A stretch of 64,000 nucleotides of DNA from Candidatus Aminicenantes bacterium (GCA_963843505.1 CAWJKR010000013.1:36775-100774); one strand, 5' to 3'. Shown: positions 1 through 64,000, counted from the stretch's first letter. Numbers and translations are program-made. Notes: generated by a model from the letters alone, not told the origin.

Positions 1-273
1 GATCGCGTCGCCGATATCGTCCTGGTTCTTGAGAAGACGCTCGGCGATCTTCCCCGCGTCTTCGAGGTTCGCCAGCGAGCTGATGATGAAGTTCCTCGTG
101 TAGGTGATGTGGTCCTCCCAGAGCTTGCGCATGGCCATTCCCAGCTCCATGGCCGGCTTCGTCATCATGGGCGCCATCATCGTCCCTCTTTCCTTCATCA
201 TCTGCGCGTTGCCGGGAAGTGTGAAGGCGCAGACGGCGAACACGGTTAAGGCTACGATCACTGACTTTTTCAT
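1..273 (-). CDS. secreted hypothetical protein (N-terminal 91 codons; gene runs off the left edge)
   Basis: ATG at 273-271 with AAGGAG 8 nt upstream. Signal peptide [24 protein letters not shown]. The frame stays open to base 1. Absent from the ORF track because no stop lies inside the window. Confidence 0.6.
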
Positions 274-563
274 TTTCGACTCCTTTATGGGATCCGTCGG
301 GATCCAACGCGTTGGGCGCCGCCGTTTCCCCCGTTCCCGCGGATGTCGCCGGCGCCCAGCGCTTTACCCGCGGCACTGTTAATTTAGCAAGATATGTGCC
401 AGCCCGAAAGCAAAGTTCGGCCCCTTCCCTCAAGGCTCGGAGCCTTTCCCCAGAGAACGCCGGACCCCGCCGGGGATCCCAAAAACCGTCCCTCTTTCCT
501 GCCCCGCCGGACTCCCGTGCCCCACCCATATAGAGGAGATCATGCCGGGGCCTCCGTCGATCA

Positions 564-593
564 TTGACATCGGCCGCCGGGCGGAAATATCAT
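564..593 (+). promoter_or_regulatory. sigma70-type promoter candidate (TTGACA-N18-TATCAT)
   Basis: TTGACA at 564-569 and TATCAT at 588-593, about 20 nt upstream of the ATG at 615. The same architecture recurs upstream of several other genes in this window. Confidence 0.45.
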
Positions 594-614
594 CGCCTGC
601 GGGAGAACAAAGCC

Positions 615-1859
615 ATGACTAATCGCCGTTTCCGCCTTCCGAAGGCCGCGCTCGTCGCCGCCGGGGTCGTGCTGCTCGTCCAGGCCGTCGTGCCGTGCAC
701 GCTGGCCGTCATCTCCGGCCGGGCCACGGCCAACGGACGGCCGCTGATGTGGAAGAACCGCGACACGTCCGACCCGAACAACAAGCTCATGGCCTTCAAG
801 GGCCCGAAACACGACTTCATCGCCGTCGTCATCTCCGAGGCCGTGGATCCGAGCGAGGTCTGGGGCGGCCAGAACGCCGCGGGCTTCGCCCTCATGAACT
901 CGCAGGCCGACGACCTCAGCGACGGGGCGAAGAAGCTCGACGGGGCGGGGAACGGGGCGTTCATGAAGCTCGCCCTGGGCGAATGCGCCACGGTCCGGGA
1001 TTTCGAGGCCCTCCTCGTCCGGGAGAAGGGGAAGTGGGACCTGGCCGCGAACTTCGGCGTCATCGACGCCGAGGGCGGCGCCTGCTTCTTCGAGACGCGT
1101 CGGGACTCCTTCGTCAAGTTCGATACACGCGACCCGCGCGTGGCCCCCTTCGGCTTCATCGTCCGGACGAACTTCGCCTTCACGTCTCCCGATCATATGC
1201 TCGGCGGCGGCTTCGACCGCTTCGAGCGGATCGGCCACATCGTCGAGGCGGCCCGCGCGCAGGGCCGGATCGACGCCCGCTTCATCCTGCGCGAGGCCTC
1301 CCGCGACCTCGTTCACGAGAAGCTCCACTCGGACCCGCTCGCCCGGCCCCTGCCGGACGACCCGGCGGCGCCCCTCTACGTCCACACCAACGACACCATC
1401 AACCGCAACACCAGCGTCTCGGTCCTCGTCTTCGAGGGCGCCCCGTCGCGCGACCGGGCCGACCTGGGGACGATGTGGGTCCTCTTGGGCCAGCCCGTGA
1501 CGGGGGTGGCCGTGCCGGTCTGGCCGGCCGCGGGAAAGGTCCCGGCCGTGACCACCGGACCCAAGACCGCGCCGCTCAACGACCTCGCCCTGGCCGTCGC
1601 CGCTTATCTCTACCCGGACAAGCGGGGCCGCATGTATCAGTACCTCAACGTCACCCGGCTCCGGACCTACGGCGGGGAAGGGGTCCTGCCCAAGCTCTTC
1701 CGGGTCGAGGACCGGGCCATGGAGAGGACGGCGGCGAAGTGGGCCGAGTGGGCGGCGGCAAAGCCGTCCGCGGCGGAGATGGCGGATTTCCAGGAGAGCG
1801 TCGCCGCGGAAGCCTACGAGGCGCTGAAAAAGGAATTCGCTGACCTTCGCCGCCGCTAA
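615..1859 (+). CDS. secreted Ntn-hydrolase (peptidase C69/C45-like, Cys N-terminal nucleophile)
   Basis: Inner Met of ORF 564..1859, with GGGAGA 9 nt upstream. Signal peptide ends ...AVVPC, followed by CTLAVISGRATANGRPLMWKNRD. This resembles the CT...G...NRD/NED start of C69 dipeptidases and related Ntn hydrolases. Confidence 0.55.
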   Translation: MTNRRFRLPKAALVAAGVVLLVQAVVPCTLAVISGRATANGRPLMWKNRDTSDPNNKLMAFKGPKHDFIAVVISEAVDPSEVWGGQNAAGFALMNSQADDLSDGAKKLDGAGNGAFMKLALGECATVRDFEALLVREKGKWDLAANFGVIDAEGGACFFETRRDSFVKFDTRDPRVAPFGFIVRTNFAFTSPDHMLGGGFDRFERIGHIVEAARAQGRIDARFILREASRDLVHEKLHSDPLARPLPDDPAAPLYVHTNDTINRNTSVSVLVFEGAPSRDRADLGTMWVLLGQPVTGVAVPVWPAAGKVPAVTTGPKTAPLNDLALAVAAYLYPDKRGRMYQYLNVTRLRTYGGEGVLPKLFRVEDRAMERTAAKWAEWAAAKPSAAEMADFQESVAAEAYEALKKEFADLRRR

Positions 1860-4021
1860 AAGGCCTGGCCGAGACTGAAGTGCAGCCGGTAAGGCGATTC
1901 CCCGGGACGCCGGTCCAGCTTGAAGGCCAGGTCCAGCCTGCCGAGAACGAACCCGAGGTTCACCCGGATGCCCAAACCGGCGGTCTTCCTCACCCGGAAC
2001 GGATTGAAGTCGGAGAGAGTCGGGTAGACGTTGCCGAGGTCCGTGAACAGGGCGCCGCTCAATATCTTGAAGATCGGGAACCGTAGCTCCTGGCTCACGA
2101 TCAGGACGGCGTTCCCCCCGGCCGGATTCCCCGTAACGGGGTCCGTCGGCCCGACCTCATGGTACCCGAATCCCCGCAACGAGCTGCCGCCGCCGGCGAA
2201 GAACCTCTCCGAGGGGACGAGCTCCTGGCCCAGCCCGTGCCCAATCCCCAGTCGCGCCGCGGCCGCATATGTGAGGGAGCGTCCGAGCGGCAGGTAGATG
2301 AAATACTGTCCGAAGAACCGGAGATAATCGACGTCCGAGGCCAGGGCCTTTCCCGCATACTCCCCGGTCACGGAGATGAAGCTGCCGCGGACGCTGTCGA
2401 AAAGGCTTTCCCGCCGGTCCCGGGCGGCGGAAAGCACGACCTTGCCGACATTGTACGGCTCCCCGAGAAGCGGCCGGCCCTCAAAGAGGTTCGAGAGGTG
2501 TTCAAAGGTGTAATTCCACGAAAAAACGAAGTCCTTCCGGAACCTCATCTGTTGCTGAAAAACGGCCCCCACCCGGCCCGTCGTGAAATCGGCTTCTTCG
2601 ACCCTGTTGGCGAAGGCCGACAGGCTCGTATCGAGCCTGGCACCCAGGAAATAGGGGCTCCTTATGTAGGCCCGGGCGCTTCGCTCCCGGAAGTCCGCCT
2701 GCAGGCCCGCCCCGGCGTCGAGGGCCCTGCCCAGGAAGTTCCTGCGGGCGAGCTCGACCGTGGCGCCGAGCCCCGTGTCGGTATCGTACTGGCCTCCGTA
2801 CCTCAAGTAATAGGGCTTGAGCTCCTTCACCCGCACCTCGACCTCGTAGGGTGTCGGCGGCGTCGCGCTCCCGGGTTGGCCCTGCCGGTCTTCGAGCGGG
2901 CGGGCGTCGATGTCGATCGCCTGGAAGATGCCCAGGCGATAGAGCCGCCTCTGCGCCTCGCTGAATCTCCGGCCGTCGACGACGTCCCCGGACCCGAAGT
3001 CCAGCTCTCGCTTGATCGTCCCGCTCGTCGTGATCCTGTTGCCGGTGATGGCGACGTCCTCGATCACGGCCTTGTCGTTCTCTTGGATCGCGAAGATGAG
3101 GTCGACCTTTCCTTCCCCGGGGCTGGCGGCGATACGCCCGTCGACCCGGCAATTGACGAACCCATTCCCTTTGTACAGCTTTTCCATGCTGGCCGCGGCC
3201 GGGTCGAGGAGGTCCGGCATGAAAGGATCGCCCTCGGCGAGACCCGCGGCCTTGAGGAGGGCGGGACGATCGAGCCGCGCCCGGCCCTCGAAAACGATGC
3301 TCCCTATGGCAAAACGGGGTCCCTCCTGCACTTGGAACGCCGCCTCGGCCCTTTTCTCGCCGGCCCGGAACACGATCCGCGGGCCTTCCACCTGGGCTTT
3401 GAGGTAGCCTAACCGCCTGAGAACCGTCTCCATGTCATCGGTCAGCCGAGCCGGGCGGGTGAGGAGCGCGTGGAGCGACTCCGGCCGGTCGAGGAGGGCG
3501 CGCAGAGGCCGCTCCCCGATGCCGCTGAGTCCCTCGAAAACGTACTCGATGCCATCGTATCGCGGGCCGGGCGACATATCGATAACGACCGTCTTCGTCT
3601 CCGGGGAAACCTCCCGCTCTTCGAACCGGATCTCCAGCTGATAGTGCCCGTTCCCATAGAACTCGGTTTCAAGGAGCTTCCGGACGTCCTCCATCCGCTG
3701 GCCCGCGAACGTCCCATCCATCCAGAGCCGCCGCGCTCTGGCCGCGGTGGATGGGGAGATCTCCGCGCCGGAGAAGACCAGCCGCACCCGGGGTCCGGCC
3801 GAGATCCGGTAGGCCAGGACGGCGCGGCCCTCGGTCTCCTCTTTCCGGTAATCGACTCCGTATTCAAGGAAATCGTTTGCGAGGTAGAGCTTCTCCAAGC
3901 GCTCGAGGTCTTTCCGGAAGGCGAAATAGTCGAAGCGCTTGCCTTCCTTGAGTTTGAGCCTCTCCATGACGGTTGGCCGCGGCAGGCCGAGCTGGCCCCC
4001 GAGGTCGATCTTGCCGATCAC
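1856..4021 (-). CDS. Omp85/BamA-family outer-membrane protein assembly factor (POTRA repeats + beta-barrel)
   Basis: Intact 721-aa ORF with repeated POTRA-like units. C-terminal barrel carries ERFFAGGGSSLRGFGY and ends ...YRLHFSLGQAF. GTG start. No recognisable signal peptide (see findings). Confidence 0.85.
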   Translation of the reverse strand: MIGKIDLGGQLGLPRPTVMERLKLKEGKRFDYFAFRKDLERLEKLYLANDFLEYGVDYRKEETEGRAVLAYRISAGPRVRLVFSGAEISPSTAARARRLWMDGTFAGQRMEDVRKLLETEFYGNGHYQLEIRFEEREVSPETKTVVIDMSPGPRYDGIEYVFEGLSGIGERPLRALLDRPESLHALLTRPARLTDDMETVLRRLGYLKAQVEGPRIVFRAGEKRAEAAFQVQEGPRFAIGSIVFEGRARLDRPALLKAAGLAEGDPFMPDLLDPAAASMEKLYKGNGFVNCRVDGRIAASPGEGKVDLIFAIQENDKAVIEDVAITGNRITTSGTIKRELDFGSGDVVDGRRFSEAQRRLYRLGIFQAIDIDARPLEDRQGQPGSATPPTPYEVEVRVKELKPYYLRYGGQYDTDTGLGATVELARRNFLGRALDAGAGLQADFRERSARAYIRSPYFLGARLDTSLSAFANRVEEADFTTGRVGAVFQQQMRFRKDFVFSWNYTFEHLSNLFEGRPLLGEPYNVGKVVLSAARDRRESLFDSVRGSFISVTGEYAGKALASDVDYLRFFGQYFIYLPLGRSLTYAAAARLGIGHGLGQELVPSERFFAGGGSSLRGFGYHEVGPTDPVTGNPAGGNAVLIVSQELRFPIFKILSGALFTDLGNVYPTLSDFNPFRVRKTAGLGIRVNLGFVLGRLDLAFKLDRRPGESPYRLHFSLGQAF

Positions 4022-7000
4022 GGGCTCCCTTGGCTCCTGCCGAGAGGACGGGACCTGTCCGCTCCTGCTTCAGGCCGAAGCGCAGCTCGTGCATGGCGCC
4101 GAATTGATAGGAGTCGTTGTCCTGCTTGACGGCCCTGAGGTTGAGGCTCTCGAGGGGCCGGTAGTCCAGCATGAAGGTCCGCTCCTCCGATTCCCTGAGC
4201 CCCTGGGAGAAAACGAGCCGCAGATTCCGGGCGATGTCCCGGCCGACGGTGATGCGCGATTCGGGATTCTCCTGGGCGGCGATCAGGCTGGTGTCGACCC
4301 TGAAGGTGTCCAGGCCGAACGCCCTCTCGACGATCCGCTCAACCCGACCCCAAAGGGCGCTTTCGAGATAGTCCAGGGCTTCGAGGCCGACCGCGGGGAG
4401 GACCGCGGAGGAGACATACTCCAGTCTTTGTCCGGTCAGCAGGATGGAGACGATGTCCGATTCGGCCAGAGGGGGTTCGGACACCAAGGTCGCCGTCAGC
4501 TCGTCGGGGGTCCCGAGGACCCGAAGCTCGATGAGATAGCCCGCGACGCGGGTCCGGGCCGTTAGGTTGATATCAGGGACGATCCGGTCCGCCTCGACGA
4601 ATGTCGCGCTCGCCTGCACGATCTGGTAGGTGTCTCTGGCGAAATACACCTCTCCGCCGTCGACGACGCTGATCCGGCCCTTGAGGCCGGGTTCGTAAGG
4701 CGAGCCCGTGAGCCTCAGGTCGGCCTGAAGGCGGGCCTTCAGCAGGTTGTTGTCGACCCGGACCGGGTTGACGGATTTGAATCGCAGGTCGAAGCTCAGG
4801 TCCTCCAGGAACCCGCTGCGCTCGGCGAACAGATCGCTTCGCCCTTTGTTACTTAACAGGCGGAAGAGCCGTGACTCGACGTAGAGCGGCTCCCTGTAAT
4901 CCGCCGCCTGGAGCGAGATCTCGCCGCCGAGCGAGTGCCGCGCCCCGTCGGACTCGAAACTGAGCCGTCCCGCGGCGAGCGACCGGAGGTTCTCCGGGAA
5001 ATCCAAATTTACGCCGTCCGCCTCCAGATCGAGCCTGGCTTTTGCCAGGGCGAGCTTATTGATCTCGGCCTCGCCTCCCAGCTCGATAGTCCCCCCGTTC
5101 ATCCTGCCTTTGAGTCCCTTGAGGACGAGCTTATTCCCCGCGAATTGGATCTGGCCCGAAAGGCCGGAGAGATAGAGGCCCGGTTCGGCGATCTCGAACC
5201 CGACGCGATCCAGACCAAGGGACCCCGTGATCAGGGGATCGTCAAGCGTTCCCCCGGCTTGCAGCCGGAGCCGGCCCTGCCCGGATACCGCGGTTCGGCC
5301 CAGGAAAGGCTGCAATGTGCGGACATCCAGATCGCCGTCCAGAAAGAGCGAAAGCGGCCCCGCGCCGGTCAGATCCAACCCGCCTCCCGCCCGGATGCTG
5401 GTGCCTTCTCCCGTCAGGGTCAGCTCATCGATGGACAGCTTGCCCGAGCTCAGTCTCAGTCCGACAGGCTGGGCCAGCTTGAGGGGGATCCCCAGAAGCT
5501 CGAGATCCAGCGTCTCGAGGTTCGCTCGAACGTCCATCTCTTCCAGGCTCGGGGCCGAAGCGGTCATCTTGACATCGATATCCGTCCGCCCCGCGAGACC
5601 CGGGGGGAACGCTATCGAGAAGACGCGGGCCAGCCGCGAGAATTCCAGGCCCGTGGCCCGCGCCTCGATGATCGCGTTCGGCCGGGGCTGGCCCGCCCCC
5701 GGGGCAAGGCGCTTGAGAAAGAACGACAGGGGGACCCGGCCTTCGACCTCAACCAGGGAATCCGCGAAGCGAAGGGAAGAGGGCTTGATGACGAGGGCCT
5801 CTTCTTCGATGACCGTTTCCAGCCGGACGTTACCGAAGGGGGGCAGGGGCTCGGGAAAGATGACATGCTCGGCTTCGAGCAGGGCGAAGCCCGAAATAGA
5901 CGTCGAGCCGATGGATCCGGCGTTTCCCTTGATATCGATCTTGGCCGTCATCGCGCCCGGAGCATCCGCATCGGGCATCCCCTTGACGGCCCGGAGAACA
6001 TCCAAAAGCGGCGCTCCGGCCATTTGAAGGGACGCCTCGAACGCTAATGGCGGTTCGAGCCCGATATGTCCTTGCAGCGACACGGCGGGCGCGGGCACGG
6101 TGACGTCGAAGTCCAGCCGGCGTCCGTCGGCCGTGCCATCCAGCAGGCACCTCCTCCAGCCGCCATCCGGAGTATTCCAGGCCGGTCACCCGGGCCTTGA
6201 CGCCAAAACGGGGATGCGGCCAAAGTCCCGACAATCGCCCCTCAAAGTCGAGCCTGCCCCCGATCTTTTCTTCCAAAGCGAGGAGCGGGGAGAGACGATC
6301 CAAGGGCAGACCCGTCGCGGTAAGATCGAGCGAGGTTTCGCCCCGGCGCGTGCCGAGAGCCAGGGCGCCCGAAATATGGCCTTCAGCCGGGCCGGAGATC
6401 AATCGGAAATCCCGAATGCTGATGGACCCTCCGGCGAACGAAGCCTCGCCCGCGAGGTCCCATTCGCCCAGTTCCCGGAAGGCGACCCCTTTCGCCTCCC
6501 ATATCGAAGTGATCCGAGGCGCCCGGACGGTTCCCGTGATGGAGCCGGACACGGCGGCTTCCCCGCTCAGACAGCGAAAAGGGCCGTCGTTCGCCGACGG
6601 GAGGTATCTCGAGCACAGGGCCGCGAGGTCATCCGTCTCGACCCGGTAGACCCCGGCGAGCTTGCCTCCTGCGAGACGGACCTCCCCGGACAGGCTCAAG
6701 GCTTCCGCGGACAGGCCGGGCAAGACGAGCGAGATCCGCTCCGGACTCGATTCCACGCGCAGATCGCCCCAGATGGGACGGAGCGCCTCGTCGCCCGCCG
6801 CCCTGGGCTCCGGTTTCCTGAATATCAGCTCGCCGCTTCCGACGAGGCCTTCCAGGCCGAGCTCGTCCCAGGAAGCGTCAATGCGCCCAGAAACCCGGGA
6901 TGAGAAGGGCGGGATCCAGTCCGAAAGGGCCGCCAGTTCGGCGAGGTCGAGATCCTTGAGCTCGAGCCGGGCCTTGTTCCCCTTTTCCCATTCGAGGGGG

Positions 7001-8015
7001 CGCAGCTCGGCGCTCCCGGAGATCGTTCCCCCGGCCGCGGCGAGCCGCAGGGAGGCCACGGTCAGGACCCGGTCCTCCCATCGCGCCTCGGCTTCGAAGC
7101 TGGCCCCGGACGTCCGCGCCGGATCCAGCAACTCGCCCTGAAGGCTCAAGACCGCCCGAAGCGATGAAGGGGGGCCTTCGAGCCCGGCGCGGACAGCGAC
7201 CTGGCCGGACATTCCGGGCCGCCCGGAGAGCAGGGGCCGGATAGTCTCTCCGTCGATCAGAGCGGTGAAGTCCAGGTCCAGGCGCGGGTTGAGCGGATCC
7301 TCGATCCGTCCGGACGCGCTCAAGCGGCTCTTCTCCGTTTCTATCAGGAGATCCTCGAGCTCGATCGCGTCGCGGCCGAGCCTCCCCCGCGCCGAGAGGG
7401 ACGGCGATAGACGCCAGCCGTCCTTGAACGACAGGGCGCCGTTCCGGAGATTTTCGATTCGGAACGCGTGAAAGCCCGCCCGGTCCCACTCGAGCCGCAC
7501 GAGGACGGTCGGCGATTCCAGGACCATGTCGCGGCCCGGATCGGCATAGAGGACCGAGAACCCCGTGACGGCCAGGCTCCCGATGCGGAACTCCGGCAGC
7601 GTCCCGCCGGAAGGGGCTGTGGCTGTGCCGGATCCGAAGTCCGGCACGTTGCTGACGCCTGCCCCGCTTTTATGTACGGCTATCCTGAGATCGACCGCCG
7701 TGATCTCTTTGACGACGGGCTTTCCTTTCAGGAGCAGCGATAAAGGGACCCGGGCCGTAACGGCGCCGGCCCGGAGGAACACCGGCAGATCCGCCCTGTC
7801 CCTGTCACGAACGGTCAGGCCGCTCACCGTGAACCTCAAGGTCAAGAGGTTGTAGCCCAGGCGCTCGATGCCGACCTCCAGGCCGTACTTCTTCTCCAGG
7901 AATCCAATGGCGTACTTCCTGGCCAGGTTCCTGGCCGGAAGCGTATGAAGCAGGGCGAAGATGACGATCATGCCGAGGATGACGGCCAAGGCGAGACGGA
8001 GGAGGCGTTTTCTCA
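3864..8015 (-). CDS. tamB: TamB-like translocation/assembly module protein (AsmA-like, DUF490-type C-terminus), one apparent frameshift
   Basis: Signal-anchor MRKRLLRLALAVILGMIVIFALL at the inner Met (8015) of ORF 5830..9003. Long beta-rich body. It joins ORF 3864..6098 through a 1-nt frame change near 6145-6150. The TamB-like end reads ...LDYRPLESLNLRAVKQDNDSYQFGAMHELRFG. The last ~60 codons (3864-4060) look like run-on. ATGA overlap with the upstream gene. Confidence 0.8.
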
Positions 8016-8834
8016 TTCCCCGTTCCGCGGCGCCGGCCGGCCGAGACTGAGGCACAGCTGGGCGCCGGCAAAATAGATCCCGATGGAAAAGAAGAGCCAC
8101 AGTTGGAGCAGCGTGATGGATCCGATGACTCCGGGCAGAGCGGTCAGCGTGCTGATAGCGCTCACATACCAGCCGAACAGGAGCTTGAGCGCTTCCCAGA
8201 GGATCGCGGCCATGAATCCCCCAGCCAGGGCGCGCTTGAAGCCGAACTTGCCGTAGGAGAGGTAGCGGTAAGAGAAGGCCAGGAAGAAACCCTCGACGAG
8301 GACGTAGGCCGGCAGGACGAAATAATATGATCTGACGAGGGGAAGGCGTCCGAGCTTCTCGGCTATGACGAAAAGAGCGCCCCCGCTCAGAACGATGAGG
8401 ACGATCGCCAAGGCGGTGATCAGGAAGAACGAAAACGTCTTGAGTGTCGCCAGCCAGCCGGTGGCGGCGCGCGTGAAGCCCAAGATGCGGTTCAAGGCTG
8501 AACGCATCTGGGAGAAAACCATGAACGAGGAGTAGACGAGGGCGAGGAAGCTGACGACGGAGAGAACGCCGCCGGACTTGAGCATGCCCCGCAGGATGTC
8601 CATCACGTTGCCGGAAACCGACGGGGGGAAGAGCCGGGCGTACTCTTCCAGCTTGGACAGCGCCGCGCTTCTGTCCACGAAGACGCTGGCCAGCGAGATC
8701 ACAAAGAGGAAGAACGGGAACAACGAGAGAAACGCGAAAAAGGAGACCGAAGCGGCCAGGGACGAGGCCCGTTTCCGCTTGAGCTGCCTCAAGACGTGTT
8801 TGATGGTCCCTATTGTTCGTTCGGCCCTGTTCAC
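8013..8834 (-). CDS. YihY/BrkB-family (ribonuclease BN-like) inner-membrane protein
   Basis: Intact 273-aa ORF, polytopic, with the typical N-terminus ...RASSLAASVSFFAFLSLFPFFLF. Its stop overlaps the tamB-like start. Confidence 0.8.
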   Translation of the reverse strand: MNRAERTIGTIKHVLRQLKRKRASSLAASVSFFAFLSLFPFFLFVISLASVFVDRSAALSKLEEYARLFPPSVSGNVMDILRGMLKSGGVLSVVSFLALVYSSFMVFSQMRSALNRILGFTRAATGWLATLKTFSFFLITALAIVLIVLSGGALFVIAEKLGRLPLVRSYYFVLPAYVLVEGFFLAFSYRYLSYGKFGFKRALAGGFMAAILWEALKLLFGWYVSAISTLTALPGVIGSITLLQLWLFFSIGIYFAGAQLCLSLGRPAPRNGE

Positions 8835-9081
8835 AGATCACCCCATCATCGATAACTCTATAGCAAACTCCGTGCCAGACGAAACCCGCGAAGTCCCGGC
8901 CATTGGCTTGAAAATGGCCTGAAAAGGGCCCCCTCGGGCATCCCGGTGGCGGACGCCCAGGCCTGCTTTGCGGAACAGAATATGGCCCGGCAGGACGAGA
9001 CAACAGGATATTCGGGGCCTCAGGCCGGACGGATCGTCACAAAGACGTCCGGCGAGCGTATTCCGTGGCCCGTTCGGTTCC

Positions 9082-9111
9082 TTGACAACGGTTCGCGTGC
9101 GAGACTATGAT
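9082..9111 (+). promoter_or_regulatory. sigma70-type promoter candidate (TTGACA-N18-TATGAT)
   Basis: TTGACA at 9082-9087 and TATGAT at 9106-9111, about 35 nt upstream of the ATG at 9146. Confidence 0.5.
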
Positions 9112-9145
9112 TCCGGCCTCGAACGCTCCCCGGGAAGGAAGGCCC

Positions 9146-11234
9146 ATGAGAAAACGCGCTACTTCTTTTCGTCATCGTCGTGGCCGTTCTGGCCTCCGTG
9201 GCGGCGAGCCCCCAGGCGCCCGCCCGGCCGGCCGGCGACCCCGTCGTCCAGAAGATCATCGAGCTCGGCACGACCGACAACCGGGTCATGATCTGGAACG
9301 ATTACGCCAGCAACCGCTTCGGCGGCCGGGAGTCGGGCACGAACGCCTACAACGACGCCACCGAGTGGGCCGTCTGGCAGTTCAAGCAGTGGGGGCTCGA
9401 GGCCGAGCTCGACGAGGCCGGCGAGGTGCCGGTCGGCTTCAACCGCGGCCCCTGGTTCGGCAAGATGATCAAGCCCGCCGAGAAGGCTCTCTACTTCGGC
9501 ACGCCGAGCTTCACGGCCGGGACCAAGGGCGTCGAGCGCGGGCCGGTCGTCATCCTGAAGGCCGACCCGTTCTCCATCCCCGGGCGCAACGCCACGCCCG
9601 AGGACGTCGAGAAGAAGCGGGCCGCCGTCGAGGCGGCCATCGCCGAGGTCAAGGCCAACCCGGCCGCCTTCAAGGGCGCCTGGGTCCTCATCGCCGGCCA
9701 CGAACACCGGTTTCGCCCGCGACGGCCGCCGCGGCACGCCCGAGTACGCCGACGCCCAGCTCATGCCGACGCTCACGACGGCCCTCGTCGAGGCCGGCGC
9801 CCGGGGCACCATCCAGTCGTCCAAGACCGATCCCTTCCCGATGCTCGACGGCTTCGTCGAGTCCTGGGACAAGCTCCCGGTCCTGCCCGACATCAAGCTG
9901 GCCGAGGCCCAGTACAACGAGATCAAGGGCCTGGTCGAGAAGGGCGAGCCGGTCGAGCTCGAGTTCGACATCCGCAACTGGTTCAAGATGGGCCCGGTCA
10001 AGTACCACAGCGTCGTCGCGACCCTGCGCGGGACCGAGTTCCCCGACGAATACATCGTCCTCGGCGGCCACTTCGACTGCTTCAGCGCCGCGACCGGCGG
10101 CCGTCGACGACGGCTCGGGCTTCGCCCCGGCCATGGAGGCCATGCGGCTCATCCAGGCCGCCGGCGGCCGGCCCAAGCGGTCGATCGTCGGTCGTGCTCT
10201 TCGCGGCCGAGGAGATCGGCCTGGTCGGCTCGCAGGCCTGGCTCAAGAACCGGCCCGGCATCGCCCCCAAGATCGTGATGATGATCAACCGCGACGGCAG
10301 CCCGAGCGCCATCACCGGGGCCGCCGGTCCCCGAGACCTGGTTCGCCGATTTCAAGAGGATCACCGCGCCGCTCGCGGCCCTCAACCCGAAGTGGCCGTT
10401 CAAGCTCGAGCGGGGCGTGCCCCGGGCCCACGCCACGAGCCCCGGCGGCACGGACCACTCCTCGTTCGAGATGCAGGGCGTGCCGACGCTCCGCTTCACG
10501 ACCCAGACCGACTACCAGTACCAGCACGCCTGGCACACCCTGCACGACCTCTACAGCGAGCTCGTGCCCTACACGGCCCACCAGCAGCATTCGGCGCTGG
10601 TCACCGCGGTCGTGGCCTACGGCGTGGCCAACCTCGACAAGCCCCTGACGCGGGACGGGCGTCTATCTCGCCGACGGCCTCTACGCCGACATCGCCGTCG
10701 GCGCCGGCGATTCGCCCGCGCACGTCATGACGACGCTCGATTTCGTCAACGCGCCGCTCCAGACGGCCAACTTCGTCCGCATCGTCGAGGGCAAGGGCGG
10801 GCGGCCAGGGGCTCCGGGGCGGCATGGGCCCCGGCGGGCCGTCCCGGCGCGGGGCCGCGGCCGGAGATCCCGCCGATCGGCAAGGTCGACGTGCGGGACG
10901 GCGTCGTCGCCGGGCTCGATCGTCTCCGACGTCCAGAAGTCGGTGGCCATCCCGACGCTGCCGCTTGTCGCCGAACGCCGCGCTCAAGCACGACGCCGCC
11001 GGCGTCCTCGGCGTCACCGGGCCGAACGCGTTCTACCTGACGCTCCGGAAGCGCGCCGGGCTGGACAAGACGGCCACGGCCATCGGCAAGACGATCGCCG
11101 GCCTCGATCTCCTGAAGACCGTGAAGAAGGGCGATCCCATCCGGAGCATCCGCATCGTCCGGGTCGGCCAGGCCGCCCGCGATTTCAAGACGGACGACGA
11201 GGCCTTCAAGAAGCTCCTCGAAGCGAACAAATAG
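9146..11234 (+). pseudogene. M28-family aminopeptidase with C-terminal cyclophilin-like (PPIase-fold) domain; at least 6 apparent frameshifts
   Basis: Pieces lie in three frames. The signal peptide is only restored if one A of AAAA (9151-9154) is removed, giving MRNALLLFVIVVAVLASVAASPQA. M28 motifs present: VLGGHFDCF, VDDGSGFA, FAAEEIGLVGS, GGTDHSSFEMQGVP. The tail reads TLDFVNAPLQTANFVRIVEG ... LKHDAAGVLGVTGPNAFYLTL ... AGLDKTATAIGKTIAGLDLL, which is cyclophilin-like. Confidence 0.7.
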
Positions 11235-11246
11235 GAGGAATATCAC

Positions 11247-11600
11247 ATGGCCCAGATCCAAGCCTACTGCGGCCTCGATTGCGGGGAATGCGAAGCCTAC
11301 GTCGCGACCCAGAAGAACGACCGGGCCGGACTCGAAGAGGTGGCCAAGAAATGGGCCGCGCAGTTCGGCGGCAAGGACATGGGCGCCGACGCCTGCGTCT
11401 GCGACGGCTGCCCGACGGGCAAGAGGACGAGCACGGCCCACGCGGCGACGTGCGGCATCCGCGTCTGCGCCTCGGCCCGCGGCGTCGTCACCTGCGCCCA
11501 CTGCGCGGATTACGGCTGCGCCACCCTGCAGCAGTTCTTCGCCTTCGCGCCCGTCCTCAAAGAGAAGCTCGAAGCGATCAGAAAAGAGATCGGGAAGTAG
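11247..11600 (+). CDS. DUF3795-type Cys-rich protein
   Basis: Intact 117-aa ORF with AGGAGG upstream. Starts YCGLDCGECEAY and carries further CxxC / C..C motifs typical of DUF3795. Confidence 0.7.
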   Translation: MAQIQAYCGLDCGECEAYVATQKNDRAGLEEVAKKWAAQFGGKDMGADACVCDGCPTGKRTSTAHAATCGIRVCASARGVVTCAHCADYGCATLQQFFAFAPVLKEKLEAIRKEIGK

Positions 11601-11633
11601 CCCTGCGGCCGCGGCTGGCGACGCGCGCGCGTC

Positions 11634-12107
11634 TCAGCGGTTGAGCGTAAAGATCGATACGGTCAGGACCGAGGCGAAGCTGACCCAGAGGATGTAAGGG
11701 ACGAGCAGCCAGGCCGCCGGCTTCGAGATCCTCCGGAAAAGGAGGATCGTCCAGAGGATCGTCGCCCACAGGAGCACGATGACGGCGACCGCTCCGAAGA
11801 GGTGATGGGCGCCGAAGAAGACGATCGACCACAGCGTGTTTAAAAGGAGCTGAACAGCGAAGACGGCCAGGGCCTTTCTCACTTCGGGCCGTTTGGATCC
11901 TTTCTCGTAGACGAGCCAGGCCGCCAGGCCCATCATGGCGTAGAGGATCGTCCAGACCGGAGCGAAGACCCAGCCCGGGGGATTGAAGGAGGGCTTGGCC
12001 AGGCCCGCGTACCAGCCGGGGATGGACGGTGCCGTGAAGAGGGAGCCGATGATGCCCGCGAGCTCGCATACGACGATCGAAACGACGATACCGAAGGCTT
12101 TCTTCAT
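11634..12107 (-). CDS. tspO: TspO/MBR family tryptophan-rich sensory protein
   Basis: Intact 157-aa ORF with 5 TM segments. Motifs: PSFNPPGWVFAPVWTILYAMMG, LLLNTLWSIVFF, LVPYILWVSFA. Confidence 0.9.
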   Translation of the reverse strand: MKKAFGIVVSIVVCELAGIIGSLFTAPSIPGWYAGLAKPSFNPPGWVFAPVWTILYAMMGLAAWLVYEKGSKRPEVRKALAVFAVQLLLNTLWSIVFFGAHHLFGAVAVIVLLWATILWTILLFRRISKPAAWLLVPYILWVSFASVLTVSIFTLNR

Positions 12108-12170
12108 GTCCTTCTCCCATGGGGCCGATGCGAATCGTACCCAAGGGACAGAAGGTTGTCAACGGCCGAT

Positions 12171-13625
12171 CTACGGTCGCTTGGCTTCCTTCGGCGGCGC
12201 GACGGAACCCGCATAGAACACCTCGCAGGGCTTGTTGCTGAACAGGTTCACCGCGCTCTTCAACAAGTTCGCAACGGGTTTGGTGAGCGACTTGAAGATG
12301 TCGATGTTGCCGATCTCCGGACGGCTGAAGGGTCCGCGGATCTTTTGCTTGACCTCCGCGCAGCCGTCTTGATCGACGACCGCCACGACGACGTCCTCGA
12401 AGCGGCTGTCGGCGAAATTCAGCCCGCCCGTCATGGCGATCCTTCGCTTTTCCGTGGCCATGGCGACATCGACCGCCTCGGCGACGCCTTTTTCGATCTT
12501 CCAGACCGAGACAAGCCTGGTGATGACGCTCTTCCCTCCCTGGGAATCCGCGAAGAGGTCGGCGAAACGGTAGCCTCTTGTGAGGGCCGGACCCAGGGGG
12601 CCCGCGAGGAAGAACGACCCGACATCGACGAGGTTGAACCTCCGGCTCCGGAGGAGCGACGAGGTCACGTCATCGATGTCCAAGCCGTTGAGCACGATAT
12701 TCTCGCCGCTCAGGGACGCCTGGCCCCGGAGGGAGCGTTTCACTTCGCCGATGGTCTTTCCCCTAGCGGTGAGGCTTGCGGACAGGTCGGCCAGCCCTTC
12801 CATGTTCTTCGCCTTCGAGGAACCTTGAAGCAGCTGCTCGATCTTGAGCGCCTTCTCGGCAAAGGTGAACGTGAATTGAGGCTCGGCCCCCGTGAAGTCC
12901 GCGCGCAGGGCACCGTTCCCCGGCCCCGCCGAAGACGTTCATGCGGACATCGCCGGCGTCGAGGACTCCGTTCTTGCCCACGACTCCCATGACGAGGTCG
13001 GTTATCGTGAGGTTCCCGGCTCGGATCGCCCGGCAGCGGATATCTCCGCTGAACGACAGCGTCTTCAACGGGCCCCCGCCCGGCGTCCCTCCGGCCCGGA
13101 TGTTTCCGGCCCTGATCTCAATACCCTCGAGCACGGTTTCCCCGCCGGACTCCAGGTTCGTAAATTGGAGGCTTCCCTCCGAAACGGCCAGCCTTTCCAG
13201 GGATACGGGGGTCCCTTTCGATCGGCCTCCCGGTTTTGCGATATTGAGCTTCCCGTCCTTTTGCCGGACGATGGTTATCGCGGGCTTGACGAGATCTATC
13301 CGGCTGATCCTGACCTTGCCCGTGATGAGCGGCAGGAGCTTCAGCCCGACCTTCGCCTTGGCCACGGTGGCGACATCGGAGCCGCCGTTCGTGACCGCGA
13401 TGTCCGCGATCGAAGCGCCGATGAACCGGGAACAACGATACGCCCACCCGCGCCTCGGACCTGGACATCCATTCCCAGGGCCTTGGAGGCGGTCGCCACG
13501 ATCCGGGGTTTGAGAGCTTTGGCGCCGAACAGGAGGACAAGGAAGACGAGAAGGAGGACGGCCAGGGCCGCCCCGCCTGCGATCAATAGTGTTCTTTTCT
13601 TAGTTCTTTTCTTACGGTTCGCCAT
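12171..13625 (-). CDS. AsmA-family outer-membrane biogenesis protein, two apparent frameshifts
   Basis: N-terminal anchor MANRKKRTKKRTLLIAGGAALAVLLLVFLVLLF. AsmA-like LKLLPLITGKVRISRIDLVKPAITIVRQKDGKLNI. Three ORF pieces (13341..13625, 12763..13365, 12171..12803) are joined at a GGG run (~13427-13429) and a CCCC run (12918-12921). Confidence 0.7.
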
Positions 13626-13827
13626 GCGTTATCCCCGTTAAATCCGATTCTCGGCCTGGGCGTGAGGGTGCGCCGGCCACGGCGTATTCAACCTTTATCG
13701 CTTTGATGATCGCCAGTGCTTCGGCGGTCCAGCTCGGGGCCGTCATATTTGCTATATATCTGCAGGATCTGGGGGTTCGTCTGCTGGCCCATGGCGAGCT
13801 TTGAAACGATGGGCTTGTCCATTTCAT
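13612..13827 (-). CDS. small hypothetical ORF (frame ambiguous)
   Basis: Two overlapping candidate frames, MKWTSP... (71 aa) and MDKPIVSKLAMGQQTNPQILQIYSKY... (44 aa). No recognisable family. Could be one small gene with a frame error. Confidence 0.2.
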   Translation of the reverse strand: MKWTSPSFQSSPWASRRTPRSCRYIANMTAPSWTAEALAIIKAIKVEYAVAGAPSRPGRESDLTGITHGEP

Positions 13828-13848
13828 GACCCCCCCTGGGAATTTCCC

Positions 13849-14061
13849 CTATCTCTTCTTTCGGTCGGCAAGGATCAGCGCGATGCCCCCGACGAGCGCG
13901 AGGCCGCCCACGATCGGAGGCACGGGGATGGTCTTCCTCTCCGAAGCCGTGACCTTGAGGGGTCCGATATCGATCAGCTTCTCCCGGGTTGTATAACGGA
14001 TGCCCTGGTAGGCCAAGGCCAAGGCGCCCAAAACGACGAGAACGATGCCCGCAAGCTTCAT
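13849..14061 (-). CDS. small two-TM membrane protein (70 aa)
   Basis: Inner Met of ORF 13849..14130 with GGAGG 8 nt upstream. MKLAGIVLVVLGALALAYQG ... PPIVGGLALVGGIALILADRKKR: two hydrophobic helices flank a short loop. Confidence 0.6.
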   Translation of the reverse strand: MKLAGIVLVVLGALALAYQGIRYTTREKLIDIGPLKVTASERKTIPVPPIVGGLALVGGIALILADRKKR

Positions 14062-14091
14062 GGAATGATGCCTCCCCCCGAGGTTAGGAAA

Positions 14092-14119
14092 GGGCGTCCT
14101 CCTCTCGGGGAGGACGCCC
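14092..14119 (-). terminator. GC-rich hairpin, intrinsic-terminator-like on the minus strand
   Basis: Perfect 11-bp stem GGGCGTCCTCC / GGAGGACGCCC with a 6-nt loop. On the minus strand it is followed by TTTCCTAA. It sits between the stop of the 14185 gene and the start of the 14061 gene. Confidence 0.5.
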
Positions 14120-14184
14120 ACTTGGATCAACCGCGAGGACGACTTCCCGTCAGATCCTCTGCGCGCAGCCTCGAGCAGGCTCCG

Positions 14185-14424
14185 TCAAAGGACCAGGATC
14201 AGGATGACCACCCCGACCATGATGGCGATGATGATGACGATGTCCCTTGTGGCGAGAGCGCCTCCTCCGGCATCCGACGCCGTGATCACGTCTTGGGCGC
14301 CGATGACGAGCTGGCCCGTCGTCCCCGCCTGCTGGGCCGCCGGTTTCTGAACGGCAGCCGCGGCGAAGGCGGACAGCATCATGATCATCATGACGACACT
14401 TCCGATCTTAACCCATCTTTTCAT
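14185..14424 (-). CDS. small secreted / C-terminally anchored protein (79 aa)
   Basis: Inner Met with AAGGAG upstream. Signal peptide MKRWVKIGSVVMMIMMLSAFAAAA, a Gly/Ala/Thr-rich middle, and C-terminal hydrophobic helix IVIIIAIMVGVVILILVL. Its start overlaps the 3' end of the C39-TPR gene by 17 nt. Confidence 0.5.
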   Translation of the reverse strand: MKRWVKIGSVVMMIMMLSAFAAAAVQKPAAQQAGTTGQLVIGAQDVITASDAGGGALATRDIVIIIAIMVGVVILILVL

Positions 14425-15448
14425 TCGACTTCTCCTTCTTTTGAATGTATTCAAGCCGGGCCCTTTCGATATAAAGGGCCCTTACTTGCAGATAATGCGC
14501 CCGGATGAACCCTTCTTTGGGGGCCAGCCGGAGAGCCTGGCCGAGGGACTGGAGAGCCGGGAGCATCTTGCCTTGATTGGCATAAGCCAGGCCCAGGACG
14601 TCGTGAGCGTAGGCGCTGTTCGCGTCCACGCCGAGGGCTTCAAGGGCATATTGCTCGGCTTCCGCGAACTTGCCTTGTCTCAGGCTGACCATGCCCAGAC
14701 TGTAAAGCGGATACGGATCTTGGCCGAGGGATTCCCTGACCTTTTCCCACTGCTCCCTCGATCTCGCGAAATCCGACCTCCGGTAATAGGCCGTGGCCAG
14801 ATTGATGGAGGTCAGAGCGTCGTTTTGGAGGGAGGGAAATGCGAAAGGGCTTTGAGCGGGGACAACGGCCATCATCCATCGGGACAGGTTCCGGCCCTTT
14901 CCGAGCTCCCAGACCTTCATGAAGCTCTTGGTCTTCATGGCCCGCCGGCCTCCGAAAAGGGGGTCGTGGAAGATGATCTGGCCCTTGTCGTCATCGAACC
15001 CGATGACCACCCGGTAATGTCCCTTGCCGACCTGTTTTATGGTCTTCGTCAGGACAATGACCGGGATGTCTTTCTGACACAGATCTTTCAGGATCTGCAG
15101 GGTGCCCTGGAACGAGTAGCTCTCGAACCCTTGGGTCCGCGGATACAAGACGAGCTCGGAGTTGTAGGTCGCCTGGCTCCCGGAGTCATAGATCTCATCC
15201 GCGATCTTCCGTTGGCTGAAGGATCGCGTTTCATCCCAGGAGTTGAGGACCATGGTCAAACAGGCCGGGCCGCAATAATTTATCTTCAGCCATTTTTCGA
15301 AAGGGACAGTCTGGATCAGATGCCCGTTTTCGGGCTTGGCTTTCCCGTACTTGAAGACTTGCGCGGAAAAGAGTCCGGATGTCATCAGTCCCAAGCCCAA
15401 GAGGACCCCATATATCCGTCTTGCGGTCCGGCCCTTCGACCCGATCAT
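14408..15448 (-). CDS. C39-like (papain-fold) cysteine peptidase domain fused to TPR repeats
   Basis: Intact 346-aa ORF with a signal/anchor. Catalytic-Cys motif INYCGPACLTMVL and His motif KGHYRVVIGFDD. The C-terminal half carries TPR-like repeats (YYRRSDFARSREQWEKV..., GMVSLRQGKFAEAEQYALEAL..., LGLAYANQGKMLPALQSL...). Confidence 0.75.
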   Translation of the reverse strand: MIGSKGRTARRIYGVLLGLGLMTSGLFSAQVFKYGKAKPENGHLIQTVPFEKWLKINYCGPACLTMVLNSWDETRSFSQRKIADEIYDSGSQATYNSELVLYPRTQGFESYSFQGTLQILKDLCQKDIPVIVLTKTIKQVGKGHYRVVIGFDDDKGQIIFHDPLFGGRRAMKTKSFMKVWELGKGRNLSRWMMAVVPAQSPFAFPSLQNDALTSINLATAYYRRSDFARSREQWEKVRESLGQDPYPLYSLGMVSLRQGKFAEAEQYALEALGVDANSAYAHDVLGLAYANQGKMLPALQSLGQALRLAPKEGFIRAHYLQVRALYIERARLEYIQKKEKSNEKMG

Positions 15449-15614
15449 TTTGGCGCTTTCCCTCTAAAGGACTCTTCCGGCCCTTCACCAGTCGTATGAT
15501 CAGAAGGACCAGGGCGATGACGATGAGCGCGTGGATCAGGCCGCCGCCGACATGGAACGCGAAGAACCCCAGGGCCCACAGAACGACCAGGATGATGACA
15601 AGAGCTTCTAACAT
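15231..15614 (-). CDS. lmo0937-family small membrane protein (likely shorter than the open frame)
   Basis: ATG at 15614 with GGAGG upstream. MLEALVIILVVLWALGFFAFHVGGGLIHALIVIALVLLIIRLVKGRK matches the ~50-aa lmo0937/DUF5670 pattern. The frame then runs on about 80 codons into the C39 gene, which suggests a missed stop or a frame error. Confidence 0.55.
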   Translation of the reverse strand: MLEALVIILVVLWALGFFAFHVGGGLIHALIVIALVLLIIRLVKGRKSPLEGKRQNDRVEGPDRKTDIWGPLGLGTDDIRTLFRASLQVRESQARKRASDPDCPFRKMAEDKLLRPGLFDHGPQLLG

Positions 15615-16020
15615 ATCAACCTCCTTTTCTATCTTGCCTCTCGCTGTCCTGCGCCTCGCCGTCATTGGAAGGCGCACGGACTCGGGAGAAGCACCTTCGC
15701 TTATGCCGATTTCATGCCAAGAAATTCCCGCTCTCTCTGACGGTCCGGAAACCGGTTTCCCCCCTGAGAAAGACCGAAATCCAGGCGGCGGGGACTATCA
15801 GAAGTTCCCGAAAGGCATCATACAGACTGCTTCGTACCCAGGGATCAATCCGTCAAATGGCACTTGTCCTGTTCTTCAGGAAACGCCTCCGGTCCCCATG
15901 CCGAGGGATCCTTGAATCAAGAGAGCTCCGCTTTCGAAGTTACGCCCCGGATGCCCTGGTGTAATATAGGAGAGCGGATCCGAACGCGCAAGAGAACCGC
16001 GAATTCCCATGGAGGTGCAC

Positions 16021-16752
16021 ATGACCGTCAAGATCGAAGGCCACAAGCTTCTGGCCGTCTATTCCGGCGTCCTGACCCTCGCCGTGGCCGTGGCTCTGCT
16101 CACGGGCGCCGCGCGGCCGCGGAGCGCGAGCTTTTCCTCGATCGACGTCCAGCGGATCAACGTCGTCGAGCCCGACGGGACGGTCCGGCTGGTCCTCTCC
16201 AGCAAGGCCCTCTTTCCGGGCATTCTCTTCAAGAAGAAGGAATACCCGCATCCCAACCGGGCCACGGCCGGCATCCTCTTCTATAACGACGAGGGCACGG
16301 AGAACGGCGGCCTGACCTTCGGGGGCGAGAAGGACAAGGACGGGAAGGTCAGCGCTTACGGTCACCTCAGCTTCGACCAATACGACCAGGACCAGGTCCT
16401 GACCCTCGACGCGTCGGAGGACGACGGCTACCGGAAGGCCCGGTTCTCGATCTGGGACCGGCCCGAGTATTCGATCGGCGAGCTGCTCGAGCTCCAGGGC
16501 CGGATCAAGGACATGACCCAAGAGGAGCAGAAGGAAGAGTACGCCAAGTTCTTCGCCGGGCGCGGCCAGGCCCAGCCCCGGCTCTTCCTGGGGAAGAGCG
16601 ACAACGGCGCGGTCTCGCTGCGGCTCAACGACGCGCAGGGCAAGGAACGGCTCATCGTCGAGGTGGCGCCCGACGGCGCCCCTGTCGTCCGCTTCCTCGA
16701 CGCGAGCGGCCGGGAGACCGGACGGATCCCGGCCGAAAAAGATAAAGACTAG
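16021..16752 (+). CDS. membrane-anchored hypothetical protein
   Basis: ATG at 16021 has GGAGG 5 nt upstream (ORF track starts at 16009). N-terminal anchor LLAVYSGVLTLAVAVALLTGA, then a soluble beta-rich domain. No family recognised. Confidence 0.6.
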   Translation: MTVKIEGHKLLAVYSGVLTLAVAVALLTGAARPRSASFSSIDVQRINVVEPDGTVRLVLSSKALFPGILFKKKEYPHPNRATAGILFYNDEGTENGGLTFGGEKDKDGKVSAYGHLSFDQYDQDQVLTLDASEDDGYRKARFSIWDRPEYSIGELLELQGRIKDMTQEEQKEEYAKFFAGRGQAQPRLFLGKSDNGAVSLRLNDAQGKERLIVEVAPDGAPVVRFLDASGRETGRIPAEKDKD

Positions 16753-18362
16753 CCGCGGATCGTGGCCGCCTTCTCGTGGATGCCCGTGGCCCCGTCGGGG
16801 AAGGGCGGGTGGTCTTCGGTGATCTGGGGCTCGCCCGCGCCGTTGTAGGCGCGAACCCGGAAGATGTGCTTCCCCGGGGTCGCCTTCCAGTCATAGCGCC
16901 ACTGGACCCAGGTCAGCGGGCTGAGCGCCGGCAGGCGCAGCTCGGCTTTCTCCCAGGGGTCGCCGTCCACGCGCACCTCGACCATGCTGATGCCCCTGTC
17001 GCCGGCGTAGGCGATGCCTCCGACCGGGACGAGGCCGGTCTCCGGGGCGGGGGCGCCCGCGGCGACGGCGTCGATGACCGACGTCGTCCGGACGCGGGCC
17101 GTCTCGCTCCAGTCCCGGTCGACCCAGAAGCCCTTGCCCTTATGGTCGATGGCCTCCATCCGGACGATCCACTTGGGCTGCTTCATCCCGAAATGACCGG
17201 GGATGTAGACGCGCAGGGGAAAGCCGTGGTCGGCCGTCAGCGGCTCGCCGTTCATCTCGTAAACGAGCAGGGTGCGGCCGTCCAGGGCCTCGCCGAGAGG
17301 AACGCTCTCGTAGAAGCCGTCGGCCGACTCGATAGAGATCTCCTTGACGCCCTCCTTCAACCCCGCTTCTTCGAGAATGGCCTTGAAGGGGACGCCCGTC
17401 CAGAAGCTGGTGCTGATGAGGTCGCCGCCGACCGGGTTGGAGATGCAGGACAGGGTTAGCGCCTGGGTCTGCCGCGGCTTCGACCGGATGTCGTCGAGGG
17501 ACAGTTCGAGCGGATGGTCGACGAGCCCCCCGAGCTTCAGTCGCCAGGCCTTGCCGTCGACCTTGGGAGGCTGCAGGTTGATGTCGATCCTGTAGAAATC
17601 CCGGTTCGAGGTCAGCTCGGCGCGGGTGCCGGGGACGGGCGGGAATCTCTTTTCGAGCTCTCCGGCGGCGGGGGAGGCGGCCGGTCCCGAAGTCCCGCCG
17701 GCCCTGACGATTTCCTCCCGGTCGATCTCGCTCAGCGACGCCTTCTTCCTCTTGGACACGACGCTGACGCCGGCGGCCGTGACCATGACCACGAAGGAGC
17801 CCGTCCCGACCAATCGGAGGAACCGCCGCCGCGAGATCGTGTCCTCGGGCGAAGCCTCGGAGGCCGCCGAGAGCGCGGAGAGCGTCCTGCCGAGCAGGGC
17901 CCCGCCGCCGATGAGGACGAGGCCCAGCCACGGCAGGGCGGCCAACGGGCTCGCCTCGGCGAATCCCCGGGCCGCCTCAATGCCTGTCGCGGAGAGGAAG
18001 AGGAGCAGCCCGCCGATCGCGCCGTACAGCGTCAGGCGTTCCGGCCGTCGCCGCCCAGCGACGCCCAGGATCAGGCCGAAGACGACCCAGGTCGCGGCGA
18101 ATTGGACCAAGGCCATGCCCTGCTCGGCCAGCTTGGCCGTGGAGGCGGTCGGCCCCAGCCTGAGCCCCCGGATGATCATGACCATGGTATCGATCGAGGT
18201 CGCGACCAGCCGGCCGGGAAGGACGCGGGCCAGCCAATCGAAGATGTCGAACGGAAGGTAGGGCAGGCCGGCGAGCCGGTTCCCGAGATAGGTCGCCGCG
18301 ATGACCACGAGTCCCGCCACGAGCCCGAATGTTCCCGTTCTGACCGCGCTGGGCTTATCCAT
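16749..18362 (-). CDS. molybdopterin-dependent oxidoreductase (sulfite-oxidase/YedY fold) fused to an N-terminal polytopic membrane domain
   Basis: Intact 537-aa ORF. About 170 aa of TM helices, a TAT-like RRRFLRL, then FYRIDINLQPPKVD, LTLSCISNPVGG (Mo-ligand Cys region), GFPLRVYIPGHFGMKQPKWIVRMEAID, and a C-terminal Ig-like dimerisation-type domain. Confidence 0.85.
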   Translation of the reverse strand: MDKPSAVRTGTFGLVAGLVVIAATYLGNRLAGLPYLPFDIFDWLARVLPGRLVATSIDTMVMIIRGLRLGPTASTAKLAEQGMALVQFAATWVVFGLILGVAGRRRPERLTLYGAIGGLLLFLSATGIEAARGFAEASPLAALPWLGLVLIGGGALLGRTLSALSAASEASPEDTISRRRFLRLVGTGSFVVMVTAAGVSVVSKRKKASLSEIDREEIVRAGGTSGPAASPAAGELEKRFPPVPGTRAELTSNRDFYRIDINLQPPKVDGKAWRLKLGGLVDHPLELSLDDIRSKPRQTQALTLSCISNPVGGDLISTSFWTGVPFKAILEEAGLKEGVKEISIESADGFYESVPLGEALDGRTLLVYEMNGEPLTADHGFPLRVYIPGHFGMKQPKWIVRMEAIDHKGKGFWVDRDWSETARVRTTSVIDAVAAGAPAPETGLVPVGGIAYAGDRGISMVEVRVDGDPWEKAELRLPALSPLTWVQWRYDWKATPGKHIFRVRAYNGAGEPQITEDHPPFPDGATGIHEKAATIRG

Positions 18363-18449
18363 CGTCCCCCCTCGCCTTCGGCGGGAGCGCCGCAGGTCTT
18401 TTTTTCGTTAAAACCATGATACCACAAGGCCGCCCGCGACGGGATATCC

Positions 18450-18478
18450 TTGACCGCGGCCCGGGCCGGGGATATCAT
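18450..18478 (+). promoter_or_regulatory. sigma70-type promoter candidate (TTGACC-N17-TATCAT)
   Basis: TTGACC at 18450-18455 and TATCAT at 18473-18478, followed by GGAGG at 18491 and the ATG at 18503. Confidence 0.5.
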
Positions 18479-18502
18479 CGGGGCCCAAGAGGAGGCGCCT
18501 TC

Positions 18503-18880
18503 ATGCCGCGCGAACGTCAGGACAACGAGCCGCCTTCGGCCATCGCCGAACTGGGCTGGCGCTACCACCATCTCGGCGTCCCGACCACGGTCCCTCATCC
18601 GGGCGAGGTCTACCTGCCGCATCTCAAGCTGTATGTCTCGGGCTTTCGGACGAGCCCTTTCGGCATCGAATGGATGCGCTTCGAGCCCGGCTGCGGGATC
18701 TCGGAGCTGGTGCGGACGGTGCCGCACATCGCCTTCGAAGTCGACGATCTCGAGGCCGCGCTGGCCCGGCTGGGGGCGACGGCCGAGATCACCTCGCCGT
18801 CCGAGGGGGTCCGGGTGGCCATGATCACGGATAACGGCGCTCCCGTGGAGCTCATCGAGTTCCGCCGCAGGCGGCCTTGA
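18503..18880 (+). CDS. VOC (glyoxalase/bleomycin-resistance fold) family protein
   Basis: Inner Met of ORF 18416..18880 with GGAGG upstream. YHHLGVPT ... PHIAFEVDDLEAAL ... VAMITDNGAPVELIEF is typical of the VOC beta-alpha-beta-beta-beta modules. Confidence 0.65.
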   Translation: MPRERQDNEPPSAIAELGWRYHHLGVPTTVPHPGEVYLPHLKLYVSGFRTSPFGIEWMRFEPGCGISELVRTVPHIAFEVDDLEAALARLGATAEITSPSEGVRVAMITDNGAPVELIEFRRRRP

Positions 18881-18906
18881 CCTTCTGATTCCGCCGGCGA
18901 TATGAT
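18877..18906 (+). promoter_or_regulatory. sigma70-type promoter candidate (TTGACC-N18-TATGAT)
   Basis: TTGACC at 18877-18882 (overlapping the VOC stop) and TATGAT at 18901-18906, followed by GGAGG and the ATG at 18935. Confidence 0.45.
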
Positions 18907-18934
18907 GTCCGCACCCCATCGGAAGGAGGCCCTC

Positions 18935-20566
18935 ATGTCCGTATTCCGCCGCACTTCCCGCGCCGCCCTCGCAGTCGCGTTCGCCGTCTTGATCCTCTCT
19001 CAAGCCCTGCCGCCGCTCCAGGGCGCCGAGCCGGCGCCAGATGCCCGGGCTCAGAAGACCGTCGCCGGGGTGCCGCCCGGGATCGACGCGACCGTCGCCC
19101 GGGCCATGAAGGCCTTCGAGGTCCCCGGGCTCGCCCTGGCCATCGTCAAGGACGGCCGCGTCGTCCTGGCCAAGGGCTACGGCGTCCGGAAGCTTGGCGA
19201 CCCGGCGCCGGTCGACGGCCGGACGCTCTTCGGCATCGCCTCGAACACCAAGGTCTTCACCGCCACGGCGCTCGGCCTCCTCGTCGAGGAGGGCAAGCTC
19301 GCCTGGGACGCGCCCGTCGTCGACTATCTCCCGTGGTTCATGATGTACGATCCCTACGTCACCCGCGAGCTCAGCGTCCGCGACCTTCTCGTCCACCGCA
19401 GCGGCCTGGGGCTCGGGGCCGGCGACCTGCTGTGGTGGCCGGAATCGACCTATAACCGGGAGGAGGTCGCGCGGCGCCTGCGCTATATCAAGCCGGCGAC
19501 GTCCTTCCGGAGCGCCTACGCCTACGACAACGTCCTTTACCTCGTCGCCGGCGAGGTCATCCAGGCCGTGTCCGGCATGTCGTGGGAGGATTTCGTCGCC
19601 GACCGCATCCTGAAGAAGGTCGGCATGGCCGGGAGCAACGTCCGCCATTCGGCGGCGGCCGAAAGCGGCAACGTCGCCACGCCGCACGCCAAAGTCGAGG
19701 GCGCTGTGAGGCCGATCGCCCCGTTCACGAGCGACAACACCAATCCGGCGGGAGGCATCAACTCCGGGGCCGAGGACATGGCCAAGTGGATGCTCGTCCG
19801 GTTGGCCCGGGGCAAGCTGGCCGACGGCGCCGCGCTCTACTCGGAGCGGACCGCGCGGCAGATCGAGACCCCGGTGACCATCGTGCCGAATTCCGCCCCG
19901 CCGGCCGAGCTGGCGGCCCTGAAGTCGAACTTCGCCGCCTATGCCCTCGGCTTGGGGATCCGCGAATACCGCGGCCAGCGCGTCATCACCCATACCGGAG
20001 GCTTGCCGGGCTATGTCTCGATCGTGACGCTTCTCCCGGAGCGCAACTTCGGCGTCGCCATCCTGACGAACGCCGAGTCGACGAACGCTTTTTCCGCCCT
20101 CACCTGGCAGATCGTGGACAACGATCTCGGCGCCCCGGCGACGGACTGGACGGCCGCTTTCCTCAAGCTGCAGGCCCGGTTCGACGAGGAGACCCAGAAG
20201 GCGCTCGGCGAGTCCGCGGCGGCCCGGGACGCCTCGTCGAAGCCCTCGCTGCCCCTGGCGAAATACGCCGGCGTCTACACCGACGCCTGGTACGGCGACG
20301 TCGCCGTCGAGGAGACCGGAGGCCGGCTGGTCATGCGCTTCTCCAAGACGCCCGCGCTCGTCGGCGATATGGAGCATTGGCAATACGATACCTTCATCGT
20401 CCGCTGGCGCGACCGGGAGCTCCGGGCCGACGCCTACGTGACGTTCGCCCTCAATCCCGACGGCTCCATCGAACGGGCCAGGATGGAAGCGGTCTCGCCG
20501 GAGACCGATTTCAGCTACGACTTCCAGGACCTCGACCTCCGGCCCGCGCCCAAGCCCCGGCGCTGA
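18935..20566 (+). CDS. serine hydrolase, beta-lactamase/PBP4 (class C-like) family with a C-terminal DUF3471-type domain
   Basis: Intact ORF with inner Met MSVFRR... after GGAGG. Signal peptide, then the S-x-x-K motif in FGIASNTKVFTA. Also LLVHRSGL, YDNVLY, and HTGGLPGY (KTG-like HTG). Confidence 0.85.
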   Translation: MSVFRRTSRAALAVAFAVLILSQALPPLQGAEPAPDARAQKTVAGVPPGIDATVARAMKAFEVPGLALAIVKDGRVVLAKGYGVRKLGDPAPVDGRTLFGIASNTKVFTATALGLLVEEGKLAWDAPVVDYLPWFMMYDPYVTRELSVRDLLVHRSGLGLGAGDLLWWPESTYNREEVARRLRYIKPATSFRSAYAYDNVLYLVAGEVIQAVSGMSWEDFVADRILKKVGMAGSNVRHSAAAESGNVATPHAKVEGAVRPIAPFTSDNTNPAGGINSGAEDMAKWMLVRLARGKLADGAALYSERTARQIETPVTIVPNSAPPAELAALKSNFAAYALGLGIREYRGQRVITHTGGLPGYVSIVTLLPERNFGVAILTNAESTNAFSALTWQIVDNDLGAPATDWTAAFLKLQARFDEETQKALGESAAARDASSKPSLPLAKYAGVYTDAWYGDVAVEETGGRLVMRFSKTPALVGDMEHWQYDTFIVRWRDRELRADAYVTFALNPDGSIERARMEAVSPETDFSYDFQDLDLRPAPKPRR

Positions 20567-20582
20567 AGCCCAGCTTTCCGTC

Positions 20583-20611
20583 TTGACCGGTCCTGCGACC
20601 GCGGCTATCAT
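20583..20611 (+). promoter_or_regulatory. sigma70-type promoter candidate (TTGACC-N17-TATCAT) for the heme-copper operon
   Basis: TTGACC at 20583-20588 and TATCAT at 20606-20611, followed by GGAAGGAGG and the ATG at 20642. The hexamers are identical to those at 18450-18478. Confidence 0.5.
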
Positions 20612-20641
20612 GCCTTCGGGAAGGGAAGGAGGCCCGCATTC

Positions 20642-21198
20642 ATGGTCGATTCAACCGTCGTCCTCTGGGGACAGACGCTGGCTTATACGCTTCTACGCGA
20701 TCGCCATGATCCTCGTCGTCGGCTGGGTCGGCTGGCGGCTGACGAAGCCGGGCAAGGGGGGCGGGGTCAAGCCGGCCCTGTTCTTCACCTTCGTCGCTTT
20801 CCTGACCGTCCTCGGCGTCTCGCTGCATCTCGATCACGCTGAAGACCATCCCCTGGGTCGAGCCCGACCTGCACCGGGCCAGCGTCCAGGTGGACAAGAC
20901 CTTCGAGATCCGGGTCGCCAACCACGAATTCCAGCTCCCGGAGGCCCGGCTCGTCGTCAAGGTCGGCGAGAAGGTCCGCTTTGACGTCGCCTCGGACGAC
21001 CTGACCTACGGCTTCGGGGTCTTCCGGCCCGACCACTCCATGGTCTTCCAGATGCAGGTCGTCCCGGGCCACAAGAACGACGTCATCTGGCGGTTCACCA
21101 AGCCCGGGCTCTACACCATCCGCTCGACCGAATACTCGGGCCCCAAGGGCGCCCAGATGATCCTCAAAGACGCCATCGAAGTCCTGGAAGCGAAGTGA
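20642..21198 (+). CDS. heme-copper oxidase subunit II-like cupredoxin protein lacking CuA ligands; two apparent frameshifts
   Basis: MVDSTVV... start after an SD sequence. TM helix YAIAMILVVGWVGW. Cupredoxin domain FEIRVANHEFQLPEARLVVKVGEKVRFDVASDDLTYGFGV...YTIRSTEYSGPKGAQM. Compared with Thermus ba3 subunit II (DVIHGF...CNQYCGLGHQNM), the H, C, C and H ligands are Y, S, S and G here. Frame changes near 20690 and 20830. Confidence 0.7.
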
Positions 21199-21208
21199 GG
21201 GGACGATC

Positions 21209-22849
21209 ATGAGCATCTTCCAGACACTGATCAACGGGGAACAGGGCTTGTTCAAGCCGAAGACCCTGACGCCGATGCAGAAGCTGACCCTGAGGTTCGT
21301 CGTCGTCGGCCTCGTCTACTTCGGCTTCGCCCTCATCGAGGGGATGATCATGCGGATCTACGAGGTCCAGCCCATCCCCTTCATCAAATCGAACCAGTTC
21401 TTCGCCATCATGACGGCCCACCCGCTCGTCGGCATCTTCGGGTCGTCCTACTCGATCGTCTTCGGCGCCTTCCTTTTCCTGGTGCCGTTCCTGATGAAGA
21501 AGCCGCTGTGGAGCTTCAAGCTCGCCGGCTGGACCTTCTGGCTGATGACGGTCGGCACCATCGTCTTCTGGGGCGCGGGATTCGTCTCCCACTACGCGCC
21601 CCTCTACACGCTCTACTGGCCCCTCCCGGCCGATTTCAGCCAGTTCAGCGCCCTCGGCGGCGCCTTCTTCATCCTGGGCATCGCCCTGGCCATGCTGGGC
21701 GCCGCTTTCTTCGTCATCAACATCTTCAAGACCATCACCTACACCCCCAAGGGCTGGGAGAAACAGCCGGCCGGCGCGCTCCTGGCCTCGGCCCTCGGCT
21801 GGACGGGCATCCGGAACCTCTTCAGGAAGAAGAAGGAGGCGCATCTCGTGCCCCTGCCCGTGGCCGCCGTCGCCCGGGGCAGCGTGGACGTGGCCCTCAA
21901 TTCCGCCACCATCCTGTTCACTGGGGTCCTCATCCTCGTCTATATGGTCGCGGAGCTCTTCGGCACGAGCCTCAAGCACACGGCCATCGACGCCTTGCTC
22001 TACAAGAACTGGTTCTGGTGGGGCCTCGACCTCGTCGCCGACGGCCTCGTCCTCATCTTCGTGGCCGGCACATGGTATCTCCTGGCCATGCTGATCACGG
22101 GCAAGGCCCTGTTCATGCAGAATATCGCCCGGGCCGCCCTGCTCGTCGAGCTCGTCGTCTCCTGGACGGTCTGGTCGCACCACCTTCTCTCCGACCAGGC
22201 CCAGCCGGCCCTGCTCAAGGTCGTCTCGGGCGAGATGGTGACCGCCTTCGAGCTCATCACCCAGGGCCTGGCCTTCTTCATCACCCTGGCCACGCTCTGG
22301 AGCGCCCGGCCTCTCAAGATGTCGAACGAGCTCAAATTCCTGCTGGGCGGGCTCCTCGGGTTCGCCCTCGGCGTTCCCGCCGGCATCATCCAGGCCGACG
22401 TCGGCCTCAACCGCATCCTCCACAACACCCAGTGGGTCGTCGGGCCGCACGTCCACGTCGCGGTCCTGGTCGGCCTGACCATGACCCTCCACGCGGCCAT
22501 CTACCTCCTTTTCCCGATCCTGACCAACGGCGCCAAGCTCTACAGCCAGAAGCTGTCCAATATCCAGTTCTGGGCCCACCTTACGGGCGGCATCGGCATG
22601 GGCGCCTTCATGGGCATGGCCGGCCTGCAGGGCATGCTGCGCCGGACGATCTACTACAACGGCGAATTCAACATCTATATGATCCTGGCCGCCCTCTGCG
22701 GCGGGCTGGTCCTCCTGGCCTTCCTGTGTTTCTTCATCAACATCGTGATGAGCGTCGGGCTGAAGGGCCTGCTGGGCATCTTCGGACGATCGTCGCTCGA
22801 CAAGGACCGGCTCCTGCCCGGCCGGGGAATGAGGCGGAGAGCGAAGTAA
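21209..22849 (+). CDS. heme-copper oxidoreductase superfamily subunit I, B-family/NOR-like, with Asp replacing the helix-VI metal-ligand His (gNOR-like)
   Basis: Intact 546-aa ORF with 12+ TM helices. Conserved: MTAHPLVGIF (H71), PLYTLYWPL, WSHHLL (H324/H325), HNTQWVVGPHVHV (H414/H416). Helix VI reads FWWGLDLVADG (D274 at 22028-22030, D278 at 22040-22042), where oxidases have FWWxGHPxVY and NorB has WWVVHLWVEG. Confidence 0.85.
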   Translation: MSIFQTLINGEQGLFKPKTLTPMQKLTLRFVVVGLVYFGFALIEGMIMRIYEVQPIPFIKSNQFFAIMTAHPLVGIFGSSYSIVFGAFLFLVPFLMKKPLWSFKLAGWTFWLMTVGTIVFWGAGFVSHYAPLYTLYWPLPADFSQFSALGGAFFILGIALAMLGAAFFVINIFKTITYTPKGWEKQPAGALLASALGWTGIRNLFRKKKEAHLVPLPVAAVARGSVDVALNSATILFTGVLILVYMVAELFGTSLKHTAIDALLYKNWFWWGLDLVADGLVLIFVAGTWYLLAMLITGKALFMQNIARAALLVELVVSWTVWSHHLLSDQAQPALLKVVSGEMVTAFELITQGLAFFITLATLWSARPLKMSNELKFLLGGLLGFALGVPAGIIQADVGLNRILHNTQWVVGPHVHVAVLVGLTMTLHAAIYLLFPILTNGAKLYSQKLSNIQFWAHLTGGIGMGAFMGMAGLQGMLRRTIYYNGEFNIYMILAALCGGLVLLAFLCFFINIVMSVGLKGLLGIFGRSSLDKDRLLPGRGMRRRAK

Positions 22850-22860
22850 AGGAGGCGGCC

Positions 22861-23058
22861 GTGGCAAAAAAGATCGGTTTGGGATTTGTTCTCCTGATCC
22901 TGATAGCCATCGTCTTCATCCAAAACCCGGGTGAGGTCAGCTACAGGATCTACTTCTGGAGGATCAGCCTCTCCCAGATGATCCTCCTGCCCCTGACCCT
23001 GCTAATGGGGTTCTTCCTCGGCCTCTTCGCGGCGGGAATCCGGAGATCCCGGCCCTGA
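22861..23058 (+). CDS. LapA/DUF1049-like small membrane protein (65 aa)
   Basis: GTG start 5 nt after AGGAGG. Two TM helices: KIGLGFVLLILIAIVFIQNPGEVSYRIYFWRISLSQMILLPLTLLMGFFLGLF. Lies 11 nt after subunit I. Confidence 0.6.
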   Translation: MAKKIGLGFVLLILIAIVFIQNPGEVSYRIYFWRISLSQMILLPLTLLMGFFLGLFAAGIRRSRP

Positions 23059-23070
23059 ACTCCAAGTGCT

Positions 23071-25864
23071 ATGGACGCGCGCAAGATCATCGGGTTCGGG
23101 ATCATCGTCGCGGTTCTCGCCATCGGGGCCGCCGCCGCTGAACAGGCCGGCCTTGGGTCGGTCACGCTGTCCGGTCCCGCGGGGGCGGAAACGACCATCT
23201 CAGGGCTGACGATGGCCGACGGCGCAGAAGATCGCCTTGGCGACGCCGCTACCGCTCTTTTCTCTCCTCGTCGACGGGCGGCTGACGACGGCCTCGGCCC
23301 TGCCGGCCGGGCTCGCCTTCACCGTGACGCCCGAGGAGGGCTTCGCGCCCGGCGCCAAGCTCAAGGTCGTCTTCCGGAACGACGCCAAGTCGAAGATCAC
23401 GCTCGAGAACCTCGTCCCGCTCGGCGAGGGCGCCGACCGGGCCTACATCACGGCCGGCCTGCCGAACGAGGAGCCCCACACCCTCGACCGGAGCCAGCTC
23501 TTCCGGCCCGGGCTCCGGCCGATCGGCGTCCTGCTTCCGGACAACGCCTGGCACCTGGGCTTCTGCTCCGTCGAGACGGGAGGCGCCGCGGGCACACTGA
23601 CCGCGATCGCCCGCCGGGTCAAGACCGACAAGGCCGAGCGCACTCGCTGGGCCTCGATCCTCGAGCCGGGCGGCTCGGTCGAATACGCCCTCTACTTCGA
23701 AGCCCACCCGGGCGGCTGGCGCCGCGGGCTCGAGATCATGTTCCGCGAGCGCTTCCTCTACGACCTCGAGAAGTTCGACGACGCCCTGTTCCGCCGCTCC
23801 GACCTGGCCTGGGTCCGGCGGGCCTACCTCATGGTCCTGCAGTTCGCCTGGGACCGGACCTACTATGACCGCGATGCCGGCCGCTACGCCTTCGACCGGA
23901 CCCTGACGGCCTGGGACAAGTCCCTCGGCCCCATCGACATCTTCACCATCTGGCCGACCTGGCCCCGGCTCGGGCTCGACGCCCGCAATCAATGGGACAT
24001 GTACCGCGACCTGCCCGGCGGCCTGGCCGAGCTCAGGCGCCAGGTCGACCTGACCCACAAGCTCGGCAAGAAATATTTCATCTCCTACAATCCCTGGGAC
24101 GAGAGCACGCGCCACGAGGACCACATCGCCGGCATGGAGGCCATGCTCCGGACGCTCGACGCCGACGGCGTCGTCCTCGACACCCGCGGCGAGTCGAGCC
24201 GCGAGTTCCAGGCCGCGGCCGACCGGGTCAAGCCCGGCGTCATCATGTACAGCGAGGGCATGGCCGTGCCGCGCGACATGCCCGGCATCGTCTCCGGCCG
24301 CGTCCACGACGCGCTCTATATGCCGCCGCCGCTCAACATGAACAAGTACATGCGGCCCGATTTCGCCATCTTCCGGGTCCTGCAGCTGGCCGAGGGGCCG
24401 CTCCACCGCGAGTCGGCCGTGTCGTTCTTCAACGGCTACGGCTCGGAGATCAACACCATGCGGCCGGGCCGGCCCGACTGGATCGAGGAGGAGCTCCGCT
24501 ATCTCGGCCGGACGACCAAGCTTCTGCGCGAGAATTCGACGGCCTTCCTCGATCCCGGCTGGGAGCCGCTCGTGGCGACCCTCGAGGACGGCCTCTGGGC
24601 CAACCGCTGGCGCGACGGCGCGAAGACGGTCTGGACGGTCTTCAGCCTGCGGCCCGAGGGATACAAGGGCCCGCTCGTCGAAGTCGGAGGTGCCGGAAGG
24701 CGCCCATCTCGTCAGCCTGTGGAACCACGAGGAGCTCGAGCCCGTCGGCGCGGAACGGGAAAAGCTATGCCCCGGTCGACGTCGCCGCCTTCGACGCCGC
24801 CCGGCTCGGGACGCGGACGGAGGCGAATGTCGATTGTCTCGCCGTTCTGCCCGAGCTCGTCAAGGTCGAGGCCGACGGCGAGCTGGTGACGTTCGAGGCG
24901 CCCGGCGCGCCCGCCGGCAGCCGGATCGCCGTCTCGGCCGGGAACCCTTCTTACGCCGAGAGCGCCGGCCTCGTTCGGGACGGAGCGGCGGACGATCGCC
25001 CTCCACGAGCACTTCGGCTTCCGCGAGGAGAAGTTCGTCGTCCAGCTTTTCGACGGGCGGGGCGAGCTCCTCGACGAGCGCGTCGTCCGCCTGCCTTTGG
25101 CTTATCCGCGGCTCACAACACGGGTCGAGAGGACGGCCCCGGCTTCGAAGGCCCCGGCCGGCATGGTCGAGGTGCCCGGCCGGGACGTTCGTCTTCAAGA
25201 CGGCCGGCAACCCCGACGACGCCAACCCGGTCATCCCTTACCCCGATACGAAAACGCCCCGCACGCCTCGAGATGCGCCGCTTCTTCATGGACCGCACGC
25301 CGGTCACCAACGCCGCCTTCGCGGCCTTCCTCGCGGCGACCGGCTACGCGCCGGCCGACGCGTCGAACTTCCTGAAGCACTGGGTCGACGGCAAGCCGCC
25401 GGCCGGCCAGGGCGATCATCCGGTCATCTGGGTTTCGCTCGAAGACGCCCGGGCCTACGCGAAATGGGCCGGCGAAGCGCCTGCCGACGGAAGCCGAGTG
25501 GCAGTACGCCGCGCAGGGCACGGACGGGCGGCCTTTCCCCTGGGGCAAGAAGATGGAGCCCGGCCGCTGCAACAACAAGCTCAACCGGACGACCTCCGTC
25601 ACCGCCTTCCCCAAGGGGGCGAGCCCCTTCGGCGTCCTGGACATGGTCGGCAACGTCTGGCAGGTCATGGACGACGTCTACGACAACGGCGTCTACCGCT
25701 ACGGCATCATCCGCGGCGGCAGCTTCTACGCGCCGGAGAAGAGCGTCTGGTACGTCAAGAGCGGGCCGCTCGCCGTCGACCGGGTCCAGATCCACCTGCT
25801 CATCGCCCCGGGCCTCGACCGCGCGGCCACGGTCGGCTTCCGCTGCGTCAAGGACGCGGATTAG
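23071..25864 (+). pseudogene. large secreted/anchored protein: unknown ~550-aa N-terminal domain + C-terminal FGE-sulfatase (SUMF1/NirV-type) domain; at least 7 apparent frameshifts
   Basis: Anchor MDARKIIGFGIIVAVLAIGAAAA. The long N-terminal domain includes ...KKYFISYNPWDESTRHEDHIAGMEAMLRTLDADGVVLDTRGE.... FGE motifs in the tail: FFMDRTPVTNAAFAAFLAATGY, HPVIWVSLEDARAYAKWAG(K)RLPTEAEWQYAAQG, GNVWQVMDD, IIRGGSF, VGFRCVKD. The pieces are spread over all three + frames. Confidence 0.7.
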
Positions 25865-28800
25865 TCCCGCAGGCCCGCAGTATCGCCGAAGCGCCGCGCC
25901 CGTGTGCGACGACGCGCAGGCCGCGACGGCCTCCGGCCTTCCCTGGACGACGAGCGATCCGCCCTCGTCGCCGCCCTCAGGCCCGAGATCGATGACGTGC
26001 CCGGCCCGCGAGATGAGGTCGAGGTCGTGTTCGACGGCGACGATGGTCTGCCCCGCGGCGAGGAGCCTTCCGAAGAGACCGAGCAGCCGGTCGACGTCGG
26101 AGGGATGGAGGCCGGTCGTCGGCTCGTCGAAGATGTAGAGAGCGCGGCCCGGGCGCGGGTCCATCAGCTCCGACGCGAGCTTGAGGCGCTGCCTTTCGCC
26201 GCCCGAAAGGGTGTCGAGGGATTGGCCGAGCCGCAGATAGTCGAGCCCGATCTCGGCGAGCAGGGCCAGAGCCGCCGCGATCTTCGGCTGTCCGGAGAAG
26301 GCCGTCGGCGCCCTCGGCCGCGGTCAGGTCGAGGACGTCGGCGATCGTCCGGCCGGATACCCGCACCCCGAGAACGCTTCGATCGTACCGCGCGCCCCGG
26401 CAGACCTCGCAGGGCACGGAGACGTCCGCCAGGTGGTCGAGGCTGACCGTCTTGCGGCCGGTCCCGCCGCAGGCCCCGCAGCGGCCTTCGGGCGTCAGGA
26501 ACGAGAAATGGGCCTTCTTGAAACCCGCCGCCCGGGCCTCGTCCGACGCGGCGAAGATCCCGCGGACGGCGTCGAACAGCCCCAAGTAGGTGAGAGGAAT
26601 GCTCGAGGCGCTTTCGGCCGGGGCCTCGATCCCCGCCGCGACGACCTTGGAAAAACGGCCGAGCCCGCGGATCTCGGAACAGGAGACCGGACGTCCGGCC
26701 TCGGCCGAGGCCAGGATGACGTCGAAGGCCAGGCTCGACTTCCCGCTCCCCGAAACGCCGGTCACGGCCGTCAGGACCCCCGAGGGAATGGCGACATCGA
26801 TCCCCTTGAGATTGTTCGCCCGGGCCCCGACGATCGCTAAAGCCGGTCCAGGCGATCCCGGAAGAGGCCCTGGGCGAACGGCGCGGCCGGCGAGGTAAGG
26901 CCCGGTCACCGAGCCGGGCGTCCCCTCGATCCTCGCCGGCGGGCCTTCGGCGACGATCCGGCCGCCGTCGCGGCCGGCGCCCGGCCCGAGGTCGATGACG
27001 TGATCGGCCGCCCGGACGACGTCGAGATCGTGCTCCACGGCGACGACGGTGTTGCCCTCCGCCGTGAGGCCGCGGATGAGATCGACGAGCTTGGCGGTGT
27101 CGCGCGGATGGAGCCCGAGCGTCGGCTCGTCCAGGACGAAGGTGACCCCGGTGAGCTTGACGCCGAGGAGCGCGGCCAGGCGGAGCCGCTGGGCCTCGCC
27201 TCCCGAAAGCGTGGCCGAGCGGCGGTCGAGGCTGAGATAGCCCAGCCCGACGTCGCGGATGAGACCGAGCCGGCGCGCGATCTCGCCGCGGACGGCCGCG
27301 GCCACGGCGGCCGTCCGCGCATCGGCCGGCGCCGCGTCGCCGCGGTCGGAAAAAAAGTCCAGGCTCCGGTCCACGGAGAGCGCGGACAGGGCCGCGATGT
27401 CGAGTCCCCGGTAGGTCACCGCCAGGGACTCCGGCTTGAGCCGGCGGCCGCGGCAATCCGGGCAGGGGTCGTCCCTCATCAGGACCCGCATCGCCTCGCC
27501 GCGGCGGTCGGCGTGCTTGCGCTCGTATTCCTCGGCGACGAGGGCGGCGAATCCCTTCCACGGGCCCCGGAACCTGAAATCCCCGGCCCGGTTGCCCCGC
27601 TTGTAGGACCAGACGATGTCGTAGACGCGGTCGCCCGTCCCGTTGAGGGCGACCTCCCGTTCGGACCCGGTGAGGTCCGCGAACGGCTTGGAGAAGTCCA
27701 TCCCGGCCGCCTCGCCGGCCGCCCGCAGCGCGGCGACGAACTGGCCGTGGGGATCGCCGTAGAAGCGTCCCGTCTTCGTCCCGTCCATGGCCCCGTCGAG
27801 GAGCGATCGGCGCGGATCGGTGATCAGCCGCTCCGGATCGGTCACGGTCATCGTCCCGAGCCCCTTGCACCGGGGACAGGCGCCCTGTTCGTGATTGAAG
27901 GAGAACATCGAAGCCGTCAGGGGTCGCGCCGCCGGATCCCGGCGGAGGCGTCCCGGCCCGGGAATAGAGCAGCCGGTAGTAGTCGTGGATCTCGGTCATC
28001 GTCCCGACGGTCGAGCGGGGGTTCGGGGTCGAGGAGGCCCGGGCGACGGCGATCGGCGGCGTCAAGCCGCGGGCCGAGGCGAAGTCCGCCCGGCCGCCCT
28101 TGTCGATGAGCGCGCGGACATAGGCCGAGAAGCTCTCGATGTACCTTTGGCGGGAGGCGGCGAACAGCGTGTCGAAGACGAGCGAGGACTTGCCGCCGCC
28201 GGACGGCCCGCAGACGGCGGTGAACTTGCGGAAGGGGATGCGGACGTCGATCCCTTTGAGGTTGTGGGTCGAGACGCCTTCGAGGACGATGGGCCCGTCC
28301 GCTTCGGGGCGCTCCCGGCCCGGGGCCGCGGGCTCGTCGTCCGTCCCGCGTTCCCCCCGGAGGGCGCGCCCCGTGAGCGAGGCGGCGCAGGCCGCGATCT
28401 CCTCGGGCGGGCCGCAAGCGACGACGCGGCCGCCGTCCTCGCCGCTCCCCGGGCCGAGATCCACGACGCGGTCGGCGGCCCGGATGACGTCGGGATGATG
28501 CTCGATGGCGATGATGGTCCGGCCGAGGGAGACGAGCTCCTGGAGCGCCGTGAGCAGGTTCTCGACGTCGGCCCGGTGAAGGCCCGTCGTCGGCTCCTCC
28601 AGGACGTAGAGGACCGGCCCGGCCGCCGCCCGGCTCATTTCCGAGGCGAGCTTGACGCGCTGGGCTTCGCCTCCCGACAGGGTCGTCGAGCTCTGGCCGA
28701 GCTTGAGGTAGCCCAGGCCGAGGCGCTTCAGGACCTCGAGGCCGGCCGCGAGACGCCGCGATCCGGCATAGAACACGGACGCCTCCGCGACGCTCATCTC

Positions 28801-30767
28801 CAGGACGTCGTGGATCGATCTCCCACGGTCCCTCACGGCGAGCGTCTCGTCGTTGAAGCGGCGGCCCTCGCAGTCGGGGCAGACGATGTCGACGTCGCCC
28901 AGGAAGTGCATGCCGATCTGCAGGAGCCCGGCGCCCTGGCACGTCTCGCACCGGCCGCCGGCGACGTTGAACGAGAACCGGCCCTTGCCGAAGCCTTTGG
29001 CCTGCGGCTTCGGGGAGCGCGGCGAACAGGTCGCGGATGCGGTCGGAGAGGCCCGTGTAGGTCGCCGGATTGGACCGGGGCGTCCGGCCGATGGGGGATT
29101 GGTCGACCTCGACGACGCGGCCCGCGGTCCCTTCGACCTCGACGCCGTCGGCGTCCGGTCCCGGCCCGAAGCGCCCGGTCCGGAGCCGTTCGGCCAGGAC
29201 GCGACGGACGAGCGTGGATTTGCCCGCGCCCGACACGCCCGTCACGACGTTCAAGGCGCCGAGGCGGAACTCGACGTCGACGGACTTGAGGTTGTGCAGG
29301 CGGGCCCCCCGGACGAGGAGCCGTCCCGTTCCGGAGCGGCCGCGGGAGCGGATGGCGGGGACCCTGTCGCCCGTCAGGTAATCGCGGGTCAGGCTCTCGC
29401 CCCGCGGCAGCCCGGCGATCGCGGCCGCCGGACCTTGATAGAGGACCCGGCCGCCCGCCTCCCCCGGGCCCGGCCCGAGGTCGATGAGATGGTCGGCCGC
29501 GCGCATGACCTCCTCGTCGTGCTCGACGACGAGGACCGTGTTGCCGTTGTCGCGGAGCTCGGCCAGCAGGTCCCAGGAGCCGCGCGGTGTCGGCCGGATG
29601 AAGGCCGGCCGTCGGCTCGTCGAGGACGTAGAGGACGCCCCGCAGCCCGCTCCGGGCCTGCGCGGCCAGCCGGATGCGCTGGATCTCGCCGCCGGAGAGC
29701 GTGTCGGCGGCGCGGTCGAGGCGCAGGTAGCCGAGCCCGAGGCGTTCGAGGAGGCCGTCTTCCCGAGCAGGGACTCGCGCACCGCGTCGCCCGCGGCCCG
29801 GCAGGACGGGTCGAAGGCCAGGCTCCGGAACTCCGCGGCCAGGCCGCGGACGCTCATCTCGCTGAAGTCGGCGATGGTGCGCCCCGCGACGGTCACCCGG
29901 AGGGACTCGGGCCTGAGGCGGCGCCCGCCGCAGGCGCGGCAGGCGAGCGTCCGGGCGAAGCGCAGGATGTTGTCGTTCCTTTTGGCTTTGAGGATGGTCT
30001 CCATGACCGGCAGGATGCCCTTGTAGAGTCCCTTCCTCCCGCGGCTTGGCGACGATGCCCTTCCAGCGGAGCCGCGATTCGAGCGGGTGCTTGCCGTAGC
30101 GGATGAGGATGCGGTCGCTCCCGTCGAGGACGACGCGGCGCTGGTCCTCGGTCAGGTCGCGCCAGGGGATGTCGACGGAAAAGCCGTGGGCCCGGCAGAC
30201 CTCGTCCAGGACCTCCATGGTCACCTGGGAATAGATGATGTATCCGTTCGGCGTCGTCAGGGCCAGGGCCCCCTGCCGCAGGGTCTTGGCCGGATCGGAG
30301 ACGAGGAGATCGGGATCGATGCGGTCCTCGACGCCCAGGCCCCGGCAGACCGGGCAGGCCCCTTCGGGGGAGTTGAACGAGAACATCCGCCGCGACAGGC
30401 GCAGCCCGTCGGGCGAATGCCCGAGACGGGCGAAGAGCAGCCGGAGGTCGTCGTGGATCTCGGTCAGCGTTCCCACCGTGGACCGGGGACCCGGCGACGA
30501 GATCCTCTGGCTCACGGCCACGGCGGGGGAGAGGCCGCTGACATGGCCGACGTCGGGCCGCCGGAGCTTGCCCATGAACTGGCGGGCGTAGGACGAGAAG
30601 GTCTCGAGGTAGCGCCGCTCGGCCTCCCGGAAGATGACGTCGAAGACGAGCGAGGATTTTCCCGAACCGGAAACGCCGGTGACGACGGTCATCCGGCCGT
30701 GGGGGATGTCGACGTCGATGTCACGGAGGTTGTTCTCGGCCGCGTGGCGGACGGTCAGGACGCTCAT
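25861..30767 (-). pseudogene. tandem-duplicated UvrA-like ABC ATPase (two class-II, UvrB-binding-domain-less UvrA units in one frame); roughly 8-10 apparent frameshifts
   Basis: Four ABC modules in series. (1) [32 protein letters not shown]...[12 protein letters not shown]. (2) [30 protein letters not shown]...[12 protein letters not shown]. (3) [33 protein letters not shown]...[12 protein letters not shown]. (4) [33 protein letters not shown]...[12 protein letters not shown]...SHTG. No stop or obvious start separates units 1 and 2. The 3' end is uncertain: ORF 25424..26164 runs on, and a TAA at 25861-25863 is reached after a 1-nt shift. Confidence 0.75.
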
Positions 30768-30842
30768 GAGGGGCCTATTATCCCCGCCGGTGGAGGATCG
30801 GTCAAACCGAGACCGGAATCATGACGGGATTCCGGCGGATCG

Positions 30843-31694
30843 CTATCGGAGATAGGCCCGGGCGCCGGCGTAGTGCGACTTGAAATAAGCGCTCCCGAGG
30901 GATTCGCGGCGGACGTTCTTGCCGCTCCCCGGGGCGTGGATAAAGACGCCGTCCCCGATATAGATCCCGACGTGGCTGAGCTCCCCGCCCGGCGAGGCCG
31001 AGAAAAAGACGAGATCGCCCTTCGTCAACCGGTCCCCGGCGACCGCCGTTCCCGCCCGGTATTGGTCCCGGACGGACCGGGGCATGGCCAGGCCGTTCAG
31101 CTGATAGACCGCCTGGACGAGACCGCTGCAATCGAAGCCCGAACGCGTCGACGTTCCCCCCCACGCGTAGTCCACCCCGATGAAGCCCTCCGCCGTGACC
31201 GTGAGTCTCTCGCGGATATCCGACACTAACGGAGCGGGCCGGCCCGCCGCCGGAGCCGGGGGGCCGGGCTTGACCACGGCGTACTCGTCGGGACCGACGA
31301 TCAGATATTCGGCGATGCGCCCCGCCGCCTTCAGCTTCCGGGCCTCCGCGAGGGCGGCGTCCCGGGTGGGGTAGTTCCCGAAGCGGACCTTGAAGAGGCC
31401 GGACCCCGACGGAAAATAGAACGCGTCCAGGCCCGCGGCGGCGAGGTCCCCGGCCAGGGCCCGGGCGTTGTCCAGGACCGCGAAGGCCCCCACCTGGATG
31501 GTGTAGCCCATGCGGGCCAGCGGCGCTTCGGCCGCGGCGGCGGTCCGGTCCGCCGGGTTGGCGACGGCCGGCGAGGGGGCGGCGGGGTTGGGAACCGGAG
31601 ACGGGGCGGTCCTGACGGCCGTCCGGCACCCGGCGAACAGGGCCGAAGCGACGGCGAAAAGCCAGAAAGCGGCTCTGGCCCGGAACGAGCTCAT
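30843..31694 (-). CDS. lipoprotein with SPOR domain and NlpC/P60 (C40) peptidoglycan endopeptidase domain
   Basis: Intact 283-aa ORF. Lipobox ALFAGC. SPOR-like YTIQVGAFAVLDNARALAGDL...FKVRFGNYPTRDAALAEARKL. NlpC/P60: YAWGGTSTRSGFDCSGLVQAVY...SHVGIYIGDGVFIHAP. Confidence 0.85.
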   Translation of the reverse strand: MSSFRARAAFWLFAVASALFAGCRTAVRTAPSPVPNPAAPSPAVANPADRTAAAAEAPLARMGYTIQVGAFAVLDNARALAGDLAAAGLDAFYFPSGSGLFKVRFGNYPTRDAALAEARKLKAAGRIAEYLIVGPDEYAVVKPGPPAPAAGRPAPLVSDIRERLTVTAEGFIGVDYAWGGTSTRSGFDCSGLVQAVYQLNGLAMPRSVRDQYRAGTAVAGDRLTKGDLVFFSASPGGELSHVGIYIGDGVFIHAPGSGKNVRRESLGSAYFKSHYAGARAYLR

Positions 31695-31827
31695 GGTCTT
31701 ATCCTACCTGAATTTGGTCGAATGAAGGCCGGAAAAGCGGAACTTTCCCGCTCCGGATCCGAGCTCGCGACTGCCGTCGCGGGGACATGTACCTTGGGTA
31801 CGCGTCCCCGCGAGGATGGGACGGCCT

Positions 31828-32754
31828 CTAGCGGATCGTCTTCAGGATCTCGATCTCCTGGAGGGCCAGGTCGGCCTTGGCTTGGGCGGCGTCCAATCCG
31901 AGCTCCAATCCCTTGACCTCGTCGACCGTGACCAAACCGACGGCGTCTTTGGCCCGGAGGTCTTCGAGTCGAGGCCGGATGGTATCGATCGAGGACTGGG
32001 CCTCGCGCAGCTCCTTTTCGGCCGCGCTCATCCGGGTTTGGATCTCCAGCTCTCCGGCGGAGATCTCGCCCGTGAGGAACCGCCGCCGCAAGGCCAGCCG
32101 ATTTTCGATGTCTCCGAGGCCCGCCTCCTGGCCCGCGAGCGCGGCAGCGAACGCGCTCAGGGCGCTCTTCGGCGCCAGTCCCAGCTCGACCCGATGCCGC
32201 AGAGTGCGTTCGGTGCGGGCCCGTCGTAGGTCCAGATCGGCTTGGAGCACCTTCTTCTCGATCCCCAGCCGTTCCCCGACAAAGTCGCGACCGCCGACGA
32301 GGGGAGCATAGAGCTCGTCGCGCGGGGCTTCCCCGGACGCCTTGGCTTCCGCGAGATCGAGGATCGACTTCTCCAGGTCGGCCGCGGCCCTATCGGCCCC
32401 CAGCTTCGCGACCAGGGACTCATCCTCGCCGATAAGGCCAATGGAAAACCTGCCTTCGGCCTGGGTCGCCCGGTCCTTCTTGAGCTCCAGGAAGGCCGTC
32501 TTGATCTTGACCTCGGTTTCCAGCCGGGCGACCTCGATCTTCTTCCGCCAGGAGTCCTTGATGAGGTCGGCCGCCTTGGTCGCGGCCACGCCCAGGAGCA
32601 GGATGCCGGCGGCGAGACTCAGCGCCGCGACGCTCCGCGGCACGGCGATCCGCCCGGGGGCCGGTTTCAGATGCTCCCGGCGGCGGAACTCCGAGGCCAA
32701 TTGCCACTCCAGACGGTCCACGAACTTGGGGTCGGGTTCGAATCGGCTAGACAT
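31828..32754 (-). CDS. putative anti-sigma factor / single-pass membrane protein with coiled-coil periplasmic domain
   Basis: Intact 308-aa ORF overlapping the upstream ECF sigma gene by 8 nt. Short cytoplasmic N-terminus, one TM (VAALSLAAGILLLGVAA), then a long helical region. Confidence 0.55.
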   Translation of the reverse strand: MSSRFEPDPKFVDRLEWQLASEFRRREHLKPAPGRIAVPRSVAALSLAAGILLLGVAATKAADLIKDSWRKKIEVARLETEVKIKTAFLELKKDRATQAEGRFSIGLIGEDESLVAKLGADRAAADLEKSILDLAEAKASGEAPRDELYAPLVGGRDFVGERLGIEKKVLQADLDLRRARTERTLRHRVELGLAPKSALSAFAAALAGQEAGLGDIENRLALRRRFLTGEISAGELEIQTRMSAAEKELREAQSSIDTIRPRLEDLRAKDAVGLVTVDEVKGLELGLDAAQAKADLALQEIEILKTIR

Positions 32755-33253
32755 GGGTCCCTCCTTCGAGCCGAGGATCGGGCAGGACGGCCCGCAGCGA
32801 TCCCCTGGCCCGCCGCAATAGGCCTTCGACGGCGCGTTCGGAAACGGACATCTCGCCGGCGATCTCGCGGACGCTGAGGCCGTCGAAATAGAAGGCTTCG
32901 AGGGCCCGGGCCTTGCGCCGGCCGAGCGAGGCGATGGCCAGGAAGATCTCCAGGGATTCGAATTCGTCCGCGGGCGTGCGCGGCTCGACGCCGTCGGCTC
33001 CGCGCGGCCCGGCGTCGGCGTCCCATTTCTTCCGCCTGAGATAGTCGATCAGGATGTTCCGCGCGACCTGCTTCAACCAAGCCAGCGGCGTTTCCGGGAC
33101 GGCTTTCGTCTTCCAGCTGTCGATGGCCCTCAAGTAGGACTCCTGGACGATGTCCTCCGTCAGGGCCCTGTCACCCCCCGTCCGCTTGGCCAGGTAGCCG
33201 TAGAGGGGGTGGACCGTCTCCCGGTAGATCCGCAGCCATTGTTCTTCTAGCAA
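32747..33253 (-). CDS. ECF (sigma-70 family group 4) RNA polymerase sigma factor
   Basis: Intact 168-aa ORF with AAGGAG upstream of a TTG start. Region 2 DIVQESYLRA...WLKQVARNILIDYLRRK. Region 4 EAFYFDGLSVREIAGEMSVSERAVEGLLRRAR. Confidence 0.9.
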   Translation of the reverse strand: MLEEQWLRIYRETVHPLYGYLAKRTGGDRALTEDIVQESYLRAIDSWKTKAVPETPLAWLKQVARNILIDYLRRKKWDADAGPRGADGVEPRTPADEFESLEIFLAIASLGRRKARALEAFYFDGLSVREIAGEMSVSERAVEGLLRRARGSLRAVLPDPRLEGGTHV

Positions 33254-33429
33254 GGCTTCCGGCTCCTTATTCTTGACATCCTACTCTCATGACGAACGGG
33301 CGACCCGAAAACCCCCGCCCCCAAGAAAAAAGGATCTCCCTGAGCCTCCGCTCTCGAGGCGGCGATGGGTATCGTCTCGAAGATCCCCGTCCGGGAAAGA
33401 GAAGAAAGCGCTTTTCGGAAGTCCGGTCG

Positions 33430-35484
33430 TTATTTAAGCCACTGGTCGAGCCAGGCGATGACCGTCTCGTGCCAGAGGATGGAGTTGGCCGGCTTGAGGA
33501 CCCAGTGGTTCTCGTCGGGGAAGTAGAGGAACTTGGACGGGATGCCGCGCCGCTGCAGGACGTTGAACGATCCGATCCCCTGCGTCTCGACGACCCGGAA
33601 GTCCTGGCCGCCGTGGACGACCAGCATGGGCGTCTTCCAGTTCTTGACGAAATTGGCCGGATTGTGCTTCTCGAAGCTCTGCGGAGTTGTCCCAGGGCGT
33701 GCCCATGTGGTCCCACTCGGGGAACCAGAGCTCCTCGGTCTCGAAGTAGGCGGCCCGCTCGTCGATGTTGCCGTCGTGGGCGACCAGGCACTTGAAGCGG
33801 TCGGGCCAGTTGCCGGCGATCCAGTTGATCATGTAGCCGCCGTACGAGGCGCCCAGGGCGCCGACCCGCGTCCCGTCCATCCAGGGATACTTGCGCGAGC
33901 GCCGCGGCCAGGCCCTTCTTGAGGTCCTCGAGCGGCTTGCCGCCCCAGTCGCCGCGGATGGCGTCGCAGAAGGCCTGGCCGTAGCCGGTCGAGCCGTGGA
34001 AATCGACCATGACCGCGGCGTAGCCGGCGCCGGCGTAGGCCTGGGGGTTCCAGCGATAGTGGAAGTCGTTGCCGAACGAGCCCTGCGGCCCGCCGTGGAT
34101 CAGGAAGGCGACCGGGTACTTCTTGGCCGCGTCGAAATCGACCGGCTTGACGATGTAGCCGTAGACCGTCTCGTTGTTCCAGCCCTTGAAGCTGAACTGC
34201 TCGGGCTCGCCCATGCCGGACGGCGGCGACCTTGGCCGCGTTGATCGCGGTCAGGGCCTTCTCGCCCGCGCCGGGCGTCGACGGTAATAGATCTCGGTCG
34301 GCGAGGTCAGGGTGTTCCGCTCGAAGACGACGCCGTCGCCCAGCGGGGGCGAAACCGGCCACGGTGCCCTGGCCGACGAGCGTTTCCGCCTTCCCGGTCG
34401 CGGCGTCGACGGCGAAGAGCGAGGTCTGGCCCTTGTTGGGCGCCGTGGCCAGGATCTTCTTGCCGTCCTTGGCCCAACCGAGCGAGGCCACCGAGAAGTC
34501 CCAGGCCTCGGTCAGGACGCGCGGCTGTCCGTCCGGCCAGTCGCGGAGCACGATGCGGAAGCGGTCGGCCTCGTAGCCGGGACGGGCCATGGCCGCGTAG
34601 GCCAGGGTCTTTCCGTCCGGCGAGAAGGCCGGCAAGGTGTCCATGGCCTTGTTGGCCTCGGTCAGGCAGCGCGGGGCGGCCGAGCCGTCGATCGGGCACA
34701 TAATAGAGGTCGAAGTCCGTGGACCAGGCCTCCTCGCGGCCGGCGTCCTTGGCCGCGAAGACGAGGCCCTTGCCGTCGGGCGTGAAGGCGATCTCCTCGG
34801 TCCCGCCGAACGGCTTGTTGGGCGTGTCGGCGTCCATGGCCGGCATCAGGTCCTTGGCCTCGCCGCCGCCGTGCATCGGCACGTAGAAGAGATGGGAGCG
34901 GCGGCCGTCGCTCCAGGTGTCCCAATGGCGGACGAAGAGCTTCTCGTAGAGGCGTCCGGTGGCCTTGCCCTTTTGCGATCGGCCTCGAGCTTGGCGGCCG
35001 TCGCCTCGGGGGTCAGGCCGGGGAAGACGTCCATCGTGAAGGCCAGCTTGGCCCTGGCCACGACCAGGTTGCCGACGTCGAGCGGCAAGCGGGTCCACTG
35101 CTCGGCCTCGCCGCCGTCGACCTTGATGCGCCAGACCTGCGACGAACCCGACCGCGTCGAGAGGAAGAAGATCCATTGGCCGCAGGGGGTCCAGCGGGCG
35201 TTGAAGTCGGAGGCGGGGTGATTCGTCAGGCGGCGCAGGCCTTTGCCGTCGGTCCCGACGAGCCAGATGTCGGTGCGGCCGCGGTTGGCCGCCAGGTCGG
35301 TCTCGCGGACGGTGAAGACGATCCATTTGCCGTCCGGCGAGACCTGGCTATCGGAGATCCGGTCCATGGCCAGCATGTCGTGGATGGTCAACGGATGGGT
35401 CTTTTCCGGCGCCTGGGCCGCGGCGAAGGACGCCAGACACAGCGAGACCGCCAAGGCCAGAAGAACGACGGCGAAGCGACGCAT
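33430..35484 (-). pseudogene. S9-family serine peptidase (beta-propeller + alpha/beta hydrolase; prolyl oligopeptidase/DPP-type); about 5-6 apparent frameshifts
   Basis: Signal peptide MRRFAVVLLALAVSLCLASFAAAQA. Propeller-type repeats (SPDGKWIVF, FTPDGKGLVF, FSPDGKTLAY). Catalytic region FLIHGGPQG, GASYGGYM (GxSxGG), VVHGGQDFRV, PDENHW. The pieces lie in ORFs 34846..35568, 34307..35326, 33829..34701, 33267..34214, 33434..33880 and 33430..33627. Confidence 0.8.
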
Positions 35485-35657
35485 GGTCCACCTCTTTGCG
35501 GAGTAGAAGCTCGGAGCCCCGGCGGGGCCCACGCGATGCATATAGCACACCGTTCCCGAGGCCGTCAAACGGCCGGCCGCGGACCCGAGGCCGCTATTTC
35601 ACCCCGACGATCCTGACCGGGCCGAGGAGTCCCGAGGGCAGAAGAGGCGAATCGGCC

Positions 35658-38600
35658 TTATAGAATTCGACCGCTGTGTAGGTGGTAGGTTTTCGCGGCC
35701 CCGGGCTGCTTGTCGCCGATGAGGCGGTTGACCCACAGGTTGGCCACCTTGATCTCGAGCGTGTTGGGGCCGGGCTTCAGGGCCTCGGTCGCGTCGACGC
35801 GGAAGGGCGCCTTCCAGGCCGTGCCCAATGGAGCGCCGTTGACCTTGACCTCGGCCAGGTTCTTGACGTTGCCCAGGTCGAGCCAGAGCCGGGCCCCGGA
35901 GACGAACCAATGCGCGGGGACGTCGAAGCTCGCCGTGTAGGTCGCCGTTCCGGAGAAATACTTGATCCCCGGATCGGCGTTTTCGCTCCAGGAGCTCAGC
36001 GCGTCGAACCGGGCCGAGGCCGGGGCGCCGCGGCCGGGCTGGAAGGCCACGGTCCAAGGGCCGGCGATCTTGGCCAGCTCCGTTTCGACCGGGTCCGGCA
36101 GGGCCCGCGCGGGCGCGGCGGCCGCCTTTCGGAAGACCACGAACACGGCGTCGTCGGGCGCGAGACGCAGGGGCACGACGGTCCGGCCGTTGGCGATGAG
36201 ATAGGACGCGGGCTCGACGAGGCCGGTCTCGGCGTGCCAGAGCTCGGGCGCTTTTCCCGTGACCCGGAAGCTGGCCTCCAGAGTCTCCCGGCGGGTGTTG
36301 CCGTTGACGACCCAATAGATGTCGCCGTCGGGAAGAAGGCGGTGGACGAAAGCGAGGCTCGTATCCTGGCGCGGCTTGGTGTACGTGAAGTCGGGCGACG
36401 CCCCGATCATGGCCATGGCCTGGGCGATCGTCAGGCGGCCGATGGCCTTGCCTTCATGAGCGCTACCGTCCCAGAGCTCGTCCGCGATGGCCCGGAATTC
36501 CGTCTGGTCGTCGGCCAGGCTGGGGCTGTCGATGGGCTTGGGGCCGGCGACGGCCGCCCCGGCCTTCAGCAGCTCGCGGATCTTCTTCAGGACGGCGAGC
36601 GACATGTGCCGGCGTTGGGATCGAGCGCGAGGAGCCGATAGCTCATGCCGGTCGGCGTAACGATCCGGCCGTCCTTCACGGACAGACGGTTCAGGACGAC
36701 GTCGGAGCTGGCGAAGTCGAAGCTGTAGCCGGCCGGGATGTCGGGCATCTTCTCGCCGAAGAGGGCCGTGACGTTGGAATCCTCGCCGTAGTAGTAGAGG
36801 ATATCGGCGACGAACTGGCCTTGCTGGAGCATGTAGGAGCTGCGGGAGAGGTAAGTCGTCCATGGCAGAGCCATCTCCGCCCAGGTCTCGTGCCGGGTGA
36901 ACCACTGGCCGAACGGCCCGAGCCCGAGGCCGGGGATCTTGTCGTCGACGGGCTGGTGGACCGAGGTGTGGATGACGAACCGGTTGAGGCCGTTCGACAT
37001 CATCCGGTCGGCCGTGGATTTCAGGGTCTCGGGGGAGAACATCCAGGCGTTGCGGTAGACGGTCAGCGATTCCGCCGCGACCAGGTTCTGGCCGTAGATG
37101 TGGGCGACCGACGGCCGATTCGCGGACGTCGGCGTCGTGGTACGTGCTCGGCCTGCCCGGGCCCCTCGAGCCAGGTGGCGCTCATGGGGATCGCGGCCTG
37201 CCGCTTGACGTCCATGCCGTCGCCGATGAAGGCCCGGCCGCCTTCGTGCGATTCCGTGTAGCGGCCCATGCCGCGGGCGCGCAGGATGTCGGTCAGCTGA
37301 TCGTAGTGGTTCTCGGCGACGAGGTCGCTCAGGGTCTTGCGGAAGTCCCAGAGGAAGCGGTCGCTCGCCTCGGCGCTCTCGACGATCCGGCCGGCCAGGA
37401 CCGGAAGCCAGGGTCGCATGTCATAGCCGCGGCGGCGGGCGAACTCGGCGAACATCTTGTCCGTCCAGTTGGCGGTCCCGGCCTCCCAGCTGTCCGTGAT
37501 CACGTACTGGAGACCGCGCTGGCCCATGAGGCCGCCGGTGGCGTTCTTGTACTGGTCGAGATAGTTGTCGAAGTAGGCCTTGACGTGGGCCCGGTCGAGC
37601 TTGTCGACCTCGAGGCCCGTGGCCTCCGGGGAGGCCGGGGAATTGCGGGCCCCGGTGAGCGAGTAGCCGAAGCGGAGGACGATCCAGCGTCCCTCGGGCG
37701 GGGTCCAGTCGAGCCGGCCGTCGGGCCGCATTTTCGACGTCAGATCGACGACGTCGGTTTTGCCCACGACGTCGCCGGCCCGGACCGTGGGCGTGGCCAA
37801 TTCATAGAGGCCGGCGGTCGCGTCGAACGCGGCCTTGTCCTGGAACCGGTTGACCGGGGAAGCCGCGTGGAGGACGAGCTCCGACACCTTGGCGCCGGCG
37901 GGGATCTCGGGTGTCGCCTGGGGCCCCGGCCGGGCACCTTCCTGCGGGGCCAGGGTCCTGATGCTGACGCGGAAATACTTGGCCGAAACGGGAGCGAAGG
38001 CCACGGTCACGGCGCCGCCCGGGACTTGAACGACGGGGCGAAAGGCCCGGCCGTCGTCGCTCGACTCCAATTCCGGATCAGCGAAGCGGCCGCCGCGGTC
38101 GCCCCTCAGGATCCAGAGCGTGAGCCCGCGCACGGTCTGGGAGCCGGGGAATTCGAATTGGATCCAGGCCTTTCCATCGACCGGGGCGGCCGGCAGCAGG
38201 GCGGCCTTGGCGAGATCACCGTCGGTGAGGGCGGCCAGATCGAAGGCGCCCGCCGCTCGAGGTGACCTTGGCCCCGAGCTCGGCGGGCGCATGCTCGTTC
38301 TCCGGCGCCCGGAAGGCGACGACGGCGCTGTCGGCATAAAACACCGGTTCTTTGTCCCGTCCGGTGCCCATGTTCTGGTAAGGGCCTGTCGTCGACGGCG
38401 GTTTCGGCAGCACTCCGCTGAAGGGCCGGCCGCCCTCGATCCGGGTCTCGCTCCAAACGTACTTTTTCATCGCCTGCGCCGGAGTGACCCAAGGGCCGCC
38501 GCTCTCGCTCCATCCGGGCGAGCCGGCGATGGCCATCTCCAGGCCGAGCCGGTCGGCCAGCGTCGCGGTGAATCTGAAAGCGTCCTTCCAGGCCGGGGTC

Positions 38601-38878
38601 ATGTAGACGAGCCGCTTGGCGACGATCTGGGGCGTGTCGAGCCCGGCGTCGAAGTTCTGGAAGCCGGCGATGCCGGCGCGCTTCATCCATTCGAGGTCGG
38701 CCTGGATGCCTTCCTTGGTGATGTTGCCGCTCATCCAATGCCACCAGACGCGCGGTTTGGCGCTGTCGGGCGGGGCCTGGAAGCCCTGGGCGAGCGGATC
38801 GCCCGGGCCCTGGGCGGAAACGATCCCCATGCCGAGCAGGACGGCGATCGCCGCGGCGAGACAGGCCGTTTTCATCAA
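35658..38878 (-). pseudogene. large secreted glycoside-hydrolase-like protein (GH106-like N-terminus, F5/8- and GH2-type sugar-binding-like modules); about 4 apparent frameshifts
   Basis: Signal peptide MMKTACLAAAIAVLLGMGIVSAQG. PRVWWHWMSGNITKEGIQADLEWMKRAGIAGFQNFD is typical of this hydrolase family. C-terminus KYFSGTATYTASFDVPAHW...LDLGNVKNLAEVKVNGAPLG...NRLIGD. The pieces lie in ORFs 38216..38878, 37063..38337, 36587..37042 and 35658..36905. Confidence 0.6.
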
Positions 38879-38958
38879 TGGCCGATGTTCTTTTCATGGA
38901 CGGGTCACCTTTCACCGAGATACGATCAGGGAGGCCGGGCTCAACCCTTTGGGAGTCA

Positions 38959-38988
38959 AGGATATGGCGGGCGGACAACCGATGTCAA
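38959..38988 (-). promoter_or_regulatory. sigma70-type promoter candidate on the minus strand (TTGACA-N18-TATCCT)
   Basis: Reverse complement of 38983-38988 is TTGACA and of 38959-38964 is TATCCT. About 80 nt upstream of the hydrolase start at 38878. Confidence 0.35.
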
Positions 38989-39041
38989 CTCGGCGACGAT
39001 ATAAGGCGAGGGAGGCGTCCCGGCTCGTGTCCAGGGCGCGT

Positions 39042-39593
39042 CTATTTGGCCTTTGCGATCTTGGCGATGATGCCGTCGATCCAGCCCAAGGCGGTCTCTT
39101 TGGCGCCGTAGAAATTGTTGACGCCGACGCCCACCAAGCCATCCTGGCCCTTGCCAGTCCAAACGATGCGCCAGGTCACGAGGTCGGGCCCGCTTCCCCC
39201 GCCGACCCAGGGGATTATGACCTTACGGCACTTTAGGACTCCGTCGTGATAGCGCTCGGTCCCGCACGGCTCCTCCCGGGTCATGGAGCCAGGGATCTGT
39301 AGGGCCGGATCCTCAGGCTGTTTTGCGGCCATGTCGAGGACCATATCGGCCATGGGGCTGCTTCGCCACGTGATCTCGAGCGTGATGCCCTGGTCCATAT
39401 GGGGTTTGGGGAAATTTTCGTTGGGCTTGGTGGCGTTTATGAAGATGGAGCCGCCGAGGTTGCGTTCTCCCGTGACCGTGAATCCCGCCGGGAGAACGTC
39501 TGCCGCAGGCGGAAGCTGGGCGGAGACCGCGGTCGAGAGAACCAGGAGCGCCGCGAACATCAAGGGCAACGTCGTTTTTCTTCGGTTCTGCAA
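39042..39593 (-). CDS. secreted hypothetical protein
   Basis: Intact 183-aa ORF with signal peptide MQNRRKTTLPLMFAALLVLSTAVSAQ. No family recognised. Confidence 0.6.
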   Translation of the reverse strand: MQNRRKTTLPLMFAALLVLSTAVSAQLPPAADVLPAGFTVTGERNLGGSIFINATKPNENFPKPHMDQGITLEITWRSSPMADMVLDMAAKQPEDPALQIPGSMTREEPCGTERYHDGVLKCRKVIIPWVGGGSGPDLVTWRIVWTGKGQDGLVGVGVNNFYGAKETALGWIDGIIAKIAKAK

Positions 39594-39732
39594 GAGACCC
39601 TCCTTATGAAGACCGGCTTATGGCGGGCATTATCGTCGATGAGACGCATGAGGTCAAGGGTTGGAACCCCATCAACCTTTATAGGTGCCGAAACGTAGAT
39701 ATGGTATTATCCCCGAAAAGGGTGTGCCGCAC

Positions 39733-40662
39733 ATGCTCGAGATCAAGAACCTGACCAAGTCCTACGGCGACGTCCTGGCCCTCGACCGGTTCTCCCTCGA
39801 CCTCAAGAAGGGCGAGGTCCTGGGCCTGCTCGGCCCGAACGGCGCGGGCAAGACGACGCTCATCTCCATCCTGGCCGGAACGCTCCGGGACTTCACCGGG
39901 ACGGTGAGCTTCGCCGGCCGCAATCTCTTCGGCGACCGCAGCCTCAAGAACCGCATCGGCATCGTGCCCCAGGACATGGCCTTCTACGACGAGCTCAACG
40001 CCACGGACAACCTGCTCTTCTGGGGCGGCCTCTACGACGTGCCGCGGGCCGAACTGAAGCGCCGGGCCGCCGAGATCCTCGAGCTCGTGGAGCTCTCCGG
40101 GCGGGCCAAGGAGCCGGTCAAGAACTTCTCCGGCGGCATGAAGCGCCGCCTCAACACGGCCATCGGCCTGCTCCACAAGCCCGACCTGCTGCTTCTCGAC
40201 GAGCCCACGGTCGGCATCGACGTCCAGGCCAAGGTCAGCATCCTCGAGATCATCCGCAGCGTCGGCGCGGCCGGCACCGCGGTCATCTTCACGACCCATC
40301 AGCTCGCCGAAGTGGAGACGACCTGCTCCCGCATCGCCATCATGGACCACGGCCGCATCCTGGCCCAGGGGACGCTCGACGAGCTCGTCCGCATCGTCGG
40401 CGAGCGGGACATCGTCGAGATCACGGGGGAGTTCCCCGCGGCGTCGTTCTCCGAGGCCCTCCGGGAGCTCGCCGGCGAGCGCATCGAGCTTCTCTCCGTG
40501 GCGGACAACCTGGCCTCGCTGGCCGTCGGCGCGACCGAGGAGATCCCGCGCATCATGGACCGCCTCTTCCAACGAAAGCTGGCCGTGACCGATCTGAAGA
40601 TCAAGACGCCCGGTCTCGAGACCGTGTTCCTGAAGCTGACCGGCCGCAGCCTGAGGGACTGA
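39733..40662 (+). CDS. ABC transporter ATP-binding protein (ABC-2/DrrA-type exporter ATPase)
   Basis: Inner Met MLEIKNL... of ORF 39685..40662. Walker A GPNGAGKTT, signature FSGGMKRRL, Walker B LLLLDEPTVGID. Confidence 0.9.
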   Translation: MLEIKNLTKSYGDVLALDRFSLDLKKGEVLGLLGPNGAGKTTLISILAGTLRDFTGTVSFAGRNLFGDRSLKNRIGIVPQDMAFYDELNATDNLLFWGGLYDVPRAELKRRAAEILELVELSGRAKEPVKNFSGGMKRRLNTAIGLLHKPDLLLLDEPTVGIDVQAKVSILEIIRSVGAAGTAVIFTTHQLAEVETTCSRIAIMDHGRILAQGTLDELVRIVGERDIVEITGEFPAASFSEALRELAGERIELLSVADNLASLAVGATEEIPRIMDRLFQRKLAVTDLKIKTPGLETVFLKLTGRSLRD

Positions 40663-40665
40663 GCC

Positions 40666-41909
40666 GTGCGGCGCCTGCTCCTCATCCTCCGGAACGACGT
40701 GCGCCGCCACCTCAAGGCGCCGTGGGCCATCATCATCTTCATGATCATCCCCATCGCCATGACCGGCCTCATCGGCATCATCTTCGCCCCCCGGACCGAG
40801 GGGAACGAGCTCCCGCCCATCCCGGTCCTGCTCGTCGACAACGACAAGGGCTGGCCTCGAAGCTCCTCGTGAGCTCGTTCGACGTCGACCAGATGAAGAA
40901 GATGTTCCAGGTGACCGTGACCGACGAGGCCGACGGCCGCGCCCGCATGGGGAAGGGCAAGGCCTCGGCCATGGTCGTCATTCCCCGGGGCTTCACCCTC
41001 GACCTCCTGGACGCCAAGCCGGTGACGCTCCTCGTCGTCAAGAACCCGTCCGAGCAGTTCCTGCCCGACGTCGTCGAGGAGTTCATGAACACCATGGCCG
41101 TCATGCTCTCGGGCGCCATCCAGGCGTTCTCCGAGGAGGTCAAGGGCATCCGGGCCATGCTCGACCTCAAGCCCGAAAGCATCCCCTGGGAGACCCTGGG
41201 CCCGGAGTTCGGCAAGGCCCAGAAAAAGGTGGTGGCCGCCTCGAAGTATCTGGACCCCCTGCTCATCGGCCTGAAGGAAGAAGAGACGAAGGCCGCCGGG
41301 GCCCGGCCGCAGGTCACCGCGGCCCATCTCTTCGCCGCCATCCTTCCCGGCATGGCCATCATGTTCCTGCTGTTCATCGTCCAGACGCTGATGCGCGACG
41401 TCCTCTCCGACCGCGAGGACGGCAAGCTCCGGCGCATGATGACGACCCCGCTGCGGCCGCTCGAGCTCATCGGGGCGCGGATCGCCGGCGGCTGGATCAT
41501 GGGCCTGGCCGTTCTCCTGGTCATGGTCGCCTTCGGGACCGTCGTCTTCCGCGTCAGCTGGGGCCCGTTCGGCTATTTCCTGCTGCTCGCCGTCGTGGCC
41601 GCCTTCTGGACGGCGGCGTTCTTCGCCCTCTTCCACGCCCTCGTCCGCAACCGCAACCAGGCCGGGGCCCTCGGCGCGCCCATCATCCTGGCCTTCAGCC
41701 TGTTCGGCGGATCCATGCTGGCCCCGGAGATGATGCCGAAGGCGTTCCGGGCGGTCGGCGTGGTCACGCCCAACCGCTGGTTCATCGACGGCGCGGCCCT
41801 GATCAGGGACGGCCGCTTCCCCCTGGCCAGCCTGATCGTCCTCTTCGTGAGCGGCCTCATCCTCCTGGCCCTGGCCGTCCCGGCGCTCCGCCGGCGGGTC
41901 TCGGTGTGA
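40666..41909 (+). CDS. ABC-2 type transporter permease, one apparent frameshift
   Basis: GTG start 3 nt after the ATPase stop. N-terminal TM, a large extracytoplasmic loop, then C-terminal 5-TM ABC-2 core (LFAAILPGMAIMFLLF..., GWIMGLAVLLVMVAF...). The frame changes near 40850 between ORFs 40666..40872 and 40722..41909. Confidence 0.8.
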
Positions 41910-41912
41910 ACC

Positions 41913-43047
41913 ATGAGAGGCACCAAGCGCATCCTCCACGTGGCCGCGGTCGACCTGCGGCTCATGGTCGGCGACAAGATCTTCTTCTTCTGGACGCTGG
42001 CCTTCCCGATCATGTTCATCGTCCTCTTCGGGTTCCTCTATAAGATCGAGCGACAACGCCCCGAACGTCGCCGAGCTTACCGTCGTCAACCTCGACCAGG
42101 GACGTTGGGGCGCCTATTTCATCGGCAAGATCGAGACCCCGGGCGTCGCCGTCACGGTGACCGACAAGGAGCCGGCCGAATACAGCCGCCTGATCGTCCT
42201 GCCGCCGGATTTCTCGGCCAAGATCGAAGCGCGCATCGGCCAGAGCCTGGCCTTCAAGAAGCGCGAGGGCGCGTCGTCGCAGGCGGCCGCGCGCGTCGAG
42301 ACCCGGCTCTATCAAGCCATCGCCCGGACGATCAGCGAGCTCATCCTCTACGGCGCGGGCGACCTCGCCAAGTTCCTGGACGGCCACCCGGAGTTCCGTG
42401 ATCTCGTTGTCGTGAAGGGCGAGTTCCCGGCGAATACCGTCACCGTCGTGCCGAGCGGCTTCGACCACACCATCCCCGGCACGACCATCCAGTTCATCAT
42501 GATGATGGTCCTGATCTACGGCGGCGTCTCCATCATGGAGGACCGGAAAAAGGGGATACTCGGGCGGATGCTCTTCTCGCCGCTCTCGACGGGCGAGCTC
42601 TTCCGGGCCAAGCTCCTGGCGCGCTGGCTCATCGGCCTCCTGCAGGCGCTCATGCTCTTCGTCGTCGGCAAGATCTTCTTCAAGCTCAACCTGGGCAGCG
42701 TCCCCCTGGCCCTGCTCGTCATCGCCGTCTTCGCCCTGGCCATGGCCGCGCTCAGTCTCTTCGTCGGCTCGCTCCTCAGCAAGGAGGACACGATCATCGG
42801 CCTGTCGGTCCTCATGGCCAACATGTTCGCGGCGCTCGGCGGCTGTTGGTGGCCGAACGAGATCGTGCCTCCGGCCGTCCGGACGGTGGCCAGGATCTCC
42901 CCGGCCTACTGGGCCATGGACGCCCTGCATAGGCTGACGTTCTTCCAGGGAGGCTTCGCCGATATCGCCCTGCAGGTGGGGGTCCTTGCCGGGCTGGCGG
43001 CCGTCCTCACGGTCGTCGCCGGAAAGGCGTTCCGGATCAGGGATTAG
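41913..43047 (+). CDS. ABC-2 type transporter permease (second subunit), one apparent frameshift
   Basis: MRGTKRILHVAAVDLRLMVGDKIFFFWTLAFPIMFIVLFGFLYK, then a frame change near 42040 into ORF 42157..43047 (IQFIMMMVLIYGG..., SPAYWAMDAL). Confidence 0.8.
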
Positions 43048-44446
43048 GCGGAGGAGGAAGGGTCGTCGTCGGGGGCTTCGAAGGGGGACCGGCCAGCGGC
43101 AGGATGATCCTGAAGACCGAGCCCTCGCCGACGCGGCTTTCGACCTCGATGGCCCCGCCGTGCATCCGGGCGATGGACGTGGCGATGGACAGGCCCAGGC
43201 CCGTGCCGCCCTCGCCGTTAGTCCGGACCTTGTCGACCCGGTAGAACCTGTCGAAGATGAACGGCAGGTGTTCCTCCGGGATGCCGGCGCCCGTGTCCCA
43301 GATGGTCGCGACCGCCTGATCGTCCCGGCGCGTGACGGAGGCCGTGATCGTCCCCCCAACCGGCGTATAGCGGAGGGCGTTGTCGAGGATGTTCAGGAAT
43401 AGCTGCCTCAGCCTGACCCGGTCGCCCTTGACCGTCACGCCGTCCATGGGACCGAACCTGAGCTTCAGGCCCTTTTCCTGGGCCAGGGCTTCGATGTCCT
43501 GGGTGATCTCGGCGAGGAGGCCTGTGAGATCGACCTCCTGGATGCTGATCGGCTCGGAGCCGGCGTCGCTCCGGGCCAGGACGAGGAGCTTGCCGACGAT
43601 CTCGGACATGTAGCTCACTTCCTGGCAAACGAGCTCGAGCGACTTCCGGTAATCTTCCTGGCTCCGCTGCTTCTCCAGGACGAGGGAAGATTCGGCCTGG
43701 ATGACGGCGAGGGGGGTCCGCAGCTCGTGGGAGGCGTCCGCCACGAACTGCCGCTGCTTCATGAAGGCCTCTTCGAGGCGGGCGATCATCCCGTTCAGGG
43801 TCGTGGCCAGCCGGCCCAGCTCGTCGTCGGATTCGACGTCGATGCGGCGGCTCAGGTCGCTCTCGCCGATGCCCCGGGCGATCTCGGCCATCCGCTCGAC
43901 GGGCTTGAGGGTGCGGCCGGCCAGGAACCAGCCGCCGACGCCGGCGAGGACGAGGAGGAGGATGGACGAATTCAGCATGACCAGGCGGAAGATGGCCAGC
44001 ATGCTCAGGATGTCGTTCGGCAGCCGCCCGACGACGAGGGCCATGCGCTCGGAATTGACGTTGATGGGCGCGGCGTACATGCGGACGTAGGTCCCTTCGG
44101 CCGTCTCGGCCGAGACGAAGGACTTGTCGCCGAACAAGGCCTGTTTGACGGTCGCTCCGATGTCCGCGAACTCGACGTTGGGGCCGAGGCGCTCGAAGAG
44201 GTCGGCGTTGGCGTTGTAGATCAGGACGAGCTCGTCGACCTGCCGGTCGAAGGAGATCCGGTCGCCTTCGATCCTGATGGACCTCTGGAGGTCCTCCACC
44301 CTCGCCCGGAGCGACGTGTCCAGGTTGCGATAGAGGTTCTTCCTCAGCAGGTAATAGGCGACCGTCCCGAAGACGATGAGCAGGACCGCGATGGCCACGA
44401 GGTACCAGACGGTCAGGCGGAACTTGATGCTCTTGGTGGCGATCAT
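43037..44446 (-). CDS. sensor histidine kinase (2-TM periplasmic sensor, HAMP, HisKA, HATPase_c)
   Basis: Inner Met [17 protein letters not shown]... in an ATGA overlap with the regulator stop. HAMP ...[23 protein letters not shown]-box [15 protein letters not shown] boxes [22 protein letters not shown]. Confidence 0.9.
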
Positions 44447-45114
44447 GGCACGCGCAATCGGTAGCCGGCCCCTCTCACCGTCTGGATGAGGCTGGCTTGG
44501 CCCTCCCGGTCGAGCTTCTGGCGGATGCGCCGCACGTAGACGTCGATGATGTTGGAGAGCCCGTCGAATTCGTAGTCCCAGACGCTCTCCCCGAGCATGG
44601 TCCGGGTGACCACGGCGTTCGGCCGGCGCATGAAGTACTCGAGGATGGCGTACTCCTTCGCGGTCAGCTCCAGCTGGGCGCCGTTGCGCCAAACCTCCCG
44701 GCTCTGGGGGTCGAGCGAGAGGTCGCCGACCTGGTATTTCTGGACCTTGGGCAGGACCTCGCGCCGGAGCAGGGCCCGGATCCGGGCCAGGAGCTCGGAG
44801 AAGGCGAAGGGCTTGACGACGTAATCGTCGGCGCCGCAGTCGAGGCCGGCGACCTTGTCCTCGACGCTGTCCTTGGCGGTGAGCATGAGGATCGGCGTGT
44901 TCACGTTCTTGGCCCGGAGATCGCGGCAGACGGTGAGGCCGTCCTTCTTGGGCAGCATGATGTCCAGGATGATCATGTCGAAGGGGGTCGTTTCGGCCAT
45001 ATATTCGGCCTCTTCGCCGTCATAGGCGTTGTCGACGGCGTACCCTTCCTCGAGAAGGCCTCTTTTGACGATGCCCGCAAGGCGCCTAGAATCTTCCACG
45101 ACCAGGACTCGCAT
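44443..45114 (-). CDS. OmpR-family response regulator (heavy-metal CusR/CopR-like subgroup by overall resemblance)
   Basis: Intact 223-aa ORF. Receiver MRVLVVEDS...[11 protein letters not shown]...LMLTAKD...[19 protein letters not shown]. Winged helix [12 protein letters not shown]...TVRGAGYRL. Confidence 0.9.
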
Positions 45115-45162
45115 GTGGTCCCCTCCTGATGGAGTCTAAAGAGGCTCAAGCATACTCCTTTG

Positions 45163-45246
45163 TTCATGAATATGATATGAAAATTAAATGAATTTATCAA
45201 TAGTTATTTTAATCTAAAATTAATCTTTAATTCATAGCAGGTTCAT
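45163..45246. promoter_or_regulatory. AT-rich divergent control region with helically phased (11-bp) short repeats
   Basis: ATGAA at 45166, 45177 and 45188. TAATCT at 45210 and 45221. TTCAT (reverse complement of ATGAA) at 45231 and 45242, plus 45163. All lie within the only strongly AT-rich stretch of the window, between the divergent regulator (44443..45114) and the LuxR-type gene (45333). Confidence 0.5.
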
Positions 45247-45332
45247 TTGGCGCTGATACTTTGGCCTTCGAGGGCGCCGATCCCGGCTCCCGGATCGAGG
45301 CCCAACCGCGAGAAAACGATTGGAGGACTGGC

Positions 45333-45944
45333 ATGACCGACGTCCTGACAAAACACAACTCTCTGATGGAAAGGATCGTCAAGGAGTACGGGACCATGAT
45401 CAGGAGCTCCGTCGACAAGGCCCTGGGCGGACTGCCGTGCGCGGAAGAGATCCTATCGGAGGTCTTCTTCGCGGTCTTCATGACCTTGCGAAAGCTCGGC
45501 GAGGGCTGGGCGCCGCCGCGCTCCTTCGTCTCGACCGTCGTCAAGAACAAGGTCAACGATTTCGTGTGGCAGCACCATTGGGACAGCGACGACATCGAAG
45601 AGCTCAAGAAGCGCCGGGCCGAACAGGTCTATCAGCGGGAAGAGGTCATGGCCCAGGTCCACACGCTGACCCCGTCCGAATTCAAGGTCTTCCGTCTGCT
45701 GGGCCTCGGCCTGACGAACGAGGAGATCGCCCAGAGCCTCTTCATCTCGCCGCTCACGGTCCGGACGCACGTGAAGAGGATCCACGCCAAGTGCGACATC
45801 AAGGGCCGGGCCAAGCTGGCCCTGGCCGCCTACCAGACCTGCTATCATGAGGCCCCGGAAGGGCGGGGTGCCGATCCGGGGCCTGCTTGTCAGGACCCTG
45901 CCAAGTTCCTCAGGCCGGGGCTGCTGTCGCAGCAGCCTTCCTGA
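45333..45944 (+). CDS. LuxR/GerE-type HTH transcriptional regulator with sigma-70 region-2-like N-terminal domain
   Basis: Inner Met MTDVLTKHN... with GGAGG 7 nt upstream. C-terminal LTPSEFKVFRLLGLGLTNEEIAQSLFISPLTVRTHVKRIHAKCDIKGRAKL. Confidence 0.8.
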   Translation: MTDVLTKHNSLMERIVKEYGTMIRSSVDKALGGLPCAEEILSEVFFAVFMTLRKLGEGWAPPRSFVSTVVKNKVNDFVWQHHWDSDDIEELKKRRAEQVYQREEVMAQVHTLTPSEFKVFRLLGLGLTNEEIAQSLFISPLTVRTHVKRIHAKCDIKGRAKLALAAYQTCYHEAPEGRGADPGPACQDPAKFLRPGLLSQQPS

Positions 45945-45947
45945 GGC

Positions 45948-45966
45948 CGCGCCCTTTATCGGCGCG
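45948..45966. terminator. short hairpin between convergent genes (possible bidirectional terminator)
   Basis: CGCGCC (45948-45953) / GGCGCG (45961-45966) with a 7-nt loop CTTTATC, followed by CTTTA. It lies in the 24-nt gap between the LuxR-type stop and the Big_2 lipoprotein stop. Confidence 0.35.
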
Positions 45967-45968
45967 CT

Positions 45969-46793
45969 TTAGCGCTGCCGCAGGGCGTTCATAATGTCTC
46001 GAAGCGTCGGGTTGGGCGGAAGGCTCGCCAGCCCGGCGACCCCCGGCTCGCGCGACATGAGACTCGTCCTGTTGAGCGTGTTCATGGCGCACGTGAGCTG
46101 GCCCTGGCCCATCCAGGTCGCGCCCAGCCCCAGCCACAGCTGGGTCAGATCGCCCGTGCTCTGTCCGGGCACCGTGGATTGCAGGGTATAGACCACATCG
46201 ATCGTGAAATCCCCCTGCACCACCTGGGCCGTGAGAGCCAGCTGTCCGTTCAGCGCGACGGGTCCGGTCGCATTGGCCACGAGCGTGCCCAGGTAGGCCT
46301 GGCCCGTGACCTGGTCCCCGCCCTGGGTCAGGATGAGGTCCGTATTCAGCACCGTGCCCGACGGAAGCGTGCCGCAGAACGTGTAGAGCTCAAAATCGCC
46401 CGTGGCGCTGCAAGCCGTGACGGTGTAAGTGCCCGTCCACGTCCCGCCGTAGTTCGGCAGGCAGCGGAACTGTTTGGTCCCCGTCTTTCCTTGAAAGGTC
46501 ACGGAGATATTGACCATCCCCGAGCCGACGGCGGTGAGGACCCCCGAGCTGTCCACGGTGGCGACCGCCAGGTTGTCTGACGCCCAAGTGCCGCCTGCGA
46601 CCGCCTGATTCGTGTTGTCGGTCATCCGCGCCGTCGCCAGGATGGCCTGGATGTCGCCGATGTAGATCATGGTCTTTTCGGCCCTCAGGGTGATGTTCGC
46701 CACGGCGAGGGGCGTCGTCGCCCCCTTGCAGGCGGGCCAAACCAAGAGCAGCGCGACCAGGGCGCCCAGTGAAACGATCTTTTTCATGCTCAT
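45969..46793 (-). CDS. lipoprotein with bacterial Ig-like (Big_2) domain
   Basis: Intact 274-aa ORF. Signal peptide with Cys (LLLVWPAC). Big_2-like ARMTDNTNQAVAGGTWASDNLAVATVDSSGVLTAVGSGMVNISVTFQG. Last gene of the MCO-1 operon. Confidence 0.7.
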   Translation of the reverse strand: MSMKKIVSLGALVALLLVWPACKGATTPLAVANITLRAEKTMIYIGDIQAILATARMTDNTNQAVAGGTWASDNLAVATVDSSGVLTAVGSGMVNISVTFQGKTGTKQFRCLPNYGGTWTGTYTVTACSATGDFELYTFCGTLPSGTVLNTDLILTQGGDQVTGQAYLGTLVANATGPVALNGQLALTAQVVQGDFTIDVVYTLQSTVPGQSTGDLTQLWLGLGATWMGQGQLTCAMNTLNRTSLMSREPGVAGLASLPPNPTLRDIMNALRQR

Positions 46794-46814
46794 TCTCCTT
46801 TCCGGCTCGGTCCG

Positions 46815-49800
46815 CTAGCGCTTGACGGCGCGGCCCGGCGACGCTTTGACCCAGGCCGAGGCCGCCGACTGCCCTTTGTTCGCCCGGACCCGGGCGTAAT
46901 ATTCGACGCCGGCGTTGAGCGGGCCGCTCTCGAAGGTCTTGATCCCGGCGCCGACGGTGGCCGTGATGAGGCCGGTCTTGAATCCGGCGTCGGTGGCCAA
47001 CTGGACGGTGAAGCCGCTCTCGTTATCGGAATTGTCCGTCCACGTCACTTTGACTCTCTGAACGCCCGGTCCCTCGGACACGCGTGTGACGGAGATCCTG
47101 GACGGGGCCGCCGGGGCGGCCAGGGCCAGCGCGCCCGGCGGGGCCGGGATGGCGAGGGCGGCGGTGTTCGAATAGGCCGAGGACAAGGTCCCGTTGACGG
47201 CCTTGACCTGATAGACGACCGAGCTCGCGGCGGGCATGGTCGTGTCCGTATAAGTGACGACCGTCCCCGACGCGGCCGCGGCCGCCGGAGACGCGATCGG
47301 AACGAACGCCCCGCCATTGTCGGCGCGCTCGACGACGAATCCTGTCTCGTTGACGGAGTTGTCGGTCCAGCTCAGGAGGACGCCCGGACCGGCCTGCAGC
47401 GCGGCCGTCAGTCCGGTCGGGTCGGCGGGCGCAGCCGGGGGCTGACCCACCGAGAGGGGACCGAGGAAAGCGGACGCGGCGTTGATGACCGGGAAGCCGG
47501 GCGTATCGACGTCACCGACCAAATTGGAGGCGTAAAGGCGATAATAGGTCGTGACAGCGGGATCGAACACGGGGTCGTTGTAGGCCGTCACGTCGGCGCC
47601 GAGGGAGATCGTCGTCACGCCGGTCAGGAAGGCCGGATCGATGGACTTGTCGATGAGGTAGTTGGTCTCGTTGATGGAGTTATCGTTCCAGGCCAGGTCG
47701 ACGCCGACCGCGGCGACCGTCGCGGTGAAGCCCGTCGGGGCGTTCGGGGGGACGGCGATGGCCTGGCTGTGCATCATGTCCATCTCCTCATGTCCGAGGA
47801 GGTGGCAGTGGAGGACGTATTCCCAGCCGAAATTGACGTCATGGTTAATGACCGTTACCGGATTGCCGAACGGGTCTTTGAACCCGCCCGGTCCGCCCTC
47901 GAGCTCCTCGCCCAGGGGCTTGGACAGATCGAGCGGCCGGATGCTGTTGGGGACCTCGAAGGGCAAGGTCGGCAGGACCGGCCTCATGGCGACGAACGTG
48001 TCCTCGAGCGGATTGACCCGGACGGTCTCTTTCCAGCCCAGCTCGTTCCCGTCGGGGACGCTGACGGCGTTGTCCCAAGCCACCCGGTTGATGAGCTGGA
48101 CGTTGAACATGTGGAAATGGATCGTGTGGGTGTCGACGCCGTTGTGGGTGATCTTCCAGATCTGGGTCCCGTCCCCGAGAACGGGCGACATGGGCGTCAG
48201 GGACGTTCTGAGGAGCTCGACCGGAGGCGAGCCGTAAGGGTAGAGCGTGAATTGCTGCGCGCCGCCGCCGAGCCGGGATCTGGACCCCCAGGAAGCCGCT
48301 CATGCGGCCGTATTCGACGTCATAGGCCTCGCCCTGTTCGTCCTGGATGGCCTTGGGCTCGAACGGGATAGTGACCGCGTCCCGGCGAGGGTGTGGAAGG
48401 TCTTGGACGCGTCGTAGATCCTGCGCGTAGGGATCGGCGGGGAAGGTGCCGTCGTAGGCGGTATTGTAATACGACGTCGGGATAGAGGATGGGATCCTGG
48501 GACGACCTCGAAGACGCCCCGCTTGGCCGGATCGGGACCTTTCTGGAAGGCGAAATCGAGCTCGGCCAGGTTGACGTGGACGGGTGTCGTGGCCGTGGCT
48601 TCGACCCGGATCTGCATGATCGTCCGGGTGTTGGGGCCGTAAGCCGGGCTAGCGTCGAGGGCGCGCCGCCGGAGCCCGTCTGATCGGGGTTGCCCGTGTA
48701 GTAGTCATAGCGGGTATCGAGGGCCGGGAAAGCCGCCGGCGCGTCGTTGTAGAGGATGAGCGTCTGGCCCTCGAAGCCGGTGAAATCGACGAGGACGTCG
48801 GCCCGCTCGGCCGGCCCGAGAAGCAAGGGCGTGGCTCGAGACGTTGCCGAAGTTGAAGGTGGTCGGATTCACGTTCCAGTCGATCGGCTGGTTGTCGATG
48901 ACGTACCGGAGCGGGCAGGAAGCCGCCCTCCGTGCCGATCTGGATGAAGGACGGTCCCATCATGGCCGGGTCGGGGACGCCGCCCTCGCGGCCGTCCTTC
49001 GGCCACAGGCGCGGGAAGCCCGGCGGTCTCAGACGCCGGGACCATACGGACTTCGGTATTGAACTTGCGGCCGTCCGCGGTGATGATGGCCGGGTCGGCC
49101 TTGTAGAGCTGGAGGTTCACGAACCGGTCGTTGCAGGCGTTCAGGACCCGGAAGCGGTAGAGCCTTCGGCTCCACTTCGACGTAAGGATAGACCGTGCCG
49201 TTGACGAGCGGCGTGTCCATGAACGCCTCCATGGCCATGGACGGATTGGGCGTGCGGGCATCGTACGGCGGTCTCCCAGGGCGCGTTGAGCGGGTCGTAA
49301 TAGGGATTCGGGACGGGGCCGAAGGCGATATCTGTCGTCGGCGGCCAGAACCAGGGGCCGTAGTGCCACCGGCCGAAGGCGTTCATGCCGCTCGAGATCG
49401 TAGGGATTCTGGTTGGGCATGTAGACATGGGGCATCCAGAGATCGCCCGTGACGGGCGTCCCCGGCGTCGAGCCCCAGTTCCAGGTCGGATCCTGGGCGT
49501 CGATCGTCGGCGGCATCGACGAAGGTCTTGTCCTGGATGACCAGGGGAACGCCGACGATCGGGCAGGATCTTCTGCAGGTCCGGATTGACGCCGGTCGCG
49601 TTCGTGCCGTTGATCAGGTCCTGCTTCGACCGCGTCGGTGATCAGGTAGCCCGCGGCCTCGCCGGCATAGACGTTGAGCCGGGTGATGCCGAAGGCATGG
49701 TCGTGATAGAACATCAGCCGGGCGCTCTGCTGGTTGGTGTAATAGAGCGTCAGTCGCACTGCCGGGTCGCCCGGGTCCGGCATGTCGGGGACGTTGTAAG

Positions 49801-51033
49801 ACGCTCGACGCCCTTGGGATAAGAGGTCGTCTCTCCCGGCGGGAGTCGATCCACTGGTGGGGCGTGCCGTCGCTGATCCAGGAGGTGAATCCGCCGTGGA
49901 GATGGAGCGTCGGCGCGGTTCTGCGGTATAGGACTCAGTCCCGTTCGGGCGCCTCCCCGGCTCCCATGAGGCGTCGTGTCGACCGGGATGAAGAGGTTGC
50001 CGCCCGCGCCCGTCGGCAGGTTGTTGGTGAACTTGATGCGCACGGGGCGGTCCCTCTGGGCGACGATCAGCGGGCCCAGATAGTGGAATGCGCTGATCGC
50101 GGGATCGGTCGTATTGGTCTGCCGATAGCCGCGCAGGAGCGTCGGGGGAAGATCGGTATGCAGCTTCTCGCTGTACTGCCCGAGCTCGATCTCATAATAA
50201 TCGGACCCGGGATAAGTCGTCGTATCGGGAACGGCCACGGGGATGTACTGGCCGATGCCGTTCGCGCCCGCCGGATTGAGGCCCGCCAGCCGGTCGACGA
50301 ACTTGCGGATGCCGCCGTTGAAGGGGCCCGGGATCGCGGCGATGGCGTCGGCCACGGTCCCCGTGGTGCGGTCCGAATTCAGATGGTTCAGGGCATCGAC
50401 GAACTGCCGCAGGCCGTTGGCGAACGCCCCGCCTATGGAGATCACGACCTCGGCCCCCGTTCCGGCCGCGTCCACGACGTAAGCGACGGGCGCGGAGTAA
50501 TTGCTGCCGCGGTTGATCAGGTTGAGGCTCTTGATGACGCCCGTGAAAACGGGGTCCAGGACGGCCTCGACCTGAGCTCCGGAGCCGGTGCCGTAGACGT
50601 CCTCGACGACGACGGTCGGGGCCACGTAGCCCGTCCCGCCGTACATGAGGACGGCGCTGGCGATGGGCCCGCGGGGGACCGGACTACTGGCGTAGTTCGG
50701 GAACGGCCCGAAGAAATGCGGCACCGATCCCACCGGGGCCAGCGGCAGGGGCGCCAACGGCGCGGCCGACGCCCGGGACAAGAGCGTGCCCTTGGCCAGC
50801 TCCTTGGCCAGCGCCCGGGCGCGGATCTGTTTATACCGCTGCGCGGCGGCGCGGCGCAGCGCCGGCATATTATGCTGCTTCTTGATGCGCTCCAGCTTGG
50901 CCTCGCGGCTGACGACGCCGTACTCGGAACCGTCGGGGCGCTTGGCTTGCCGGCGGTCCTGGACGGTGCCCCAGCCGAGCGAGATCCCGGCCATGAGCAT
51001 GCTCAAAAGAATAACCCATTTCTTTTTGCCCAT
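46815..51033 (-). pseudogene. giant multicopper oxidase (MCO-1) with N-terminal extension and three C-terminal fibronectin-III domains; about 10 apparent frameshifts
   Basis: Sec signal MGKKKWVILLSMLMAGISLGWG. Cupredoxin / Cu-site motifs: LIVAQRDRPVRIKFTNNLP, HLHGG, MFYHDHA, THTIHFHMFN, WEYVLHCHLLGHEEMDMM. Three FN3-like repeats follow (LAWNDNSINETNY..., LSWTDNSVNETGFVVER..., VTWTDNSDNESGFTVQ...). The first 437 aa and last 458 aa are intact ORFs; the middle is fragmented. Confidence 0.8.
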
Positions 51034-51435
51034 ACTTCCTCTCCTCTTACGGAATTTGTACATACCCGAAAGTCGGAATGTTCATTTTGCCCCGACAACT
51101 CCAAGTTTTGTGCCAACTTCGGAAAAACGGCCAAAACGGATCCTGAAACCGCCGTTTTTATTGAAAGGTCTATAGATGAGGGGATGGGCGGCCGTGTCAA
51201 GATCGGGTCGGCCTCCGGGGTGAGAAGAGGAATCCTGCCCTGGGGGAATCCCGTCCTCTAGGGCAGGACGGACAGCGCACGGGGCGGAAGATCCCGACCG
51301 CCCCCGGGGCCCGCCTTCGATGGATTTGGCGCGGGCGCCTCCCATGGGCATGAATCTTGCAAAACTTCCAGGGGGATAAGGTTTATTTATTCAGGGGCAG
51401 GAGGGATGATGGAAACGGCATCAGCGGCGGCGGGA

Positions 51436-51853
51436 CTAGCGGGCGTCGATCTGGAAGCGCGCCGAGGTCGTCTTGTCGCCGACCGTGATCTTGACCACGA
51501 TGATCCACGGGCCGGCCATGATCAGGTGCATGCTGATCGTGTAGGCGTCCTTCTTGAGCTTGGCCGGGGTCTTGTAGTTCATCGGCGCCATGCGGGGCAT
51601 GGGCGGCATGTAATAGTTCACCAGGACCTTGGCGTCCTTGAGGACGGCGCCGTCCTCGTCCGTGATCTGGAGCGCGAGGCCGTTGTCCCCGACGACGGGA
51701 GGATTGCGGTCGATGCGCAGCTCGACGTCGTAGGCTCCGGCCTTTTTCTTGAGCTCGAGGGTGGCGGCGCCGGCCGTCCCGATGAGAAAGCGCGCAGACG
51801 GCCAAGCAGACGAGCGCGCGACGGGCGATTCCTCGTTTTTCCCTGCCGGCCAT
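51436..51853 (-). CDS. FixH/YtkA-like periplasmic domain protein, one apparent frameshift
   Basis: MAGREKRGIARRALVCLAVCAL signal. Frame change at the AAA run 51787-51789. Then ...LELKKKAGAYDVELRIDRNPPVVGDNGLALQITDEDGAVLKDAKVLVNYYMPPMPRMAPMNY...YTISMHLIMAGPWIIVVKI, which matches the YtkA/FixH Ig-like pattern. Confidence 0.55.
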
Positions 51854-51920
51854 GCTTCATTTTACCCTGCCGCCGCGAACACCCGTCAAATCGGCGGGGT
51901 CGCGAAAAGCGGCCCCGGAC

Positions 51921-51950
51921 TTGGCCGACGGGCGATTTCCAAGGTATAAT
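51921..51950 (+). promoter_or_regulatory. sigma70-type promoter candidate (TTGGCC-N18-TATAAT) for the NosL-ABC cassette
   Basis: TTGGCC at 51921-51926 and a perfect TATAAT at 51945-51950, followed by AAGGAGG and the ATG at 51974. Confidence 0.5.
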
Positions 51951-51973
51951 CCGGATCCAAGGAGGCCGTGAGC

Positions 51974-52460
51974 ATGAGGAAAAGGATCGGCATCGCGCTC
52001 ATTCTGGCCGCGGCCGGCTTCCTCGCCGCCCAGGCCGTTCCCGATCAGGCCCGGCCGCCCGCCAAGCCGACCGCGGCGAACAAGTGCCCCGTCTGCGGCA
52101 TGTTCGTGGCCGGGTTCCCGGACTTCCTGGCCGCCGTCGTCTTCAGGGACGGCGCCACCGCCTACTTCGACGGCTGCAAGGACATGTTCCGCTTCCTCTT
52201 CGAGATGGACAAGTACGCGCCCGGACGCAAGCGCTCCGACATCGCCTCGGTCTGGGTGACGGATTATTACAGCCTCGGCTGGATCGACGGCGCCAAGGCC
52301 GTCTATGTCCGGGGGAGCGACATCCTCGGCCCGATGGGCCGGGAGCTCATCCCGTTCGGAAAAGAGGCGGAGGCGAAAGGGTTCATGAAGGACCACAAGG
52401 GCGAATCCCTCTTCCGCTTCGACCGAGGTCACGCCGGACGTCCTCAAGGGCGTCGATTGA
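51974..52460 (+). CDS. nosL: NosL-family protein (periplasmic copper-chaperone-like), apparent frameshift near the 3' end
   Basis: Signal peptide MRKRIGIALILAAAGFLAAQA. NosL hallmark KCPVCGMFVAGFPDFLAAVVFRDGATAYFDGCKDMF...WVTDYY. After SLFRFD the frame shifts at about 52423, giving the family-typical tail EVTPDVLKGVD and a stop at 52458-52460. The uncorrected ORF ends at 52465. Confidence 0.75.
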
Positions 52461-52461
52461 C

Positions 52462-52773
52462 ATGACGCGACGAACGAGGCTTTTCGGGCTGTTCATGCTC
52501 GGCCTCCTCGTCCTTTTCGGGCTGATGGCGGCCCATGCCGCGCTGTCCGTCCGGGGCGCCCGGACCGTCCTCCGCGAGGAGGCCCTTCTCGTCCGCCGCC
52601 TCGAGCTGACGGACCTCTGCCTGTCGACGGAGGCGAACTACACGCGCCATCTCTCGCTCGCGGACTTCCACACGGCCTTCCAGGACCACCCGCTCGCCCT
52701 GGAGCATTTTCCCTCGGGGGCCCTCCTCGGACCCTCCCCGCACTTGAGAAGGAGCCATGGCCAGCTGGATTGA
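52462..52773 (+). CDS. small bitopic membrane protein of unknown function (103 aa)
   Basis: ATG 2 nt after the corrected NosL stop. TM LFGLFMLGLLVLFGLMAAHAAL, then LELTDLCLSTEANYTRHLSLADFHTAFQDHPLALEHFPSG. Overlaps the FtsX-type gene start by 17 nt. It is embedded in ORF 51406..52773 of the track. Confidence 0.5.
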   Translation: MTRRTRLFGLFMLGLLVLFGLMAAHAALSVRGARTVLREEALLVRRLELTDLCLSTEANYTRHLSLADFHTAFQDHPLALEHFPSGALLGPSPHLRRSHGQLD

Positions 52774-53902
52774 CCGTCAGAAGAACGTCCTCGACTTCAC
52801 CCTGTCCTCGCTCCTGAGGCGGAAGGGAAAGAACCTGGCCCTGCTCGCCGTCTACACCCTTCTCGTCTTCCTGATGGCCTCGGTCATGCTGGCCACGTCC
52901 GCCATCAGGAAGGAGGCGTCCACCGTCCTCCGGGAAGCGCCCGAGATGGTCGTCCAGCGGACGGTCGCCGGACGGCAGGACCCCATCCCCCTGGCCTACC
53001 TCGAAAGGATCCGCGACATCGCCGGGGTCATCTCGAGCGACGGCCGGCTCTGGGGCTACTACTACGATCCCGTCGTCGGCGCCAACTACACGCTGCTCGT
53101 GCCGCGGGAGGACGAGCCGGACCCAGGGGACCGTCACGATCGGTCCCGGGCGTGGCCCGGGCCCGGATGGCCTCGCCGGGGGACACGCTGGAGTTCAAGG
53201 GCGCCTCGGGCGCGCTCGTCGAGCTCGTCGTCGGCGACATCCTGTCGACCGATTCGGAGCTCGTCGCCTCGGACCTGGTGCTCGTCTCGGCCGCGGATTT
53301 CAGGGCCATCTTCGGCCCGGCCGACGGACTGGCCACGGACCTCGTCGTCCGCGTGGCCAACCCGCGCGAGCTCCCGACGATCGCCCTGAAGATCGCCGAG
53401 CGCCTGCCGGACACCCGCATCATCCTCAGGGACGAGATGCTGAGGACCTACGACGCCGTGTTCAGCTGGCGGGGCGGCATCCTGGCCCTCCTTCTGTTCG
53501 GCGTCGTGCTCGCCTTCGTCATCGTCTCCTGGGACAAGGCCTCCGGCCTCAGCCAGGAGGAGCGCCGCGAGATCGGCGTCCTCAAGGCGGTCGGCTGGGA
53601 GACCTCGGACGTCATCCTGATGAAATTCTGGGAGGGCGCCGTCGTCTCGCTGTCCGCGTTCTTTCTCGGCGTCCTGCTGGCCTACGTCCACGTCTTCTTC
53701 TTTTCGGCGCGGCTCTTCGCGCCCGTGCTCAAGGGCTGGGCCGTCCTCTACCCCCAGTTCCGGCTCATCCCGTTCATCGACGCCTCCGCAGCTCACGGCC
53801 CTCTTTTTCCTGACGGTCGTTCCCTACGCCGTGGCCACGATCATCCCCTCGTGGCGGGCCTCCGTCACCGATCCCGACGCGGTCATGAAGGGGATCCGAT
53901 GA
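52757..53902 (+). CDS. MacB/FtsX-type ABC permease (4 TM + large periplasmic domain), two apparent frameshifts
   Basis: AAGGAG upstream. TM1 LALLAVYTLLVFLMASVMLA, about 220 aa of periplasmic domain, then the FtsX core ILALLLFGVVLAFVIVSW...EIGVLKAVGWETSDVILMKFWEG...LTALFFLTVVPYAVATIIPSWRASVTDPDAVMKG. Frame changes near 53135 and 53790. Confidence 0.75.
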
Positions 53903-54580
53903 TCGCGCTCGACAAGGCCGCGCAAGGTCTTCAGCCAGGGCAAGCCCAACGAGTTCGTCGCCCTTCACGAGACGAGCCTCGTCATCGAGGCCGACCGGCT
54001 GACCGTCATCCGGGGGCCCAGCGGCTCCGGCAAGACGACCCTGCTCAGCCTGATCGGCTGCATGACCCGGCCGACCTCGGGCCGGATCCACGTCCTCGGC
54101 CGCGAGATCACGAGCCTTCCGGAACGGTTCCTGACCGAGATCCGGCGCAAGACCTTCGGGTTCATCTTCCAGCAGTTCAACCTCATCCCCGGGCTGACGG
54201 CGCTCGAGAACGTCATCCTGCCCGCCTACCCGACGGGCGAGAGGCGCTCGTCCCTGGAGAAGCGGGCCGCCGGGCTCTTCGAGCTCTTCGACCTCGCGTC
54301 CAAGGCGAAGTCCCGGGTGGAATGGCTCTCCGGCGGCGAGGCCCAGCGCGTGACCATCGCCCGCGCCCTGATCAACGACCCGGCCGTCGTCATCGCCGAC
54401 GAGCCGACGGCCCACCTCGACACCAAGCTCTCCCGGGAGTTCATGGACACGATGGGCCGGCTCAGGGACGAGGGCCGCACGGTCCTGATCGCCAGCCACG
54501 ACCCCCTCGTCTACGAACACCCGGCCGTCGAGCGCGTCTTTCACATCCGCGACGGCCGGATCGACGGGGACGGCCGGTGA
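53899..54580 (+). CDS. ABC transporter ATP-binding protein (MacB/LolD-type), one apparent frameshift just after the start
   Basis: ATGA overlap with the permease stop. The frame changes near 53920. Then VIRGPSGSGKTTLL (Walker A), FIFQQFNLIPGLTALENV (Q-loop), [27 protein letters not shown], and ASHD. Confidence 0.85.
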
Positions 54581-55576
54581 TCTTCCATCCTCTCATCCTG
54601 GCCCTCTTCACGGCCTCCCTGCTGACGGGCTTCATGGTCGTCTACGCCGCCGTGTTCGGGGCCCAGATCCTGCGGCGGTGGGACCTGCGGAGCGGCAGCG
54701 AGCTCCAGCTCGGCCTCGAGCGGAAGACCTATCTCGTCTCGACGCTCCTGAGCTATGCCTTCGCGGCCGAGCTGCTGTCCCTGGCCCTGTTCGTGTTCAC
54801 GGCCGACCGGATCCACGGCTTCTTCGTCGGGGCCATGTGCGCCGCCGGCACCCTGAAGGTGAACGCGTTCGGCTACCCGGCCCTGCTTCTCAAGGGAACG
54901 AACGCGATCCTGGCCGGGCTCTGGCTCATCCTGAACGCGGCCGACAACAAGGGCTTCGACTATCCGCTCGTCCGGACGAAATACACATGGCTCCTGGCCG
55001 CTTCGCCGCTCATCCTGGCCGAGATCGTCCTTCAGGCGGCCTATTTCCTGCGGCTCGACCCGGACATCATCACCTCGTGCTGCAGCACCCTTTTCAGCCA
55101 GGGCGGGAGCTCTCTCGGCTCCGACCTGGCCTCGCTGCCCATGGGCCCGATGAGGGTCCTCTTCTTCTCGTGCGTCTTCCTCAGCGCGGCCGCCGGCGCC
55201 GTTTTCATCAAGACGGGCCGGGGCGGGGTTTTCTTGGGGGTCTCTATCCGGGGCGACGCTCGTCGTCTCCATCCTGGCCATCGTCTCCTTCATCTCGGTC
55301 TATATCTACGAGCTGCCGTCCCATCACTGCCCGTTCTGCGTCCTCCAATCCGGCTATCACTTCATCGGTTACCCGATCTACTTCAGCCTGTTCGGCGGGG
55401 CCATCGCCGGCCTCGGGGTGGGCATCCTTTCGCCCTTCCGGAAGGTCCCCAGCCTGTCCGCGGCCGTCCCCAAGCTCCAGAAGAAGCTGGCCATTGTCGC
55501 CGTGGCGTGCTTCCTCGTCCTGGCGGCGATCGTCATCGTCGCGATGGCGGCTTCCCACCTGGTCCTTCCGGGCTGA
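54577..55576 (+). CDS. polytopic (~9 TM) membrane protein with SCC and HHCPFC cysteine motifs, unknown family; one apparent frameshift
   Basis: GTGA overlap with the ATPase stop. VIFHPLILALFTASLLTGFMVVYAAVF.... Loop motifs IITSCCSTLFSQGG and YELPSHHCPFCVLQSGYHF. The frame changes near 55230-55240. Stop at 55574-55576. Confidence 0.55.
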
Positions 55577-58500
55577 GGCCGGCTCAGGCGGCCGGGCAGG
55601 GTCTTCTTGACCTCGAAATGCCATTTCCAGACCTCGTAGATCGCCGGATAGACGACGAGCTCGAGGAGGAATGAGGTGAAGATCCCGCCGATCAGCGGGG
55701 CGGTGATGCGCTTCATGACGTCCGCGCCGGCCCCGATCGACCACATGATGGGCACGAGCCCGATGAACGTCGTCGACACGGACATGAACTTGGGGCGCAG
55801 GCGCTTGACCGCGCCGTAGCGGATGGCGTCCTGGAGGTCGCCGAGGCTGCGCATCCGGCCCTCCGATCTTGGCCTGCTCGTAGGCCAGGTCGAGATAGAG
55901 GAGCATGAAGACGCCGGTCTCGGCGTCGACGCCGAGCAAGGCGATGAGCCCCACCCAGACGCCGATGCTCATGTTGTAGCCGAGGACATAGAGGAGCCAG
56001 AAGGCGCCGACCGCCGAGAAGGGCACGGCCAGCAGCACGATGGACGTCTTCGTGAGCGACCGGGTGTTGAGATAGAGGAGGAGGAAGATCAGGACGAGGG
56101 TGAGCGGGAGGACGACGCCGAGCCGCTTCCGGACCCGCTGCCATGACCTCGTATTGCCCGCTCCACGCCAGGGAATGCCCGGGGGGCAGGCGGACGCTCT
56201 TCCGCAAGAGCCTCGTCCGCCTCGCGGGTGTAGGTGCCCTCGTCGACGCCCGCGATGTCGACATAGACATAGCCCGTCAGCAGGCCGTTCTCGTTGCGGA
56301 TCATGGACGGCCCCGAGGCCAGCTTGATCGTCGCCAGCTGGGAGAGAGGGATCTGCCGGTCCGCCCCGGCCGGCGACCAGGACCCGGCCGAGCGCGTCCA
56401 GGTCGGCCCGGAAGTCCCGCATGTAGCGGATGTTCACCGGGTAGCGCTCGCGGCCCTCGATCGTCGTGGTGATGTTCTCGCCGCCGATGGCCCTCTGGAT
56501 GACCTCCTGGACGTCGTCGATGCTCAGGCCGTAGCGGGACAGGGCCTCGCGGTTCGCACTCGATGTCCAGGAAGTAGCCGCTGCCGGTCCTCTCGGCGAA
56601 GACGCTCCGGGTCCCCTCCAGCCGGTTGAGCGCCGCCTCGACCTGGGCGCCGATCTCCTCGATGGTGTCCAGGTCCGAGCCCGGAGATCTTGAGGCCCAC
56701 CGGGGTCCGCAGGCCCGTGCTCAGCATCTCGATGCGGCCGCGGATGGGCATCGTCCAGGAGTTGGCCAGGCCCGGCAGGGCCAGGGCCTCGTTCATCTGG
56801 TTGATCAGGTCCTCCTGGGAGATGTGGTCGGGGGTGAAATGCCGGAAGATCGACCGGGCCCAGCTCCGGGGCCCAGGAGGAATACCAGGTCCGGACCTTC
56901 CGCCACTCGCTCTTGGGCTTCAGCGTGACCACGGTCTCGAGCATCGAGAGGGGGGCGGGGTCGGTCGACGGTGTCGGCCCGGCCCGCCTTGCCCAGGACC
57001 CGGTCGACCTCGGGGAACTGCCGGATGATCCGGTCGCGTCACCTGGAGGATCTTCTGGGCCTCGGTGATCGAGATGCCCGGCATGGTCGTGGGCATGTAG
57101 AGGAGGGAGCCTTCCTCGAGGGGCGGCATGAACTCGGAGCCGAGCTGGAGGTAGACGGGGACCGTCGCCGACGACCAGCAGGACGGCCCCGCCGATGACC
57201 AGCCATTTCTTCCGCAGCGACCAGCGGACGACCGGATCGTAGATCTTCATCAGGAAGCGGCTGATGGGGTGCGCTGTCCTCGTCCCGGATCTTGCCGACC
57301 AGGACGGCGTTGGCCGAGCGGCAGAGCCAGCGCGGCCGGAAGCTGAAGTTCCTGGCGTGCGTGAACAGGACGCGCAGCGCCGGATCGAGGGTGATGACCA
57401 GGATGGCCGCGATGATCATGGACAGGTTCTTGGTGTAGGCCAGGGGCTTGAACAGGCGGCCTTCCTGGGCCTCGAGGGTCAGCACCGGCAGGAAGGAGAC
57501 GGCGATGACGAGGAGGGCGAAGAAGCTCGGCCGGGCGACCTGCTTGACGGCCCCGATGACGACCGCCCGGTCGTCTGCCGGGGCGGCCCGCCTTCTGCCA
57601 TTGCTCGAGCTTCTTGTGGGTCTGCTCGACGACGACGATCGCGGCGTCGTCCAGGGCGCCGATGGCGATGGCCAGGCCGCCGAGGGACATGATGTTGGCC
57701 GTGATCCCCAGCAGCCGGAAGGGGATGAAGGACAGCAGGACCGCGACCGGGATGGTGATGACCGGGATGAGCGCGCTGGGGATGTGCCAGAGGAAGAGGA
57801 AGATCATGAGGCTGACGGTGAGCAGGATCTGGAGGAGCGTCGACTTCAGGTTGCCGATGGACCGGTGGATGAGGTCGGACCGGTCATAGACCGGGACGAC
57901 CTTGACCCCGGCGGGCAGGCCCGGCCTCGACCTCGCTCGATCTTGGCCTTGACCCGGTCGATGACGTCGAGGGCGTTCTGGCCCTGCCGCATGACCACGA
58001 TGCCGGAGACGACCTCGCCCTGGCCGTCGAGCTCGGCGACCCCTCGCCGGATGTCGGGCCCCAGGGCGACGTTCCCGAGGTCCTTGATCCGGATCGGCGT
58101 GCCGCTCGGGCTGGCCGAAACGACGATGTCCTCGAAATCCTTCGATGGACTTCGCGTAGCCCCGGCCGCGGACCATGTATTCGGTCCCGCCGAACTCGAT
58201 CAGGCGCCCGCCGACCTCGGCGTTGCCCCGGCGCACGGCCTCGCGTCACCTGGCTGATGGTGATGCCGTAGGCCTGGAGACGGTTGGGGTCGAGGTTGAC
58301 CTGGTACTGCTTCCCGAAGCCGCCCACGGCCGCCACCTCGGCGACGCCCGGCACGGATTTGAGATGATACCTCAGATACCAGTCCTGGACGCGACCGGAG
58401 CTCGGCCAGATTGTAGCTCCGGGACTCGTCGACCAGCGCGTACTGGTAGATCCAGCCCAAGCCCGGTCGCGTCGGGCCCCAGCTCGGTCTTGGCCCCCTC

Positions 58501-58864
58501 GGGGAGCTGGGAGAGGACGGGAGAGAGATATTCCAGGGTCCGGGAGCGGGCCCAGTAGATGTCGGTGCCCTCCTCGAAGATGACGTAGACGTAGGAATAG
58601 CCGAAGTCCGAGAAGCCGCGGACCGACTCGACCCGGGGCGCCCCGAGCATGGCCGAGACGATCGGGTAGGTCAGCTGGTCCTCGACGATGTCGGGGCTGC
58701 GGTCCCAGCGGGAGAAGATGATGACCTGGGTGTCGCTCAGGTCGGGGATGGCGTCGAGCGACATGGTTCTGGATGGACCAGACCCCGGCCAGGCAGGCCG
58801 CCGCCAGGGCGGCGATGACCAGGATCTTGTTGTTGACCGAGAAATCGATGATGCGGTCGATCAT
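55378..58864 (-). pseudogene. cusA: CusA/CzcA-family heavy-metal efflux RND pump (Cu(I)/Ag(I) type); about 10+ apparent frameshifts
   Basis: Near-colinear resemblance to E. coli CusA: [16 protein letters not shown]..., [171 protein letters not shown]...GAGADVMKRITAPLIGG. The true stop is probably near 55590; the frame runs on to 55378 antisense to the neighbouring gene. Confidence 0.85.
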
Positions 58865-60236
58865 TTTTCGGCTGCCGCGGAGTCGCTTTCCCGGCCGATG
58901 TATTTCCGGGGATCCTTCTCGAAGAGCTCCCGGCATTCGTCGGAGCGGAAATAATAGGTCTTCCCCTCATAGACGGCTCGTTCTTCCCGCCTCTTCGGCC
59001 TTGCCTGATGGAAACCGGGCGTGCCGCAGACCGGGTCCAGGCTCAGGTTGCCCGTCATCCCCGCGGCGGCCAGCTCCATCCGGCTCTCGGAGTCGATCAG
59101 GAAGGTGCCCGAGACGACGATCCGCTCTCCGGGCTCGAGGCCCTTGACGATCTCGACCGTGTTGCCCAGCCGCCGGCCGATCTCGACCTCCCGGGGCTCG
59201 AAAAAGCCGCCGCCCCGGTCGACGAAGACCGTCTTCTTGAGCCCCGTATCGAGGATGGCGTCGGTGGGCACGGCCAGCGTGGCCTCGAGCGTCACGGGCA
59301 GCTCGACGTCGACGAACATGTCCGGACGGAGGACGTACCCCGGGTTGTCCGCCTCCAGCCGGACCTTCATCGTCCGGCGTGGACGGGATCGAAGAGGGGC
59401 AGGACGTTGCTGACCACGGCTTCGAAGACCGTGTTCTGGCCGGCCAGCGAGATCATGGGCCTGGCCCCCGGCTTGAGGTACTGCGTTTCGTTCTCGAAGA
59501 CGTCGAGATAGGATCCAGACGCGGCTCAGGTCGGCGATCCGGAAGAACTCCGTCCCCTGGACGAACTTGAGCCCCAGGAAGATGTTCCGCGCGACGACGA
59601 TGCCGGTCGCCGGGGAGCGCATCTCGATCTGCTGGACGCGGCTCTTGGTCTTGGCGATCTCGTCCATCTGCAGGTCGCTCATGCCCAGGTTGTGGAGGGC
59701 GTCCCGGGCCTGCTGGACGCTGACCTCGACGGAGTTGACCTGGGAGGGCAGGGCCGCCCCCTCGCTCTTCAGCCGGTCGAGAGTGTTGAGGCTGTAGACG
59801 TAGGCCTGTTGGGCGCCCAGGACCTCGGGGGCGTAGATAGGTGGCCAGGACCTCGTCCTTCTTGACCATGGCCCCCGGGGTCACGGTGGAGATCCCCATG
59901 ACCCAGCCGGCGGTCGCGGCGTTGATGATGTAGAGCCGGGTCTCGTCGGCGGCCACCCTTCCGAGCACGCGGAGGGTATGGCTCACGGGCTCCTTTCTGA
60001 CCTCGGCGACGCGAATGCCGACGAGCTGGCGCTTTTCGGGGCTGACGTTCACCGTGCCGGGGGCCAGATCCCCCTCGTCCATCCCGGCGAGATCGGCGGC
60101 AGCCGGGGCGGCCTCGGCCTCGCCCTGGGGATTTCCGGCTGCGGGGAGCCCCTTATGGCCCACCCTCGAACCCGCCCAGAAGGCGACGGCCGCCAGGAGC
60201 AGCCAGCGCCAAGATCATCAACGCCGTTCTTTTCAT
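58861..60236 (-). pseudogene. cusB: CusB-type periplasmic adaptor (membrane fusion protein) with C-terminal YHS/TRASH-like metal-binding domain; about 3-4 apparent frameshifts
   Basis: MKRTALMILALA... signal. MFP core: VNVSPEKRQLVGIRVAEV, RLYIINAATAGWV, VVARNIFLGLKFVQGTEFFRIADLSRVWI, VFVDRGGGFFEPREVEIGRRLGNTVEIVKGLEPGERIVVSGTFLIDSE. Tail DPVCG...YEGKTYYFRSDECRELFEKDPRKY. ATGA overlap with the cusA start. Confidence 0.75.
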
Positions 60237-60428
60237 AGCGGACCCCTAAATTTTGGACTTGAGAGCCGGATCCAGGGCCGGGCCTCTCCGCCGCCGCGAG
60301 GCGAGGCCTTGCGAAAAAGGGAAGGACCGAAAGAGCCCGATGTCCCGGCCAGATGAGCCATTTATCCGTTGAAGATAGCAGAATCGAACCCGGAAACTCA
60401 AGAGGTGCTTCGCTTCCCTCCGTCAACT

Positions 60429-62626
60429 TCAGGGCGTGATGACGAGCGGTCTCATCATGTCGTGCTCTTCGTGCTCGAGGATATGGCAGTGCCAGACGTA
60501 TTCGAGGCCGCCCGTCCTGGGACTGGCGGGGATCGCCGGGACGTTCGGAGGATTCGCGGAGAGGTCGAATTTCATGATGACGGTCGTCACCTCGGCCGGG
60601 ATTCGTCCGGACGGTCTCCTTGAAGCCGAGCTCGTTGAGGTCGGGAGCGATCGGGTCGGCCATCGGATTGACCGTAAAAGTCCCGTCGAACCCCTCCGTC
60701 TGGATCGCCTGACGGTAGAGGATCTGGACGTTGCACAGATGGAAGTGGATGGGATGCGTGTCGGCCGAGAGGTTGGCGATCTGCCAGACCTCGACCGATG
60801 CCCGCCTGCACGACTTCGGTCGGCGGTGTCCAGATAGGTCCTGCCGAAGAACCCGCTGCTTCGCTCCCGGCGCCTCCGTATCGGAACCCAAGGAACTGGG
60901 CCAGCCGCCCGTACTCGTCGAAGCCTTCGTTCAGCGGTCAGGGTGCGGACATTGGCCACGGGGTAGGTCACGCCGCCCACGGTGACCGATCGCCGGAATG
61001 GGCGTCGGCACGCCCGGCGTCTGGGCGACCAGGAGAGGGTCGCTCAGGTTGGCGATGCCGGTGTTGATCGTCGCCGGCAGCGGCGTGACGGCCGTCGTCG
61101 GGCTCTTGACGCGGACCTTGAGCAAGGTCCTGGAATCGGGCCCGTAGCCGGCCCGGGTCCACGGGGTCAGGCTGTTGTTCGGAGTAAAAATCGAAGGTCC
61201 CGTCCCCGCCCGGGAAGGGGCCCGGCGCGTCGTTGTAGAGGATGAACTCTGTTCCCGGCGGCGATGCCGCGAGAAGTCGACCAGAAGATCGGCCCTCTCG
61301 GCGGGCGCCAGGAGCAGCTGTGATCCGGCCATCCCGGTCAACGGGACCGCCTGGGGCAGATAGCCGCCCTCGGTCCCGATCTGGAGGAAACCGGGGCCCA
61401 AGGGCCGATACGAGCGGGCTCGTCGTTGTTGGGGAAAGCCGCTTCCCGCGCGTCGCCACGAGCCGGGGATTGAGGAACCGCGAGCTGCAGGCGTTGAGCA
61501 TCCGGACCCGGATGGGCCGGGCCTCGACCTCGAGCAGGGGGTAGGCCGTGCCGTTGACCAGGATCGTGTCGCCGAAGAACTCCGGGACGCAGGACGGCAC
61601 GGGCGGCGGGCTCAGGAGCGTCCGCTCCGAACGACGGGGTTCCGGCCGGCCCGAACAAGGTCGTGATCGTACTTGTAAGCGTAGAACAGATCGCCCGGGA
61701 CCGGCGTTGGCGCCGTAGTCTGCGGGCGGCCCGTCCGGGTCCGAAGAAGATCTTGTCCTGGAAAACGAGATAGAAGTAATTGACGTTGATGCTGCCCAAG
61801 TCGAGGGACGACGGAACCCCGGGATTGGCGGCGTCGAAGGCGGCTTCGGCCGCGGGATCGACGAGCACGTAGGCCGATGGCGAGCCCGGCATAGGCGTTC
61901 GTCCGGGTGATCCCCCAGGCGTGGTCGTGGTACCACATGAACCGGGCGCTCTGGTCGTTGGGGTAGAAGTATTCGGCCTGCCCCGGCGTGGCCGCCGGGA
62001 TTAAGGACGGTGTTGTTGAGGAAGCTCGTCCCCATCACGCCGTCGGGGGCCCACCAGTCGTGCGGGCCGCCGTCGCTGATCCAGGGGACGTGCCCGCCAT
62101 GGAGATGGATGGCCGTGCGGTCCGATCTCTGCGCCTGCGGCTGCGGGAGCGTCGCGTCGTTGGGCATGATCTGAGCGGCGGGGAGATGGTTGTTGAAGGT
62201 GATCTGAACGGGGACGTTCCTCTGGGCGATGATCAGGCCGCCGAGGTGCTTGAAGCTCGTTCCCTGGCCGTAGCCGAAGAGCTTGGTTCCCGCGAATCCC
62301 GAGACGAAGGCCGGCTTTCCCGGGGTCACGAAATCGGAGTGGAGAACATCGTTATAGGGCCCGATGTTGACCGTGTAGTGTTGGACACCCGTGACAGGGG
62401 CGGCGAAAGAGTCCGCCTGGGCCACGGGGATCCCGATCCCGCCGATGCCCCTCATCAGATCGACGTATTTCCTCAGGCGGGGGCTGGTGACCCCGTAGGG
62501 CCCTTCGGCCAGTGCGCCCGTCGACCGGTACGAGCATCCCCATTGCAGGGCCGCCATGGCTCCGACGGTGGCCGAGTATTGGAGAAACAGCCGCCTGGAG
62601 CACCCGTTTCCAGTCTTCTTGTGCAT
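60429..62626 (-). pseudogene. TAT-exported multicopper oxidase (MCO-2), paralog of MCO-1 without the FN3 tail; about 6 apparent frameshifts
   Basis: GGAGGAGGA upstream. Twin-arginine signal CSRRLFLQYSATVGAMAAL. Motifs: GLIIAQRNVPVQITFNNHLP, AIHLHGGHVPWISDGGPHDWW, MWYHDHAWGITR, HPIHFHLCNVQ, YVWHCHILEHEEHDMM. First gene of an MCO-2 / cusB / cusA operon. Confidence 0.8.
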
Positions 62627-62658
62627 TCCTCCTCCTTGCCCCGCTTGTTCGGCGGACC

Positions 62659-62686
62659 ATATGCCGCCGCCTTACGGCAGGCATAT
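62659..62686. promoter_or_regulatory. inverted repeat ATATGCC-N14-GGCATAT in the divergent intergenic region (candidate operator)
   Basis: Perfect 7-bp arms at 62659-62665 and 62680-62686, 33-60 nt upstream of the MCO-2 start (62626) and 75 nt upstream of the methyltransferase start (62761). Confidence 0.35.
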
Positions 62687-62760
62687 CCAAGATTCATGCC
62701 AAAACCGCCGGCGAACGGGAGTCTTGTGGATGGCACGTTTCTTGGGTTATCCTTGGCGAT

Positions 62761-63349
62761 ATGCACGAACCCCTTTGCCCCGCCTGGCTGTCCTTCACGC
62801 TGACGAACGTCTTCCGGAGGATGGCCCACGATCCGGCCCGCATCCTGGGCCCTTTCGTCCGGGAGGGCGGCCACGGTCCTCGACATCGGCTGCGGCCCCG
62901 GCTTCTTCACGGTCCCCATGGCCCGGTTGGTCGGCGCAGGCGGCCTTGTCGTCGCCGTCGACATCCAGCCGAAAATGCTCGAGAAGACGAGGCGGCGGGC
63001 GGAGAGGGCCGGGGTCGCGGGCCGGGTCCGGCTTCACCTCGCCGAGAAGGACAGCCTGGGCTTAAAGGAAAAGGCGGATTTCGCGCTGGCCTTCTGGATG
63101 GCCCACGAGGTCGACGACCTGAGGCGGTTCTTCGGCGAGGTCCTGGAGGCGCTGAAGCCGGGCGGCCTGCTGCTCCTCGTCGAACCCCTGGGGCACGTCG
63201 GGCCGCGGAGATTCGAGGAGATCGTCGCGGCCGCCGTGAGCGCGGGCTTCGAAGCGGGGGAGGCCGTCGCCGTCCGGCTCAGCCGGGCGGTCGTTCTCAG
63301 GCCGGCGGCTGCTCCCAGATCCCCTTCAGCAGGGGATACTGGGTCTTGA
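62761..63349 (+). CDS. class I SAM-dependent methyltransferase, one apparent frameshift
   Basis: MHEPLCPAWLSFTLTNVFRRMAHDPARILGPFVREGG, then a frame change near 62870 into VLDIGCGPGFFTVPMARLVGAGGLVVAVDIQPKMLE (motif I), ...PGGLLLLVEP. Confidence 0.7.
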
Positions 63350-64000
63350 AGCCCAGGATGGCCAGATAAAGCCCGTAGTCGGGATAGTTCCGCCGCAGCT
63401 CCCTCAGGTTCTCCATCGGATCGTACGGCGTCCCCTCGGGGATCTCATGGCCGACGCACTCCGAGAGCAGATGGAGCTTCTTCGACATCCAGGCGTCGAG
63501 GGTGACCGGCAGCCGGAAGGGCTCGAGGCCGGCCAGCCGGTCGTCGCGCCCGATGATGGGCTGGGTGATGATGAAGGACGCTCCGGCGCCCGCCTTCCGT
63601 TTCATCTTCTCGATCTCGGCGTCCTGCGGCTCGTAGGGATTGAAGGCGACGCCGCAGGTGAACCGGCCGGGATGTTCCCGGTCGATGTAGCGGAGGAGCT
63701 CGACCGACGTCACGGTCGTGGCCTCGATCCCGATCTCCGCCGGCTCGAGGCGATGGAGCCGCTGGCTGCCGTCGCCGGAGACGACGAGAAGATGCCGGCC
63801 GCCCGCGGCCGCGAAGGCGCCGAGGATCTCGTCGAGCTCTTTCCGGGGGTGGAACGTGTTGAGATGGACCATGAGCTGGTCCGGGATGGACGGGCAGGCC
63901 GAGGAGGTCGATCGTCTCCATGGCCCCGTAGCTCAGAAGGCCCATGGGATTGTCGGTGATGCAGACGATCCAGCCCGCCTCGATGACCTTGCGGTACTTG
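63297..64000 (-). CDS. methylenetetrahydrofolate reductase (MetF)-like protein, C-terminal part; one apparent frameshift; runs off the right edge
   Basis: ...KVIEAGWIVCITDNPMGLLSYGAMETIDLLG, then a frame change near 63880 into MVHLNTFHPRKELDEILGAFAAAGGRHLLVVSGDGS...FTCGVAFNPYEP...ASFIITQPIIG. Confidence 0.55.

What the first reader, a model, noticed from the sequence alone, without database searches (positions are those of the whole stretch)
20583..23058. Heme-copper-superfamily operon with a 2-His / 2-Asp active site and a CuA-less cupredoxin subunit (gNOR-like putative nitric-oxide reductase)
**Seen in the sequence.** Subunit I (21209-22849, intact) keeps the low-spin heme His (H71 in MTAHPLV), the helix-VII HH pair (H324/H325 in WSHHLL) and the helix-X H-x-H (H414/H416 in GPHVHV). 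Helix VI, however, reads F-W-W-G-L-D-L-V-A-D-G.

Aligned by eye to Thermus ba3 (FWWTGHPIVY) and to cNOR NorB (WWVVHLWVEG):
- The first CuB/FeB-ligand His becomes Asp274 (22028-22030).
- The position four residues later becomes Asp278 (22040-22042). That position holds the cross-linked Tyr in B-type oxidases and the FeB-ligating Glu211 in cNOR.

Subunit II (20642-21198) is a cupredoxin in which every His/Cys CuA ligand is replaced (only the Met position is retained): DLTYGF...RSTEYSGPKGAQM against DVIHGF...CNQYCGLGHQNM.

**Established knowledge (from memory).** One active-site His replaced by Asp, plus a CuA-less cupredoxin subunit, is what was proposed purely bioinformatically for the 'gNOR' family of the heme-copper superfamily (Hemp and Gennis; the Sulfurimonas denitrificans genome paper). 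I know of no biochemical characterisation.

**Inference.** The site probably binds non-heme iron through carboxylates and two His, and reduces NO rather than O2. The electron entry route is unknown, since there is no CuA and no adjacent cytochrome c.

The operon is tight. It has a near-consensus promoter, and subunit I, a LapA-like 65-aa membrane protein and an FGE-like giant protein follow one another with 10-12-nt gaps.
Basis: partly seen in the sequence, partly recalled or inferred. Interest (0 to 1): 0.8.

Follow-up and report, generated by a model that had tools for sequence, protein, structure and literature searches.

The report
gNOR-type putative nitric oxide reductase
This is a two-gene membrane enzyme of the respiratory oxidase superfamily whose copper site has become a two-histidine, two-aspartate site; it fits a family (gNOR, norGH) already proposed from sequence to reduce nitric oxide, so it is a new member of a known but never purified kind.

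Summary
Subunit I (21209-22849) is a heme-copper oxidoreductase. Asp274 sits at the helix-VI metal-ligand His and Asp278 at the cross-linked Tyr position. All heme His and the helix-VII His-His pair are kept. Subunit II (20642-21198) is a cupredoxin without CuA ligands.

These features are invariant in 245/245 relatives and 86/86 subunit II sequences. They match the published definition of gNOR (norGH), a family related to B-type oxidases and proposed, without biochemistry, to be a quinol-dependent NO reductase. I could not obtain a named gNOR reference sequence, so membership rests on features.

- Subunit I is not fully intact. A third +1 insertion at about 22816 rewrites its last six codons.
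- The two subunit II frameshifts belong to 16 single-base insertions private to this window (20692-30027), most likely consensus errors. dN/dS is 0.06 and 0.12.
- The LapA-like ORF occurs in 0/88 related loci and the FGE-like gene in 7/88. The conserved unit is two genes.

New context:
- At least 557 GTDB species carry the gene, mostly anaerobes.
- An Rrf2 regulator lies upstream in 46/88 loci and a hemerythrin-domain protein nearby in 15/88.
- Invariant Glu44 aligns with Asp75 of the bo3 quinol site.

Verdict: new member of a known kind. Moderate interest.

The parts
20583..20611 (+). Sigma-70-type promoter-like site, TTGACC-17-TATCAT.
   Evidence: 10 of 12 matches, with 0.3 sites expected in shuffles. 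Both hexamers are kept almost unchanged in the L001 and L002 alignment (TATTAT in L002). This is a pattern match only; no transcription data exist.
20628..20632 (+). GGAGG ribosome-binding site, 9 nt before the subunit II ATG.
   Evidence: Sequence read directly. Conserved in L001 and L002.
20642..21198 (+). norH-like subunit II: two predicted N-terminal hydrophobic (transmembrane-type) stretches plus a CuA-less cupredoxin domain. In this window it is read in three frames because of +1 insertions at about 20692 and 20831.
   Evidence: - Intact 184/185-aa orthologues exist in L001 and L002.
- Three-frame tblastn match at 93-100% identity; insertions located.
- Pfam COX2 E 1e-4; aligns to the ba3 CuA domain.
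- The CuA positions read Y/S/E/S/G(H)/M in 86/86 sequences.
- dN/dS 0.12 against L001.
21209..22849 (+). norG-like subunit I, heme-copper oxidoreductase superfamily, 12 predicted transmembrane helices. A +1 insertion at about 22816 alters the last six codons.
   Evidence: - Pfam COX1 E 2.9e-54.
- AF2 model with pLDDT 83.6 and pTM 0.88. Foldseek TM 0.73-0.77 to A-type subunit I structures.
- Relatives are 540 aa and end in LLPAEK.
- dN/dS 0.06 against L001.
22028..22042 (+). Helix-VI motif D274-L-V-A-D278. Asp replaces the CuB/FeB-ligand His and the cross-linked Tyr (Glu211 position of cNOR).
   Evidence: Alignment to ba3 H233 and Y237. D274 and D278 are invariant in 245/245 family members at 41-97% identity.
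22178..22183 (+). H324-H325, the two retained non-heme-metal ligands in helix VII.
   Evidence: Aligned to ba3 H282 and H283. Invariant in 245/245.
21419..21421 (+). H71, low-spin heme ligand in helix II.
   Evidence: Aligned to bo3 H106 in the profile alignment. Invariant in 245/245.
22448..22456 (+). H414-V-H416, axial ligands of the high-spin and low-spin hemes in helix X.
   Evidence: Aligned to ba3 H384 and H386. Invariant in 245/245.
21338..21355 (+). E44...R49 near the C-terminal end of helix I, a candidate quinol-binding site.
   Evidence: The profile-to-bo3 alignment puts E44 on D75 and R49 on R80. Q63 (Q in 121 and H in 82 of 245) falls on H98. E44 is present in 243/245 and R49 in 244/245. 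The site assignment is inferred.
22861..23058 (+). LapA-like 65-aa hydrophobic ORF. It is NOT a conserved part of the system.
   Evidence: Pfam LapA_dom scores 26 bits, below the cut-off of 28. It lies in an insertion absent from L001, L002 and L003. No tblastn or blastn match in any of 88 related loci.
23071..25864 (+). Gene for a large protein with a C-terminal FGE-sulfatase domain. It is a lineage-specific downstream neighbour and is broken here by about eight +1 insertions.
   Evidence: The intact 949-aa orthologue in L001 matches PF03781 at E 2.7e-42. It follows the oxidase in only 7/88 loci, all with the Aminicenantes-type gene order.

Best explanation
The locus encodes a two-subunit enzyme of the gNOR (norGH) family of the heme-copper oxidoreductase superfamily, in a genome closest to Candidatus Aminicenantes MAGs.

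Shown:
- Subunit I keeps both heme sites (H71/H416 low-spin, H414 high-spin).
- Its non-heme metal site is built from H324, H325, D274 and probably D278.
- It lacks the His-Tyr cofactor that O2 reduction needs, and it lacks the B-type K proton channel.
- Subunit II is a membrane-anchored cupredoxin that cannot bind CuA.

Inferred:
- Electrons enter from menaquinol at a site on helices I and II near the low-spin heme (E44, R49, Q/H63). They pass to the high-spin heme and the carboxylate-rich, probably iron, centre.
- There two NO are reduced to N2O.
- No denitrification gene was seen among the window ORFs scanned or among the recurrent neighbours in related loci, and most hosts are anaerobes. 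Other lineages place an Fe-S-type Rrf2 regulator and a hemerythrin-domain protein next to the genes. The likeliest role is therefore NO detoxification or scavenging rather than a step of complete denitrification.
- The three frameshifts in this copy are most likely consensus errors of the assembly, so the operon is probably functional in the organism.
For: Fold and kinship:
- COX1 fold and heme ligands.
- D274 and D278 lie on ba3 H233 and Y237, and both are invariant in 245/245 relatives down to 41% identity. No other conserved His is available.
- The CuA ligands are lost in 86/86 subunit II sequences.
- A family profile hits A- and B-type oxidases at 63-80 bits and cbb3 at about 40 bits. No cNOR or qNOR hit reaches E 0.001.
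- ba3 K-channel residues Y244, S261, S309, T312 and T315 are not kept.

Literature:
- The published gNOR definition matches point by point (PMC11214002; PMC8756737 Table A4).
- PMC8906906 calls norGH a quinone-oxidising, non-electrogenic NOR.
- gNOR is reported in Bacteria and Archaea, as found here.

Quinol site: E44 aligns with bo3 D75 and Q/H63 with bo3 H98.

Context in 88 related loci:
- Subunit II lies upstream in 85 loci.
- An Rrf2 regulator with three Cys lies upstream in 46 loci.
- A hemerythrin-HHE protein lies nearby in 15 loci, including archaeal-type loci.

Selection:
- dN/dS is 0.06 for subunit I and 0.12 for subunit II.
- The protein stays at least 76% identical across phyla, while gene GC tracks host GC from 34 to 65% (r 0.95).

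Frameshifts: 16 private +1 insertions and no frame-breaking deletion across four consecutive genes. Further split genes lie elsewhere in the window.
Against: - No member of the family has been purified. The metal and the substrate are unknown.
- I could not obtain a named gNOR reference sequence (Sulfurimonas, Methylomirabilis Damo_1118) or the curated family HMM. Membership therefore rests on features, not on phylogenetic placement.
- A preprint states that gNOR has a His-to-Glu heme-ligand substitution (10.1101/592808). That is not seen here.
- The Rrf2 regulator scores best against Suf and Isc regulators, not NsrR, and all scores are below cut-off. The hemerythrin match to YtfE/DnrN is weak.
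- Neither the Rrf2 nor the hemerythrin gene occurs in this window.
- Whether the frameshifts are errors cannot be decided without reads.
Confidence: 0.6

Rival explanations
1. The operon in this particular genome is a decaying pseudogene. On this reading the frameshifts in subunit II and at the end of subunit I are real mutations.
For: Three +1 insertions lie within 2.2 kb, two of them inside subunit II. The next two genes downstream are also broken.
Against: - All 16 frame-breaking changes between 20692 and 30027 are single-base insertions private to the window. None lies in a homopolymer, and there is no accompanying deletion or stop codon. Bacterial gene decay is usually deletion-biased (established knowledge).
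- dN/dS stays at 0.06 and 0.12, and the shifted segments remain 93-100% identical to intact orthologues.
- Unrelated genes elsewhere in the window (GH106, AcrB) are split too.
- The nearest relatives come from assemblies whose contigs are named contig_N. I read that as long-read assembler naming, which is my inference.
Confidence: 0.12
2. The enzyme is an O2-scavenging quinol oxidase for anaerobes. It would be a low-turnover oxidase or peroxide-forming enzyme rather than an NO reductase.
For: - The closest solved relatives are all O2 reductases.
- The hosts are mostly anaerobes that would benefit from O2 removal.
- Rrf2 Fe-S regulators and hemerythrins also respond to O2 and oxidative stress.
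Against: - The His-Tyr cofactor, which PMC11214002 states is required for O2 reduction in this superfamily, cannot form. Both partners are Asp in 245/245 sequences.
- No Tyr has moved into helix VII. The position six residues before the HH pair is an invariant Ser318. That this position corresponds to the C-family Tyr is my recollection.
- The B-type proton channel is lost.
Confidence: 0.12
3. The 2-His/2-Asp centre binds a different metal (Mn, Zn or none), and the enzyme acts on another substrate. Candidates are N2O, nitrite, a peroxide or a sulfur species.
For: - YeeE/YedE sulfur-transport proteins and rhodanese genes follow the operon in 13-16 Bacteroidales loci.
- The literature links gNOR to sulfidic habitats.
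- The metal has never been measured.
Against: - The sulfur genes are lineage-specific and absent from this window.
- Carboxylate-plus-His sites next to a heme are the cNOR/qNOR solution for NO (PMC11214002).
- A 2-His-1-Glu myoglobin mimic reduces NO (Lin et al. 2010, as cited in PMC11214002).
Confidence: 0.1

Closest known systems
gNOR (norGH) family of heme-copper oxidoreductases (Hemp and Gennis 2008; Sievert et al. 2008; Murali et al. 2024, PMC11214002)
   Same: - Asp in place of an active-site His, and D at the Tyr position.
- A CuA-less cupredoxin subunit II.
- Descent from O2-reductase families.
- No B-type K channel.
- A candidate quinol site.
- Presence in both Bacteria and Archaea, and a bias toward anoxic and sulfidic habitats.
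   Different: - Nothing tested contradicts membership.
- The named hosts in the literature are Sulfurimonas, Sulfurovum, Persephonella and Methylomirabilis. None of these appeared among the listed hits here. Only the top 80-150 hits are shown, so their absence is uninformative.
- The hosts seen here are Aminicenantes, Bacteroidales, Ignavibacteria, Chloroflexota and archaea.
- The preprint claim of a His-to-Glu heme ligand in gNOR is not seen.
B-family ba3 cytochrome c oxidase of Thermus thermophilus (PDB 1EHK, 1XME)
   Same: - It is the only solved hit of the single sequence, for both subunits.
- The heme ligands, the HH pair, the HNT motif and the Arg-Arg propionate pair are all kept.
- Subunit II has a cupredoxin fold.
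   Different: - H233 becomes D and Y237 becomes D.
- All CuA His and Cys ligands are lost.
- The K-channel residues are lost.
- There are 12 predicted helices here. ba3 has 13 (from memory).
cNOR (NorBC) and qNOR
   Same: Both lack the Tyr cofactor. The presumed chemistry is the same.
   Different: - cNOR and qNOR keep three His ligands plus Glu.
[quoted passage not shown]
- No cNOR or qNOR chain reached E 0.001 with the family profile.
Cytochrome bo3 ubiquinol oxidase
   Same: - Subunit II is a cupredoxin without CuA.
- Electrons come from quinol.
- E44, R49 and Q/H63 align with D75, R80 and H98 of the bo3 quinol site.
   Different: - bo3 keeps three His ligands plus Tyr and both proton channels, and it reduces O2.
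- R71 and Q101 of the bo3 site have no counterpart here (F/L40 and A66).
eNOR, bNOR, sNOR and nNOR (other NOR families derived from B-type oxidases)
   Same: They also arose from O2 reductases by loss of the Tyr cofactor.
   Different: They keep all three His ligands. The residue at the Tyr position is Q in eNOR and N in sNOR and CuANOR (Table A4); nNOR has the cNOR-type residues. The literature describes CuA in bNOR and conserved proton channels in all four.

Membership tests
gNOR (norGH) | Subunit I belongs to the heme-copper oxidoreductase superfamily and has both heme ligand sets. | tested here: met
   Pfam COX1 E 2.9e-54. H71, H414 and H416 align to known ligands and are invariant. The AF2 model matches oxidase subunit I structures at TM about 0.75.
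gNOR (norGH) | One of the three active-site His ligands is replaced by Asp. PMC11214002 describes this as unique to gNOR. | tested here: met
   D274 aligns to ba3 H233. It is invariant in 245/245, and helix VI has no His.
gNOR (norGH) | Asp at the position of the cross-linked Tyr (Table A4 of PMC8756737, after Hemp and Gennis 2008). | tested here: met
   D278 aligns to ba3 Y237. Invariant in 245/245.
gNOR (norGH) | The secondary subunit has a cupredoxin fold and lacks the CuA-binding residues. | tested here: met
   It aligns to the ba3 CuA domain, with Y/S/S/G at H114/C149/C153/H157. The same holds in 86/86 relatives, with H at the last position in 6.
gNOR (norGH) | Related to the B (and A) O2-reductase families, not to the C family, cNOR or qNOR. 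| tested here: met
   The single sequence hits only ba3. The profile scores 63-80 bits against A and B types and about 40 bits against cbb3, with no cNOR or qNOR hit. The nearest non-family relatives carry GHPxVY.
gNOR (norGH) | No proton channel equivalent to the B-type K channel. | tested here: met
   ba3 Y244, S261, S309, T312 and T315 correspond to V, M/G, Q/M, A/T/S and I/A. Other invariant polar residues exist (Y290, S318, T345, E348, T351, T362); their role is unknown.
gNOR (norGH) | [quoted passage not shown] | tested here: inconclusive
   E44, R49 and Q/H63 align to bo3 D75, R80 and H98. I could not read which residues the authors named.
gNOR (norGH) | Placement inside the gNOR clade by the curated family HMM or by a tree with named references (Suden, Damo_1118). 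| not testable with these tools
   No named reference sequence or curated HMM could be retrieved.
gNOR (norGH) | His-to-Glu substitution of a heme ligand (claimed in preprint 10.1101/592808 only). | tested here: not met
   H71, H414 and H416 are invariant in 245/245. The peer-reviewed descriptions do not list this feature. I treat it as a discrepancy in the preprint, not as a defining feature.
gNOR (norGH) | Nitric oxide reductase activity. | not testable with these tools
   This has never been measured for any member (PMC11214002).
B-family O2 reductase | CuB bound by three His, a His-Tyr cross-link, and CuA in subunit II. | tested here: not met
   D274, D278 and the lost CuA ligands.
cNOR / qNOR | FeB bound by three His plus Glu, kinship with the C family, and NorC or a fused quinol domain. 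| tested here: not met
   Only two His are available. The profile finds no cNOR or qNOR chain. The partner subunit is a cupredoxin.

The most novel reading that the evidence does not exclude
The highly conserved main clade to which this gene belongs is found in at least 557 GTDB species of mostly non-denitrifying anaerobes. It stays at least 76% identical across phyla despite fully host-adapted codon usage. On the novel reading it is not a respiratory enzyme. It would be a quinol-driven NO-detoxifying module with a 2-His/2-Asp non-heme iron site, controlled in the Bacteroidota, Ignavibacteria and Chlorobi lineages by an Fe-S Rrf2 sensor. Fermentative and sulfidic-sediment anaerobes would then be an unrecognised source of N2O.
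Probability: 0.35. Interest if true: 0.6.

Novelty: new member of a known kind. Interest (0 to 1): 0.35.

Why it matters
gNOR is the only heme-copper family reported to have given up one of the otherwise universally conserved active-site histidines. It has never been purified, so its metal, substrate and energy coupling are open questions.

This copy adds no new kind of system. The survey around it does sharpen the case for an experiment:
- The family is far more widespread than the published counts (156 GTDB genomes in 2021-24 against at least 557 species now).
- It is under unusually strong purifying selection.
- It is carried mainly by anaerobes that are not classical denitrifiers.
- It often sits beside an Fe-S-type regulator and a hemerythrin-domain protein.

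If the enzyme does reduce NO, these organisms belong in N2O budgets for anoxic soils and sediments.

Tried and rejected
Named gNOR reference sequence. I tried several routes and none worked:
- The supplements of PMC11214002 and of the FIND preprint are not held.
- The BBA 2022 quinol paper, the Sulfurimonas genome paper and Lin et al. 2010 are not held.
- Cluster look-ups gave no organism names.
- A second homologue search seeded with the 46% relative P0123 gave archaeal, Chloroflexota and Actinobacteria members, but no Campylobacterota, Aquificota or NC10.

Other searches that led nowhere:
- A plasmid search found nothing, so there is no sign of plasmid-borne spread.
- A literature search combining gNOR with taxon names returned only noise.
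- NCBIfam has no model for the family. The best hits (CtaD 106 bits against a cut-off of 670; CcoN 61 against 583) are far below cut-off.
- Foldseek confirmed the fold but did not discriminate between families. Model coordinates are not exposed, so I could not measure the metal-site geometry.
- Rrf2 and hemerythrin genes were not found in the window.
- No denitrification gene was found in about 40 window ORFs scanned. A weak multicopper-oxidase fragment at 46818-48191 has no NirK-type domain set.

Readings I rejected:
- The LapA-like and FGE-like genes as subunits.
- Recent horizontal transfer as the cause of the high cross-phylum identity. Gene GC tracks host GC with r 0.95.


Full report
**What is in the sequence.**
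The region holds two co-oriented genes behind a promoter-like site (TTGACC-17-TATCAT, 20583-20611) and a GGAGG ribosome-binding site.
- Subunit I (21209-22849, 546 aa) matches Pfam COX1 at E 2.9e-54.
- Against all solved structures the single sequence hits only Thermus thermophilus ba3 subunit I.
- That alignment places D274 on H233 (the CuB ligand that cross-links to Tyr) and D278 on Y237 (the cross-linked Tyr).
- It places H324/H325 on H282/H283, H405-N406 on H376-N377, H414/H416 on H384/H386, and R478/R479 on R449/R450.
- A family profile aligned to bo3 places H71 on the heme b ligand H106.
- Helix VI contains no histidine. No histidine other than these six is conserved in the family.

**Subunit II.**
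The gene (20642-21198) is read in three frames in this window.
- Two close relatives have an intact gene of 184-185 aa. Against them the window carries two single-base insertions, at about 20692 and 20831.
- The C-terminal domain aligns to the ba3 CuA domain.
- Tyr, Ser, Ser and Gly stand at the CuA ligands H114, C149, C153 and H157. Met is kept at M160.
- In 86 of 86 subunit II sequences from related loci the motif IRSTEYSGP is invariant and the ligand positions are the same. Six archaeal-type sequences have His at the last position.

**Corrections to the observation.**
- Subunit I is not completely intact. A third +1 insertion at about 22816 turns the conserved ending LLPAEK-stop into LLPGRGMRRRAK-stop.
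- The LapA-like ORF (22861-23058; LapA_dom 26 bits, below the cut-off of 28) lies in a roughly 220-nt insertion that the nearest relatives lack. It has no match in any of 88 related loci.
- The FGE-sulfatase-domain gene follows the oxidase only in the seven loci with the Aminicenantes-type gene order. In this window about eight further insertions break it.
- The conserved unit is two genes. Subunit II precedes subunit I in 85 of 88 loci.

**Are the frameshifts real?**
- Against both L003 (97% protein identity) and L001, the window has 16 private single-base insertions between 20692 and 30027.
- None is in a homopolymer. They break four consecutive genes. The 4.6 kb of coding DNA just upstream has none.
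- GH106 and AcrB genes elsewhere in the window are also split.
- After the frames are corrected, subunit II has dN/dS 0.12 and subunit I 0.06 against L001. The shifted segments remain 93-100% identical in protein.
- An insertion-only spectrum together with intact selection signatures points to consensus errors in a long-read assembly rather than to decay. Only the reads can settle it.

**The family.**
- A search of 5.8 billion proteins gave 3420 hits at E below 1e-10. The best 120 were all at least 79% identical, and nearly all were 538-543 aa long.
- In a library of 1.84 billion 50%-identity representatives, only two full-length clusters lie near the query, at 76% and 46% identity.
- The next full-length hits are 29% identical or less. 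They carry GHPxVY (O2-reductase type) or H...N.
- The 46% cluster extends to Thermoprotei and Methanomethylicia archaea, Chloroflexota and Actinobacteria.
- Across 245 full-length members (41-97% identity), D274, D278, H71, H324, H325, H414 and H416 are invariant.
- In all, 101 positions are at least 98.5% conserved. They include E44, R49, Y290, S318, D329, Q332, T345, E348 and T351.
- A family profile scores 63-80 bits against A- and B-type oxidases and about 40 bits against cbb3. It finds no cNOR or qNOR chain at E 0.001.
- The ba3 K-channel residues are not kept.
- The AlphaFold model (pLDDT 83.6, pTM 0.88) is a 12-helix oxidase fold.

**Comparison with the literature.**
Murali et al. (PMC11214002) describe gNOR as follows:
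- It is the only heme-copper family that replaced an active-site His, with Asp.
- It has a cupredoxin subunit lacking the CuA residues, and candidate quinol-binding residues.
- It is related to the B family and is found in Bacteria and Archaea, mainly in sulfidic settings.
- It is uncharacterised biochemically.

Table A4 of PMC8756737, after Hemp and Gennis, lists D as the gNOR residue at the Tyr position and zero proton channels. PMC8906906 names the genes norGH and calls the enzyme quinone-oxidising and non-electrogenic.

Every one of these features that can be tested on sequence is met. I could not retrieve a named reference sequence or the curated HMM, so phylogenetic membership is untested. 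One preprint statement, a His-to-Glu heme ligand in gNOR, does not fit this clade and remains an unresolved discrepancy.

**How it probably works.**
- *Shown:* there are two heme sites, a non-heme site limited to two His plus carboxylates, no Tyr cofactor, no CuA and no B-type K channel.
- *Inferred, electron entry:* electrons come from quinol. Invariant E44 aligns with D75, R49 with R80, and Q/H63 with H98 of the bo3 quinol site.
- *Inferred, catalysis:* the DLVADG motif parallels HLWVEG of cNOR. The centre would then bind iron and reduce NO to N2O.
- *Inferred, role:* neither the window ORFs scanned nor the recurrent neighbours within 5 kb in related loci include nir or nos genes.

Other lineages give contextual hints:
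- An Rrf2 regulator with three Cys sits directly upstream in 46 of 88 loci.
- A hemerythrin-HHE protein is adjacent in 15 of 88 loci, including archaeal-type loci. Its similarity to YtfE and DnrN is weak.
- YeeE/YedE and rhodanese genes follow the operon in 13-16 Bacteroidales loci.

These hints fit an NO or oxidative-stress regulon and sulfidic habitats, but they do not prove either.

**Distribution and selection.**
- The GTDB scan found relatives in at least 557 species. The 80 best are 76-97% identical.
- They come from Aminicenantes (the nearest), Bacteroidales, Ignavibacteria, Chlorobiota, Anaerolineae, Gemmatimonadota and others.
- Gene GC follows flanking GC (r 0.95; 34-65% GC, GC3 0.22-0.98). 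The high protein identity therefore reflects strong constraint in resident genes, not recent transfer.
- No plasmid copy was found.

**Verdict.**
The function is still a hypothesis.
- The extended four-gene operon and the 'intact' subunit I are not borne out. The frameshifts are most likely artefacts.
- This is a new member of a known, uncharacterised family. Interest is moderate (0.35).
- The main value is as a pointer to an abundant enzyme that is unusually strongly conserved and still untested.

Noticed in passing
window 20692-30027: The window has 16 single-base insertions relative to both L003 and L001. All are insertions and none is in a homopolymer. They break four consecutive genes, while 15942-20566 has none in coding DNA. 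This looks like an unpolished long-read consensus.
   Followed up: yes
window 22850-23075: A roughly 220-nt insertion, visibly less G+C-rich than its flanks by eye, carries the 65-aa LapA-like hydrophobic ORF. It is absent from all 88 related loci and is not repeated elsewhere in the window. Its origin is unknown.
   Followed up: partly
window 23071-25864; L001:11678-14527: A 949-aa protein has a C-terminal FGE-sulfatase domain and an unannotated N-terminal region of about 700 aa. It directly follows the oxidase in the loci with the Aminicenantes-type gene order only. From memory, NirV of nirK clusters also belongs to this domain family, so a metal-centre maturation role is conceivable but untested.
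   Followed up: partly
window 25880-30767 (- strand); L002:15553-20463: A double-length UvrA-like protein (1636 aa in L002, with two UvrA DNA-binding domains). At least four frameshifts break it in the window, and it is also fragmented in L001.
   Followed up: partly
L011, L035, L041, L043-L045, L048, L050-L052, L060, L070, L078, L082 and others, 43-90 nt upstream of subunit II: A 20-bp palindrome, ATGnTAy-N6-rTAnCAT, lies between the Rrf2 gene and subunit II. It occurs in 16/46 Rrf2-containing loci (up to 2 mismatches), in 1/39 loci without Rrf2, and in 7% of shuffles. It is a candidate operator. The pattern was derived from the same data, so the enrichment is optimistic.
   Followed up: partly
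L083-L087 (archaeal-type loci; L083 lies on a 2.45-Mb contig): The two-gene unit also occurs next to a hemerythrin gene. In L083-L085 it lies near Fae, an F420-type luciferase-like gene and an HTH_10 regulator. That suggests an archaeon with C1 or methanogen-type metabolism.
   Followed up: no
window 16749-18362 (- strand): A 537-aa protein has a hydrophobic N-terminal half (by eye) and a molybdopterin oxidoreductase domain (Oxidored_molyb, E 2.3e-42). It is a conserved upstream neighbour in the loci with the Aminicenantes-type gene order.
   Followed up: no
window 35661-38337 and 55247-58236 (- strand): The GH106 alpha-L-rhamnosidase gene and the AcrB-family transporter gene are each split into two or more ORFs. 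This is consistent with window-wide indel errors.
   Followed up: partly
88 related loci (L001-L088): Subunit I stays at least 76% identical across phyla, while its GC3 ranges from 0.22 to 0.98 in step with the host genome (r 0.95). That is unusually strong purifying selection for a membrane enzyme.
   Followed up: yes
window 1856-9003 (- strand): An Omp85/POTRA (BamA/TamA-like) gene, a TamB gene and a DUF748/YhdP-like gene lie in a row. This is an outer-membrane assembly cluster unrelated to the finding.
   Followed up: no
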